Assembly (NCBI RefSeq): GCF_900115225.1
Contig: NZ_FOVR01000001.1
Location: 501,727 to 533,726 of the forward strand
DNA: 32,000 nt
Source of the DNA: Cohaesibacter marisflavi
GTDB lineage: Bacteria > Pseudomonadota > Alphaproteobacteria > Rhizobiales > Cohaesibacteraceae
Reading direction: 5' to 3'
Shown here: in pieces, positions 1-32,000 of the stretch
Position numbering within the stretch: position 1 is the stretch's first letter
How the letters are laid out: each line of letters starts with the position of its first letter
Notes under the pieces: model-generated
Seen by the model: only the letters and a program-made list of their open reading frames with translations
What the model was told of the DNA's origin: nothing
Databases searched by the model: none
Translations under genes and position numbers: made by a program

Positions 1-903
1 GAGCTTATGGCTGCTTCGCTAGAACTGAAAGGCAACGCCTTTGCTCGCAAGGTAAAGACAGGCAACCGGATTGTTGCGCTTGAACCGATATATGTTGAGG
101 TCCTTGTTACTAAAAACATTGATGGCAGCTTGCGCTATCGCTGGACTGAAGACGGAAATAGTTTTGATGTATCTGAAGCCGATGTTTTGCATATTCGCGG
201 CTTTGGCGGCAATGCGCTTGGTGGCTTTTCGACGCTGCATTTTGCGCGCAATTCCTTCGGGATTGCACGGGCCGTGGACAAATCGGCAGGCTCGACCTTC
301 AAAAATGGTATGCGCCCGAGCGGTGCCCTGACCTTTGAGAAGTTTCTCAATGAAGAGCAGCGCAAGATTGTTGAAGAACGGCTGGTCAAAAAATTCTATG
401 GCGCGGTCAATTCCGGGCGTCCTCTCATTCTGGAAGGTGGCACCAAATGGGAGCCGCTCACGATCAATCCTGAAGACGCGCAAATGCTGGAAAGTCGCAA
501 ATTCTCGGTTGAAGAGATTTGCCGGTTTTTCGGGGTGCCGCCGCATATGGTCGGCCACACAGAAAAGAACACCTCATTTGGCACTGGCCTTGAGCAACAA
601 ACCCTCAGTTTCATCAAATTCACTTTGCGGCGGCGTTTGAAGCGCATCGAGCAGAGCATTAACAAGCAGCTCTTAACTCCTGCGGATAGGGCGGCAGGAT
701 TCTACGTTGAATTTGATCTTGAAGAACTTTTGCGCGGGGATAGCAAGGCGCGCGCCGAGTACTACGAGTCCGGCCTAAGGGTCGGTTGGTTCAAGCTAAA
801 TGAAGTTCGAAAAAAGGAAAAATTGCCTCCAGTTCCTGGGGGCGACGTTGTGCGCATACAAATGCAGAATGTGCCGATAACGGAGGCGGGAAATGCAAAT
901 TGA
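1..903 (+). CDS. Phage portal protein, HK97 family (N-terminus truncated by the window edge)
   Basis: The frame is open from base 1. It sits directly upstream of the prohead protease and capsid genes and overlaps the next gene by 11 nt. The conserved portal C-terminal region (FGVPPHMVG, YYESGL) is recognisable. Confidence 0.85.
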   Translation, partial: ELMAASLELKGNAFARKVKTGNRIVALEPIYVEVLVTKNIDGSLRYRWTEDGNSFDVSEADVLHIRGFGGNALGGFSTLHFARNSFGIARAVDKSAGSTFKNGMRPSGALTFEKFLNEEQRKIVEERLVKKFYGAVNSGRPLILEGGTKWEPLTINPEDAQMLESRKFSVEEICRFFGVPPHMVGHTEKNTSFGTGLEQQTLSFIKFTLRRRLKRIEQSINKQLLTPADRAAGFYVEFDLEELLRGDSKARAEYYESGLRVGWFKLNEVRKKEKLPPVPGGDVVRIQMQNVPITEAGNAN

Positions 904-1567
904 TACCAAAATTACAGCGCCAATTCTTGACGTGAAATCCCTTTCCGAGAAGGGCGAATTTGAAGGCTATGCCAGCACCTTCGGCGGTGAACCTGACGAT
1001 TACGGCGATATCATTGCACCGGGCGCTTATGCCGACAGCATCGCAGAGCATGTTGCAAGTGGCACCATGCCAAAGTTGTTCTGGCAGCATAACAGGGACC
1101 AGCCAATCGGGCGTTGGCTCGAAATGCAGGAAGACGACAAGGGGCTTTTTGTTCGCGGCAAGCTCAATATGGGTGTGCAGTGCGCACGCGAAGTCCATGA
1201 GCTTTTGAAAGAAGGAGACATTGACGGGCTCTCTATCGGCTATCGCATCAAGGAATATTCCGTTGATACCGAAACCGGCGTCTGGACGCTGGAAAAAATC
1301 GACTTGCGCGAGATCTCCGTTGTTTCCATCGGGGCTAATCCGAATGCGTTGATTGGCAGCGTCAAGGCTCTCAAACAATCACACGATTTGACAGAACGGC
1401 TCAAGGCTGGGGACCAGCTGACAGAGCGCGAGTTTGAAATGTGGCTCAAGGGATTGGGTTTTTCAAACTCACAGGCGGAACGTGCCGCGCGGCTCCACCT
1501 GATCGGGCAGGGGGATCCTGCCAAAGCGGACGATGACCGGGCTTTCTTGCAAGCCTTGTTGCATTAA
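893..1567 (+). CDS. HK97-family prohead protease
   Basis: ATG at 893 follows GGAGG at 882-886. Motifs typical of the family are present (FEGYASTFG, LFWQHN..PIG, KGLFV.GKL, DGLSIGY). It lies between portal and capsid. Confidence 0.85.
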   Translation: MQIDTKITAPILDVKSLSEKGEFEGYASTFGGEPDDYGDIIAPGAYADSIAEHVASGTMPKLFWQHNRDQPIGRWLEMQEDDKGLFVRGKLNMGVQCAREVHELLKEGDIDGLSIGYRIKEYSVDTETGVWTLEKIDLREISVVSIGANPNALIGSVKALKQSHDLTERLKAGDQLTEREFEMWLKGLGFSNSQAERAARLHLIGQGDPAKADDDRAFLQALLH

Positions 1568-1592
1568 TTCAGCACCCACAGGAGCAAATATC

Positions 1593-2798
1593 ATGGCTGA
1601 TAAAAAGACACCTGAAGAACTGGCAGCGGAAGTCAAAGCCGGTTTTGAAACAGCAATCGACAAAGTGAAGGAAGTTGCTGAAGAGGCTTTGGGCAAAGCG
1701 GCGAAGGGCGAAAAGCTGACCGAGACCACCAAGGAAACGGCAGACGAAGCCTTGCTTAAAATGAACGAGCTGAAAGGCCAGTTTGAAGAATTCGAGCAGA
1801 AGATGGCGCGGATCGGCTCAAACCCTGCTGAGCGTGCAAAAAGCATCGGTGAGCAGTTTATCGATGATGAGCAGGTCAAATCATGGATTGCGGATGGCCC
1901 GACCAAGGGCAAGGCCGATATGAAGATCAAGGCCACGATCACCACGGCCACCACAGACGCGGCGGGTTCTGTTGGCGGGGCGATTGCGCCACAGCGTGTG
2001 CCTGGCATTCAGGAATTGCCACAGCGTCGCATGACGGTACGCGACCTGCTTTCGCCTGGTGATATGTCATCGCCTAGCCTTGAATATGTGCAGGAAACTG
2101 GCTTTTCCAACAATGCAGCACCGGTGGCCGAAGGGGCTGCAAAGCCATCCTCGGACATTCAGCTTGATTTGAAAAGCACAAGCGCCAAGGTGATTGCCCA
2201 TTGGTTCAAAGCATCCAAGCAATCGCTTGATGATGTGCCGCAATTGCGCTCGTTGATCGATAACCGGCTGTTGTACGGTCTGGCCTACAAGGAAGAATTG
2301 CAGCTTTTGAGCGGTGACGGTACCGGCCAGAACCTGCTTGGTCTCATTCCGCAAGCAACTGGTTATGCAGAGCCGTTTACGCCCGATTCTGGCACCAATA
2401 TTGACACCTTGCGCCTTGCGATGCTGCAAGCCGTGCTGGCTGAATATCCGGCAACCGGTCATGTGCTCAACCCGATTGATTGGGCGCGCATCGAGCTGAC
2501 CAAGGACGGGCAGGGCAAATATATCATTGGTCAGCCGCAAGGCTCGATCACGCCCACGCTCTGGAATTTGCCGGTGGTCCAGACACAGGCCATCTCTGAA
2601 GACAAATTCCTGACCGGTGCTTTCAAGATGGCTGCACAGGTCTTTGACCTCTGGCAGGCGCGTGTTGAGGTTGGTTTTGAAAATGACGACTTCACCAAAA
2701 ACCTTATCACCATTCTGGGCGAAGAGCGTTTGGCGCTGGCTGTCTATCGGCCTGAAGCCTTCATCTATGGCGATTTTGGCAACGTTGCTGACGCGTAA
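1593..2798 (+). CDS. HK97-family major capsid protein with an N-terminal coiled-coil delta (scaffold) domain
   Basis: ATG at 1593 follows AGGAG at 1580-1584. The first ~100 aa are charged and helical, followed by an HK97-like fold sequence. The position after the protease fits. Confidence 0.9.
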   Translation: MADKKTPEELAAEVKAGFETAIDKVKEVAEEALGKAAKGEKLTETTKETADEALLKMNELKGQFEEFEQKMARIGSNPAERAKSIGEQFIDDEQVKSWIADGPTKGKADMKIKATITTATTDAAGSVGGAIAPQRVPGIQELPQRRMTVRDLLSPGDMSSPSLEYVQETGFSNNAAPVAEGAAKPSSDIQLDLKSTSAKVIAHWFKASKQSLDDVPQLRSLIDNRLLYGLAYKEELQLLSGDGTGQNLLGLIPQATGYAEPFTPDSGTNIDTLRLAMLQAVLAEYPATGHVLNPIDWARIELTKDGQGKYIIGQPQGSITPTLWNLPVVQTQAISEDKFLTGAFKMAAQVFDLWQARVEVGFENDDFTKNLITILGEERLALAVYRPEAFIYGDFGNVADA

Positions 2799-2813
2799 CA
2801 ACAGGCGGTGACC

Positions 2814-2839
2814 AAGAGGGGCGGCGCGCTGTCCCTCTT
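2814..2839 (+). terminator. GC-rich hairpin just after the capsid gene (possible attenuator; no U-tract)
   Basis: AAGAGGGGCGG / CTGTCCCTCTT arms pair over about 11 bp (with G-U pairs) around a 4-nt loop, 16 nt after the capsid stop codon. No T-run follows. Confidence 0.3.
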
Positions 2840-2862
2840 CAATCAATCAAAAGGATACGATC

Positions 2863-3201
2863 ATGGTTAAGCGAGATTACACGGTTTTGCGCCCGCATCT
2901 GGGCGACAAAATGTATGAAAAAGGCGACACGCGCACAGCCGAAGAGGCGAGCGTGGGCCACCTTGTCAAAGCCGGTGTGTTGGCTGAAGTGAAGGAAGAA
3001 CCACCCGTTGAACTCAGCGGCGGGGATGATGAACCGGCGCAAGCTGTGGCTGAGCCTGACAAGGCGGAAACCGCCAGCGCGGCACCGGAAACCAAGGCGG
3101 CGGCAAGCGTGCCCGAAACAAAGGCGTCGTTGTTCTCGGAAGCGGAAACGGCAGCAAAGAACGCCAAAAGCGCCAAGGCTGAAAGCGGGGCCGCAAAATG
3201 A
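2863..3201 (+). CDS. Hypothetical phage protein with an Ala/Glu/Pro/Lys-rich low-complexity C-terminal half
   Basis: It fills the capsid-connector gap and its stop overlaps the next start in an ATGA junction (3198-3201). No family recognised. Confidence 0.55.
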   Translation: MVKRDYTVLRPHLGDKMYEKGDTRTAEEASVGHLVKAGVLAEVKEEPPVELSGGDDEPAQAVAEPDKAETASAAPETKAAASVPETKASLFSEAETAAKNAKSAKAESGAAK

Positions 3202-3776
3202 AATTCGCGCCATACCAGATAACGGCACCGGATGCATTGCCGGTCACGTTGGACGAAATCAAGACGCATTGCCGCGTTGATGGTGAGAGTGAAGACGACT
3301 ATTTGACAGGCCTTTTGCAAGCCGCTGTCAGTTATCTGGATGGTTACAGCGGCATCTTGGGCAAATGCCTGATGACACAGGAATGGGCGCAAGAATTTGA
3401 ATGGTGGGGCGACTTTCCTCTTTGCCTCGGGCCGTTCCTTGATCTGACGTCCATTGCCTATTTTGACGGGGATGGGGAAAGCCAGACGGTGGATCTTTCG
3501 AGCGTGCGGATTGAGCGGCGCGTGCTTGAGACTTTTGCTTGCCTCAAGGTGGGCGCGAGCTGGCCAGATACCGACCCGGACGCAGGGCCTATTACGGTGA
3601 CATGGCGGGCTGGATATGAGGATGCGGCGGCGGTGCCTGCGGGCATTCGGCACGCTATCAAGCTGATGGTCGGGCATTGGTTTGAAAATCGTGAAGCGGT
3701 TTTGGTGGGTGTTGCTGCCAATCAACTGCCCTTGGCGGTGGACGCGCTGATAGCGCCACACAGGAAGGTTTTGTGA
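3198..3776 (+). CDS. Head-tail connector protein (phage gp6-like; RcGTA g6 position)
   Basis: The N-terminal LDEIK.H.RVD....D..L..L..AA pattern is typical of gp6-like connectors. Translationally coupled on both sides. Confidence 0.7.
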   Translation: MKFAPYQITAPDALPVTLDEIKTHCRVDGESEDDYLTGLLQAAVSYLDGYSGILGKCLMTQEWAQEFEWWGDFPLCLGPFLDLTSIAYFDGDGESQTVDLSSVRIERRVLETFACLKVGASWPDTDPDAGPITVTWRAGYEDAAAVPAGIRHAIKLMVGHWFENREAVLVGVAANQLPLAVDALIAPHRKVL

Positions 3777-4108
3777 TGCAAGCGGGCAAGCTTAACAAGC
3801 GGGTGACGTTTCAAGAGCCTTTACATACTGACACCGCAAGCGGCGGGCAGGCTGAGAGCTGGGGCAATGATTTGACCGTGTGGGGTGGCTTTCGACCAGA
3901 TCGGGCCAACGAGAAGGAAGGCGGCGGGCGGCTTGAGGCGACAGTGACCGGCCTTTTGCGGGTGCGCGGCTCTATCCAGACAATAGCCATCAATGAAGAT
4001 TGGCGGGTTTTGATTGATGGCGAGATTTATTCGATTGGCGGCATCATCAACCCGGACCAGCGCGGGCGCGAATTGCAAATAACGGTCACACGCGGGGAGC
4101 TGGTTTGA
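3776..4108 (+). CDS. Head closure / head-tail adaptor protein (SPP1 gp16-like; g7 position)
   Basis: About 110 aa with LNKRVTFQ...and the Y.I..I.N....R.L.I pattern. GTGATG junction with the upstream stop; GTG at 3773 is an alternative start. Confidence 0.7.
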   Translation: MQAGKLNKRVTFQEPLHTDTASGGQAESWGNDLTVWGGFRPDRANEKEGGGRLEATVTGLLRVRGSIQTIAINEDWRVLIDGEIYSIGGIINPDQRGRELQITVTRGELV

Positions 4109-4548
4109 TGGCGAAAACAAAATGGATCGGCAAGGAAAAGGCTTTCGGAAAACTCAAAAGTCTAGCTCCAGCGATTGAAAAGGACTTAAGCCCAAGCCTT
4201 GAAAAAAGCGCCGATGAGTTGGCCGGTCTGGCGCGGCGTTATGCGCCCAAGAAAAGCGGTGACTATGCCCGATCAATCGAGGCGGACCAGATCAAGGAAG
4301 ACAAGCAAACGCCAGCTTGGGGGCTGTTTGCTGATTTCATTTGGCGCTTTATCGAGTTTGGCACAAAGCCGGGCAGATACGGGGCGCGGACAAGCAGCGG
4401 CGGACGAGACAGGAAAGTTTACAGAACGCATCCGGGCACGGCTGCGAGTCCTCATATCTGGCCAGCCTACAGGATTTTGCAACGGCGCATCAAATCCAGA
4501 ACATCCAGAACGATAAACAAGGCAATCAAGACGGTTGGGAGGCGGTGA
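4108..4548 (+). CDS. HK97 gp10-family tail-completion protein
   Basis: The A..YAPKKSG.YA.SI and EFGT motifs are present. TGATG junction; TTG at 4105 is an alternative start. Confidence 0.6.
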   Translation: MAKTKWIGKEKAFGKLKSLAPAIEKDLSPSLEKSADELAGLARRYAPKKSGDYARSIEADQIKEDKQTPAWGLFADFIWRFIEFGTKPGRYGARTSSGGRDRKVYRTHPGTAASPHIWPAYRILQRRIKSRTSRTINKAIKTVGRR

Positions 4549-4551
4549 CCT

Positions 4552-4977
4552 ATGGCGCTCGATTTTACAAAGGCGCAAGAGCAGCTTGTAAGCGCGCTGA
4601 AGGCTGCGGGGATCTGTGACGGGCGGATCTATGACTTTATGCCGGAAAGTCCCTCAAAGGGGCGTGCGGGCCATGTGGGGCAACATTATCCTTTCTGTGT
4701 TCTGGGCAACTTTGCCGGTGATGAAAGCGACGTTGGCAATCGGCTTGGGGAAGTGATTTTCCAAATGCTGGAGGTGCATAGCCGCGACAGGGGCAAGGCC
4801 GAAGCCATGGCCATTGCGGCGCAAATCCGCGACAGTTTGCATAAGGCCTCTTTCACGCTGTCCGATGGGGCAAGCATGCGGGTCATTTGGCGAGGGGAAG
4901 ATATCAACGGACCCGAAAACAGGGTCTATTTTTGTGACATGCGTTTTGAAATCAAACTCTATGAGGCTTGCACATGA
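4552..4977 (+). CDS. DUF3168-like protein (tail terminator position; RcGTA g8 equivalent)
   Basis: ATG at 4552 follows GGGAGG. Size and position immediately upstream of the major tail gene fit. ATGA overlap with the next gene. Confidence 0.6.
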   Translation: MALDFTKAQEQLVSALKAAGICDGRIYDFMPESPSKGRAGHVGQHYPFCVLGNFAGDESDVGNRLGEVIFQMLEVHSRDRGKAEAMAIAAQIRDSLHKASFTLSDGASMRVIWRGEDINGPENRVYFCDMRFEIKLYEACT

Positions 4978-5399
4978 CAAAGCATCTTGGTCAAGAGCTG
5001 TTTATTCAGGTTGAAGACCCTGAGACAGCGGATGCCTATGTCGATTTTTGCGGCATTTCCAGCACTGATTTTTCCATGGGGCCGGAAATGGTCGACCGCA
5101 TTATTCCAGAATGCGACGGGGACCGGACGACACCGGCACAGGTGACCAAGCGGGCGGGCAATATTGATCTGAGCTTTACCGGCTCGGGTATTGCCGAAAT
5201 CAACACCCGCACAACGGCCATTTTTGATGCCGCGCGCACCGGGGTAACACTCAATTTCAAAGTGACTGTGCCGAACTATGGCAGCTTTACCGGGCCTGCC
5301 TATGTCAAAATCACTTTTACCGGCAACACCAATGAAGACTTGGCGATTTCTGCTGAGTTCGGATGGGAAAGCGTGCCGACCTGGGCGGCGGCGGCATAA
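4974..5399 (+). CDS. Major tail protein (TP901-1 / GTA g9-like)
   Basis: About 140 aa. Placed before the chaperone pair and tape measure. ATG at 4974 follows GAGG; the ORF-track start at 4968 is a TTG. Confidence 0.75.
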   Translation: MTKHLGQELFIQVEDPETADAYVDFCGISSTDFSMGPEMVDRIIPECDGDRTTPAQVTKRAGNIDLSFTGSGIAEINTRTTAIFDAARTGVTLNFKVTVPNYGSFTGPAYVKITFTGNTNEDLAISAEFGWESVPTWAAAA

Positions 5400-5408
5400 G
5401 GGGCGATC

Positions 5409-5759
5409 ATGCAAATCAATGAATTGACTGGTGAGGTTTCCGTTACTCTGGGCGGGAAAGACTTCACGCTTCAAGCCACCCTGCCAAGGGTGGCCGCTCT
5501 TATGGCTGAACTTCAGATTTCAGGCCTTAAACAGCTCCATTTCATGGCGGCGGTGCATGATCCGCGTTTGACTTATGCGGGCATCAAATGCCTTGCCGGA
5601 CCAGACAGCAAGGGCGCGGCGGACGGGTTGCTATTTGGCGCGACCAGTGAAGAGGCGGACGCGGCAATCGTGGCCGCTTTGGCGGCGGGTATGCCCGAGG
5701 CAAAAAGCCAGCCGGGAAAGCCGGGAGGGGAAGCGACCGCATCCCCTTCAGACGCATAA
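5409..5759 (+). CDS. Tail assembly chaperone, GTA g10-like (zero-frame product)
   Basis: 116 aa, immediately upstream of the tape measure. The N-terminal G.V.V.LGGK.F.L pattern is typical of the gene-transfer-agent family protein. Confidence 0.7.
   Translation: MQINELTGEVSVTLGGKDFTLQATLPRVAALMAELQISGLKQLHFMAAVHDPRLTYAGIKCLAGPDSKGAADGLLFGATSEEADAAIVAALAAGMPEAKSQPGKPGGEATASPSDA
5714..5720 (+). promoter_or_regulatory. Candidate -1 programmed ribosomal frameshift heptamer G GGA AAG
   Basis: The zero-frame codons are GGA (5715-5717) and AAG (5718-5720), preceded by G at 5714. This is the canonical X XXY YYZ form. The -1 frame is open from here to 5932. Confidence 0.6.
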
Positions 5760-5932
5760 AGCAGGTTGCTTTTGCCTATCTTGGATGGAGCCCTAGCGAG
5801 TTCAATCAAGCAACCTTGCGCGATTATGCCGACGCGATAGAGGGTTTTAACCAGCGGTATGGCGAGCCAGAAAAACCAACCATGTCCAAGGAACGGTTCG
5901 CAGAATTGAGGGCGCGATATGGCGGAAACTGA
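5720..5932 (+). CDS. -1 frame extension of the chaperone (g10.1 / rcc01693-like segment); predicted fusion product spans 5409..5932
   Basis: The -1 frame is open from 5651 to 5932 and encodes VAFAYLGWSPSEFNQATLRDYADAIEGF, resembling the LGLSP.EFW.LTP.E motif of the small GTA tail chaperone. No ATG, GTG or TTG start lies upstream of that motif. Confidence 0.55.
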   Translation, partial: AGRGSDRIPFRRIKQVAFAYLGWSPSEFNQATLRDYADAIEGFNQRYGEPEKPTMSKERFAELRARYGGN

Positions 5933-7802
5933 TCTTGAAAAACTGGTCTTGCGGATTGAGGCGAACACCACCCAATTCAACAAGGCCTTGAAGAAAATCG
6001 AGAAGAACACCGCGTCCAGCATGGGCCGAAGTGAAAAAAGCGTTCTTAAATTCACTTCGCGCCTTGGCGGTTTGGGCAAGGCTGCAAAGGGGGCCGTTTC
6101 TGCTGTTGGTGGTCTGGCTGGCATTGCTGTCGGCGGTGGGCTGGCTGGCATTGGGGCAACGATCAAATCAACCACAAGTCAAATTGTTGATCTTGCCTCT
6201 GAGGCAAAACGGGCCGGTGTGAGCTTTGAAGCCTTTCAGGAGTTGGACTATGCAGCGGGCAAAAACAAGGTCAGCATTGATGCTTTGACCGATGGCCTTA
6301 AAGAAATGCAATTGCGGGCTGACGAATTCATATCAACGGGGGCAGGATCGAGCGCAGAAGCCTTTCAGCGGCTTGGATATGACGCCAAGGAACTCAAACA
6401 ACGGCTAAAAGAGCCTGACAAGCTCTTTGAAGACATTATCGGACGCCTGCAACAGCTTGATAGGGCGGCGCAAATCCGCGTGTCTGACGAGATCTTTGGC
6501 GGCACTGGCGGCGAACAATTTGTTCAAATGCTCGGGGATGGCGTTGAAGGCTTGCGCAAAGCACGCAAAGAGGCGCGCGATCTTGGCTTGGTGATGAATG
6601 ATGAGCTGGTTGATAAGGCCAAAGAGATTGACCGGCAATTCCAGACCATCACCACCCGCATTGGAACCGGCCTGAAATCGGCGGTGGTTGAGGTTGCAAG
6701 CGAGCTGTCCAACCTGATCGGGCGTTTTCTGGAGCTTGAGAACGCCATGCCCGATGCATCAAGCCAAGCGCGGGGCGCGACTGCAGCCAGACGCGCACGG
6801 CGTGGTACGGTTCAAGGGCGGACATTTGCCGAAATTTTCGGGTCTGATGATGAAACGAATTATGCAAGCGGGGCGGCTGGCCGAAGACAACGGCGCAATG
6901 CACAGCGAACAAGCATCCAAACAGCGTCAGCGACAAGCACGCCAAGTGATCTGGTTGAAACGATACCGTCAACAGCGTTCAACGTGCCGGGCTCTGGCGG
7001 TGGTTCCGGGTCTGGCGGCAATGCCGATCAGCAAGCCGATAAGGTGCAAAAGGTCATTCTAGCCCTTGAGCAACAGGCGCAACAGCTCGGGCGCACGTCC
7101 GATGAGCAGGAACTCTATAACGCCTTGGCAAAGGCGGGTGTGAGCCTTCAGAGTGAAGAGGGGCAGGCTATCGCGGCGGCTGTTAATGGCCTTCAGGCAA
7201 AGCGTGTGGCGATGCAAGAGGCAATCAGCACCTCAAGGGCCATGCAGCTTGAGACCGAACAGATTGCGCAGAGTTTCGACTATCTGGGGCAATCGGGCGT
7301 TGATACGCTCTTGGACATTGTAAGCGGGGCGTCTTCTGCTGAGGATGCAATGCGCTCCTTTGCCTTGCAGATCGCCAACGCGGCGGCGCAAGCAGCGCTC
7401 TTTGGCTCCGGGCCTATGGCGTCTTTCATGTCTGCCTTGACGGGAACATCTGGCGGCGCATTGACCGGGCTTTTCACCTCTCTTGCGGGGTCCATTACTT
7501 CAAGCGGATCTGCGCTTGATCTGTCTTCCCTTGTGACCGGTGGGCGCGCTGGCGGCGGGATTGTGTTGCCTGGTCATCTCTATGAAGTGAACGAAACAGG
7601 GCAAGAGCTGTTTTCGCCAAACGTGGCCGGACGGATTGAACCAAATCGCCCCTTTGGCTCGGCGCATGATGGCGCGGGCAGTCAAGGCGACACGCACAAT
7701 TGGTATATTTCCACGCCTGACGCTCAAAGCTTCAAACAGTCCAAAGGCCAGATAGCCGCGAACATGGCGCGCCTTGTGGCACAGGGCGGACGCAATCAAT
7801 AG
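5919..7802 (+). CDS. Tail tape measure protein
   Basis: 627 aa. Contains a Gly/Ala-rich hydrophobic stretch (GGLAGIAVGGGLAGIG), long helical regions and low-complexity segments. Located after the chaperone pair. Confidence 0.85.
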   Translation: MAETDLEKLVLRIEANTTQFNKALKKIEKNTASSMGRSEKSVLKFTSRLGGLGKAAKGAVSAVGGLAGIAVGGGLAGIGATIKSTTSQIVDLASEAKRAGVSFEAFQELDYAAGKNKVSIDALTDGLKEMQLRADEFISTGAGSSAEAFQRLGYDAKELKQRLKEPDKLFEDIIGRLQQLDRAAQIRVSDEIFGGTGGEQFVQMLGDGVEGLRKARKEARDLGLVMNDELVDKAKEIDRQFQTITTRIGTGLKSAVVEVASELSNLIGRFLELENAMPDASSQARGATAARRARRGTVQGRTFAEIFGSDDETNYASGAAGRRQRRNAQRTSIQTASATSTPSDLVETIPSTAFNVPGSGGGSGSGGNADQQADKVQKVILALEQQAQQLGRTSDEQELYNALAKAGVSLQSEEGQAIAAAVNGLQAKRVAMQEAISTSRAMQLETEQIAQSFDYLGQSGVDTLLDIVSGASSAEDAMRSFALQIANAAAQAALFGSGPMASFMSALTGTSGGALTGLFTSLAGSITSSGSALDLSSLVTGGRAGGGIVLPGHLYEVNETGQELFSPNVAGRIEPNRPFGSAHDGAGSQGDTHNWYISTPDAQSFKQSKGQIAANMARLVAQGGRNQ

Positions 7803-7814
7803 GGGCTTTCAGAC

Positions 7815-8444
7815 ATGGCGGCATTTTTGGAAATTGTCTTTCCGGTCAAAATCGGACTTGGCGCAACGGGCGGACCACAGCGCAAAACGCAAGTGGTGCA
7901 AAGCGGATCGGGCAAGGAAGAACGCAATCAGCAATGGGCCAATTCCCGGCGCTCTTGGGATGTCGGCACCGGCATCCGCGATATATACGAGGCCGAACAA
8001 GTGCTTTCTTTCTTCGAGGATGTGCGCGGGCGGCTTTCCGGCTTTCTCTTTTGCGACCCGTTTGATTTGCGCTCTTGCGCCATTCTGGGCAACCCGAGCG
8101 CGACGGATCAGGCGATAGGCACAGGCGACGGGGCAACAACTGCCTTTCAGCTTACCAAGACTTACGGCAGCGCAAATCCATACATGCGCAAAATCAGCAA
8201 ACCGAAACAGGATTCCGTTTTGGTGGCTGTTGATGGCGTGGCGCTCGATGCGGCTGATTTCAGCGTTGATCACACAACCGGTCTTGTCACCTTGGCGGAC
8301 CCGCCAGCGGTGGACGCGGCTGTTACGGCTGGCTTTGAATTTTATGTGCCGGTGCGCTTTGACACAGATGATCTATCCATCGCTTGGGAAAATAACGCGC
8401 TTATCTCTGTTCCTTCCATTCCCGTTCTGGAGCTGATTTTATGA
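7815..8444 (+). CDS. DUF2460 / TIGR02217-like distal tail protein (RcGTA g12 equivalent)
   Basis: The N-terminal F.E..FP..I..G..GGP...T.V....SG.E.RN pattern is present. Position after the tape measure; ATGA overlap at 8441-8444. Confidence 0.75.
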   Translation: MAAFLEIVFPVKIGLGATGGPQRKTQVVQSGSGKEERNQQWANSRRSWDVGTGIRDIYEAEQVLSFFEDVRGRLSGFLFCDPFDLRSCAILGNPSATDQAIGTGDGATTAFQLTKTYGSANPYMRKISKPKQDSVLVAVDGVALDAADFSVDHTTGLVTLADPPAVDAAVTAGFEFYVPVRFDTDDLSIAWENNALISVPSIPVLELIL

Positions 8445-9340
8445 AGACTTTGCCCGATGGCATGCAAGCCCATCTTGATAGCGGGGCCACAACGCTTTGT
8501 TGGTGCTGGAAACTGACCAGAAGCGATGGGGCAATCTATGGCTTTACTGATCATGATTGCGATCTGGTTTTTGACGGTGTGACCTATTCGGCGGACAGCG
8601 GTTTTACAGCAACCGAGCTGCAATCAAGCCTTGGGCTCTCGGTTGATAATGTGGATGTTGAAGGCGCGCTTTCTGCTGATTTCATCACTGAGGAAGACAT
8701 TGCGGCGGGGCTCTATGATGGGGCAGGGGTTGAGGTCTGGCGGGTCAACTGGATGGATCTTGCCCAACGCCTTTTGATGCGCTCGGGCAATCTTGGCGAG
8801 ATCACGCGCGGGGATACCTATTTCAGTACGGAAGTGCGCGGGCTGGCAGCTGTACTACAGCAAAAGCAAGGGCGTGTTTATCAGGCCGCTTGTGATGCCA
8901 CCTTGGGGGATGAGCGGTGCGGGCTGGATGTTTCAAACGGGGCCTATTCGGTTGATGTGGTAGTAACCGGACAGACAGGCGGGCAAGTGCTCCAGATTTC
9001 CGGGGCTGATGCCTATGAGGCCAATTGGTTTGACCGGGGCACTCTGACCTTTACCAGTGGCGAGAATGACGGGATCAGCTACGCGCTGCAAAGCCATGTG
9101 GTGACAAGCGGTATTGTCTCTGTTGGCGTCTGGTCACCTTTCCTCAAGAGCGTTGCTGTGGGTGACACGATCACCCTTGTTGCTGGCTGTGACAAGCATT
9201 TTGCGACCTGCGTCAAGAAATTTGACAACGGGGCGAATTTTCGCGGATGCCCGCACATGCCGGGCAATGACTTTGTGACCACCTATCCAAGCCCTGACAG
9301 TGACGATTTATCCGGTGAGCATCGCTATGACCAATATTAA
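8441..9340 (+). CDS. DUF2163 / BR0599-like tail hub protein (RcGTA g13 equivalent)
   Basis: The motif L.SGATTLC.CW...R.DG...GFTDHD.DL.FDG.TY is characteristic of this family. Confidence 0.75.
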   Translation: MKTLPDGMQAHLDSGATTLCWCWKLTRSDGAIYGFTDHDCDLVFDGVTYSADSGFTATELQSSLGLSVDNVDVEGALSADFITEEDIAAGLYDGAGVEVWRVNWMDLAQRLLMRSGNLGEITRGDTYFSTEVRGLAAVLQQKQGRVYQAACDATLGDERCGLDVSNGAYSVDVVVTGQTGGQVLQISGADAYEANWFDRGTLTFTSGENDGISYALQSHVVTSGIVSVGVWSPFLKSVAVGDTITLVAGCDKHFATCVKKFDNGANFRGCPHMPGNDFVTTYPSPDSDDLSGEHRYDQY

Positions 9341-9767
9341 ACGAGACCAGATCATAGAATGCGCGCGGGGCTGGCTGGGCACGCCTTACCACCATCAAGC
9401 CAGCGTCAAGGGCGTTGGCTGTGATTGCCTTGGATTGGTGCGGGGTGTTTGGCGCGGGCTTTACGGCTTTGAGGCTGCAAATATTCCGGCCTATTCGCCA
9501 GATTGGGGCGATGCCACCAATGCAGAAAGCTTGCTATCTGCGGGGCGAACCTATTTGCAGGAAATCGCCCTTGATGAGATGGGGCCGGGGGATGTGTTTG
9601 CGATCCGTTGGCGCGGGGCTAAGAGCGCCAAACATCTCGGCATCCTGACCGGTGAAACGCGATTTATCCACGCCTATGAAAAATGTGGTGTTGTCGAGGT
9701 GAGCTTATCCCCTCACTGGCGGCGGATGATTGCCGCTGCTTTCCGCTTTCCCAATCTGGAGGTTTGA
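9327..9767 (+). CDS. NlpC/P60-family phage cell-wall peptidase (RcGTA g14 equivalent)
   Basis: W.GTPY.HQ......G.DC.GLV (catalytic Cys context) and a downstream H.GI motif are present. ATG at 9327; GTG at 9300 is an alternative start. Confidence 0.75.
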   Translation: MTNIKRDQIIECARGWLGTPYHHQASVKGVGCDCLGLVRGVWRGLYGFEAANIPAYSPDWGDATNAESLLSAGRTYLQEIALDEMGPGDVFAIRWRGAKSAKHLGILTGETRFIHAYEKCGVVEVSLSPHWRRMIAAAFRFPNLEV

Positions 9768-9769
9768 AC

Positions 9770-12700
9770 ATGTCAACACTGGTTTTGTCAAAGGTCGGCA
9801 CGGTGCTTGGCGGGGCCTTGTTGGGGCCAATCGGGGCAATGATCGGCGGCACGATTGGCGCGCTTGGTGGGGCCGTTATCGACAATATGCTTTTGGCCGG
9901 TGGCAAGGATACCCACACGCAAGGGCCGCGTCTTGATAGCCTGGAGGTGACCAGCTCGACAGAAGGCACCGCGATCAACAGAGCTTACGGGCGGGCGCGC
10001 ATTGGCGGACAAGTGATCTGGGCAACCACCTTGGAAGAGGTCGCCACCACCACCAAACAGGGCGGCAAGGGCGGCGGGGCAAAAGCCAAGACAACCAGTT
10101 ACACATATTACGCAAATTTTGCGGTTGGCATTTGCGAAGGGCCGGGGGTCTATCTCAACCGGATCTTTGCGGATGGGACAGAAATCGACATGTCAAAAAT
10201 TGACTTTCGCTTTTACGATGGCAGCGAAAGCCAAGAACCTGACAGCCTGATTGAAAGCGTGGAAGGCGACGGGCTGGCGCCTGCCTATCGCGGGCTTTGC
10301 TATATTGTCTTTGACCGGCTGGAGCTGACCGACTACGGAAGCCGCATTCCGCAATTCACCTTTGAAATTATCCGGCCAGCACCGACACGCCAGCTTGAGA
10401 GCGCCATTTGTGGGGTCAATCTCATTCCGGGGTCAACCGAATTTGGCTATGAGCCGGATGTGATGCTCAAGCAAGAGCTGTCATCAAGTGGCGCGGTGAT
10501 CGGGCAAGAATACGAAAATGTGCATCAGAAACAGGGCGCGTCTGATTTGTCCGTTTCTCTTGATCAACTTGCAACCGTGATGCCGAATATCAAAAGCGTT
10601 TGCCTTGTGGTGGCTTGGTTTTTTGATGATTTGCGCTGTGGTGGCTGCAGCATCCGGCCAAAAGTGGAAATCAGCACCAAGGCAACATCGCCCTATAACT
10701 GGCAGGTTGCGGGCCTGACGCGAGACACAGCGCTTTTAATCACGCAAATGACTGATGATGATGGCAATGATTATCCCGTTTATGGGGGCACGCCTTCAGA
10801 CAAAGCTGTCATTCATGCCATTACCGAGCTGAAAGCGCGCGGCTATGATGTCATGCTTTACCCGTTCATTATGGGCGATATCCCGCAAGGCAACGGCCTT
10901 GCCGATCCTTGGGGCGGGGAAGAGCAAGCCACCTTCCCATGGCGTGGCCGGATCACTTGCCACCCGGCAGCAGGGCAGACCGGAAGCCCGGACCAGACCA
11001 GCACGGCGGGCGATCAGGTGAGCGCCTTTCTAGGCTCGGCGGCTGTGGCTGATTTTTCCATTTCAGATGAAACAATCGCCTATACCGGCGCGGATGAGTG
11101 GAGCTATCGGCGCTTTGTTCTGCATCTGGCCAATCTGGCCAAAGCGGCGGACGGTGTGGCGTCAATCTGCATCGGTTCGGAAATGGTCGGGCTAACCACG
11201 GTGCGCGATGAAGCCACAAGCTATCCCTTTGTAACCGGCCTTAAAGCCTTGGCTGTTGATGTGCGGGCGATCCTTGGGGAAACGGTAAAAATCGGCTATG
11301 CGGCGGACTGGTCAGAATATCACAGCCACAGGCCGGGGGATGGCTCGGGCGATGTGATTTTCAACATGGACCCGCTGTGGTCTGATGATGATATTGATTT
11401 CATTGGAATTGATAATTATTTCCCTCTGTCTGATTGGCGGCGGGGCAGGGACCATCTTGATTATGATCAGGACGCGGGGCATGTGACGCCATACAGCCTT
11501 GATTATCTCAAGGCCAACATCGAGGGCGGGGAATATTATGATTTCTACTATGCGGACGATGCGGCGCGTGTGGCGCAAGAGCGTACAGCGATCAGCGACG
11601 GGACGCATGGGGAAGACTGGATTTACCGCCAGAAAGATTTAAAAAACTGGTGGCTCAATAGCCATTATAACAGGCCGGGCGGTGTGCGTGATAGCGCGGC
11701 AACAGGCTGGACGCCAGAAAGTAAACCAATCTGGTTTACCGAGTTGGGATGCCCGGCGCTTGATCTGGGCAGCAATCAGCCCAATGTGTTTTTTGATCCC
11801 AAATCCAGTGAGAGCGCCTTGCCCTATTTTTCCAGCGGCGCGCGCGATGATGTGCAACAGCACAGCCATTTAAGGGCAACGCTCGACTATTGGGCCGATG
11901 ATGCCAACAATCCGGCCTCAAGCCTTTATGACGGTTCCATGATCGATATGGACGCTGTGCATGTGTGGAGCTGGGACGCGCGTCCATTCCCCTCCTGGCC
12001 ATTGGATGGGGCAAGCTGGGCGGATGCGGACAACTGGCAATATGGGCATTGGCTATCTTCTCGGGTGGGCATGGTCTACATGCCCGACCTGATGCGTCAT
12101 ATCTCCGAGGAATACGGCTTTACCGCCTATGATTTTGATGCGGCTTATGGGGCCTGCGATGGCTATGTGATCGATAGCACCATGAGCTTACGCAGTGCTT
12201 GGCAACCTCTGGAACTGGCTTTCGGCTTTGACTTGATCGAAACGGGCGGCATCATCAAGGCGGTTTCCCGAAAGGCCATTCCCCTTTGTGCGGATGTTGA
12301 TCAAGAGCGCTTACAGGATACGAACGGCGAGAGCGGTGGCGAGCTGGTCACGCTCACACGGGCGCAAGAAAGTGAACTCGCACGCGGCGTGCGCATTACC
12401 TATCTCAATGCGAACAAGGCTTACAATTCCGGCACAGTGACCGCTTGGAATAATTTTACAGGCGCAACGAATGTGTCTGAAAGTCAGCTTGCTATTGTCA
12501 TGGATGAGGACAGGGCGCAAGGCGTGGCTGAGTATCTTTTGCAAGATGCTTGGGCCGCGCGGGAAACCGGACAATTTGCGCTTATGCCTTCCCTGCTGGC
12601 CTTGGAACCGGGCGACGTTCTGGAAGTGACCACGCAAAAGGGTGCGCGGGAATTGCGCTTGACCGATGTAAAGGACGGGGAAGGGCGCACATGTGAGGCA

Positions 12701-13714
12701 AGCGGATTTATTGATGCCGGCTTGTCTGTTTCCGGTGCGCGCTATTCCTTGCGTTTCAGTCGGGCCAGCGCGGGACTTTCGCGCATTTTGGCGCGCTTTA
12801 TGGATTTGCCGTTGCTCCAGCCGGATAATGACCCGAATGCGGGCTATGTGGCTCTTTCTGCCAAGCGTTGGCCGGGGGCGGGGCTGGTGTTGCGCTCGAC
12901 CAATGAAAGCAGTTGGCAAACGAATATTGAATTTACCCATTCGGCCATCATTGGCGAAACCCTAAACGCCTTGGACAAAGGGCCGCTTTATGTCTTTGAC
13001 CGGGGCAATGCGCTGGAAATCGAGATTTATAGTGGCTCGTTGCTGTCTGTCTCTGAAGAGGAATTATTCTCTGGCAGCAACGCCTTTGCCATCGAAACAA
13101 GTGCGGGCGTTTGGGAAATCATCCAAGCGCAAACTGTGGAGCTGATCGGCTCAAAACGTTATCGCCTGACGGACCTTTTGCGCGGGCAGCTCGGCACAGA
13201 AAACGCTATGCTGGAAAGTGTCGCGGCCGGGGCGGCGCTGGTCTATCTTGATCAGGGCGTTGCGCAAGCAGACATGGGCCTATCTGATATCGGCATTAGC
13301 TATTATTGGCGCTATGGACCGGAAGGCGAAACGGTTGGCTCGGATCTCTTCACAACCGAGCAACACGCCTTTAGCGGGCGGGCGCTCAAGCCCTATGCGC
13401 CAGTGCATGCCCGATGGGCAAGCGATGAGGCGGGCGATCATACCATTACCTGGATCAGACGGACGCGGCTGGATGGCGACGGGTGGGAGCTTTATCAAGT
13501 GCCTCTGGGGGAAGAGCTGGAGGCCTATGAAGTCGATATCATAAGCGGCGGCGATGTGGTGCGCACCATCGAGACGAGCACGCCAGAAGCCAGCTATAGC
13601 GCCACACAAAGACAGACCGATCTAGGCAGCGCAACGGCTGGCTATGAGGTGGCAATCTATCAAATCAGTCAAACAATAGGGCGCGGGGATGCGCTGAAGG
13701 TGGGGTGGGGGTGA
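9770..13714 (+). CDS. Host-specificity / baseplate 'megatron' protein (RcGTA g15-like; glycoside-hydrolase-like TIM-barrel region plus phage tail domain)
   Basis: 1,314 aa. ATG at 9770 follows GGAGG at 9758-9762. The Gly-rich hydrophobic N-terminus (GGALLGPIGAMIGGTIGALGG) is typical of the family. It is the last gene of the conserved tail block. Confidence 0.85.
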   Translation: MSTLVLSKVGTVLGGALLGPIGAMIGGTIGALGGAVIDNMLLAGGKDTHTQGPRLDSLEVTSSTEGTAINRAYGRARIGGQVIWATTLEEVATTTKQGGKGGGAKAKTTSYTYYANFAVGICEGPGVYLNRIFADGTEIDMSKIDFRFYDGSESQEPDSLIESVEGDGLAPAYRGLCYIVFDRLELTDYGSRIPQFTFEIIRPAPTRQLESAICGVNLIPGSTEFGYEPDVMLKQELSSSGAVIGQEYENVHQKQGASDLSVSLDQLATVMPNIKSVCLVVAWFFDDLRCGGCSIRPKVEISTKATSPYNWQVAGLTRDTALLITQMTDDDGNDYPVYGGTPSDKAVIHAITELKARGYDVMLYPFIMGDIPQGNGLADPWGGEEQATFPWRGRITCHPAAGQTGSPDQTSTAGDQVSAFLGSAAVADFSISDETIAYTGADEWSYRRFVLHLANLAKAADGVASICIGSEMVGLTTVRDEATSYPFVTGLKALAVDVRAILGETVKIGYAADWSEYHSHRPGDGSGDVIFNMDPLWSDDDIDFIGIDNYFPLSDWRRGRDHLDYDQDAGHVTPYSLDYLKANIEGGEYYDFYYADDAARVAQERTAISDGTHGEDWIYRQKDLKNWWLNSHYNRPGGVRDSAATGWTPESKPIWFTELGCPALDLGSNQPNVFFDPKSSESALPYFSSGARDDVQQHSHLRATLDYWADDANNPASSLYDGSMIDMDAVHVWSWDARPFPSWPLDGASWADADNWQYGHWLSSRVGMVYMPDLMRHISEEYGFTAYDFDAAYGACDGYVIDSTMSLRSAWQPLELAFGFDLIETGGIIKAVSRKAIPLCADVDQERLQDTNGESGGELVTLTRAQESELARGVRITYLNANKAYNSGTVTAWNNFTGATNVSESQLAIVMDEDRAQGVAEYLLQDAWAARETGQFALMPSLLALEPGDVLEVTTQKGARELRLTDVKDGEGRTCEASGFIDAGLSVSGARYSLRFSRASAGLSRILARFMDLPLLQPDNDPNAGYVALSAKRWPGAGLVLRSTNESSWQTNIEFTHSAIIGETLNALDKGPLYVFDRGNALEIEIYSGSLLSVSEEELFSGSNAFAIETSAGVWEIIQAQTVELIGSKRYRLTDLLRGQLGTENAMLESVAAGAALVYLDQGVAQADMGLSDIGISYYWRYGPEGETVGSDLFTTEQHAFSGRALKPYAPVHARWASDEAGDHTITWIRRTRLDGDGWELYQVPLGEELEAYEVDIISGGDVVRTIETSTPEASYSATQRQTDLGSATAGYEVAIYQISQTIGRGDALKVGWG

Positions 13715-13892
13715 TTGTGCGTCTGGGCTTGGCAACTTTTAGCTAAAATGAAGGAGCACTGGCACACGCAATAAAAGGTGACCGGTAATCGAGACCGATA
13801 GGCGACATTCGACTGTTCTGGGGTGGCTCTGACGAGCTTGCCAAAAGCAGCTGTTCGCACGAGACGCAGCATTGGTCTCTCATTAAACCGCT

Positions 13893-14330
13893 TTAAGATG
13901 AAACAGCCTTGTCAGAGACAATGCGCTCCAGAGCGTTATATGCGTCCTGAGCAACATCGACCCTAAGATGGCATTTGGCTGAAGAAGTAACGTCAACGGG
14001 AGGGCTGATGTCTGCAAGCTTTAAGACCTGCCTGAGATGGGGGCCGGATAGAGGAATATAATCGAATTGCTCTCCAGAAAATCGATTATATATGCGGCCA
14101 ATAAACCACTTGCTCCGCCTCTTTGCTTGTTTTGCTGAAAACAATCGAAAATGAAGAACCCCTAAGAGTTCCTGATCATCCAAGGGGGCGGCATCAGCAG
14201 CTTTGCTAAATGCTGAGAATGCAGGCGACATTCCCGCTGTTACCGCGTCTGAGAAACCCCGAGACGTCGCGCTCTGCTCTTCACTGATCCGAATGATCGG
14301 TTGCGTATTCATTGCACTGCCCAGAACCAA
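13893..14330 (-). CDS. Hypothetical protein (145 aa from TTG at 14330; 139 aa from ATG at 14312)
   Basis: The ORF lies 12 nt downstream of the 79-aa gene on the same strand. No domain recognised. Confidence 0.45.
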   Translation of the reverse strand: MVLGSAMNTQPIIRISEEQSATSRGFSDAVTAGMSPAFSAFSKAADAAPLDDQELLGVLHFRLFSAKQAKRRSKWFIGRIYNRFSGEQFDYIPLSGPHLRQVLKLADISPPVDVTSSAKCHLRVDVAQDAYNALERIVSDKAVSS

Positions 14331-14342
14331 TGAAATCCATAT

Positions 14343-14582
14343 TCACCAAACAGCGAATAATACAACAATCAGGACAACCCATGGGATTAGTCCCAACCAT
14401 CCTGCCATAGTCGCGTCACACAAATATCGGCTGTTTTTTGAGCTCTTGAAGCCAAGCCAATTATATCTCTTTTCTTCAGACGATATTGGTTCGACAGAAA
14501 TGTAGCCAAATGACACAATGGGCAGCAGAATTCTCGCAGTTGAGTATCCAACGGCTTCAAGTAGAACATCATAAACAAACAT
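14343..14582 (-). CDS. Small hydrophobic / membrane protein (79 aa)
   Basis: ATG at 14582 is preceded on the minus strand by AGGAGA with about 7 nt spacing. The C-terminal segment GWLGLIPWVVLIVVLFAVW looks transmembrane. Confidence 0.55.
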   Translation of the reverse strand: MFVYDVLLEAVGYSTARILLPIVSFGYISVEPISSEEKRYNWLGFKSSKNSRYLCDATMAGWLGLIPWVVLIVVLFAVW

Positions 14583-14800
14583 AGGAACTCTCCTGCTTGC
14601 TGGGACGATACACCAATAGAGGTTATTTGAAAATGGTGCATCCGACTGGGATCAACAAACGGGGCCAACAGATTCGGTCCGAAGCAGTCCTCGGTCGTTC
14701 TATAGCCTGTTGTATAGCAGAACGCGCGATTGGACATTCGTTGACCGCCCAAGGACGGAGTTACAGAGTTCGACACAGCTATGTGTGAGTATGGAGATCA

Positions 14801-15277
14801 ATGATGAAACTAGAAGAGTACTATAGACCTCGCTTGTCCGAGGCTGGCTACGATCTTTTGGCTGTTTTCAGCAGGTTTGAATACGCACTGAAGAAGGGCG
14901 GGTTTCGCCGAGAAAACTACCCTGACGCAGCCTGGCCAACATTTGCAAACCGTCTTCCCGATCCGTTTTTTCAAAAGATGCGAGAGGCTTCGGAAGCCCA
15001 AATCTTTTTTGAAGCGCCGCCAGATCATCTCGTAACCACGGCTGACGGGGGTGTAGCCTGGTCAGGAGCACCAATTACACCAAACGACGCGGCCAGCCTC
15101 TTTAAAAGCATCAAGACTGCACGCAACAACCTGTTTCATGGGGATAAGAAACACGACAACGACCGAGATACCCGGCTAATGAAAGCGGCATTGTTTGTGC
15201 TGAACGAAGCCTACCAAGAAGCGGAAGTAAATGAAGGGTTTGATAGTTTTGTAAGCGCCATGGAGTTTGGTCTTTAG
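14801..15277 (+). CDS. Hypothetical protein with a HEPN-like Rx4H motif (TARNNLFHG)
   Basis: 158 aa with GGAG at 14793-14796 upstream (ATG at 14801 or 14804). It has a single R-N-N-L-F-H-G motif in a predicted helical C-terminal half. Convergent with the TIR gene. Confidence 0.5.
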   Translation: MMKLEEYYRPRLSEAGYDLLAVFSRFEYALKKGGFRRENYPDAAWPTFANRLPDPFFQKMREASEAQIFFEAPPDHLVTTADGGVAWSGAPITPNDAASLFKSIKTARNNLFHGDKKHDNDRDTRLMKAALFVLNEAYQEAEVNEGFDSFVSAMEFGL

Positions 15278-15364
15278 CATATCGGCCCTATCCTGCCGTT
15301 CGATTGATCAGGGGGGGGGCTCCGACGCGTTTCCCGAAAGCTGCCGTAAAAGCTCAAAGCTACT

Positions 15365-16567
15365 TTAGTCGTTGGAGGTCCGTTGTAAGAAGACTACCCC
15401 TTGTTGATCGTCAGGGAGCCCCACTGACCCAAAATCCCCTATTTCCAAGCTAGTTTCAGAAAATGAGATATTAGATCGGTAAATGCTAAACATCGAAGAG
15501 CGATCATCACGAGGTCGATTGTTTCGCACCTCACATCTTTCGAAAGAAACATCACTCTTTTTTATTATAAACGCATCAAAGCAGAAATTGTCATAAAACT
15601 CTACTTCTACCAATTTCAAAGAAGATGTCTCTATCGCTCTAAATACGCCATATGAGCACTTGTAGATATCGCAGTTCTGAAATCGAACGAATTGGCTATT
15701 CTCAATTTCAAAACCATAGGTTCCACATCCGAAGATTTTGCAATTATCGACACATATTGAAGAGCAATGCTTGAAGTTTAACACAGCACCTTTACACTCC
15801 CCTCCCTTCGGCCAGTGACCAAGGGCTGTGCCTTCTATTGTGACACCATGGCAATCTTCAAAACTCATCGTAGTTGCATAGGTGGGTTCAACGGTTATAC
15901 GAGCATCACTGCTTCCCTTAATTGTTAGATTGTTTACGCCTCTAAATACCAGTTCCTCTCCGTCGAACACCTCTCGAGCAAACACGTGATGATTATCAGG
16001 AACTTCAATCCCAGAAAGAGAAAAGCTCCTTCGAACGTAGATACTTGTATTTGAGCCTATGCAACTCAGGAACTCATCTGCCGAATAGACGTCTACTTTA
16101 CGATGATCAATCGCTCCTACCTCTCGCCCTTCGAGCGACGAGATATGGGTGACTAGCTCAGAGAAGTTGGCCTGAAAGCAGTCTATGTACTGATACTGAG
16201 CAAACGAAATGCCATCAACACGAGTTTTCGGTATTTGGCATTCCTCAATTCTCACCGGCAATACAAACGTTTTTCCAGCAGGAACAAGCGCCAGCCTTGC
16301 TAGCGCTTGCCGAAATTCTGATTGTACATATCCGACTTTCTGCACAGAGATTTCAGAGAACAAAGGTAAAAAGTATTTTGATGTTCGGATAACATCGCGA
16401 AGCCGGTCTTCCCACAATTCCCCTGGCTTCAGTCCTTCAAGTTTGTACGGAGAAGGAGGTTTGTCCATCCACGGACTTAATCCTGCCTCGCGCAACCTTC
16501 GATACAAAGCTTGTGCTTGTAGCAAGTCTTCACTTGCGTATGATATAAAGCAAATTGGGTCTGTCAT
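15365..16567 (-). CDS. TIR-domain protein fused to a right-handed parallel beta-helix repeat region
   Basis: The N-terminus has ICFISYASED..A..L...L...G...WMD...L.PGE.W...L...I..S.YFLPLFS......GYVQSEF (TIR core with a candidate catalytic Glu). The C-terminal ~200 aa have periodic ~22-aa units (NLTIKG, CHGVTIEG, ICVDNCKIFGC, VRFQNCDIYKC, VSFERCEVRNN). ATG at 16567; TTG at 16576 is an alternative start. Confidence 0.75.
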   Translation of the reverse strand: MTDPICFISYASEDLLQAQALYRRLREAGLSPWMDKPPSPYKLEGLKPGELWEDRLRDVIRTSKYFLPLFSEISVQKVGYVQSEFRQALARLALVPAGKTFVLPVRIEECQIPKTRVDGISFAQYQYIDCFQANFSELVTHISSLEGREVGAIDHRKVDVYSADEFLSCIGSNTSIYVRRSFSLSGIEVPDNHHVFAREVFDGEELVFRGVNNLTIKGSSDARITVEPTYATTMSFEDCHGVTIEGTALGHWPKGGECKGAVLNFKHCSSICVDNCKIFGCGTYGFEIENSQFVRFQNCDIYKCSYGVFRAIETSSLKLVEVEFYDNFCFDAFIIKKSDVSFERCEVRNNRPRDDRSSMFSIYRSNISFSETSLEIGDFGSVGLPDDQQGVVFLQRTSND

Positions 16568-16926
16568 AGTATCCAATACAATATCAAATTATTAGAACTT
16601 GCAATTGCATTACGTCGCACATACTTCAAAAAATAACAACCAAAAGAGTTGCGGATATGCCGCCTCTAAAACTCGAAATAATCAGCTTTTTAATACCCAA
16701 TTTGGACACGAAGCGAATTAGTGCGTCGCAGCATTTGTTAAAGCAGCTCTTTCAGCATAGAGATTGGAATTCGCTGCCCAAAGCCGGGATTCGCCAGAGA
16801 TGACTTTCAAGAATCCTGCGTCCCCATTCCTAACATTCGATTAAAGCAGGACATATTGAAAAGATATGTGACGGAGTATGGTGGATGTGTTAGGCTGGAG
16901 CAGCTCAAAAGATAAAGAGAAAATCA

Positions 16927-17520
16927 ATGGCGAGTATAATAAGCACTATTACTATTGCTGTTATTGGGGTTTTCCTGACTGCATGGTTTAATCACATTCA
17001 TTGGTTAAACAAAAATAGAGAAGAAATAAGAATTAGAGAAACTATTGAAGCAACTTCTTTAGTTAGAGATATTGCAAATATCTTTGACAAAAGAATTGTT
17101 ACTCAGAGGCTAATGCTGAGAAATATATTTTTGGAAAACAGGGAGGTTATGCTAGAAGAATACAAAAAATCTCTGAGAGAATATAGCGAAAGATATAACG
17201 AAGTTAGATTTAGACTGCGATATTTTTCAAGTTACAGTTATGTGATAGACTTTGAAAGAGAGCTAAACGACAAAATTGTTGAAAATTCATACGAAATTGA
17301 GCATATATTAAAGTACGGTAGACCAAAAAAACTAAAATTTTCAGAATTAAACGAGCAATTAAATATTATTTCAGTAAGAGTGTATGAGTACTGCGCGCTG
17401 TTAACTTCAGATATTTCTTCTGAAAATATTGGTGTCTTAAAAAAAATAAATGATTGGAAGGATCCAAATAACAAGTATATAAGTTCTTTGTTTTTAATTA
17501 AAAGACTTCTTTCTTTGTAA
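16927..17520 (+). CDS. Hypothetical N-terminally anchored membrane protein (197 aa), very AT-rich
   Basis: It has one N-terminal TM segment (IISTITIAVIGVFLTAWF) followed by a charged helical region. The 3' end overlaps the convergent GT51-like gene by 23 nt. Confidence 0.5.
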   Translation: MASIISTITIAVIGVFLTAWFNHIHWLNKNREEIRIRETIEATSLVRDIANIFDKRIVTQRLMLRNIFLENREVMLEEYKKSLREYSERYNEVRFRLRYFSSYSYVIDFERELNDKIVENSYEIEHILKYGRPKKLKFSELNEQLNIISVRVYEYCALLTSDISSENIGVLKKINDWKDPNNKYISSLFLIKRLLSL

Positions 17521-18193
17521 GACGAAGAGATGCAAGATAGTCCATTCTTTTGTGAACCCGGCTTGTCCACCAAGGATTGGAAGATTGGAATAATTGAAGA
17601 ATTTCTTCTGGACTTGAAAATACATCGCGATCACTTACCGAGTAATATATATTGGGAGGCAACGGGTAGGGCAAAAGACTCGCAATAAAAGCACTTTGTT
17701 CAGGCGTGAGGTTGGAGGGGGCCGTATCAAATAGAAATTTTGAAGCTTTAATGATACCGTGCATGTTTGGCCCAAAATATGCAGAATTTATGTAAGCAAG
17801 TAGTATTTCCTCTTTTGAACGATGTAAATTTATAATAGCCGCAAAAATTATTTCGCGAATTTTTCGAGATACAGTTCTTTCCCTTCGTCCTGTGCAGGTT
17901 CTAACCAATAGTTGCTCTATGGTGCTGGTTCCGCCGAATTTTCCATAAGTAATGTATCGTTTTAGGCCTCGAGGTAGAGAGCGTAGTTCAAATCCTAGAT
18001 GCAGAAAATACCGCCGATCTTCGAGAAGAAGGATATCATGGATTTGTTCTGGTATGATTTTATCTTCTTCGGAAAGAAAAAAAGAAGAATCTACAGAATA
18101 ATATTGATCAATCCAATTTAATAGTTCATCAAGGTCAACATTAAGACGAATCAGTAACTTTTTAAGGCTTAAATTATTTCGCGTTTTGGTCAT
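17498..18193 (-). CDS. GT51 (peptidoglycan glycosyltransferase / transglycosylase)-like protein lacking a membrane anchor
   Basis: GT51 motifs occur in order: EDRRYFLHLG (EDxxFxxHxG), GGTSTIEQL (GGSTITQQ-like), RKIRE (RKxxE), EILLAYINSAYFG and LTPEQSAFIASLLPYP. No hydrophobic N-terminal segment in the first 60 aa. Confidence 0.65.
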   Translation of the reverse strand: MTKTRNNLSLKKLLIRLNVDLDELLNWIDQYYSVDSSFFLSEEDKIIPEQIHDILLLEDRRYFLHLGFELRSLPRGLKRYITYGKFGGTSTIEQLLVRTCTGRRERTVSRKIREIIFAAIINLHRSKEEILLAYINSAYFGPNMHGIIKASKFLFDTAPSNLTPEQSAFIASLLPYPLPPNIYYSVSDRDVFSSPEEILQLFQSSNPWWTSRVHKRMDYLASLRLTKKEVF

Positions 18194-18690
18194 TTTTCAA
18201 AATCAAACTTCGTTAAATATTCTACACCTGTCAAAGAACATTAGGCTTATCAAAACCACCCTTCCTAATTGTTTCCCTTGAAGGTATTCATGATATCACG
18301 CAAATCTTATGTTGTTGCACATATTTGAGCAAACACTATTGAGCTCTGTTGTAAAAAAGTCGCAAGGAATTTCATTAAAACACGTTGGGCGAAATGGTCC
18401 CGAAAAACAAGACAAAGCACAAACGTCGGCTATGAAATGATGTTGGTTTTGACATTAGCGGTAGCACAATTAGGAAACAAATTTACCATTTGAGGCCAAG
18501 TAAATTTGCAACAGAGTCCGATTGGCCGCTTCCGCCTGCGGCATTAGAGATCTCGCACCAGCGTAAGATAATCGCTTTCCGCCCCTTTTGCAAAACAACC
18601 TTCTGAAGGCTCGAATTTCTACTCATATCGAAAGCTCGCATGCAGTCAGATCGTGATCTCTCTTAACTCTCACTTTTCAACCACCACAAT

Positions 18691-18736
18691 CCATCCCTTA
18701 CCCTCGTGTTGATCGAAACCAACTGAGGGTCTTTTC
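18691..18736 (+). promoter_or_regulatory. Conserved 5' leader hairpin (copy A) sequestering the SD sequence of the DUF2793 gene
   Basis: ACCCTC at 18700-18705 pairs with GAGGGT at 18725-18730, and GAGG is the SD 8 nt before ATG 18737. By-eye alignment gives 38/49 identical positions with copy B at the same spacing to the start codon. Confidence 0.5.
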
Positions 18737-19723
18737 ATGTCGGCTACAGCGCTCTTGGCTTTGCCCTATATTGCAGCCAATCAGAATCAGAAACACGTGA
18801 CCCATAATGAAGCCTTGCGGATGTTGGATGCGCTTGTGCAGCTATCCGTATTGGATCGCGATTTGACAGCGCCACCCGATACGCCAAGCGATGGCGCGCG
18901 TTATATCGTGGCTGATGGGGCAACTGATGCATGGGCCGGATGGGATGGCAGCGTTGCCGCTTATCAAGATGGGGCGTGGGTTGAATTTGTGCCTTTGCCG
19001 GGGTGGCTGGCCTGGGTATCCGATGAAAGCAAACTCCTTTGCTATGATGGGGCTGACTGGGTTGATTTCCTTTCTGCTGGCCTTGGTACGGCTTTGGGGA
19101 ACGGCTCTTTTGACAAGATCGGGGTGAACGCCTCGGCAGACGCAACCAACCGCCTAGCGCTTTCCTCGGCGGCTAGTCTTTTCAATCACGCTGGAAACGG
19201 CCATCAAATCAAGGTCAATAAAGCGGCGGGGGCTGACACAAACAGCCTGTTGTTCCAAACCAATTGGTCTGGCCGCGCTGAAATGGGCTGCGCGGGCAAT
19301 GATGATTGGTCCATCAAAGTGAGCGCGGACGGGACAAGCTGGCTTACGGCTCTTTCTATCGATAGCGCAACCGGCCTTTTGAAAGGCCTTAATTGGGTTG
19401 GTGATGTTGTCGACGGTGGGCTAGGGGCTGTCATTGAAAGCGGAAGTAACGCAAACGGAACCTATGTTCGTTTTGCTGATGGATTGCAAATCTGCACGTC
19501 TTTGGTGACGTCCAGTGACAGCACTTATGTCATTTGGACCTATCCGGCTGAATTCTATGGTGCGGCTGAAAATGTGATGATGACAGCGCGGGGCTTGACG
19601 CCTTATCACGCGCAGCCCAACGGCTCGGGCTCAACGGCAACCATTGCCGTGAATTGTTGGGATCTGAGTGGCACGCGCGTTGAAACTGACATTACCGTTT
19701 TTGCAATTGGGCGTTGGAAATAG
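18737..19723 (+). CDS. DUF2793-like phage/GTA tail-fibre or spike-like protein, copy 1
   Basis: The N-terminal LPYI...Q.QKHVTHNEAL..LD.LVQL.V.DRDL..PP motif and Y.DG.W.F.P..GW pattern are present. It follows the tail genes. Its paralogue is at 28017-29003. Confidence 0.75.
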   Translation: MSATALLALPYIAANQNQKHVTHNEALRMLDALVQLSVLDRDLTAPPDTPSDGARYIVADGATDAWAGWDGSVAAYQDGAWVEFVPLPGWLAWVSDESKLLCYDGADWVDFLSAGLGTALGNGSFDKIGVNASADATNRLALSSAASLFNHAGNGHQIKVNKAAGADTNSLLFQTNWSGRAEMGCAGNDDWSIKVSADGTSWLTALSIDSATGLLKGLNWVGDVVDGGLGAVIESGSNANGTYVRFADGLQICTSLVTSSDSTYVIWTYPAEFYGAAENVMMTARGLTPYHAQPNGSGSTATIAVNCWDLSGTRVETDITVFAIGRWK

Positions 19724-19731
19724 AGGCTATC

Positions 19732-20079
19732 ATGCAAATCAATCTCATCCCACAAAGGCGCGATGATGCGCTTGAATTGTCTTTTGCCGATGATGTGTTG
19801 ACCATCAACGAGGATGCTCTGGACTTGTCGAGCATTCCAGCCGGGGCAACCTTGCCGATCGATGCGGTGGATTGTAAATGGCTGACCTCGGATATCGAGC
19901 GCGACGCGGACGGGGTGCTTTCCCTCTCTCTCATTTTGCCGCTTGGCTTCATTCCCGACCCGACAACAGACGAAGCAAAAGCGGTGCTCTATCCCGATCC
20001 TTTGGAGGTGACCGAAGAGGGCGCAATCACATTACCAAGCTATGAAGCAACGGGGGCAACAGATGACAATAACGGTTGA
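19732..20079 (+). CDS. Small conserved partner of the DUF2793 protein, copy 1 (115 aa)
   Basis: ATG at 19732 follows AGAGG. The N-terminus MQINLIPQRRDD matches MKINLVPQRRDD in the paralogue at 29013-29342. Confidence 0.65.
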   Translation: MQINLIPQRRDDALELSFADDVLTINEDALDLSSIPAGATLPIDAVDCKWLTSDIERDADGVLSLSLILPLGFIPDPTTDEAKAVLYPDPLEVTEEGAITLPSYEATGATDDNNG

Positions 20080-20488
20080 TCTAAGCCAGCTTGTCACGGC
20101 TGAAACCAAGGCCAGCACGGCGCTTGAAGCGGCAAAGGCCAAAGCCCTTGCCACGGTGACCGACCAAATCAGCGCCGCGCGGGGCGTGCTGATGACTGAC
20201 TTGATTGGTCAAGAGATGATCTATCTGGCCAAAGAGCAAGAGGCGAAAGACTGGCAGGCCTCGGAGTCGCCAGACCTTGCCGATTTTCCGCTTATGTTTG
20301 CTGAGGTGGGCATAACCGCCAGCACGGCGGATGAGCTGGCCACGGTTTGGCTCACGATGGCCAACCAATGGCGACAAACGGCGGCAAGCCTTGAAGCGAT
20401 CCGGCTTAAATCAAAAAGCGATATCAAAAGCGCGGCGAGCGCTGAAGCGGTGCAAAGTGTGGTTGATGCCATCGAGTGGCCTGCTTAA
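20063..20488 (+). CDS. Hypothetical phage protein, possibly a tail-fibre assembly (DUF4376-like) protein
   Basis: 141 aa. It overlaps the previous gene by 17 nt. It is Ala-rich and helical, with an EQEAKDW...P...FA...G.....ELA pattern reminiscent of fibre-assembly proteins. Confidence 0.45.
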   Translation: MTITVDLSQLVTAETKASTALEAAKAKALATVTDQISAARGVLMTDLIGQEMIYLAKEQEAKDWQASESPDLADFPLMFAEVGITASTADELATVWLTMANQWRQTAASLEAIRLKSKSDIKSAASAEAVQSVVDAIEWPA

Positions 20489-20516
20489 GCGAGCCTGAGA
20501 AATCAACCAAGCCAAA

Positions 20517-20562
20517 CCGGCCTTTACCCTCGGATTGATCAAATTCAACCGAGGGTATTTTT
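20517..20562 (+). promoter_or_regulatory. Conserved 5' leader hairpin (copy B) sequestering the endolysin SD sequence
   Basis: ACCCTCGG at 20526-20533 pairs perfectly with CCGAGGGT at 20549-20556. The geometry matches copy A. Confidence 0.5.
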
Positions 20563-21312
20563 ATGTCTAAAAAGGAAATCAAGGCCATCCAGAAGGCACT
20601 CAAGGCAAAGGGCTTTTATAGCGGTGCAATCGACGGATTGTGCGGGCGGCTGACCAACCGGGCAATCATCGCTTTTAAGAAGTCAATTGGCTATCGGGCG
20701 CGCGCTTATGTGGGGCCGCTCACAAAAGCCGCTCTGTTTGACGGGCGCGTCGACATGGTGACTGCAGGCCGGACCAAACGAGAAAAGGCCATTGCGGCGC
20801 TGGATGAACCAAAGTGGCTTCAGGTGGCGCGATCCTATCTGGGCTTGCGCGAATATAAGGGCAACCGGCATAACCCGAAAATTCTGGAATGGTGGCTTAA
20901 AATCCGTATGCCGTTCACCGATGATGAGACGCCATGGTGTGCGGGCTTTGTTGGCGGGGTGCTGGAAGAATGCGGGATCCGCTCGACCAGATCGGCGGGC
21001 GCTCGCTCTTACCTCTGGCAGAATTGGGGCTTGCGGCTGAGTGGGCCTTGTGTGGGCGCTGTGGTGGTGTTCTGGCGGGGAAGCAAGACAGGCTCAAAGG
21101 GGCATGTTGGCTTTGTGGTCGGACGTGATCAGCATGGCAATCTGATGGTGATCGGCGGCAACCAGGGGGACGCGGTGACAATCCGGCCATTCTCGACAGA
21201 CCGCGTCTTGTCCTATCATTGGCCTGAAGATGATATCCCATATAGTGGGGGCGGCTTTGATAGCTTGCCGCTTGTCAACTCGGATGGAACGCTTTCAACC
21301 AACGAAGCGTAA
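20563..21312 (+). CDS. Endolysin: N-terminal peptidoglycan-binding domain plus C-terminal CHAP/NlpC-P60-like (TIGR02594-like) amidase domain
   Basis: IQ.AL...G.Y.G.IDG..G..T..AI..F is a PG_binding_1-type repeat. The C-terminal half has PWCA.FV and GHVGFVVG motifs (Cys and His of a cysteine peptidase). Confidence 0.8.
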   Translation: MSKKEIKAIQKALKAKGFYSGAIDGLCGRLTNRAIIAFKKSIGYRARAYVGPLTKAALFDGRVDMVTAGRTKREKAIAALDEPKWLQVARSYLGLREYKGNRHNPKILEWWLKIRMPFTDDETPWCAGFVGGVLEECGIRSTRSAGARSYLWQNWGLRLSGPCVGAVVVFWRGSKTGSKGHVGFVVGRDQHGNLMVIGGNQGDAVTIRPFSTDRVLSYHWPEDDIPYSGGGFDSLPLVNSDGTLSTNEA

Positions 21313-21388
21313 GAAGATATCAACGGGGCGGGAAGCCGTGAGACTCTTTGTGGGAAGGTTTTTACAACTCACAAAAGGAGCAAGTTTC

Positions 21389-21868
21389 ATGACTTCCCGA
21401 CTTTCATTTTTTCCAGCCCTTGCCATTGGCCTTGCCTTGGCTTGCATGTGCGCGGCACCGGCCAGCGCGGCAACTATCGACTTTTCCCCTCTCACCTCCC
21501 TTGCAAATGATGTCATGCAGACTGTTGTCAGCCTGTTGGCCTCTGTGATCGTCGGCGGGGCTGCGTGGGCGGCAAAACGCTGGTTTGGCCTACAGGTGGA
21601 CGCCAAACAGCGCGAAAGCCTGCACGGGGCCATTGAGCGCGGTATAAGCAGCGCCCTTGATGCCGCTCTTAAAAGGCTGGATGGCAAAACCACCCTTGAA
21701 ATTGACAATGAGGTGATCGCGCAAGTCGCAAACTATGTGGTCAAGCTGAGCCCTGACGCGGTGAAATACTTCAAGCTGACACCGGACAAGCTGGCCGATC
21801 TGATCACGGCGAAACTCGGTGAGCGTTTCTTGCTCGATGCGGACATTGTCGCGCAGCCAAGCGCATAA
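21389..21868 (+). CDS. Holin-like or lysis-associated membrane protein
   Basis: ATG at 21389 follows AAGGAG at 21375-21380. It has a hydrophobic signal-like N-terminus (ending APASA) and a second TM segment (VVSLLASVIVGGAAWAA). It lies between the endolysin and the spanins. Confidence 0.45.
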   Translation: MTSRLSFFPALAIGLALACMCAAPASAATIDFSPLTSLANDVMQTVVSLLASVIVGGAAWAAKRWFGLQVDAKQRESLHGAIERGISSALDAALKRLDGKTTLEIDNEVIAQVANYVVKLSPDAVKYFKLTPDKLADLITAKLGERFLLDADIVAQPSA

Positions 21869-21886
21869 TCAGGGAGGGCTGGCGGC

Positions 21887-22108
21887 ATGTGGGAATGGAT
21901 CATAGGCGCGTTGCTTGGCTTTCTGGGTGAGCTTTTGCGCTCACTCTATGCCGACTATACCGCCAGCCAATCCAACGAAGAGATTGGCCAGCTCAAAGAG
22001 CAAAAGGCCAATCTTGAAAAGCAACTCATTATCAGCAAACAGGCGCAAGCCATAAGGGACAAGGTGAATGCGGAAACTGACCTTAACGTTCTTATTGACG
22101 GGCTTTAG
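21887..22108 (+). CDS. Putative i-spanin (Rz-like): N-terminal TM plus coiled coil
   Basis: 73 aa. TM segment WEWIIGALLGFLGELL, then a charged coiled region. AGGGAGGG lies 8 nt upstream. Confidence 0.5.
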   Translation: MWEWIIGALLGFLGELLRSLYADYTASQSNEEIGQLKEQKANLEKQLIISKQAQAIRDKVNAETDLNVLIDGL

Positions 22109-22346
22109 CCTGTTGCTGGCGGGCTGTGCTTCGCAGACCATCACGATAGACAGCCTGTGCGAAGCAAAGGCCGTGCCTGTCTCGCCAGAAATCAAGGAGC
22201 AATTGCGCGCCTGGCTAACGCCTGAAGGCAAACTCAAAGCCGATGCACCCAAGGGCGCGGCGGCATTCCTTAAAAGCCTGCGGGCGAATAATGACCTTAT
22301 CAAAAGCAATTGCAGCAAAGGGGCAGGTGATGACGACCGAGATTAA
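22068..22346 (+). CDS. Putative o-spanin (Rz1-like) outer-membrane lipoprotein
   Basis: A lipobox (LLLAGC) follows a short signal peptide. The start overlaps the 3' end of the i-spanin gene by 41 nt in another frame. Confidence 0.55.
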   Translation: MRKLTLTFLLTGFSLLLAGCASQTITIDSLCEAKAVPVSPEIKEQLRAWLTPEGKLKADAPKGAAAFLKSLRANNDLIKSNCSKGAGDDDRD

Positions 22347-22521
22347 AGATTTGGTCTATATCGGGGGAATCGTTGTGGCCGTTGCGGGCTCTCACTTCAT
22401 GCTACGCGCCCGCGTCATGGTTCTGGAAGAACGCATCAAGGGCTATTCCGAGGCCATGAAACGCATTTTCGAAAGCCTGAGCCGCATCGAGGAAAAGCTA
22501 GACGGAAAAGCGGATAAGTGA
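22330..22521 (+). CDS. Small membrane protein (63 aa) with a C-terminal coiled coil; last gene of the lysis block
   Basis: ATG at 22330 lies inside the ORF-track ORF 22243-22521. TM segment VYIGGIVVAVAGSHFML is followed by a helical charged tail. Confidence 0.45.
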   Translation: MTTEIKDLVYIGGIVVAVAGSHFMLRARVMVLEERIKGYSEAMKRIFESLSRIEEKLDGKADK

Positions 22522-22634
22522 GGGAGGTAGGTGCAAAAAAGGTGTGCCGACTTTTGTGCGGAAGATATGCGCGGTCTGTTCTTCCCGTTCCGCTTTTTCC
22601 GGTAACTTACTCTATTGAATTATCAGAGAAATTT

Positions 22635-22708
22635 TGGCTGGGGATCCTGGACTCGAACCAGGACCGACGGAGTCAGAGTCCGCTGTTCTACCATTAAACT
22701 AATCCCCA
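22635..22708 (-). tRNA. tRNA-Gln (anticodon CUG), 74 nt with encoded CCA
   Basis: The reverse complement folds as a cloverleaf: acceptor TGGGGAT/ATCCCCA, anticodon stem GCGGA/TCCGT, loop CTCTGAC, T-arm CCTGG-TTCGAGT-CCAGG, discriminator G, then CCA. Confidence 0.9.
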
Positions 22709-23051
22709 GTACAATCAATGGCTTGCGCCAAAGCTTTAAAGAAGCGGTAGAACGTTGTTTTCAAACGTTGTGCGGGGTTTCTATCCCCCTCGTGGGCGGG
22801 CGTCAAGAGGGGTTTTTGAAAAAGATGTGACAGTGGACTGTTTTTGCTTTTTTCCCACAGGAGCTTCTATCTTGCCTCCAGCAAATAGGGCCAACGGCAA
22901 AATCATCACCACCCGTAAAAAGCGCAGGGAATGCGCAATAAGAGCGATTTGTGAAATGCAATTCGTGGCTTGCCCTTTGGCTTCAGACTGCTAGACTAGA
23001 GGGGACAACATAATTGAATCACAAGCTGCGCGCCGTGACTTGTCCTCATGA

Positions 23052-24992
23052 TTGCAGCGCAGCAGGAGACAGATATTGGCACAAGATGGTGGCGAGCCCC
23101 CAAACGGGGGTCGTGCATCTGCTGGCCTTAGACGTGTGCATAGAGGGAAGAGTGGATCTGAACGCAACAGATCCGCATCAGCCGGGGAAAAAAACACGGT
23201 ACCTGTCGGTATAGCTGGTGACGGGCCTGAGACATCAGGCAAAGCCCGTTCATCGCATAATACTGAGCAACAGGAGCACTCTGCTCATAGACAGGCAGAG
23301 GGCTCCAATGGTCAGCAGCAAAAGCGAAAAAGGCGTCGCTCACGCTCCCGCAAGAAAAGAGACAATGCTTCGGGAGCAGTGGGGGCGCAGGAGCGCCAGA
23401 ATACGCAGCCAGTGGCAAAACACTCTCATGGAACGGATGAAACCCGTTCCATGCAAGGGGAAACTGCGCCTGGAGTTTCATCTGATAAAGGGAATGCTTC
23501 AGGTAAGCAGACCGGTCGTTCGCAATCCGATGGGGATCAGGGCGAAAGCGGTCAGGTCCAATCGTCCGGTCAACCCAATCAGGGACGTAAATCCTCTCGG
23601 CGCAGAAAGCGTGGAGGCCGTGGGCATGATGCCGTAAGGGCTCCCAATATGGCGGCGCAGCGCAGCGAGGCACATTCCAGTGCGGTTCCTGTTCATGGCA
23701 ACAAGGCGACAGGCCAGCCTTCTGGCGTCAACAAGGCCGATGGGGCAAAGAAAGACGGCAGTGGGTCAAAAGCTGCAAGTGCTGTGCCTCGCCCAGCGCC
23801 GAAATCCCAAACAAGACCGCAGCCGTCGACGCATGTTCGCGCGCACCTTGCCTCTGGTGGTGAGCCTTATGCCGCTTTGGATCTTGGAACCAACAACTGC
23901 CGTTTGCTCGTAGCCGAACCTTATGGCCAAAGCTTTCGCGTTGTGGACGCCTTCTCGCGCATCGTGCGCCTCGGGGAAGGTCTGTCCCAATCCGGCCGTC
24001 TGAGCGAAGATGCGCAGGACAGGGCCATCGCAGCCTTGAAGGTGTGTCAATCCAAACTCAACTACCGATCTGTCAAGCGCTTCCGTCTGATAGCGACAGA
24101 AGCTTGTCGGCGGGCGACGAACGGAGGAGCCTTCCTTAATCGTGTCCACCGTGAAACGGGGTTGCGGTTGGAGATTGTGGATCGGGAAACAGAGGCGCGT
24201 CTGGCTGTTTCCGGCTGCGCATCACTGGTCCATCCCGAAGCCGATGGCGTTGTGCTGTTTGATATCGGAGGAGGATCGTCTGAAATCGTCTGGTTGGATC
24301 TAGATCCGCTTTCAGAAGAGGGCACCGTGCATCCTGGCGAAAAGCGCAATCGACAGACGCGCCGCGCCATGCGGCATCTGTCTGAGCGCATACGCTGCTG
24401 GGCTTCGCTTCAGGTTGGCGTTGTCACCCTGTCGGAGAAACATGGCGGCAAGGTCGTTACCCGCGCCCATTTTGAAACCATGGTGGAAGAAGTGCGCGGC
24501 ATGCTGGGTGATTTCGAAGAGCGTGATGCTCTTGCGAAGGCCATCGAGACCAAGCATATCCATATGCTCGGCACTTCGGGCACGGTAACTACGCTTGCCG
24601 GCGTGCATCTGGGGCTCGAGCGCTATGATCGCAGGCAGGTTGACGGCACTTGGCTGACAGCAACCGAATTGCGGGATATGATTGGGCGCGTACTTGATAT
24701 GAATTTTCAGGAGCGGATGAATAACCCGTGCATTGGTGCCGATCGGGCCGATCTGGTGTTGGCAGGCTGCGCCATTCTTGAAGCCTTTCATAGGGAATGG
24801 CCCTGCTCGCAACTGCGTGTTGCAGACAGGGGCTTGCGCGAAGGTATTCTGATGGAAATGATGATTGATGATGGCGTCTGGAATCCGCAGTCCAATCAGG
24901 CTAGCAAGAAGACATCGGGCAAGAAAAAACGTTCACGCCGCCGGGGCGGCCGTGGCCATCGCGGCGGTCATGGGCGCGCCAAAGCTACGTGA
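23052..24992 (+). CDS. Ppx/GppA-family phosphatase with a long basic low-complexity N-terminal extension (start uncertain)
   Basis: The core begins near residue 273 (YAALDLGTNNCRLLVAE, DIGGGSSEIVW). The frame is open back to TTG 23052, with in-frame ATGs at 23451 and 23649. The C-terminal tail is KKKRSRRRGGRGHRGGHGR. Confidence 0.8.
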   Translation: MQRSRRQILAQDGGEPPNGGRASAGLRRVHRGKSGSERNRSASAGEKNTVPVGIAGDGPETSGKARSSHNTEQQEHSAHRQAEGSNGQQQKRKRRRSRSRKKRDNASGAVGAQERQNTQPVAKHSHGTDETRSMQGETAPGVSSDKGNASGKQTGRSQSDGDQGESGQVQSSGQPNQGRKSSRRRKRGGRGHDAVRAPNMAAQRSEAHSSAVPVHGNKATGQPSGVNKADGAKKDGSGSKAASAVPRPAPKSQTRPQPSTHVRAHLASGGEPYAALDLGTNNCRLLVAEPYGQSFRVVDAFSRIVRLGEGLSQSGRLSEDAQDRAIAALKVCQSKLNYRSVKRFRLIATEACRRATNGGAFLNRVHRETGLRLEIVDRETEARLAVSGCASLVHPEADGVVLFDIGGGSSEIVWLDLDPLSEEGTVHPGEKRNRQTRRAMRHLSERIRCWASLQVGVVTLSEKHGGKVVTRAHFETMVEEVRGMLGDFEERDALAKAIETKHIHMLGTSGTVTTLAGVHLGLERYDRRQVDGTWLTATELRDMIGRVLDMNFQERMNNPCIGADRADLVLAGCAILEAFHREWPCSQLRVADRGLREGILMEMMIDDGVWNPQSNQASKKTSGKKKRSRRRGGRGHRGGHGRAKAT

Positions 24993-25123
24993 ATGCCTTT
25001 TTCTGACGACCATAAGCGCCTATATGGGTGCAAGACATAACAGGACGAAACGAATTGAAGCGGCCTCTGGACCCATCCAGATCTGCCGCCTTTTCGAAGA
25101 ACGCAACAATCGGAGCCTTGACG

Positions 25124-25855
25124 ATGGCTAAAAAATCCGGCGGTGGAGAAGGGCGTGACAGCCGCGGCCACCGCGTTGAGAAGGTAAGGGTTAAATCTGC
25201 TCGTGGTCGCAAGAGTTCGTCAACGCGCTGGTTGCAGCGTCAGTTGAACGACCCCTATGTGCAGCGCGCCAAGCTGGAAGGTTTCCGGTCGCGCTCAACT
25301 TTCAAATTGATCGAAATGGATGACCGCTTCCAGTTTCTGAAACCGGGCATGCGGGTGGTGGACCTTGGCTGTGCACCGGGTGGCTGGTGCGACATTGCTG
25401 CGCGTCGGGTGCAGTCCAACAGCGACAACCCGCTGGTGGTTGGTATCGACTATCTGGGTATGGATCCCTTGCCGGGTGTGACAGTGTTGCTCAAGGACTT
25501 TCTGGATGATGACGCTCCGCAGATGCTGATGGATGCGCTGGGTGGGCACAAGCCTGATATTGTCCTTTCTGATATGGCTGCACCAACGACCGGCCACCAG
25601 CAGACGGACCATCTACGCACCGTGCATCTGTTTGAAGTTGCAGCCCTATTTGCCAAGGAAAACCTTCGGCCAGGAGGCGTGTTCCTTTCCAAGGTGTTTA
25701 AGGGCGGCACCGAGCATGAAATGCTTGCAGAGCTGAAGAAGGACTATCAGTCCATCGCTCATATCAAGCCACCGGCAAGCCGCAAGGAAAGCCCTGAAAT
25801 GTATGTGTTCGCCAAGGGCTTTCGTGGTCAATCCGCACAGGATGACGAGGACTAG
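25124..25855 (+). CDS. rlmE: 23S rRNA (uridine-2'-O)-methyltransferase RlmE (FtsJ)
   Basis: [43 protein letters not shown] is closely similar to RlmE. ATG at 25124. Confidence 0.9.
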
Positions 25856-25862
25856 GGCGCCC

Positions 25863-26375
25863 ATGGATGTGGAGATCAAGCCGTTTGCAAAGGAGAAAGG
25901 TGATGCATTCCGTACCTTTCTCAAGCAATGCTGGCTTGATACCTACATCAGTGAAGTGGGACGTAGCGCGACAGACGGGCTGATCCGCAGCATGCTGGGA
26001 GATGGTGTTCACTCGCTTGTACCCGGACGGGATGAAAAGGCCTATCTTGCCTATACCGGAGCCCGGCTCGTTGGCTCCATCATCTGTGCCCATCGGCATC
26101 ATTTTCTCTATGTCTGGGGGCTCTATGTGGCTGAAGACATGCAAAGGCGCGGCTTGGGCTGCGGCCTGCTTGATCGCGCCATGATGGGGCTTCACGTTGA
26201 TACGATTGTCGAAGTGAGCGTGTTGCAGGCGAGCAAAAAGGCGAGAGACTTCTACGACAAGCTTGGTTTTCGTCAGGTGGGTGAAGAGCGCTATGATATG
26301 GGAGCGGGCAATCCCGTTCCGTCATTCATTCTACAAGCCCCAGTCGCGCATATCAGGAACCTTGTTGACCGCTAA
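25863..26375 (+). CDS. GNAT-family N-acetyltransferase
   Basis: 170 aa with the acetyl-CoA binding motif QRRGLGCGLL. ATG at 25863. Confidence 0.7.
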   Translation: MDVEIKPFAKEKGDAFRTFLKQCWLDTYISEVGRSATDGLIRSMLGDGVHSLVPGRDEKAYLAYTGARLVGSIICAHRHHFLYVWGLYVAEDMQRRGLGCGLLDRAMMGLHVDTIVEVSVLQASKKARDFYDKLGFRQVGEERYDMGAGNPVPSFILQAPVAHIRNLVDR

Positions 26376-26755
26376 GGGGCCTCTGGTTTGCAAGTATATG
26401 GCGAGGAAAATGAGATTTTTCACTTTTTGAGTGATCCGGTTTCAACGCGGTTGCGTAAGGATAGCATAAGAAAAGTGAACCCAGACTTATAGCTCCGCTT
26501 CCCTGTGCTCTCTGTGTCCCCCACACTCCTGAGATCATGGAGGAAGGGGAGCGTATATTTTGAGACCTTTCGACACAGTCCTGCCAGATCAAATTCAGTA
26601 TTGCGATAATTTCATGTATTTTTACGCATCAGTGGTGCATCTGGCCGGAGGCATTGCTAAAAATGGATACCCGGCGCACGAACCACACGGTGCATTGTGA
26701 CTTTTTACACCGACGTGCGACCTTTGAAAATCTTGACCGAGATGAGGACCACACC

Positions 26756-27790
26756 ATGAATAAGAATTGGCCCGATAATCACCCCTCTGTTGCGTTCGGC
26801 AAAGTCGGCGTCCTGCTTGTAAATCTCGGCACACCCGATGGCACTGATTACAAATCAATGCGTCGATATCTCAAGGAATTTCTCTCCGATCAGCGCGTGA
26901 TTGAGGAACCAAGATGGAAATGGTGGCCTATTTTGAATGGCATCATTCTGCAGACACGACCGCAAAAGTCGGGCAAGGCTTATGCTTCCATCTGGAACAA
27001 TGAGAAGAATGAGGGACCATTGCTGACCATCACGCGTAGCCAGAGTGAAAAGTTGGCCGAGCGTTTTGCAGCCTTGACTTTGGCCCGTCCCGTGGAAGTG
27101 GATTACGCTATGCGTTATGGCAACCCTTCGATCAAATCAAAGATCACGGCGCTGGCCGAGAAGGGGTGCGAGCGCCTGCTTGTTCTGCCGCTTTATCCGC
27201 AATATGCCGCAGCAACGACAGCCACGGTCAATGACGTGGTGTTTGATGTGCTCAAGGAAATGCGCTGGCAACCGGCCCTGCGCACTTTGCCGCCCTATCA
27301 CGACAACCCCGCCTATATCGAAGCGTTGGCGACCTCGCTCAAGAACAGCCTGTCAAAGCTCGATTTCGAGCCGGAGGTTATTCTGGCTTCCTATCATGGC
27401 ATTCCACAGCGTTATTTTGACAATGGCGATCCATACCATTGTCATTGCATGAAGACTTCCCGCCTTGTGCGCGAAGCTTTGGGATGGTCCAAGGACTATA
27501 TGCGCACCACGTTCCAGTCCCGCTTCGGACCGGAGGAGTGGTTGCAGCCTTACACGGACAAGACCGTCGAAAGCCTCGCCCAGTCCGGTGTCAAGCGCAT
27601 TGCCATCTTCAATCCTGGCTTTTCTGCCGATTGTCTTGAAACACTCGAAGAGATCGATGGCGAAAATCGCGAGATCTTCATGGAGCATGGTGGCGAGCAA
27701 TTTGCCCATCTGCCGTGCCTGAATGACAGCGAAGAAGGCATGGACATGTTGGCAAGTCTGACGATCAACGAACTTCAGGGCTGGGTTTGA
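26756..27790 (+). CDS. hemH: Ferrochelatase
   Basis: GVLLVNLGTPD....S.RRYL.EFLSD.RVIE, LPLYPQY and SYHG.P motifs are present. ATG at 26756 follows GAGGA at 26744-26748. Confidence 0.9.
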   Translation: MNKNWPDNHPSVAFGKVGVLLVNLGTPDGTDYKSMRRYLKEFLSDQRVIEEPRWKWWPILNGIILQTRPQKSGKAYASIWNNEKNEGPLLTITRSQSEKLAERFAALTLARPVEVDYAMRYGNPSIKSKITALAEKGCERLLVLPLYPQYAAATTATVNDVVFDVLKEMRWQPALRTLPPYHDNPAYIEALATSLKNSLSKLDFEPEVILASYHGIPQRYFDNGDPYHCHCMKTSRLVREALGWSKDYMRTTFQSRFGPEEWLQPYTDKTVESLAQSGVKRIAIFNPGFSADCLETLEEIDGENREIFMEHGGEQFAHLPCLNDSEEGMDMLASLTINELQGWV

Positions 27791-27922
27791 GTTTGCAGGT
27801 GGCAAAAGGCGGATAAGTCGAACGGCTTTTATGATGCGTTTGTAGTTTCTGCCTTTCAGCTATATTTGGTCTCAGACTGACAAACAGCAATAATCCGGGC
27901 TTTTCCGAAGGTCAGTTCAGGG

Positions 27923-27945
27923 GGCGGAAAGGCTCACTTTCCGCC
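27923..27945 (+). terminator. Strong hairpin downstream of hemH (GGCGGAAAG-gctca-CTTTCCGCC); no clear U-tract
   Basis: A perfect 9-bp stem with a 5-nt loop. An outer GGTCA/TGACC pairing extends it to 27910-27950. Confidence 0.3.
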
Positions 27946-28016
27946 TGACCTATTGAACCTATCATCGCTGTGATAAGGGTTGGTACTGTTTATCCATAAC
28001 AACCAAAGGTAGAGTT

Positions 28017-29003
28017 ATGGAGCAGACAACAAACCTAGCCTTGCCCTATATCGTGGGCAATCAGAACCAGAAGCACATCACCCACAACGAAGCTCTGCGG
28101 ATGCTGGATGCGCTCGTGCAGCTCTCTGTCGCTGATCGGGATCTCTCGGCACCGCCAGATGCGCCCACCAATGGTGTACGCTATATCGTAGCGGATGGTG
28201 CCAGTGATGCATGGACCGGATGGGAGGGCAGCATCGCAGCCTATCTGGATGGGGCGTGGGCCGAACTGCAACCGCTGGCTGGCTGGCTGGCATGGCTCGA
28301 GGATGAGAACAGACTGCTCTGCTTTGACGGAGCGTCTTGGTCCGATTTCATCTCTGCTGGCTTAGGCAGTGCCTTGACGAACGGATCTTTCGACAAAATA
28401 GGGGTCAACGCCACCGCAGATGCGACAAACAGGCTTGCGCTTTCAGCAGGCGCCAGCCTGTTCAACCATGCTGGAAATGGTCATCAGATCAAGGTCAACA
28501 AGGCGGCTGCCAGCGATACAAACAGTTTGCTGTTCCAGACCAACTGGTCCGGACGCGCAGAAATGGGCTGTGCGGGCGATGATGACTGGTCCGTCAAGGT
28601 CAGTGCCGATGGCAGCAACTGGACAACGGCATTGCAGGTTGATGCAAGCAACGGGCTGCTGGCTGCTGCCAATTGGGTCGGCAACGTCTCCAATGGAGGG
28701 CTGGGGGCGGTCCTTGAAAGCGGTAGCAACGCGAACGGAACCTATGTGCGCTTTGCTGATGGCCTGCAGATTTGCACGTCGCTGGTCACGTCAAGCGATA
28801 GCACCTTTATCATCTGGACCTATCCGGCTGAATTTTCAGGCGCTGCGGAAAATGTCATGATGACGGCGCGCGGTCTTACACCCTATCATGCCCAGCCTAA
28901 CGGATCCGGGTCTGCCTCAACCATTGCGGTGAATTGCTGGGACCTCAATGGCAGTCGCGCCGAAACTGACATCACGGTTTTTGCAATCGGGCGCTGGAGG
29001 TAA
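28017..29003 (+). CDS. DUF2793-like tail-fibre or spike-like protein, copy 2 (orphan locus among core genes)
   Basis: Same length (328 aa) as copy 1. It aligns gaplessly with about 63 mismatches counted by eye (about 80% aa identity). Confidence 0.75.
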   Translation: MEQTTNLALPYIVGNQNQKHITHNEALRMLDALVQLSVADRDLSAPPDAPTNGVRYIVADGASDAWTGWEGSIAAYLDGAWAELQPLAGWLAWLEDENRLLCFDGASWSDFISAGLGSALTNGSFDKIGVNATADATNRLALSAGASLFNHAGNGHQIKVNKAAASDTNSLLFQTNWSGRAEMGCAGDDDWSVKVSADGSNWTTALQVDASNGLLAAANWVGNVSNGGLGAVLESGSNANGTYVRFADGLQICTSLVTSSDSTFIIWTYPAEFSGAAENVMMTARGLTPYHAQPNGSGSASTIAVNCWDLNGSRAETDITVFAIGRWR

Positions 29004-29012
29004 GGAGCCACC

Positions 29013-29342
29013 ATGAAAATCAACCTTGTACCACAAAGACGCGATGATACGCTGGTCTTGCAATGCGCGGGGGAAGAGCTGACCCTCAATGGGCAGGCTC
29101 TGGACCTGTCGATCATTCCTGCGGGCGGAAATCTCCCACTTGATACAGTGGGGTGCGAATGGCTCGCTTCTGATATCACGCGGAATGGAGAAGGCGATCT
29201 GGCACTCTCACTCATCCTGCCTCATGGCTATATTGCCGATCCAACCACGCAAGCGGCAAAAGCGGTGCTCTATCCCTCTGCGATCAACGTGACAGAAGAG
29301 GGGCCGATCTCACTACCAAGTTATGAGGCGACCGCCTCCTAG
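29013..29342 (+). CDS. Small partner protein, copy 2 (109 aa)
   Basis: Paralogue of 19732-20079. Shared blocks include INL.PQRRDD, ALDLS.IPAG, LSLILP, DPTT..AKAVLYP, VTEEG.I.LPSYEAT. Confidence 0.65.
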   Translation: MKINLVPQRRDDTLVLQCAGEELTLNGQALDLSIIPAGGNLPLDTVGCEWLASDITRNGEGDLALSLILPHGYIADPTTQAAKAVLYPSAINVTEEGPISLPSYEATAS

Positions 29343-29374
29343 CTTTGCTGTGTTCCCCGAACCGACAAAAGAAA

Positions 29375-29408
29375 AGGCCATCCCGGGCGGAACAATCCGG
29401 GGTGGCCT
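29375..29408. terminator. Bidirectional intrinsic terminator between convergent genes
   Basis: AGGCCATCCCGG-(10 nt)-CCGGGGTGGCCT forms a 12-bp stem. On the minus strand it is followed by TTTCTTTTG, which fits the LOG gene. On the plus strand it is followed by ATATATTCTT. Confidence 0.6.
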
Positions 29409-29435
29409 ATATATTCTTGCTGCTGAGAGTTGGTG

Positions 29436-30191
29436 TCAAACGGCTTTGGTTGGCAAAGAGGTTTGAAGTCCGTGATCCACCATCACCTGCCATGCCTCTT
29501 CCGGGGTGTCGACTATGATGAAATGCGCGACATCCTTGGGAGAGATCGTACCATGTTCAATCAGGATGTCGAAATTGATGAGGTTTTCCCAGAACCCCTT
29601 GCCCAGCAGAATAATGGGCATGCCAGAGGCCTTGCCTGTCTGCTTGAGAGTCAGGATATCAAATAGCTCGTCGAGCGTGCCAAAGCCGCCGGGGAAGGCC
29701 ACCAGAGCATTGGCCCGCATGGCAAAATGCATCTTTCGCAGGGCAAAATACTGGAACTGGAAGCTAAGACCCGGCGTGACATAGGGGTTGATATGCTGCT
29801 CGTGAGGCAACACGATGTTAAGGCCAATATTCTTGGCGCCAGCTTCATGAGCGCCGCGGTTGGCTGCTTCCATGATGCCGGGGCCGCCGCCGGTGCAGAT
29901 CACGTTATGATGCGTGCCATTGGTCGGATTAAGCGCGCCACCGCGCTCGGAAACGATGCGGCCCAGTTCCTGCGCCTGCTGATAGTAGGGATGATCCTCT
30001 TTGAATCGGGCGCTGCCAAACACTACCACAGTTGACAAGATGCCATGATCCCGCATGCCAAGGTCGGCCTTGGTGAATTCGAGTTCGAGACGTGCCCCGC
30101 GCAATTCTTCGCGGCGAAGGAAGTTGACGTCTTCATAGGCGAGCAGGTCATTGGTATTGGTTTGGTCATGTTGAGGTGAATTTGATTGCAT
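29436..30191 (-). CDS. LOG-family / TIGR00730-like Rossmann-fold protein (nucleotide 5'-monophosphate nucleosidase-like)
   Basis: VVVFGSARF, GGGPGIMEAANRGA and PGGFGTLDELFD motifs are present. ATG at 30191. Confidence 0.8.
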   Translation of the reverse strand: MQSNSPQHDQTNTNDLLAYEDVNFLRREELRGARLELEFTKADLGMRDHGILSTVVVFGSARFKEDHPYYQQAQELGRIVSERGGALNPTNGTHHNVICTGGGPGIMEAANRGAHEAGAKNIGLNIVLPHEQHINPYVTPGLSFQFQYFALRKMHFAMRANALVAFPGGFGTLDELFDILTLKQTGKASGMPIILLGKGFWENLINFDILIEHGTISPKDVAHFIIVDTPEEAWQVMVDHGLQTSLPTKAV

Positions 30192-30267
30192 AGGTAACAG
30201 TCACTTCTCTGGTCGTTGCCAAATGGATGAAAACGGGCGGCGTCTTCTACTTTATAGATAGAACAAG

Positions 30268-30298
30268 TTGACGCGTTTTTAAGGGAATATGATATAAT
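30268..30298 (+). promoter_or_regulatory. Candidate sigma-70-type promoter for the MBL hydrolase gene
   Basis: TTGACG at 30268-30273, then 17 nt to GATATA or 19 nt to TATAAT (30293-30298), in an AT-rich divergent intergenic region. Confidence 0.3.
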
Positions 30299-30434
30299 TA
30301 TTTCAATGAGATGTTGCGTTCCGTCACCAGCGTGAAAGGATGACAGGCGAGGGGAAAGAACAAACGACAAAGCAAACCTTTTTAAGTCCAAGATCAAAAG
30401 GTCGCTCATCAAACGACCGGGAGGAAGTGCGAAA

Positions 30435-32000
30435 ATGGATGTAAGGCTCAAATTCTGTGGTGCTGCGGGCATTGTCACCGGCTCATGCTATCTTGTGCAG
30501 ACGGCGGGACACAAGTTTCTGGTCGATTGCGGCATGTTTCAGGGCACAAAAACCGTCCGGTCTCTCAATTATGACGGCTTCCCCTTCGATCCGGCAGAAA
30601 TCGACTTTGTGTTGCTAACCCACGCCCATATCGATCATTCCGGCTTGCTGCCCAAGCTCTATAAGCAAGGGTTCAATGGCCCCACCTACATGACCGAGCC
30701 GACCAAAGACCTGTTGGCCGCCATGCTGCCTGACAGTGGCCATATCCAGGAAATGGATGTGATGAACCTTAATCGCCGCAATGCGCGGCGTGGCAAGCCG
30801 CAGATCGAGCCCATCTATACGCAGGAGGATGCGCAGGCCTGTCAGGACTATTTCGAGCCCGTGCCCTTTGAGGAATGGATGACGATCGAAGGCATCCGGG
30901 CCAAATTCTGGAATGCGGGCCATATTCTGGGGTCTTCATCCATCGCATTGGAAATTCCGTCTGATGATCCTGATGAGAAAAACCTGCGTTTGCTCTTCTC
31001 TGGCGATCTGGGGCCTGATCACAAGCTGTTCTATCCCGATCCGGCCGCGTCGAGCGATTATGACTATGTGATTTCCGAGAGCACCTATGGCGGGCGCAAT
31101 CGCCCGGATGTCACGCCGGACGAAAAGCGCCAGACTTTGCTGGAAGAGATCCAACTCGGCCTTAAGGATAATGGACTGTTGCTGATCCCGTCCTTCGCCG
31201 TTGAGCGCACACAAGAGCTGCTCGCCGATATTCTCATTCTGCAGCATACCGGGCAATTGCATGATGTGCCGGTGTTCCTTGATAGCCCACTGGCGATCAA
31301 GGCAACGGAGGTGTTCGTCAAGCATGCCGGTGATCTGGAAGATATCGAGAATTTCGTCGATAAACTCGATACATCGCGCATTCATTTCACCCAGAGCGTG
31401 GAAGAGAGCAAAGGGCTCAATCGCATCAAGTCCGGTGCGATCATCATGGCTGGCAGCGGTATGTGCGATGCCGGGCGCATCCGCCACCATATCAAGAACC
31501 ATATGTGGCGCACCAACACCACGTTGCTGCTGGTTGGCTTTCAGGCCGAAGGCTCCCTCGGACGCTTGCTGAGCAACGGGGCCACAAAGGTTCGCATTCA
31601 GGGTGAGGAAATCCGCATCCGAGGAAAGGTCCGTCAGCTGGAAACCTATTCCGGCCACGCCGATGGCGATGAACTGATCGAGTGGATTTTGGAGCGCCAA
31701 CCCATCCGCCACGGTCTGTTCCTGTGTCATGGCGAACAACAGGCCTCAGAGGCTCTTAAAGCCGATTTGATCGCCAAAGGCCTGCCGGAGAAGATGATCA
31801 CCGTGCCTGCCATTGATGATGAAGTGAACCTGAAGGTCGAAGGCGTGGCCGAATATGCGCCGAACATCAAGCATCGTGTCCAACAGTGTGACGTCTGTGG
31901 CTGGGACGCCCATAACGAGTTTGCCGAGCTTCAGATTGATCTTAAGGAAGCCTTCGACAAGCTTGCCGATGAAAAGGCCCGCAGGGCCTTGGCGCGCCGC
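30435..32000 (+). CDS. MBL-fold metallo-hydrolase of the beta-CASP (RNA-metabolising) type; 3' end beyond the window
   Basis: ATG at 30435 follows GGGAGGAAG. The HAHIDHSG (HxHxDH) motif and beta-CASP-like downstream motifs (ESTYG, SGHAD) are present. The frame is open to base 32000. It is absent from the ORF track because it has no stop in the window. Confidence 0.85.
   Translation, partial: MDVRLKFCGAAGIVTGSCYLVQTAGHKFLVDCGMFQGTKTVRSLNYDGFPFDPAEIDFVLLTHAHIDHSGLLPKLYKQGFNGPTYMTEPTKDLLAAMLPDSGHIQEMDVMNLNRRNARRGKPQIEPIYTQEDAQACQDYFEPVPFEEWMTIEGIRAKFWNAGHILGSSSIALEIPSDDPDEKNLRLLFSGDLGPDHKLFYPDPAASSDYDYVISESTYGGRNRPDVTPDEKRQTLLEEIQLGLKDNGLLLIPSFAVERTQELLADILILQHTGQLHDVPVFLDSPLAIKATEVFVKHAGDLEDIENFVDKLDTSRIHFTQSVEESKGLNRIKSGAIIMAGSGMCDAGRIRHHIKNHMWRTNTTLLLVGFQAEGSLGRLLSNGATKVRIQGEEIRIRGKVRQLETYSGHADGDELIEWILERQPIRHGLFLCHGEQQASEALKADLIAKGLPEKMITVPAIDDEVNLKVEGVAEYAPNIKHRVQQCDVCGWDAHNEFAELQIDLKEAFDKLADEKARRALARR

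Follow-up and report, generated by a model that had tools for sequence, protein, structure and literature searches.

The RcGTA-like gene cluster of the marine bacterium Cohaesibacter marisflavi is interrupted between its host-specificity gene and its tail-fibre gene by a slot of foreign-looking genes, which we consider probably to be a strain-variable hotspot for accessory cargo, with defence as its likely benefit. The slot spans positions 13715-18736 of the window (the whole 32,000-nucleotide stretch of DNA analysed here), 5,022 nt in all: the g15-like gene stops at 13714 and the DUF2793 tail-fibre gene begins at 18737. It comprises six ORFs, designated A to F, together with the following landmarks.

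9770-13714, plus strand: g15-like GTA host-specificity/distal tail protein (GTA_TIM 2.8e-141, Phage-tail_3 8.6e-37, Rcc01698_C 2.4e-29)
13715-13813, unstranded: conserved spacer 3′ of g15 (blastn breakpoints, alignment)
13807-13854, plus strand: J1, first copy of a direct repeat, left edge of the variable region (local alignment)
13893-14312, minus strand: gene A, soluble product of 139 aa, lies downstream of B in the A-B cassette (13837-14676)
14343-14582, minus strand: gene B, 79 aa, C-terminal hydrophobic helix, upstream gene of the A-B cassette
14801-15277, plus strand: gene C, 158 aa, HEPN-type motif (segment 14686-15348)
15298-15347, plus strand: J3, second copy of the direct repeat, directly before the D cassette (local alignment)
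15365-16567, minus strand: gene D, 400 aa, N-terminal TIR domain and C-terminal right-handed beta-helix (TIR_2 1.8e-18, Beta_helix 3.4e-9)
16927-17520, plus strand: gene E, 197 aa, N-terminal transmembrane helix and four-helix bundle (AF2 pLDDT 75, pTM 0.65)
17498-18193, minus strand: gene F, 231 aa, GT51 without a membrane anchor (Transgly 1.3e-31)
18519-18736, plus strand: conserved tail-fibre leader, right flank of the slot (blastn breakpoints, alignment)
18737-19723, plus strand: DUF2793 tail-fibre gene, Rcc00171 family (DUF2793 6.6e-35)

The surrounding genes encode a portal, an S78 protease, capsid, connector, tape measure, DUF2460 and NlpC/P60 proteins as well as g15 with its GTA_TIM domain. 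They constitute an RcGTA-like head-tail cluster, which settles the nature of a carrier that the first-pass annotation, having named both flanking genes correctly, had described as a prophage or GTA-like element. For the g15-like gene, whose conserved 3′ end borders the slot on the left, we favour a start at the ATG at 9770 over the beginning of the mechanical ORF at 9683; the resulting 1,314-aa protein is backed by an upstream GGAGG and by 1,314-aa calls in relatives. On the other side, the DUF2793 gene opens the tail-end module, its family being that of the RcGTA tail fibre (PMC5026251, PMC10883770), and the slot adjoins tail-fibre and CHAP peptidoglycan-hydrolase genes inside the GTA cluster.

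With a GC content of 0.424, compared to 0.548 across the remaining window, the slot is the lowest-GC 5-kb stretch of the whole window and lies 12 points under the GTA cluster. GC amounts to 0.477 at 13715-14685, 0.510 at 14686-15348, 0.427 in the TIR cassette (15349-16689; 0.375 to 0.485 in 200-nt windows), 0.291 in gene E, 0.375 in gene F and 0.363 at 18194-18518. The roughly 5-kb low-GC interruption of the structural operon that had been proposed is therefore evident (42% versus 55% GC), as is its stepwise fall in GC, but the figures first given by eye were somewhat too low: the TIR gene had been put at 37-40%, and the region from 16.6 to 18.4 kb, where we measure 29-40%, at 27-30% throughout. 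All six ORFs are intact. Four of them (A, B, D and F) run antisense to the GTA genes, and Shine-Dalgarno sequences are good at B and C and absent or weak at A, D, E and F, again in line with the earlier description of antisense ORFs and weak sites in the AT-rich part.

Comparison of the same junction in relatives, covering eight slots (that of the window included) from seven genomes of the single genus Cohaesibacter, revealed a different gene set in every case, the sole common piece being the A-B block that the window shares with locus L019. In all cases, the slot has a lower GC content than its flanks (0.34-0.48 versus 0.52-0.60). The other seven slots, four of them with matches to PADLOC models, carry the following cargo.

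L001: a 452-aa protein and a NUDIX protein
L016: a PDC-S32/AbiJ-like protein and an OLD/AriA/NsnB-like ATPase (PADLOC models)
L017: a phage-type endolysin and three uncharacterised proteins
L019: A-B and a TIR-NLR-like protein (PADLOC models)
L020: a HEC-04-like ATPase (PADLOC models)
L021: a SIR2-STAND protein with a ThsA-like SIR2 match (PADLOC models)
L022: a 251-aa protein

Despite their differing cargo, these loci have collinear flanks of 90-97% identity over ∼17 kb; for L016, blastn aligned each side of the slot with the window in one HSP, 6.1 kb long on one side and 11.2 kb on the other. Even strains whose flanks are 96-97% identical differ in content, and turnover is confined to the slot. 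The cargo hotspot suggested from the window alone is thus borne out by eight junctions with eight unrelated gene sets, the window's six genes being neither conserved nor syntenic in relatives, and its supposed defence-like content by the fact that five of the eight slots encode domains typical of defence systems. The remaining three lack recognisable defence content. In distant relatives, g15 and the DUF2793 gene are separated by as little as 48 nt (L004), ∼40 nt (L042) and ∼48 nt (L044), and g15 loci elsewhere, Pseudovibrio among them, showed no low-GC island. The junction of L047, a more distant relative, is filled with sense-strand, host-GC genes resembling those of tail fibres, indicating that the junction is a general modular joint and not a dedicated defence site. 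Together with the endolysin in one of the eight Cohaesibacter slots, these genes also argue that the slot is not exclusive to defence.

Within the window, the island consists of four abutting cassettes (A-B, C, D and E-F), each of which also occurs elsewhere alone. The first-pass annotation was therefore right to invoke multiple acquisitions, yet its figure of at least two is an under-estimate. Gene A, for which searches of Pfam, PADLOC, PHROG and NCBIfam gave no match, has a 99% identical counterpart in the slot of L019 and a copy with 90% nucleotide identity in L030, a locus without GTA genes. Gene B (Kyte-Doolittle maximum of 2.49 at residues 54 to 79; a cluster of five members) is paired with A in both places, and in L030 the pair adjoins a HipA fragment. 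At 8-10% nucleotide divergence, A, B and D show dN/dS values of 0.27, 0.21 and 0.24, respectively, and are under purifying selection.

Gene C belongs to a family of 854 representatives in which E27, K31, W45, R108, N109, H113 and K116 are invariant, i.e., the motif RNNLFHGxK (Rx4H). It matches phrog_19013 at 3.7e-12, and in a profile search of the PDB the best match (E 0.02) falls on CRISPR-associated proteins, in their RNxxxH region; fold searches with a single-sequence model (pLDDT 60) yielded nothing usable. The HEPN-like motif noted earlier is thus present, with the match to Pfam HEPN_Apea staying below threshold (E 0.03), and because of this motif we assign C as a putative small HEPN-type protein, probably an RNase.

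Gene D, alone in its cassette, represents a small family of ∼20 clusters found only in marine Alphaproteobacteria. E84, at the catalytic position within a GYVQSEF motif, is invariant, as are Cys and His residues in the helix. In L018, a copy of the cassette with 91.6% identity across 1,343 nt sits between an aminotransferase gene and moaE. D is probably an NAD+-degrading abortive-infection effector, and its beta-helix, which weakly resembles tailspike proteins, probably a sensor or oligomerisation domain. D shares its TIR domain (TIR_2) with a Glu at the catalytic position, and its defence-type neighbourhood, with the TIR effectors of Thoeris (ThsB), TIR-STING, TIR-SAVED and TIR-NLR/Avs-like systems. 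Unlike these, it has no ThsA, SLOG, STING, SAVED or STAND partner or domain, and a TIR domain joined to a Cys/His-rich right-handed beta-helix is an architecture absent from PADLOC.

Genes E and F are convergent, with a 23-nt overlap of their 3′ ends. Foldseek returned for E generic four-helix-bundle sensor-domain matches alone, at E values of at least 0.02. F aligns with PBP1a/MtgA structures over their GT domain, and the F family retains E58, D59, R110, K111, E114 and K127, both catalytic Glu included, which suggests a catalytically intact GT51 glycosyltransferase lacking an anchor; transmembrane segments are absent from all 14 family members examined. The TIR fusion, the small membrane proteins (a hydrophobic helix in B and in E) and the anchor-less GT51 had all been recognised before. 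The E-F pair is conserved in five contexts, with homologues adjoining each other in L023, L026, L027/L028 and on a contig common to P0041 and P0080, and outside the slot (Paracoccus, metagenomes) it forms low-GC islets of 1.3-1.8 kb. While F resembles MtgA and class A PBPs, matching them in sequence at the level of the fold and keeping every signature motif, it differs in having no N-terminal anchor or signal sequence, in scoring 73 bits against an MtgA equivalog cut-off of 183, and in always being convergent with a small membrane four-helix-bundle protein on low-GC islets.

How might such an island arise? We propose that an ancestral g15-DUF2793 spacing of ∼40-50 nt was opened up in Cohaesibacter, at the only point where the operon is broken within the tail-end part of the cluster, and that the junction has since gathered foreign, low-GC, mostly antisense, non-virion genes. 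The site probably tolerates insertions because g15 closes one transcription/translation unit, the tail-fibre gene has its own leader and the cargo mostly points in the opposite direction. The spacer after g15 is common to L016 (to 13813), L020 (to 13789) and L019 and contains a terminator-like hairpin on the minus strand (13781-13799; terminator scan). The leader holds a hairpin and T-run at 18700-18735, with the Shine-Dalgarno sequence within its 3′ arm (pattern found twice versus 0 expected; folds of -14 to -21 kcal/mol), and its final ∼70 nt are kept even in C. haloalkalitolerans and L021.

Cargo would most likely be exchanged between strains by homologous recombination through the conserved sequence at either side of the slot, namely the 3′ end of g15 with its spacer (left) and the leader of the tail-fibre gene (right). 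Breakpoints suggestive of such flank recombination are ragged, lying at 13703-13813 on the left and at 18519-18672 on the right (blastn: 18519, 18583, 18667 and 18672). Replacement by recombination had also been the first proposal, and it fits the conserved flanks and the lack of an integrase or transposase in a domain search of the slot genes; no repeat enclosing the entire island was found, as stated earlier, but an imperfect 49-nt direct repeat, J1/J3, had been missed. It brackets the A-B-C block (36/49 identical, z = 7.3), and its 35-nt core (27/35) does not recur in the 550 kb of loci searched. This repeat hints at a second process, e.g., boundary duplication or a site-preferring insertion. 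New cassettes would join beside older ones, each with its separate history. As to host benefit, we infer from the slot contents that phage defence is likely, the slot drawing on the pan-immunity pool; in PADLOC, no system model was reached by this island's own genes, which gave weak TIR-domain-level matches alone.

The slot might instead be a neutral dumping ground in which selfish or addictive islets, such as toxin-antitoxin-like pairs and orphans, accumulate and decay with no host benefit. For four of the six products no function could be assigned from Pfam, PADLOC, PHROG or NCBIfam, the window has no complete known defence system, the odd overlapping arrangement of E and F suggests self-regulating selfish modules, and a HipA fragment lies beside A-B in L030. 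We nevertheless regard this reading as unlikely, given six intact ORFs, the purifying selection on A, B and D, catalytic residues that do not vary in the families of D, C and F, and a frequency of defence-typical domains above expectation for a random gene sample.

More doubtful still is that the cargo serves the GTA life cycle, with immune-type suicide effectors and cell-wall enzymes (TIR, SIR2-STAND, OLD-like ATPases, HEPN, GT51, endolysin) controlling death or lysis of the producer cell and particle release. The model here is LypABC, a CARD-NLR-like tripartite protease/ATPase system that is immune-like and essential for GTA-mediated lysis in Caulobacter crescentus (PMC13236601), and the position beside tail-fibre and CHAP genes, a relative's endolysin, the cell-wall enzyme F and the many cargo proteins of cell-suicide type would suit it. 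A release function should however be conserved, but the cargo is unrelated from strain to strain and missing in distant relatives; it is also low in GC and antisense to the GTA operon, the same cassettes occur at chromosomal sites without GTA connection, and we found no published statement placing LypABC inside a GTA cluster.

That the genes are morons kept vertically from the prophage ancestral to the GTA, as the frequent location of morons near tail-fibre genes of temperate phages, the PHROG family of C and the tailspike-like helix of D might suggest, is effectively refuted by the comparative data: the GC offset, differing content between nearly identical flanks, adjacent g15 and DUF2793 genes in distant relatives and near-identical cassettes at non-GTA sites.

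The accessory-gene hotspot that we favour has well-known counterparts. Rousset et al. (2022) reportedly described P2 and P4 defence hotspots of temperate phages and satellites, and the core defence hotspots of Pseudomonas aeruginosa are said to be flanked by chromosomal core genes. Like these, the slot is a fixed site between conserved genes that holds strain-specific, low-GC sets of abortive-infection type without mobility genes of their own, their turnover being attributed to recombination in the flanks. It differs from the phage and satellite sites in its carrier, a domesticated GTA that is unable to package its own cluster and not infectious. Prophage morons near tail fibres resemble the cargo in being independently transcribed, often antisense, different in GC, located in the late region and non-virion; here, by contrast, the carrier is non-infectious and passed on vertically, its cargo turns over from strain to strain, and each cassette also has copies at ordinary sites on chromosomes. 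LypABC (Banks et al. 2026, PMC13236601) likewise ties immune-type proteins to a GTA, yet the slot cargo is unrelated to it and strain-variable. None of the GTA papers surveyed was found to describe a hotspot for cargo within such a cluster. The slot, so far seen in one genus, looks like a phage-defence hotspot within a domesticated virus.

Homologues of g3 to g15 of the Rhodobacter-type gene transfer agent (RcGTA) run collinearly across window positions 7-13714, with Pfam matches in that order: portal, S78 prohead protease, HK97-type capsid, connector/adaptor, head-completion and tail-completion proteins, then tape measure, DUF2460 (g12), g13, NlpC/P60 (g14) and g15. By exact-sequence look-up, the window belongs to C. 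marisflavi (locus tags SAMN04488056_101459-101463). The g15 product, 1,314 aa long, matches GTA_TIM (2.8e-141) and Rcc01698_C (2.4e-29) and also Phage-tail_3; clusters of relatives are annotated with DUF2460, Phage_BR0599, NLPC_P60 and GTA_TIM. Downstream of the island, which we call the slot (13715-18736), lie the gene for a DUF2793 protein, two small genes, a PG_binding_1/CHAP hydrolase gene, four small genes and a tRNA-Gln, and then the housekeeping genes ppx/gppA, an rlmE-like FtsJ gene, a GNAT acetyltransferase gene and hemH. The DUF2793 family includes the RcGTA tail fibre Rcc00171 (PMC5026251, PMC10883770). Given this gene order up- and downstream of the slot, the GTA-like context guessed in the first-pass annotation proved to be a chromosomal RcGTA-like cluster. 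Within the 32-kb window, which does not reach the 5' end of the cluster, no gene for integration, replication or lysogeny was found.

The tape-measure stretch 7492-7686 does not align to the second C. marisflavi genome (L016) or to the uncultured Cohaesibacter locus L020, relatives that are otherwise 95-97% identical; it is probably a variable or repetitive segment. A pair of genes at 28017-29342, 8 kb downstream and after hemH, is kept in relatives: it comprises a further DUF2793 paralogue (328 aa), whose nucleotide sequence is ~73% identical to that of the first copy, and a 109-aa gene related to the one following the first copy.

In a 500-nt sliding profile, with which a finer profile agrees over the window, GC is 0.51-0.60 nearly throughout and falls to 0.28-0.49 between 14.0 and 18.5 kb. 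The 5,022 nt that separate the stop of g15 (13714) and the start of DUF2793 (18737) have a GC of 0.424 versus 0.548 for the remainder, and form the lowest-GC 5-kb stretch of the window. The stepwise drop described at first pass was right in direction, with by-eye values somewhat too low for the TIR gene and the F region:

Segments and open reading frames of the slot
13715-14685, GC 0.477, with A (13893-14312, minus strand) and B (14343-14582, minus strand)
14686-15348, GC 0.510, with C (14801-15277, plus strand)
15349-16689, GC 0.427, with D (15365-16567, minus strand)
16927-17520, plus strand, gene E, GC 0.291
17498-18193, minus strand, gene F, GC 0.375
18194-18518, GC 0.363

All six open reading frames were confirmed, and four of them (A, B, D and F) run opposite to the structural genes, as first described; public gene calls placed the starts of both A and D at ATG codons, for D the one at 16567 and not a TTG. 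Shine-Dalgarno sequences, reported as weak in the AT-rich part, are missing or weak ahead of A, D, E and F, and good ahead of B and C. Promoter and terminator scans returned no more sites than in shuffled sequence. PADLOC gave only weak TIR-level matches for the six proteins and called no complete known system in the window, and searches of NCBIfam and PHROGs yielded nothing further except phrog_19013 for C and generic matches to GT51 and TIR.

The same junction was collected from relatives by a genome scan with g15 (one close relative) and by exact-sequence look-ups based on the DUF2793, CHAP and B protein clusters. Together with the window, this gave 8 junctions from 7 genomes of one genus, Cohaesibacter:

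Slot contents in relatives
L001, C. haloalkalitolerans (g15 85% identical): a 452-aa protein and a NUDIX protein, in 2.2 kb of 0.36 GC
L016, second C. marisflavi genome: an AbiJ_NTD4/PDC-S32 protein (2.5e-24) and a 574-aa ATPase
L017, uncultured Cohaesibacter, 5.54-Mb genome: an endolysin (phrog_1224, 8e-69) and three unknown genes
L019, uncultured Cohaesibacter, 5.39-Mb genome: homologues of A and B and an 856-aa TIR/AAA protein (TIR-NLR model, 4e-9)
L020, same 5.54-Mb genome as L017: a 525-aa HEC-04-like ATPase (2e-30)
L021, uncultured Cohaesibacter, 4.87-Mb genome: an 827-aa SIR2_2-STAND protein (ThsA-like SIR2, 6e-11)
L022, uncultured Cohaesibacter, 4.94-Mb genome: a 251-aa unknown protein

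The 8 junctions hold 8 different cargos between flanks that are collinear at 90-97% identity. L016 aligns to the window in single HSPs on the left (6,129 nt, 96.8%) and on the right (11,221 nt, 95.7%), and L017 and L019 align on the right side over 11 kb at 90%. Since the flanks are collinear, the change in gene content is limited to this one junction. In every case, GC in the slot lies below that of its own flanks (0.34-0.48 vs 0.52-0.60). When the contents were compared all-against-all at the DNA and protein levels, the A-B block of the window and L019 was the only common piece; the two TIR cargos, D here and the 856-aa protein in L019, are not considered related, since they are alike at the level of the TIR domain only. 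Proteins with defence-associated domains or PADLOC matches occur in 5 of the 8 slots, among them the 574-aa ATPase of L016, which matches the NsnB, AriA, Old, PtuA and GajA models (3e-33). Cell-wall enzymes are found in two slots, that of the window with its GT51 gene and that of L017, whose phage-type endolysin (8633-9460, minus strand; Muramidase and PG_binding_1) possibly forms a lysis cassette with the three unknown genes beside it (6424-8629).

Not every GTA cluster has the hotspot: no low-GC island follows g15 in Pseudovibrio, Rhizobiales PAR1 or metagenomic relatives, and in distant relatives with g15 and DUF2793 side by side the junction is tight (48 nt in L004, ~40 nt in L042, ~48 nt in L044). 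In an intermediate relative (L047, g15 65% identical), the junction (6634-8725) is filled by three sense-strand, translationally coupled genes of host-like GC, the first with a tail-fibre PHROG match (2e-17). Structural genes, too, can thus occupy the junction, which acts as a modular joint; its occupants in L047 look structural, whereas the cargo of the window does not. The L047 region is entered as viral in IMG/VR.

Homology to the relatives stops on the left at 13703-13813, except for L019, where it continues to 14685, and restarts on the right at 18519-18672. Within the conserved spacer that follows g15, a minus-strand terminator-like hairpin occupies 13781-13799. On the other side, the final ~70 nt before the tail-fibre ATG are kept even in C. 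haloalkalitolerans and L021, and this leader consists of a stable hairpin, with the Shine-Dalgarno sequence (GAGGG) in its 3' arm, followed by a T-run. The pattern, ACCCTCG-N17-YGAGGGT-NTTTT, stands directly before the ATG of both the tail-fibre gene and the CHAP hydrolase gene (18700-18735 and 20526-20561 in the window, ~16257-16292 in L001, ~8578-8610 in L021). It has two matches in the window against none expected by chance and folds at -14 to -21 kcal/mol; one position carries a compensatory change, T.T in one copy and G-C in the other. No Rfam family matches this hairpin, a possible regulator of translation or termination at the tail end of the GTA.

Within the slot, the A-B-C block is bracketed by an imperfect 49-nt direct repeat (36/49 identical), with copies J1 at 13807-13854 and J3 at 15298-15347; its 35-nt core has no further match in 550 kb of fetched loci. 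J3 may be a relic of the slot's left boundary that remained when A-B-C was put before D, or else the repeat may mark a preferred insertion sequence. Apart from this single pair, the inspected junctions showed no repeat family and no common motif, and in agreement with the first-pass annotation, no integrase, transposase or repeat flanking the whole island was found in the window. Without flanking repeats or a common junction motif, an integron-like or site-specific origin is therefore rejected; an integron-type cassette array would also conflict with the lack of an integrase and of an attC-type repeat family and with cassettes on both strands.

The island is made up of four cassettes, A-B, C, D and E-F, where at least two acquisitions had been suggested. 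The A-B cassette (13837-14676), 98% identical in the L019 slot, has a second, 90% identical copy at a locus without GTA genes (L030), adjoining a Peptidase_M50 gene and a HipA fragment. Neither protein has detectable relatives of known function. Measured against the nearest copies, dN/dS is 0.27 for A, 0.21 for B and 0.24 for D, and all three genes are therefore kept by selection. The C segment (14686-15348) belongs to a family of 854 representatives and matches phrog_19013 (3.7e-12). Its motif RNNLFHGxK is of the HEPN Rx4H type, with R108-N-N-L-F-H113 invariant in 50 aligned homologues, and its predicted secondary structure is mainly helical. Against HEPN_Apea, C scores 15.2 bits (cut-off 24.4) and only 1 of 50 family members matches (E 0.009); against the PDB, its profile reaches E 0.02 to CRISPR-associated proteins, at the motif. 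A model built from the single sequence (pLDDT 60) made the fold search uninformative.

The D cassette (15349-16689) is 91.6% identical over 1,343 nt to a copy in L018, which stands alone between an aminotransferase gene and moaE. D combines a TIR_2 domain (1.8e-18) with a right-handed beta-helix (3.4e-9) that weakly resembles those of phage depolymerases and tailspikes, and it belongs to a small family found only in marine Alphaproteobacteria. E84, in GYVQSEF, is invariant in 15 family members; we take it from the TIR 'SxWcxxEL' motif, rather than from a structural superposition, to be the catalytic glutamate position. Within the helix, H251, C258, C268, C281, C299 and C304 are invariant in the family, which includes P0063, P0064 and P0062; this suggests a metal site or an active site. 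Variants of 624 aa with an added C-terminal domain occur in Roseobacter and Sulfitobacter. PADLOC matches of D are to other TIR fusions (E 1e-6 or weaker), and there is no ThsA-like partner gene within 13715-18736, placing D outside any Thoeris system. The phage and plasmid collections contained no homologue of D or E.

The E-F cassette recurs in four fetched loci, representing three distinct sites, where it forms a low-GC islet within DNA of 65-70% GC:

Sites of the E-F pair outside the GTA cluster
L023, Paracoccus: between carB and a BrnA antitoxin gene
L026, metagenome: after thiE
L027 and L028: after folA, in the same arrangement in two assemblies

At each site, F is followed by a convergent gene that overlaps it by 23-41 nt at the 3' end and encodes an E homologue (21-51% identity); a fifth instance is a 3.5-kb contig with both P0041 and P0080. 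F has ~18 homologues only, each 227-243 aa long. It matches Transgly/GT51 (1.3e-31), carries all GT51 motifs, with catalytic E58 and E114 invariant across the family, and aligns in sequence with the PBP1a and MtgA structures. No hydrophobic segment was detected in F (maximum KD19 1.0) or in 13 homologues. F is not an MtgA equivalog (TIGR02070; 73.3 bits vs a cut-off of 182.65) and has no N-terminal membrane anchor; its matches in phage and plasmid collections are host PBP genes in unannotated 'phage' records. For E, an N-terminal transmembrane helix and a four-helix bundle are predicted (pLDDT 75), and a fold search returned generic four-helix-bundle sensor domains only (E >= 0.02). It is conceivable, if doubtful, that the two genes form a new mobile immune or toxin system, with a peptidoglycan glycosyltransferase as its effector. 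Membrane-tethered E would then restrain F or bring it to the membrane; upon phage attack F, anchor-less but catalytically intact, might sequester lipid II, or polymerise it, away from the usual synthesis machinery or on its wrong side, so that cell-wall synthesis would collapse and the infection abort. Should this be true, GTA clusters would be reservoirs for finding such new systems.

The slot has a fixed position between conserved flanks, the strains carry unrelated cargo in it, each cassette is also found on its own elsewhere, and mobility genes are absent; all of this was observed. We are confident that the slot is a variable cargo hotspot, and the full statement, a hotspot with a defence role, appears probable. 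Cargo would be swapped by homologous recombination on the flanks, with new cassettes added side by side, and the junction may tolerate this for three reasons: a translationally coupled operon ends with g15, the next gene, for the tail fibre, has its own conserved leader, and the cargo is mostly reversed. The benefit for the host would be phage defence. An immune-like system controls GTA release in Caulobacter (PMC13236601), and by analogy with LypABC from the same study the cargo could have been co-opted for GTA lysis or release; we disfavour this reading because no cargo is conserved among the strains. Neutral accumulation of selfish islets, likewise disfavoured, is countered by purifying selection and conserved catalytic residues. 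Inherited morons are refuted by the comparative data.

Some Cohaesibacter genomes carry the tail-end module (window 12146-22521: the last third of g15, the cargo slot, DUF2793, CHAP and several small genes) twice, at the ppx/tRNA-Gln locus and beside dus next to an integrase gene. An integrase gene adjoins the module copy in these relatives and the whole cluster in L020. We compared the copies in L017, L019, L020, L021 and L022. Some start with a truncated g15 ORF of 500-532 aa; before it lies a Terminase_4 gene in L017 and L019, whereas housekeeping genes take this place in L021 and L022. DUF2793 has a different C-terminal part in the L021 and L022 copies. Such copies could be a GTA deletion remnant or a small integrative tail-tip element. 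At the dus locus, a second variable region lies between the module end and the integrase gene (L020, 13791-14523; L021, 11994-13564; L022, 12018-14454); its genes differ per genome and include, in L021, one for a response-regulator-like protein that matches a PADLOC TIR 'Effector' model (3.8e-9). In the window, tRNA-Gln(CTG) (22635-22708, minus strand) lies ~110 nt past the end of the duplicated-module homology (22521), a placement typical of an integration site.

The prevailing view of GTAs is of domesticated particle machines that are inherited vertically and controlled by the host. A fast-turnover slot of immune-type genes within the structural cluster indicates that a GTA can still act in the manner of a prophage and serve as a landing pad for pan-immunity genes. 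With 8 strains and 8 cargos that can be deleted or swapped between identical flanks, the slot offers a compact natural test bed, in which cargo swaps would separate phage defence from interference with GTA production, or reveal both. Its four uncharacterised, independently mobile cassettes are candidate new defence systems, including the TIR/beta-helix fusion and the pair of a membrane protein and an anchor-less GT51 enzyme (E-F), both as yet uncharacterised candidates. Within a limited literature search, accessory or defence cargo in a GTA cluster is undescribed in PMC5721377, PMC7360931, PMC10883770, PMC5026251 and PMC13236601. The nearest known phenomena are the defence hotspots of P2/P4, core-flanked chromosomal hotspots and prophage morons, from all of which the slot differs in that its host element is a GTA.

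Follow-up and report, generated by a model that had tools for sequence, protein, structure and literature searches.

A TIR–beta-helix fusion protein carried in a cargo island between RcGTA-like tail genes of Cohaesibacter marisflavi is a candidate single-chain immune sensor–effector

A 32,000-nucleotide stretch of the Cohaesibacter marisflavi genome (the window) contains an intact gene in which a TIR domain is fused to a right-handed beta-helix module; the product is most likely a rare, so far undescribed anti-phage protein of the single-gene kind. Our favoured interpretation, held with moderate confidence, is that the gene travels as mobile cargo and that its product, a single cytoplasmic chain, is at once sensor and effector of an immune response, depleting NAD+ on activation. 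The beta-helix module would be the ligand-binding sensor; an infection-derived cue, perhaps a structural protein of the phage, perhaps a polymer that is glycan-like or comes from the envelope, would bind to it and cause self-association of the protein. The TIR domains could then form active oligomers which would hydrolyse NAD+, with the consequence that the infected cell is stopped (abortive infection or exclusion). The features on which the argument relies are the following, with positions counted from the first nucleotide of the window.

15365..16567, minus strand: TIR–beta-helix gene, 400 aa plus stop, ATG at 16565-16567
16574-16576, minus strand: alternative in-frame TTG start, giving a longer ORF (15365..16576) and a 403-aa form
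16148..16567, minus strand: TIR domain, aa 1-140 (Pfam TIR_2, Foldseek)
16316-16318, minus strand: codon of Glu84, the predicted catalytic Glu in GYVQSEF, with YxxxE in place of WxxxE
16103..16147, minus strand: variable linker between TIR domain and beta-helix, aa 141-155, a column-entropy peak with 44% mean identity
15368..16102, minus strand: right-handed beta-helix module, aa 156-400 (Pfam, AlphaFold2, Foldseek)
15656..15820, minus strand: signature core of the module, G250-H251, C258, G280-C281-G282 and C304, with 23-residue Cys spacing
13715..18671, no strand assigned: low-GC cargo island of ~5 kb between g15 and the DUF2793 tail-fibre gene
9683..13714, plus strand: left flank, g15-like host-specificity protein of an RcGTA-like cluster (Pfam GTA_TIM, Phage-tail_3, Rcc01698_C)
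18737..19723, plus strand: right flank, DUF2793 tail-fibre-like protein (Pfam DUF2793, E 6.6e-35; PHROG tail-fibre families)

In the list of open reading frames the gene is an intact ORF of 400 aa. The ATG form is 100% identical to a C. marisflavi protein at NCBI (P0001), and its start agrees with that of all homologues. The only Pfam domains in the protein are TIR_2 (PF13676; aa 10-136 of the 403-aa form, E 1.8e-18, 67.6 bits with a cut-off of 28) and Beta_helix (PF13229; aa 265-371, E 3.4e-9, 36.9 bits with a cut-off of 25.9), both above their curated thresholds. In an AlphaFold2 model of the whole protein (pLDDT 84, pTM 0.80), a TIR fold leads into a beta-helix of several rungs. With both Pfam calls significant and the AlphaFold2 and Foldseek folds in agreement, the fusion of these two domains that had been proposed from the sequence can be accepted. 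Neither a signal peptide nor a transmembrane segment (maximum KD19 hydropathy 1.23) nor a recognisable secretion domain was found in the protein, which is thus predicted to be soluble and cytoplasmic. Scans for promoters and terminators performed no better than on shuffled sequence.

The modelled TIR part has the order beta-A/alpha-A/beta-B/alpha-B/beta-C/alpha-C, that of the flavodoxin-like TIR fold, at a lower pLDDT (51-88) than the helix. A point against our reading is that the model is at its weakest over residues 80-85 (pLDDT <50). Foldseek matched this N-terminal part to SPARTA TIR-APAZ and AbTir with a probability of 1.00 (8i87, 8ffi, 8spo, 7uxu). All the TIR motifs initially quoted (ICFISYASED, WMD, GE.W, YFLPLFS and GYVQSEF) are present, and the glutamate which had been placed at the catalytic position holds up well: Glu84 is invariant across the 19 family members and is aligned by MAFFT with the motif Glu of PdTIR (3h16, WPQKE), of 7uxr (WTEYE) and of a TLR TIR (WCQYE). 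When the TIR domain of the present protein was searched alone against PDB sequences it returned only noise, and this alignment to TIRs of known structure was routed via P0023, a related TIR protein. Also against our reading, the family has Tyr or Phe at the Trp position of WxxxE (Tyr80 here). It is the Glu of this motif that is needed for the NADase activity of bacterial TIR domains, E208 in the case of AbTir (PMC11374754). Judged by eye from the alignments, the equivalents of AbTir S140, D167 and R215 are S9, D35 and R91. The TIR domain thus retains the catalytic Glu together with the other NADase-relevant positions and is predicted to cleave NAD. In the BB-loop region the family has a conserved insertion of its own relative to the PDB TIRs (MDKPPxPYxxxGLKPGE).

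Among the defence profiles of PADLOC the best matches were the pAgo-associated TIR (Aga_TIR, 9.7e-7) and SAVED_TIR (4.8e-6), both weak and confined to the TIR domain. The Aga_TIR profile aligned at the TIR only (positions 6-137 of 430), with no APAZ and no pAgo in the island, and the SAVED_TIR match was limited to aa 3-39, with no SAVED domain and no CD-NTase nearby. No ThsB model matched the protein at E≤0.1. Judging from sequence and model, the nearest known defence TIRs are the NAD+-depleting ones (SPARTA TIR-APAZ, the TIR-SAVED of CBASS, and AbTir) and not Thoeris ThsB. These proteins have in common with ours a TIR_2-type domain and the catalytic Glu, and the expected shared mechanism would be oligomerisation-activated NAD+ hydrolysis. 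They differ from it in having the Trp of WxxxE and in lacking the 7-residue BB-loop insertion, and SPARTA and TIR-SAVED sense a guide RNA or a cyclic nucleotide, whereas here a beta-helix covalently fused to the TIR domain would do the sensing. PADLOC and NCBIfam gave no system-level match and no PADLOC family spans the whole protein; PADLOC and literature searches found no described system with the TIR–beta-helix architecture. The statement that this is not a characterised TIR system accordingly stands. A homology search with the TIR part alone recovered just 3 short proteins, with no diversity of architecture to be seen.

The beta-helix module begins with an N-cap (VxVxSAxEFL…FDGEE), which is followed by rungs of ~23 residues each, and over most of aa 161-380 the AlphaFold2 pLDDT is ~90 or higher. 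Three Cys ladders run through it (C239/C268, C276/C299 and C258/C281/C304), so that the earlier description as regular Cys-rich repeats of ~22 residues was essentially right, with a period closer to 23. Within the TIR family the residues of the signature core are invariant, and neither an alignment across families nor a set of 70 homologues that are secreted or fused to M56 shows any change at these positions. By phmmer 2258 representative clusters share the module, 246 of them at E≤1e-30, with matches down to E 1e-92 for multi-copy proteins. Outside the TIR family it belongs to Firmicute surface proteins and BlaR1-type M56 sensors. A fusion to Peptidase_M56 (BlaR1) occurs in 10 of the 70 homologues, with the module standing in place of the BlaR1-type sensor domain; other homologues carry SLH, Cu_amine_oxidN1 or lipoprotein signals, and signal or transmembrane segments are present in P0020, P0021, P0024 and P0037. 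These Firmicute and M56 proteins are homologous to the C-terminal 250 aa of our protein and share with it the N-cap and the invariant signature GH…C.G.V…GCG…CS.G. They are secreted, anchored by lipid, SLH or CuAO-N1, or embedded in the membrane, and often contain 2-4 tandem modules, whereas the TIR–beta-helix protein has a single module joined to a TIR domain, is predicted to be cytoplasmic and has no export signal or surface anchor. The company that the module keeps at the cell surface and with M56 suggests a role in ligand sensing. That it would bind a cytoplasmic ligand is purely what we infer for this protein, because the other members of the module family are all extracellular.

The TIR–beta-helix family is small, comprising 19 clusters, and all named sources are marine Alphaproteobacteria. 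A scan of genome contigs returned two loci, both among those already found. Mean pairwise identity falls from 75% in the TIR domain, the most conserved part, to 62% in the helix core, 42% in the C-terminal rungs and 36% in the tail; the C-terminal rungs are the most variable part of the protein. A conserved effector combined with a diverging distal surface is what would fit a sensor.

We inspected the neighbourhoods of eight loci. When all proteins of the island were compared by tblastn with seven homologous loci, the TIR–beta-helix gene alone proved to be common to them, and because there was no co-conserved neighbour the HEPN-like, TM and GT51-like proteins of the island were rejected as components of a common system. 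The islands lie at tRNA-Ser(CGA) in two genera and at tRNA-Met beside an integrase/AlpA/PrimPol element. PARIS AriA/AriB is located 3 kb from one homologue, a KAP NTPase with an integrase adjoins one, ParDE and a methyltransferase are near one, and a resolvase is near one; locus L004 showed no mobile or defence hallmark. All of these contexts are non-phage-structural. The gene therefore has the marks of mobile cargo, namely variable presence, foreign composition and recombinase or defence neighbours (n=8 loci, with L004 uninformative), and the defence role initially proposed for it is plausible for a solitary cargo gene in tRNA- and recombinase-linked islands that include PARIS and a KAP NTPase once each.

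For the way in which such a protein might work, the closest analogue is Swarozyc, a one-protein TIR-like NADase which is switched on by a structural protein of the phage, the portal, and which depletes NAD+, leading to abortive infection (bioRxiv 10.64898/2026.05.01.722283). It differs in having a DUF4062 catalytic domain instead of TIR_2, and no beta-helix. The logic of an N-terminal TIR effector and a C-terminal repeat sensor in one chain is also that of the TIR-STAND proteins (Avs/TIR-NLR, plant TNLs). In these, however, a central STAND NTPase separates the two parts, which are connected here by a direct linker of ~15 residues, and the repeats are LRR, TPR or WD40 in place of a beta-helix. 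It is tempting, though tentative, to go one step further and to view the protein as a cytoplasmic pattern-recognition receptor, the sensor of which was co-opted from a Firmicute-type, probably glycan-binding surface module and which fires its TIR NADase without an NTPase or a partner. In that case it would be triggered by a molecule that appears on infection, either a structural protein of the phage or one derived from the envelope or from glycans, and the gene would be carried by a cargo-exchange hotspot in an RcGTA-like tail module, such that a phage-like element arms its host. Were this true, immune sensors with a pectate-lyase fold would have their first example, and the hotspot itself would be a previously unnoticed one. 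The family couples an enzymatic-type TIR to a well-folded single putative sensor module; if functional, it would offer a new sensor fold for bacterial immunity, a compact 400-aa system in which to study ligand-induced TIR activation, and a first functional handle on the large beta-helix module family (>2000 representative clusters).

A role other than defence against phages is unlikely but deserves consideration. The protein might take part in interactions with other bacteria or with a host, in the manner of Tcp or PdTIR, or in NAD+-linked regulation or addiction of the element, with the beta-helix being adhesin-like or enzymatic. Bacterial TIR proteins with host-directed roles do exist, and PdTIR (3h16) matches this TIR clade; the named members of the family all come from marine Alphaproteobacteria, and the beta-helix module has its homologues among surface proteins. 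An outward-directed function is difficult to reconcile with a protein devoid of signal peptide, transmembrane segment and recognisable secretion domain. The patchy occurrence of the family in strain-variable islands together with recombinases, TA modules and defence genes (L004 being without such a hallmark) also argues against it, as does the lack of a conserved partner gene.

TIR domains are also able to make signalling nucleotides. An arrangement like that of Thoeris, in which the TIR domain would produce a cADPR-type or His-ADPR signal after sensing by the beta-helix and a separate effector, located elsewhere or so far unrecognised, would kill the cell, seems to us no more probable than the preceding explanation. 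Thoeris ThsB is likewise a TIR protein of defence islands and performs the same catalytic chemistry on NAD+, ThsB-type TIRs work with the same Glu in catalysis, and some 30 kinds of effector have been tied to TIR signalling (bioRxiv 10.64898/2025.12.03.692087). The systematic survey of TIR defence (Thoeris) deliberately excluded standalone TIR proteins. A candidate effector would be orf197 (16927-17520), a divergently transcribed gene 359 bp upstream for a protein with an N-terminal TM segment. However, the GC content of orf197 is 0.29 and that of the TIR gene 0.44, an indication that the two came from different sources, and no neighbour is conserved over the seven homologous loci. Where ThsB would require ThsA or another effector we find neither such a partner nor a conserved operon: PADLOC gave no ThsB or ThsA match in any ORF of the island, which also lacks SIR2, SLOG and Macro domains. 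PADLOC and Pfam together revealed no ThsA, SAVED, pAgo or STAND in the neighbouring ORFs, which confirms the earlier remark that no ThsA-like partner is adjacent. Finally, the TIRs nearest to this one are NAD+-depleting effectors.

Returning to the single-chain sensor–effector that we prefer, the assignment of the sensor to the beta-helix has to be weighed against the possibility that the invariant His and Cys could serve catalysis or metal binding instead of sensing. We regard it as improbable that enzyme activity resides in the beta-helix, whether as a glycan lyase, as a hydrolase or as a Cys/His- or metal-dependent catalyst, with the TIR domain merely its scaffold or regulator. The fold does resemble pectate lyases, depolymerases and NosD-like proteins; matches of the lyase or depolymerase type, sub-threshold or generic, were a K1 depolymerase (9k4a, E 3e-6 when the family profile was used), a tail spike family of PHROG (2e-5) and, in one homologue only, Glyco_hydro_28 at a score under its cut-off. 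In addition, Alphaproteobacteria and Firmicutes have the G-H pair, the three Cys and GCG unchanged. On the other hand, precisely 23 residues separate one invariant Cys from the next, as would be expected of an internal structural ladder. With the C-terminal part, Foldseek retrieved pectate lyases (5gt5, E 4.2e-5) and tailspikes, weak matches at 8-14% identity, of which the best does not go beyond E 4e-5. No CAZy-type Pfam domain exceeded its cut-off, and it is the TIR domain that is most conserved and has kept its catalytic Glu.

The gene belongs to a ~5 kb island which contains, besides the TIR–beta-helix gene, about five other ORFs on both strands. GC content within the island is 0.34-0.50, compared with ~0.55 in the flanks, and that of the gene itself is 0.436 compared with 0.557 for g15. 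In a close relative (L009), the g15-like protein of which is 85% identical, different cargo occupies the g15/DUF2793 junction, and DNA homology with this relative ends at the g15 stop codon and restarts 65 bp before the DUF2793 ATG. Four other contigs have no cargo at all, the gap at the junction being just 37-127 bp. No direct repeats stood out at the borders of the island, and exact-pattern scans for the conserved right-flank sequence gave no match, including in the IMG/VR collection that contains L009. The gene came in with this island, and the cargo hotspot that received it is part of an RcGTA-like cluster or of a defective prophage. The gene had been described as antisense within a tail module; it does lie on the minus strand amid plus-strand tail genes, but inside a 5-kb insertion and not in the tail operon. 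As a consequence of its arrival with the island it should be seen as a 'moron' and not as part of a virion.

That the protein could be a tailspike-like structural or receptor-binding part of a GTA or prophage particle with an NAD-consuming domain, as the initial annotation had alternatively suggested from the location of the gene between g15 and the tail-fibre gene and as the generic and weak resemblance (8-14% identity) of its right-handed parallel beta-helix to tailspikes, depolymerases and pectate lyases might indicate, is very improbable for a gene on the opposite strand with a GC content of 0.44 instead of 0.55, on foreign cargo that is swapped for unrelated genes in the closest relative and absent from four other contigs, with no full-length homologue in 50,697 phage records, IMG/VR or plasmids (viral scan and tblastn), with a short helix, one per chain, from a module family of Firmicute surface proteins and M56 sensors, and without an N-terminal particle-attachment domain, since the TIR domain starts at residue 4. 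As the cargo at the g15/DUF2793 junction differs between close relatives, GTA-like or prophage tail modules of Alphaproteobacteria would seem to hold exchangeable slots for accessory genes.

The minus-strand ORF at 15365-16576 encodes 403 aa from a TTG or 400 aa from the ATG at 16567, and the equivalent Met is the start in all homologues of the family alignment. The gene proposed in the initial annotation is real: its 400-aa form is 100% identical to a Cohaesibacter marisflavi NCBI protein, whose sole annotation is 'Right handed beta helix region', and contains every motif quoted at the time. The two domains proposed were also recovered, with TIR_2 (E 1.8e-18, 67.6 bits against a Pfam cut-off of 28) and Beta_helix (E 3.4e-9, 36.9 bits against 25.9) in agreement with AlphaFold2 and Foldseek. 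The AlphaFold2 model, built from the 19-member family alignment (mean pLDDT 84, pTM 0.80), predicts a TIR-type alpha/beta domain at aa 1-145, joined through a short linker to a beta-helix of several rungs with a pLDDT of ~90 or above across most of its length. In the PDB, Foldseek matched the N-terminal part to SPARTA TIR-APAZ (8i87, 8ffi, 8spo) and AbTir (7uxu), and the C-terminal part to pectate/pectin lyases, polysaccharide lyases and tailspikes (best 5gt5, E 4.2e-5, 8-14% identity).

A PDB sequence search with the TIR domain alone returned nothing useful. The related TIR protein P0023 (GFVQAE) could be aligned through the Glu segment with PdTIR 3h16 (WPQKEL), 7uxr (WTEYEL) and a TLR TIR (WCQYEL), and a MAFFT alignment of all six placed Glu84 of GYVQSEF (codon 16316-16318; invariant across the family alignment) in the same invariant column as the Glu of these PDB TIRs, with Tyr80 at the Trp position of the WxxxE motif. 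Bacterial TIR NADase activity depends on the Glu of this C-helix motif, E208 in AbTir (PMC11374754). The alignments thus bear out the catalytic position assigned to this residue and show the predicted catalytic Glu to be intact. Counterparts of AbTir S140, D167 and R215, picked by eye from the alignments, are Ser9, Asp35 and Arg91. The BB-loop region carries a conserved family-specific 7-residue insertion (MDKPPxPYxxxGLKPGE), and residues 80-85 are the lowest-confidence stretch of the model. The PADLOC matches (Aga_TIR, 9.7e-7; SAVED_TIR, 4.8e-6), like the structural matches to SPARTA and AbTir, show that the closest defence relatives of this domain are NAD+-depleting effectors.

The full architecture is rare, with only 19 clusters at 38-72% identity in a search of 5.8 billion proteins. 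All clusters with a source name come from marine Alphaproteobacteria (Roseobacter, Sulfitobacter, Salipiger, Limimaricola); two more members lie in a Cohaesibacter and a Paracoccaceae MAG. Only two GTDB species representatives have a homologue, and we found none in IMG/VR or in 50,697 phage records, and no full-length one on the plasmids searched. The neighbourhoods of the homologues are as follows.

Sulfitobacter (L001): island at tRNA-Ser(CGA) upstream of DUF2059-rplU-rpmA; integrase beside the tRNA, resolvase, transposase and HNH genes
Limimaricola (L002): island at tRNA-Ser(CGA) upstream of DUF2059-rplU-rpmA; PARIS (AriA/AriB) at 3 kb
Cohaesibacter MAG (L003): terminal in an integrase/AlpA/PrimPol element; tRNA-Met at 487 bp
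Paracoccaceae MAG (L004): no diagnostic neighbour
Uncultured Roseobacter (L005): ParDE, DNA methyltransferase and resolvase
Salipiger (L017): KAP NTPase convergent with the homologue gene; integrase near
Metagenome contig (L018): resolvase

When all proteins of the window island were compared with these loci by tblastn, only the TIR–beta-helix gene was recovered, which makes it a stand-alone cargo gene without a conserved partner, carried in mobile and defence-type islands. The tRNA-Ser(CGA) site, which holds different cargo in Sulfitobacter (L001 15401-15490) and Limimaricola (L002 18413-18502), looks like a shared integration hotspot. Four members are longer (624 aa), with a conserved C-terminal extension of ~225 aa that has one TM-like segment (aa 487-512) and no Pfam or PADLOC match; in both genomes examined (L001 and L005, with the member at 10001-11875 in each) the same LprI-domain gene and an uncharacterised 276-aa gene follow. 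Two short contigs encode apparent half-proteins, P0027 (242 aa, 46% identical), a beta-helix module alone whose first residue coincides with the module boundary, and P0208 (154 aa, L020 4442-4906, 73% identical), a TIR domain alone; either the gene is split or truncated there or the assembly is at fault.

Family identity falls from 75% in the TIR domain and 62% in the helix core to 42% in the C-terminal rungs and 36% in the tail. On balance we lean towards abortive infection: the beta-helix would bind an infection cue, binding would make the TIR domains oligomerise, by analogy with SPARTA, with the filaments of AbTir and with Swarozyc, which responds to the phage portal (bioRxiv 10.64898/2026.05.01.722283), and the resulting NAD+ depletion would abort the infection. 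We judge a role outside defence, in host interaction or element maintenance, to be unlikely.

The protein belongs to none of the Thoeris, SPARTA, CBASS and TIR-STAND systems, because the defining partners or domains of each were sought with Pfam, PADLOC and tblastn against the homologous loci and were absent, in line with the earlier view that it stands outside characterised TIR systems and lacks a ThsA-like partner. A Thoeris-like signalling TIR acting through an unrecognised effector is also rather improbable; no PADLOC ThsB model matched. The predicted mode of action most resembles that of NAD+-depleting TIR effectors, and the protein is predicted to work similarly to Swarozyc, a single-protein sensor-NADase. 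Since our literature search found no paper on TIR and beta-helix together in bacterial defence, and a systematic TIR survey excluded standalone TIR proteins, we rate it as a putative TIR effector whose sensor fold would be new and which lacks a switch domain. This clean architecture is undescribed, and its hotspot context is informative; TIR fusions to variable domains are a familiar theme, and the family is tiny.

The beta-helix module is far more widespread. The C-terminal 251 aa of the window protein alone matched 2258 representative clusters at E≤1e-3 (246 of them at E≤1e-30), named ones coming from Oscillospiraceae, Ruminiclostridium and Eubacterium, and also a Clostridium plasmid protein. 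A homologue typically combines a lipoprotein-type signal (consensus LLxGCG) with 2-4 modules in tandem, and surface-anchor domains of the SLH or Cu_amine_oxidN1 type are present in many. An N-cap (VxVxxxxEFLxAI…DGxE) opens the module, and its invariant signature (EPRYA, G-H, GxCxGxV, GCG, CSxG) is found in the secreted proteins as well as in the cytoplasmic TIR fusions. No segment of the window protein is hydrophobic (KD19 hydropathy peaks at 1.23), so an extracellular module has been recruited into a cytoplasmic protein. The invariant Cys 258, 281 and 304 are spaced by exactly 23 residues, one rung, so that an internal ladder is more probable than a metal site. In 10 of 70 homologues a Peptidase_M56 (BlaR1-type) membrane transducer precedes the module, which thus takes the position of the sensor domain in BlaR1/MecR1; this analogy is the strongest indirect evidence at hand for the ligand-sensing role that we infer. 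The M56 proteins (P0024 and nine others in the module alignment A2), with 2-4 modules and no penicillin-binding sensor as extracellular part, appear to be an undescribed sensor class; our literature search found no paper on them. The fold is shared with lyases, and the beta-helix could be the enzyme itself, which we hold to be quite improbable for a protein with an intact TIR Glu.

The window is an RcGTA-like head–tail cluster, in the order portal, S78 protease, capsid, connector and tail-completion proteins, tape measure, DUF2460, gp84_N/BR0599, NlpC/P60, g15-like (1343 aa; GTA_TIM, Phage-tail_3, Rcc01698_C), a tail-fibre-like DUF2793 gene and a CHAP peptidase. GC drops from ~0.55 to 0.34-0.50 between the g15 stop (13714) and the DUF2793 ATG (18737); by gene it is 0.557 in g15, 0.436 in TIR–beta-helix, 0.375 in a GT51-like gene and 0.291 in orf197. 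The closest relative found, IMGVR_UViG_2833556347_000002 (L009; g15 85% identical), can be aligned as far as the g15 stop, and the alignment resumes 65 bp ahead of the DUF2793 start; in between (11234-13413) L009 has a different 2.2-kb cargo of GC 0.35, a NUDIX hydrolase and a 452-aa protein without a match in Pfam or PADLOC. With g15-DUF2793 spacings of 37-127 bp in four more distant IMG/VR contigs, this identifies 13715-18671 as an insertion at a cargo-exchange hotspot. The gene does lie between tail genes on the minus strand, as first described, but inside a separate low-GC insertion and hence outside the tail machinery. The tailspike-like reading was rejected, given the hotspot insertion, the absence of homologues from IMG/VR and the 50,697 phage records, and the lack of a particle-binding domain; that the protein is a virion component is extremely improbable. 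A viral-contig pattern scan did not return the exact 22-nt right-flank sequence common to the window and L009, yet L009 belongs to the scanned collection, and negative pattern scans should be read with caution.

Other features of the island and its surroundings are listed below.

13893-14330 (-): 145-aa ORF, no family match
14343-14582 (-): 79-aa ORF, C-terminal TM segment, no family match
14801-15277 (+): 158-aa ORF convergent with the TIR gene; sub-threshold HEPN_Apea (E 0.031), Rx4H motif (RNNLFH), PHROG 19013 of unknown function (E 3.7e-12)
16927-17520 (+): 197-aa ORF, N-terminal TM segment
17498-18193 (-): 231-aa stand-alone GT51-type peptidoglycan glycosyltransferase domain (Pfam Transgly, E 1.3e-31)
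22635-22708 (-): tRNA-Gln(CTG), ~0.8 kb beyond the last phage-like gene
28017-29003 (+): second DUF2793 paralogue (328 aa, E 1.3e-32)

The 158-aa ORF is perhaps a separate defence or toxin gene of the HEPN RNase type; tblastn against the homologous loci found it not co-conserved with the TIR gene. The GT51-type and 197-aa ORFs form a very AT-rich sub-island (GC 0.29-0.375) with a 23-bp tail-to-tail overlap; the former shows EDxxFxxHxG, GGxSTxxQ and RKxxE by eye and, unusually for such an enzyme, lacks a TM anchor. Some 6 kb past the phage-like cluster, the DUF2793 paralogue is surrounded by host genes (Ppx/GppA, FtsJ-like methyltransferase, ferrochelatase). The tRNA-Gln(CTG) may have served as an attachment site, in which case the element would be a defective prophage and not a vertically inherited GTA.

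Follow-up and report, generated by a model that had tools for sequence, protein, structure and literature searches.

The window analysed here, a stretch of 32,000 nucleotides from Cohaesibacter marisflavi, contains a pair of small convergent genes. On the minus strand, positions 17498 to 18193 encode a short anchor-less peptidoglycan glycosyltransferase of 231 aa (GT51), which is 100% identical to an NCBI protein of this species. On the plus strand, positions 16927 to 17520 encode a 197-aa partner with an N-terminal transmembrane (TM) helix and a four-helix bundle. The genes overlap at their 3' ends by 23 nt (17498 to 17520), and the whole cassette has a size of 1.27 kb. The coordinates, strands, lengths and overlap given in an earlier note on this DNA are all correct. 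Both ORFs are real genes, with dN/dS values of 0.23 (GT51) and 0.087 (partner) against a cassette that is 83-88% identical.

The cassette is located in an AT-rich cargo island (13750 to 18700), delimited by PHROG and Pfam matches on its flanks, with a GC content of 0.28-0.49 against about 0.54 elsewhere. This island lies between a tail-protein gene (9683-13714) and a DUF2793 tail-fibre gene (18737-19723), and also holds a TIR-beta-helix gene, a weak HEPN-like gene and two small ORFs of no recognised family. Prophage head, tape-measure and tail genes flank the cassette (PHROG/Pfam) and the TIR protein adjoins it, in agreement with the prophage cargo island proposed earlier. The lowest-GC 500-nt bin of the window is found at 17001-17500 (GC 0.282). 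The GC content of 27-30% that had been estimated for the GT51 gene turned out to be too low, with 37.5% counted, and the AT-richness claim fits the partner gene (29%) better than the GT51 gene. Promoter and terminator scans over 16500-18750 gave sites no commoner than in shuffled sequence, and the terminator scan found no terminator-like site in the 23-nt overlap.

In terms of family assignment, the minus-strand product is a genuine GT51 peptidoglycan glycosyltransferase. It matches Pfam PF00912 (Transgly) over residues 43-178 with 109.8 bits against a cut-off of 27 (E=1.3e-31), and a PDB profile search retrieves the GT domain of Aquifex PBP1a (E=3e-26). The AlphaFold model (pLDDT 81) has the all-helical head-plus-jaw fold in this predicted structure, with TM-scores of about 0.7 to 3d3h and 3nb6 and an rmsd of about 4 Å to the Aquifex GT domain. 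The top 43 Foldseek matches are all GT51 structures, so that profile and structure searches both bear out the similarity first noticed in the motifs. The protein falls far short of the NCBIfam equivalog cut-offs for MtgA (TIGR02070, 73.3 vs 182.65), PBP1C (94.4 vs 494.2) and the PBP1A family (99.6 vs 508.75). It is only 231 aa long and the second (transpeptidase) domain is absent.

The protein is organised as a family-specific N-terminal helix (residues 1-45), the head and jaw (approximately 46-180) and a family-specific C-terminal region (180-231). Residue conservation was assessed over 29 GT51 family sequences with a median identity of 36%. Motif 1 (EDxxFxxHxG) is present as E58-D59-R-R-Y-F63-L-H65-L-G67, where E58, D59, H65 and G67 are invariant in 29/29. 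The codon of the catalytic Glu58, read from the sequence (EDRRYFLHLG) at 18020 to 18022 on the minus strand, aligns with the EDR motif of Aquifex PBP1a. Motif 2 (GxSTxTQQ) appears as GGTSTIEQL, with S90, T91, I92 and Q94 invariant in all 29 sequences and the second Q replaced by L throughout the short-GT51 family. Motif 3 (RKxxE) is R110-K111-I-R-E114, with R110, K111 and E114 equally invariant; the codon of this second catalytic glutamate, again read from the sequence (RKIRE), is at 17852 to 17854 (minus strand). Motif 4 (KxxIxxxYxN) is found as K127-EEILLAY-I-N-SAYFG, aligns with PBP1a and PBP2, and has K127, Y139 and G141 invariant. R98 is also the same in 29/29.

Both catalytic glutamates, E58 and E114, are therefore in place and invariant, as had been claimed. 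The broader claim that all GT51 motifs are kept stands for motifs 1-4 and fails for motif 5 and the C-terminal region, which are unrecognisable. The Pfam match ends at profile position 155 of 178, before motif 5 (RRxxVL), and no solved GT51 is detectably similar to residues 180-231. The counterpart of motif 5 might be a W209...R216-M-x-Y-L helix that is specific to the family. The jaw has about the canonical length and is more cationic (9 K/R vs 6 in Aquifex; pI 8.9-10.4). In canonical GT51 enzymes, the jaw forms a cationic amphipathic membrane-docking surface (PMC6053601).

As for the missing membrane anchor, the earlier observation was confirmed. The GT51 protein has no 19-residue window of TM-grade hydrophobicity, with a maximum Kyte-Doolittle value of 1.01. 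No other start codon lies between the ATG at 18193 and the in-frame stop upstream of it, so an upstream extension cannot add an anchor, and an upstream start or exon was ruled out on this basis, with N-termini across the family in agreement. In the 13-14 short-GT51 relatives scanned, the maximum Kyte-Doolittle value is at most 1.50, with no convincing TM helix or signal peptide. Among further metagenomic members, four pass the 1.6 cut-off, but their hydrophobic stretch is interrupted by charges or internal. The hydrophobic N-termini of L037, L042 and L044 (Kyte-Doolittle about 1.7) were considered as anchors and rejected, because these borderline helices contain D and K and belong to an AT/Ile-rich clade. 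A twin-arginine-like stretch (SLRRxLIxLN) was likewise rejected as a Tat signal, since a charged rather than hydrophobic helix comes next and the protein of the window has KK.

None of the GT51 members examined showed a Sec or Tat signal, and a charged amphipathic helix stands where canonical GT51 enzymes have their TM helix. Having neither an N-terminal TM helix nor a signal, the protein is predicted to be cytoplasmic. GT51 enzymes are otherwise known only from the outer face of the membrane (PMC6053601). Judging from these sequence features, the enzyme appears to be soluble and catalytically intact.

The convergent gene had been described as coding for an N-terminally anchored protein of no recognisable family, which is in agreement with its hydropathy and its lack of profile matches. 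The TM helix segment comprises residues 1-21 (MASIISTITIAVIGVFLTAWF; 16927 to 16989, plus strand), as identified by Kyte-Doolittle hydropathy and charge. The 19-residue Kyte-Doolittle value is 2.14 at residue 1; no K/R precedes the helix, and the 15 residues that follow it contain 2. The AlphaFold model (pLDDT 85.6) shows a four-helix bundle with helices at 2-65, 72-100, 103-130 and 138-164, and both model and hydropathy have the TM helix beginning at residue 1 and continuing into the bundle. The model has low confidence in the conserved C-terminal tail, DWKDPxNxYISxxxLIKRLL.

The same organisation is seen across the partner family. The TM helix starts at residue 5 or earlier in 78/97 members, K+R residues average 0.29 ahead of the helix and 3.77 behind it, and in 92/97 members the count behind it is the higher one. 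By the positive-inside rule alone, the bundle is predicted to face the cytoplasm. Three other observations hint that it could be periplasmic: a distant subgroup has the charge bias reversed, one distant member of the superfamily carries a C-terminal PG_binding_1 domain, and the best, weak structural matches of the bundle are periplasmic sensor domains.

No significant match to the partner was found in Pfam, NCBIfam, PADLOC, PHROGs, PDB sequences, PDB folds or viral folds. One homologue (P0033) is labelled DUF4760 in UniRef. This label was discarded, with no profile match at E<=10 for P0033 and nine other partners, and the DUF4760 profile has no match at E<=0.01 in 40 partner-superfamily members. 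The partner represents a previously undescribed membrane protein family, with at least 455 cluster representatives.

The GT51 gene and its partner form a conserved two-gene unit. At least 26 distinct versions of the cassette were found in Alphaproteobacteria genomes and metagenomes, and the pairing with the membrane protein, in convergent orientation, is kept in 26/26. The 3' ends overlap by 11-61 nt (median 31.5) in 25 of these, with a frame relation that is not conserved. The two proteins diverge together (Mantel r=0.90, a value reached in 0/5000 permutations), and a Transgly gene is still the mate of the most distant partner that was looked up. A search for related loci with an 8-sequence partner alignment returned two genomes only. 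Antisense interference between the two genes, an earlier suggestion, would fit both the conservation of the 3' overlap and the absence of a terminator-like site from it in the window.

Furthermore, the cassette is a horizontally mobile element. All cassettes are more AT-rich than their flanks, by 6-29 GC points wherever the flanks are long enough. Most are found outside prophages, alone amid unrelated housekeeping genes. Two related prophages, with endolysins 83% identical, have divergent copies at different sites and acquired them independently. A related prophage (L016) has other cargo in the slot that the island occupies in the window. In a Martelella MAG (L018), an IS256-type element disrupts the GT51 gene and the partner is intact. 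In one Rhodobacterales clade, at least two assemblies share the cassette at a folA-gyrB position, which looks more like stable inheritance than a fast-moving defence gene.

Scans of phage, plasmid and viral-contig collections (tblastn with two partners; viral_contigs scans) found no cassette. The GT51 tblastn matches in these collections were set aside as ordinary PBPs or contaminating chromosomes. An E. coli island "transglycosylase domain-containing protein" was considered as a second anchor-less case and rejected as ambiguous, its hydrophobic N-terminus coming from the RefSeq upstream start; the neighbour of that gene is unrelated to the partner.

The earlier note had offered abortive infection, superinfection exclusion or a decoy as possible roles. 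The first two received no direct support, neither cassette protein having a match in PADLOC-DB v2.0.0 at E<=1. For 40 partner-superfamily members, PADLOC gave nothing beyond isolated chance-level matches. The neighbourhoods of homologues show no defence association either. In a scan of 140 neighbour ORFs at 22 loci, no defence neighbourhood recurs: the defence-model matches are generic ATPases/helicases only, each in at most 3 members, and the Pfam families are mostly one-off housekeeping. Most cassettes are not prophage-borne. Suggestive neighbours occur at single loci: TIR in the window, DUF2971/PDC-S31 with ParD in L007, and BrnA in Paracoccus. A decoy is unlikely, because catalytic and phosphate-binding residues are invariant in 29/29 sequences.

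When compared with known systems, the enzyme resembles MtgA/MGT (S. aureus MGT, 3VMT/3HZS) and the GT domains of class A PBPs (Aquifex PBP1a, 3NB6/2OQO) in fold, motifs 1-4 and jaw length. Unlike these, it has no TM helix or signal, the second Q of motif 2 is replaced, motif 5 is unrecognisable, and its gene always converges with that of a dedicated membrane protein. In the case of the partner, the TM helix runs into an antiparallel four-helix bundle, as in the Tar/Tsr ligand-binding and LytS N-terminal domains. The best PDB matches are not significant (Tar 4z9h, E=0.07, TM 0.58; LytS-N 5xsj, TM 0.72), and four-helix bundles are generic. The Tar/Tsr and LytS domains are periplasmic and have a second TM helix, whereas the partner has one TM helix and a predicted cytoplasmic bundle.

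Zeta/PezT toxins are kinases acting on UDP-GlcNAc, with a soluble antitoxin encoded in a co-directional operon. They resemble the cassette by a works-like analogy only, in that an enzyme in the cytoplasm would draw off a precursor and so block wall synthesis. The cassette differs in having a GT51 polymerase, a membrane protein as its partner, and convergent genes. A parallel in gene arrangement is offered by colicin M and its immunity protein Cmi. The cmi gene lies downstream of cma on the opposite strand, and each of the two is transcribed from a promoter of its own; ColM lacks a signal peptide, and Cmi has a TM anchor at residues 1-23 and a periplasmic domain (PMC8469651). Both pairs place a signal-less enzyme, directed (by prediction, in the cassette) at lipid II, tail-to-tail with a small N-terminally TM-anchored protein. 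Unlike the cassette enzyme, ColM degrades lipid II and has receptor and translocation domains. Cmi has a periplasmic soluble domain of alpha/beta fold that contains disulfides; the bundle of the partner is all-helical and, by prediction, cytoplasmic. The two systems have no sequence or fold relationship.

What we infer about topology, a physical complex, substrate, toxicity and biological role takes the following form. The GT51 enzyme, a presumed lipid II polymerase, has kept its catalytic residues and has neither membrane anchor nor export signal, and so would stay in the cytoplasm. The partner, a single-pass membrane protein with its bundle toward the cytoplasm, would give membrane attachment and control in trans, possibly through the conserved C-terminal tail, either tethering the enzyme to the inner membrane on its cytoplasmic side or keeping it away from there. 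At that face, GT51 could reach newly made lipid II before flipping. If lipid II were polymerised on this wrong side, the undecaprenyl carrier, which is scarce, would be locked up in dead-end products and wall synthesis would stop. The enzyme would then be the toxic arm of a module for addiction, for abortive infection or for protection of the prophage, and the partner would regulate or counteract it. With transcription units that converge and overlap, expression of either gene would be able to dampen that of the other.

We propose this toxic arm of a conflict module, with a split GT51 acting on lipid II at the cytoplasmic membrane face, only tentatively. It is favoured by the conservation and co-divergence of the pair, the invariant catalytic residues, the GT51 fold, the dN/dS of 0.23, the lack of an anchor or signal in the enzyme, the charge bias of the partners, the cationic jaw, the low GC, the scattered sites, the divergent copies in two related prophages, the TIR neighbour and the IS256-type disruption. 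Toxicity is plausible by analogy, as dead-end cytosolic Und-P-linked intermediates are described as detrimental (PMC11813082, PMC12826051). Against the proposal stand the lack of a PADLOC match and of a recurrent defence neighbourhood, the absence from the viral, phage and plasmid collections searched, the stable folA-gyrB position and the hints of a periplasmic bundle. The convergent layout also counts against it, since typical two-gene toxin-antitoxin and defence modules are co-directional operons. Finally, colicin M, also a lipid II enzyme, is harmless in the cytoplasm (PMC8469651), so that access to inner-leaflet lipid II is not guaranteed.

A somewhat less likely explanation is that GT51 is an exported toxin with an immunity protein, similar to colicin M/Cmi. 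The enzyme would be harmless in its producer and delivered to the periplasm of a competitor (as T6SS cargo, by lysis or in vesicles), where uncontrolled lipid II polymerisation would deplete the precursor and leave uncross-linked strands, and a periplasm-facing partner would neutralise it. The layout parallels cma/cmi, with a signal-less toxin that does no harm in the cytoplasm and a TM-anchored immunity protein (PMC8469651), and convergence is universal among the 26 cassettes. The intact partner next to the IS-disrupted GT51 gene of L018 resembles an orphan immunity gene, and the distant relative fused to PG_binding_1, the weak matches of the bundle to periplasmic sensor domains and the invariant catalytic residues of GT51 also fit. 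The charge bias in 92/97 partners predicts a cytoplasmic bundle instead. The 231 aa are nearly all GT51, with about 45 residues and one conserved helix outside it and no receptor-binding or translocation domains, no secretion-system genes recur (a single Tle1-like domain match among 140 neighbours), and it is not obvious that one more lipid II polymerase would kill a cell whose periplasm already has PBPs. It is unlikely that the pair is a split but otherwise ordinary cell-wall synthase, where an accessory monofunctional transglycosylase would take a non-classical route to the periplasm, with the partner as anchor substitute or regulator, and would serve lysogen wall remodelling on prophages. 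The absence of a Sec or Tat signal in every member examined and the predicted cytoplasmic bundle argue against this, and low GC, scattered insertion sites and independent prophage gains suggest an element that is accessory or selfish and not part of core wall synthesis. It would account for the intact catalytic machinery, for the stable folA-gyrB position in one clade, and for an N-terminal helix that aligns at the TM-helix position of S. aureus MGT (3vmt_A, 237 aligned columns), and it would keep GT51 on the outer membrane face, the only one it is otherwise known from (PMC6053601).

More doubtful still is a GT51 that does not polymerise and acts as a binding or sensing module, for inner-leaflet lipid II, another Und-PP-linked sugar or a phage glycolipid, with the partner as effector, for example through membrane perturbation. 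The invariance of both glutamates and the motif residues over 29 sequences at about 36% identity points to retained catalysis, and one TM helix with a soluble bundle offers no obvious pore former. On the other side, neither motif 5 nor the C-terminal region can still be recognised, constraint in the close comparison is stronger on the partner (dN/dS 0.087 vs 0.23), and membrane proteins are the effectors of many two-gene defence systems. Least probable by far, and already disfavoured, is a prophage lysis system that combines a holin-like membrane protein with a lysozyme-fold enzyme. The GT51 head subdomain does resemble lambda lysozyme (PMC6053601) and the window copy sits in a prophage, but that prophage already has a PG_binding_1+CHAP endolysin (20563-21312), the cassette is on the strand opposite the late genes, most cassettes are not in prophages, and the sequence, with its jaw and pyrophosphate-binding motifs, is specific to GT51.

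Taken more broadly, there is a real, though less than even, chance that the cassette is the first conflict system to weaponise a peptidoglycan polymerase, with an anchor-less GT51 that would kill or arrest cells when it polymerises lipid II either in the cytoplasmic leaflet of its own host, for abortive infection or addiction, or in the periplasm of a rival after delivery, a partner serving as anchor, regulator or immunity protein, and the overlap providing antisense control. A lineage that keeps every catalytic residue without the means to reach the outer-face compartment is unexpected. The cassette is small, self-contained and easy to test, and the partner family would gain its first functional context. 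If GT51 is an exported effector, it would be the first cell-wall toxin of the synthase type, not the hydrolase type. If it acts on inner-leaflet lipid II, it would offer a genetic tool for lipid II flipping and undecaprenyl-carrier homeostasis, and a new toxin logic for mobile elements.

The GT51 gene (17498-18193, minus strand, 231 aa) and its convergent partner gene (16927-17520, plus strand, 197 aa) were re-read in the sequence, and the ORFs, strands, lengths and 23-nt overlap reported in the earlier note are all exact. Three lines of evidence, independent of each other, uphold its proposed GT51 identity: Pfam Transgly (E=1.3e-31), a PDB profile search that recovers the Aquifex PBP1a glycosyltransferase domain (E=3e-26), and fold comparison, in which the only structures matched by the AlphaFold model (pLDDT 81) are GT51 ones, with a TM-score of about 0.7 to the Aquifex domain. 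The enzyme scores far under every NCBIfam equivalog threshold, MtgA and PBP1A/B/C included, which sets it apart as a separate GT51 lineage. The product had been described as keeping all GT51 motifs. Motifs 1-4 are present, but motif 5 is not recognisable, and beyond residue 180 the sequence is family-specific. In all 29 distinct enzymes compared (median identity 36%), neither the two catalytic glutamates nor the motif residues around them vary, and the family-specific P177, P179, W209 and R216 are likewise invariant. The gene is under purifying selection (dN/dS 0.23).

The absence of an N-terminal membrane anchor was likewise borne out. The enzyme has no transmembrane segment (maximum KD(19) 1.01), and no upstream start that could add an anchor is possible in the sequence. 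Where S. aureus MGT has its transmembrane helix, the enzyme instead has a charged, moderately amphipathic helix (residues 10-32). A Tat signal was also considered, and no credible one is present.

The partner opens directly with a hydrophobic helix, which runs on into a long helix and a four-helix bundle (model pLDDT 85.6). Its C-terminal tail is strongly conserved and modelled at low confidence. No match was found in Pfam, NCBIfam, PADLOC, PHROGs, PDB sequences or viral folds, and the closest PDB folds, four-helix-bundle sensor domains, are non-significant. Scanning 1.84 billion cluster representatives in full with HMMER gave 455 relatives at E<=1e-3, nearly all of about 200 aa, which form an undescribed superfamily. 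Purifying selection is also seen on the partner gene (dN/dS 0.087). Distant superfamily members (P0130, at locus L022 5001-5822, and P0139-P0203) have no GT51 link. One subgroup has a conserved N-terminal KLFG(K/R)(Y/F)H(D/E) motif ahead of the transmembrane helix.

Among 97 close relatives of the partner, the membrane-spanning helix mostly begins at one of residues 1 to 5. On average 0.29 Lys/Arg precede this helix, against 3.77 in the 15 residues that follow it, and in 92 of the 97 the count after the helix is the higher one. Under the positive-inside rule, this bias predicts that the bundle faces the cytoplasm, the compartment of the signal-less enzyme. Three caveats apply: the weak structural analogues are periplasmic domains, a distant subgroup with the KLFGKYHD-like motif shows the opposite charge bias, and one distant member, itself without a GT51 link, carries a C-terminal PG_binding_1 domain (E=1.7e-18). 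Given the last two, the superfamily may exist in both membrane orientations.

Homologues of each of the two proteins were looked up and metagenomes were scanned, which yielded 26 distinct cassettes in which both genes are complete. All 26 are convergent; in 25 the two genes share 11-61 nt at their 3' ends (median 31.5), and in the remaining one the ends abut. Pairwise identities of enzyme and partner are tightly correlated (Mantel r=0.90, reached by 0 of 5000 permutations), so the two proteins travel together. In GC content, the cassettes whose flanks could be measured all lie 6-29 points below the adjoining DNA. The two genes form a conserved unit that is also mobile. At a Martelella MAG locus (L018 6545-8639, CAXXRG010000001.1), the enzyme gene is split by an insertion of about 1.5 kb carrying a Transposase_mut (IS256-family) gene (E=4e-124), with the partner gene (5986-6585) left intact.

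Cassette contexts vary between lineages. It lies between carB and brnA in Paracoccus, between folA and gyrB in Ponticoccus and related assemblies, and elsewhere between guaA and fur, thiE and a histidine kinase, or GST and ABC-F, with further single-locus contexts. A bulk scan covered 140 neighbour ORFs at 22 loci. The families it picked up were mostly housekeeping ones seen a single time, and no defence partner recurred. In four loci (L008-L010, L015) the cassette adjoins folA/thyA, and two more have ThyX neighbours; this adjacency to thymidylate-synthesis genes (DHFR, ThyA, ThyX) may be no more than synteny shared by members of one clade. The cassette most similar to that of the window (83-88% identical) is on a metagenome contig (L007 142-1969), where it adjoins a ParD antitoxin gene and a DUF2971 protein matching the PADLOC candidate system PDC-S31 (E=8e-11).

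In the window, both proteins are 100% identical to NCBI proteins of Cohaesibacter marisflavi (Alphaproteobacteria, Hyphomicrobiales). Positions 1-13714 and 18737 onward hold siphovirus-type or GTA-like prophage genes (PHROG, Pfam), with PHROG matches to a major head protein, tape measure, tail assembly and a 1343-aa tail protein. The island is followed by the gene for a DUF2793 tail fibre (18737-19723), and a PG_binding_1+CHAP endolysin is encoded at 20563-21312. The island itself, about 5 kb between the tail-protein and tail-fibre genes, has a GC of 0.28-0.49 against about 0.54. It also encodes a 403-aa protein (15365-16576, minus strand) in which a TIR domain (TIR_2, E=1.8e-18) at the N-terminus is joined to a right-handed beta-helix (Beta_helix, E=3.4e-9). 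Its PADLOC matches are weak and limited to TIR-containing models, and it is likely a prophage-borne defence gene with an unusual C-terminal domain. A 158-aa ORF (14801-15277, plus strand) is weakly HEPN-like, with a sub-threshold HEPN_Apea match (E=0.031). Two minus-strand ORFs of 145 aa (13893-14330) and 129 aa (14387-14776) have no match in Pfam, PADLOC or PHROGs.

Only one other cassette locus, L016, is a prophage. The endolysins of the two prophages are 83% identical, and their flanking sequences align at 74% over about 2.8 kb. The cassette occupies the tail-protein/tail-fibre slot in the window and lies beside the integrase in L016, and the two copies are only about 44-47% identical, which means that related phages acquired it independently. 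The tail-protein/DUF2793 tail-fibre junction (window 13714-18737, L016 731-2425) serves this prophage lineage as a slot for variable cargo, with a different 367-aa ORF of no recorded family in L016. The L016 tail-protein gene is seemingly internally deleted (L016 164-731 corresponds to window 9727-10072 plus 13509-13738). A second 328-aa ORF at window 28017-29003 (plus strand) equals the tail-fibre gene in length. By blastn, the L016 tail-fibre region matches window 28041-28103, 28704-28777 and 28989-29302 besides the first tail-fibre region, pointing to a tail-fibre module that is duplicated or additional, or to another phage-like element.

Targeted full-text literature searches turned up no description of a GT51 that is cytoplasmic or lacks its anchor, nor of one that is part of a conflict system. 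The enzyme belongs to a very well-known family, in which it is a new variant with an aberrant architecture, and the partner family and two-gene system are undescribed. A different short GT51 (181 or 211 aa by start choice; Pfam Transgly, E=1.6e-22) is found in E. coli, on IncF plasmid NZ_CP050167.1 (L047 3378-4540) and chromosomes NZ_CP118601.1 and NZ_CP119008.1 (L048 9001-10163). It lies directly downstream of, and co-directional with, the gene for a 182-aa protein with a single hydrophobic segment and no relationship to the partner family. Both genes lie in an island flanked by integrase and IS, and among 5426 complete E. coli genomes only 2 have this GT51. If the longer start is used, the N-terminus is hydrophobic, so the protein may be anchored.

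It is established that an intact-looking, predicted cytoplasmic GT51 and an obligate membrane partner share a mobile, AT-rich, self-contained element, and that prophages acquire this element repeatedly. This is read most economically as a split GT51, in which the partner would provide membrane attachment and control in trans and the enzyme would use inner-leaflet lipid II. In canonical GT51 enzymes the jaw is a cationic membrane-docking surface (PMC6053601); the enzyme keeps it, in a more basic form. Lipid II polymerised ahead of flipping would lock the undecaprenyl carrier in dead-end products, and cytosolic dead ends of this kind are known to do harm (PMC11813082, PMC12826051). On this view the enzyme would be toxic, with the partner acting as regulator or antidote. 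We hold this whole chain only tentatively.

The strongest rival, an exported toxin with its immunity protein, appears less probable still. By analogy, colicin M/Cmi would favour it, with the same opposite-strand genes, signal-less toxin and N-terminally anchored immunity protein (PMC8469651). However, the predicted partner topology is wrong for this role, the enzyme leaves no room for uptake domains, and secretion genes do not recur near cassettes. A periplasmic split synthase, exported by a non-classical route, is improbable, a non-catalytic sensor slightly more so, and a lysis function would be very surprising. Compared with the split enzyme at the inner leaflet, the broader reading of a polymerase-based toxin system of either type, acting in its own cytoplasm or exported, comes nearer to an even chance, while staying below it.
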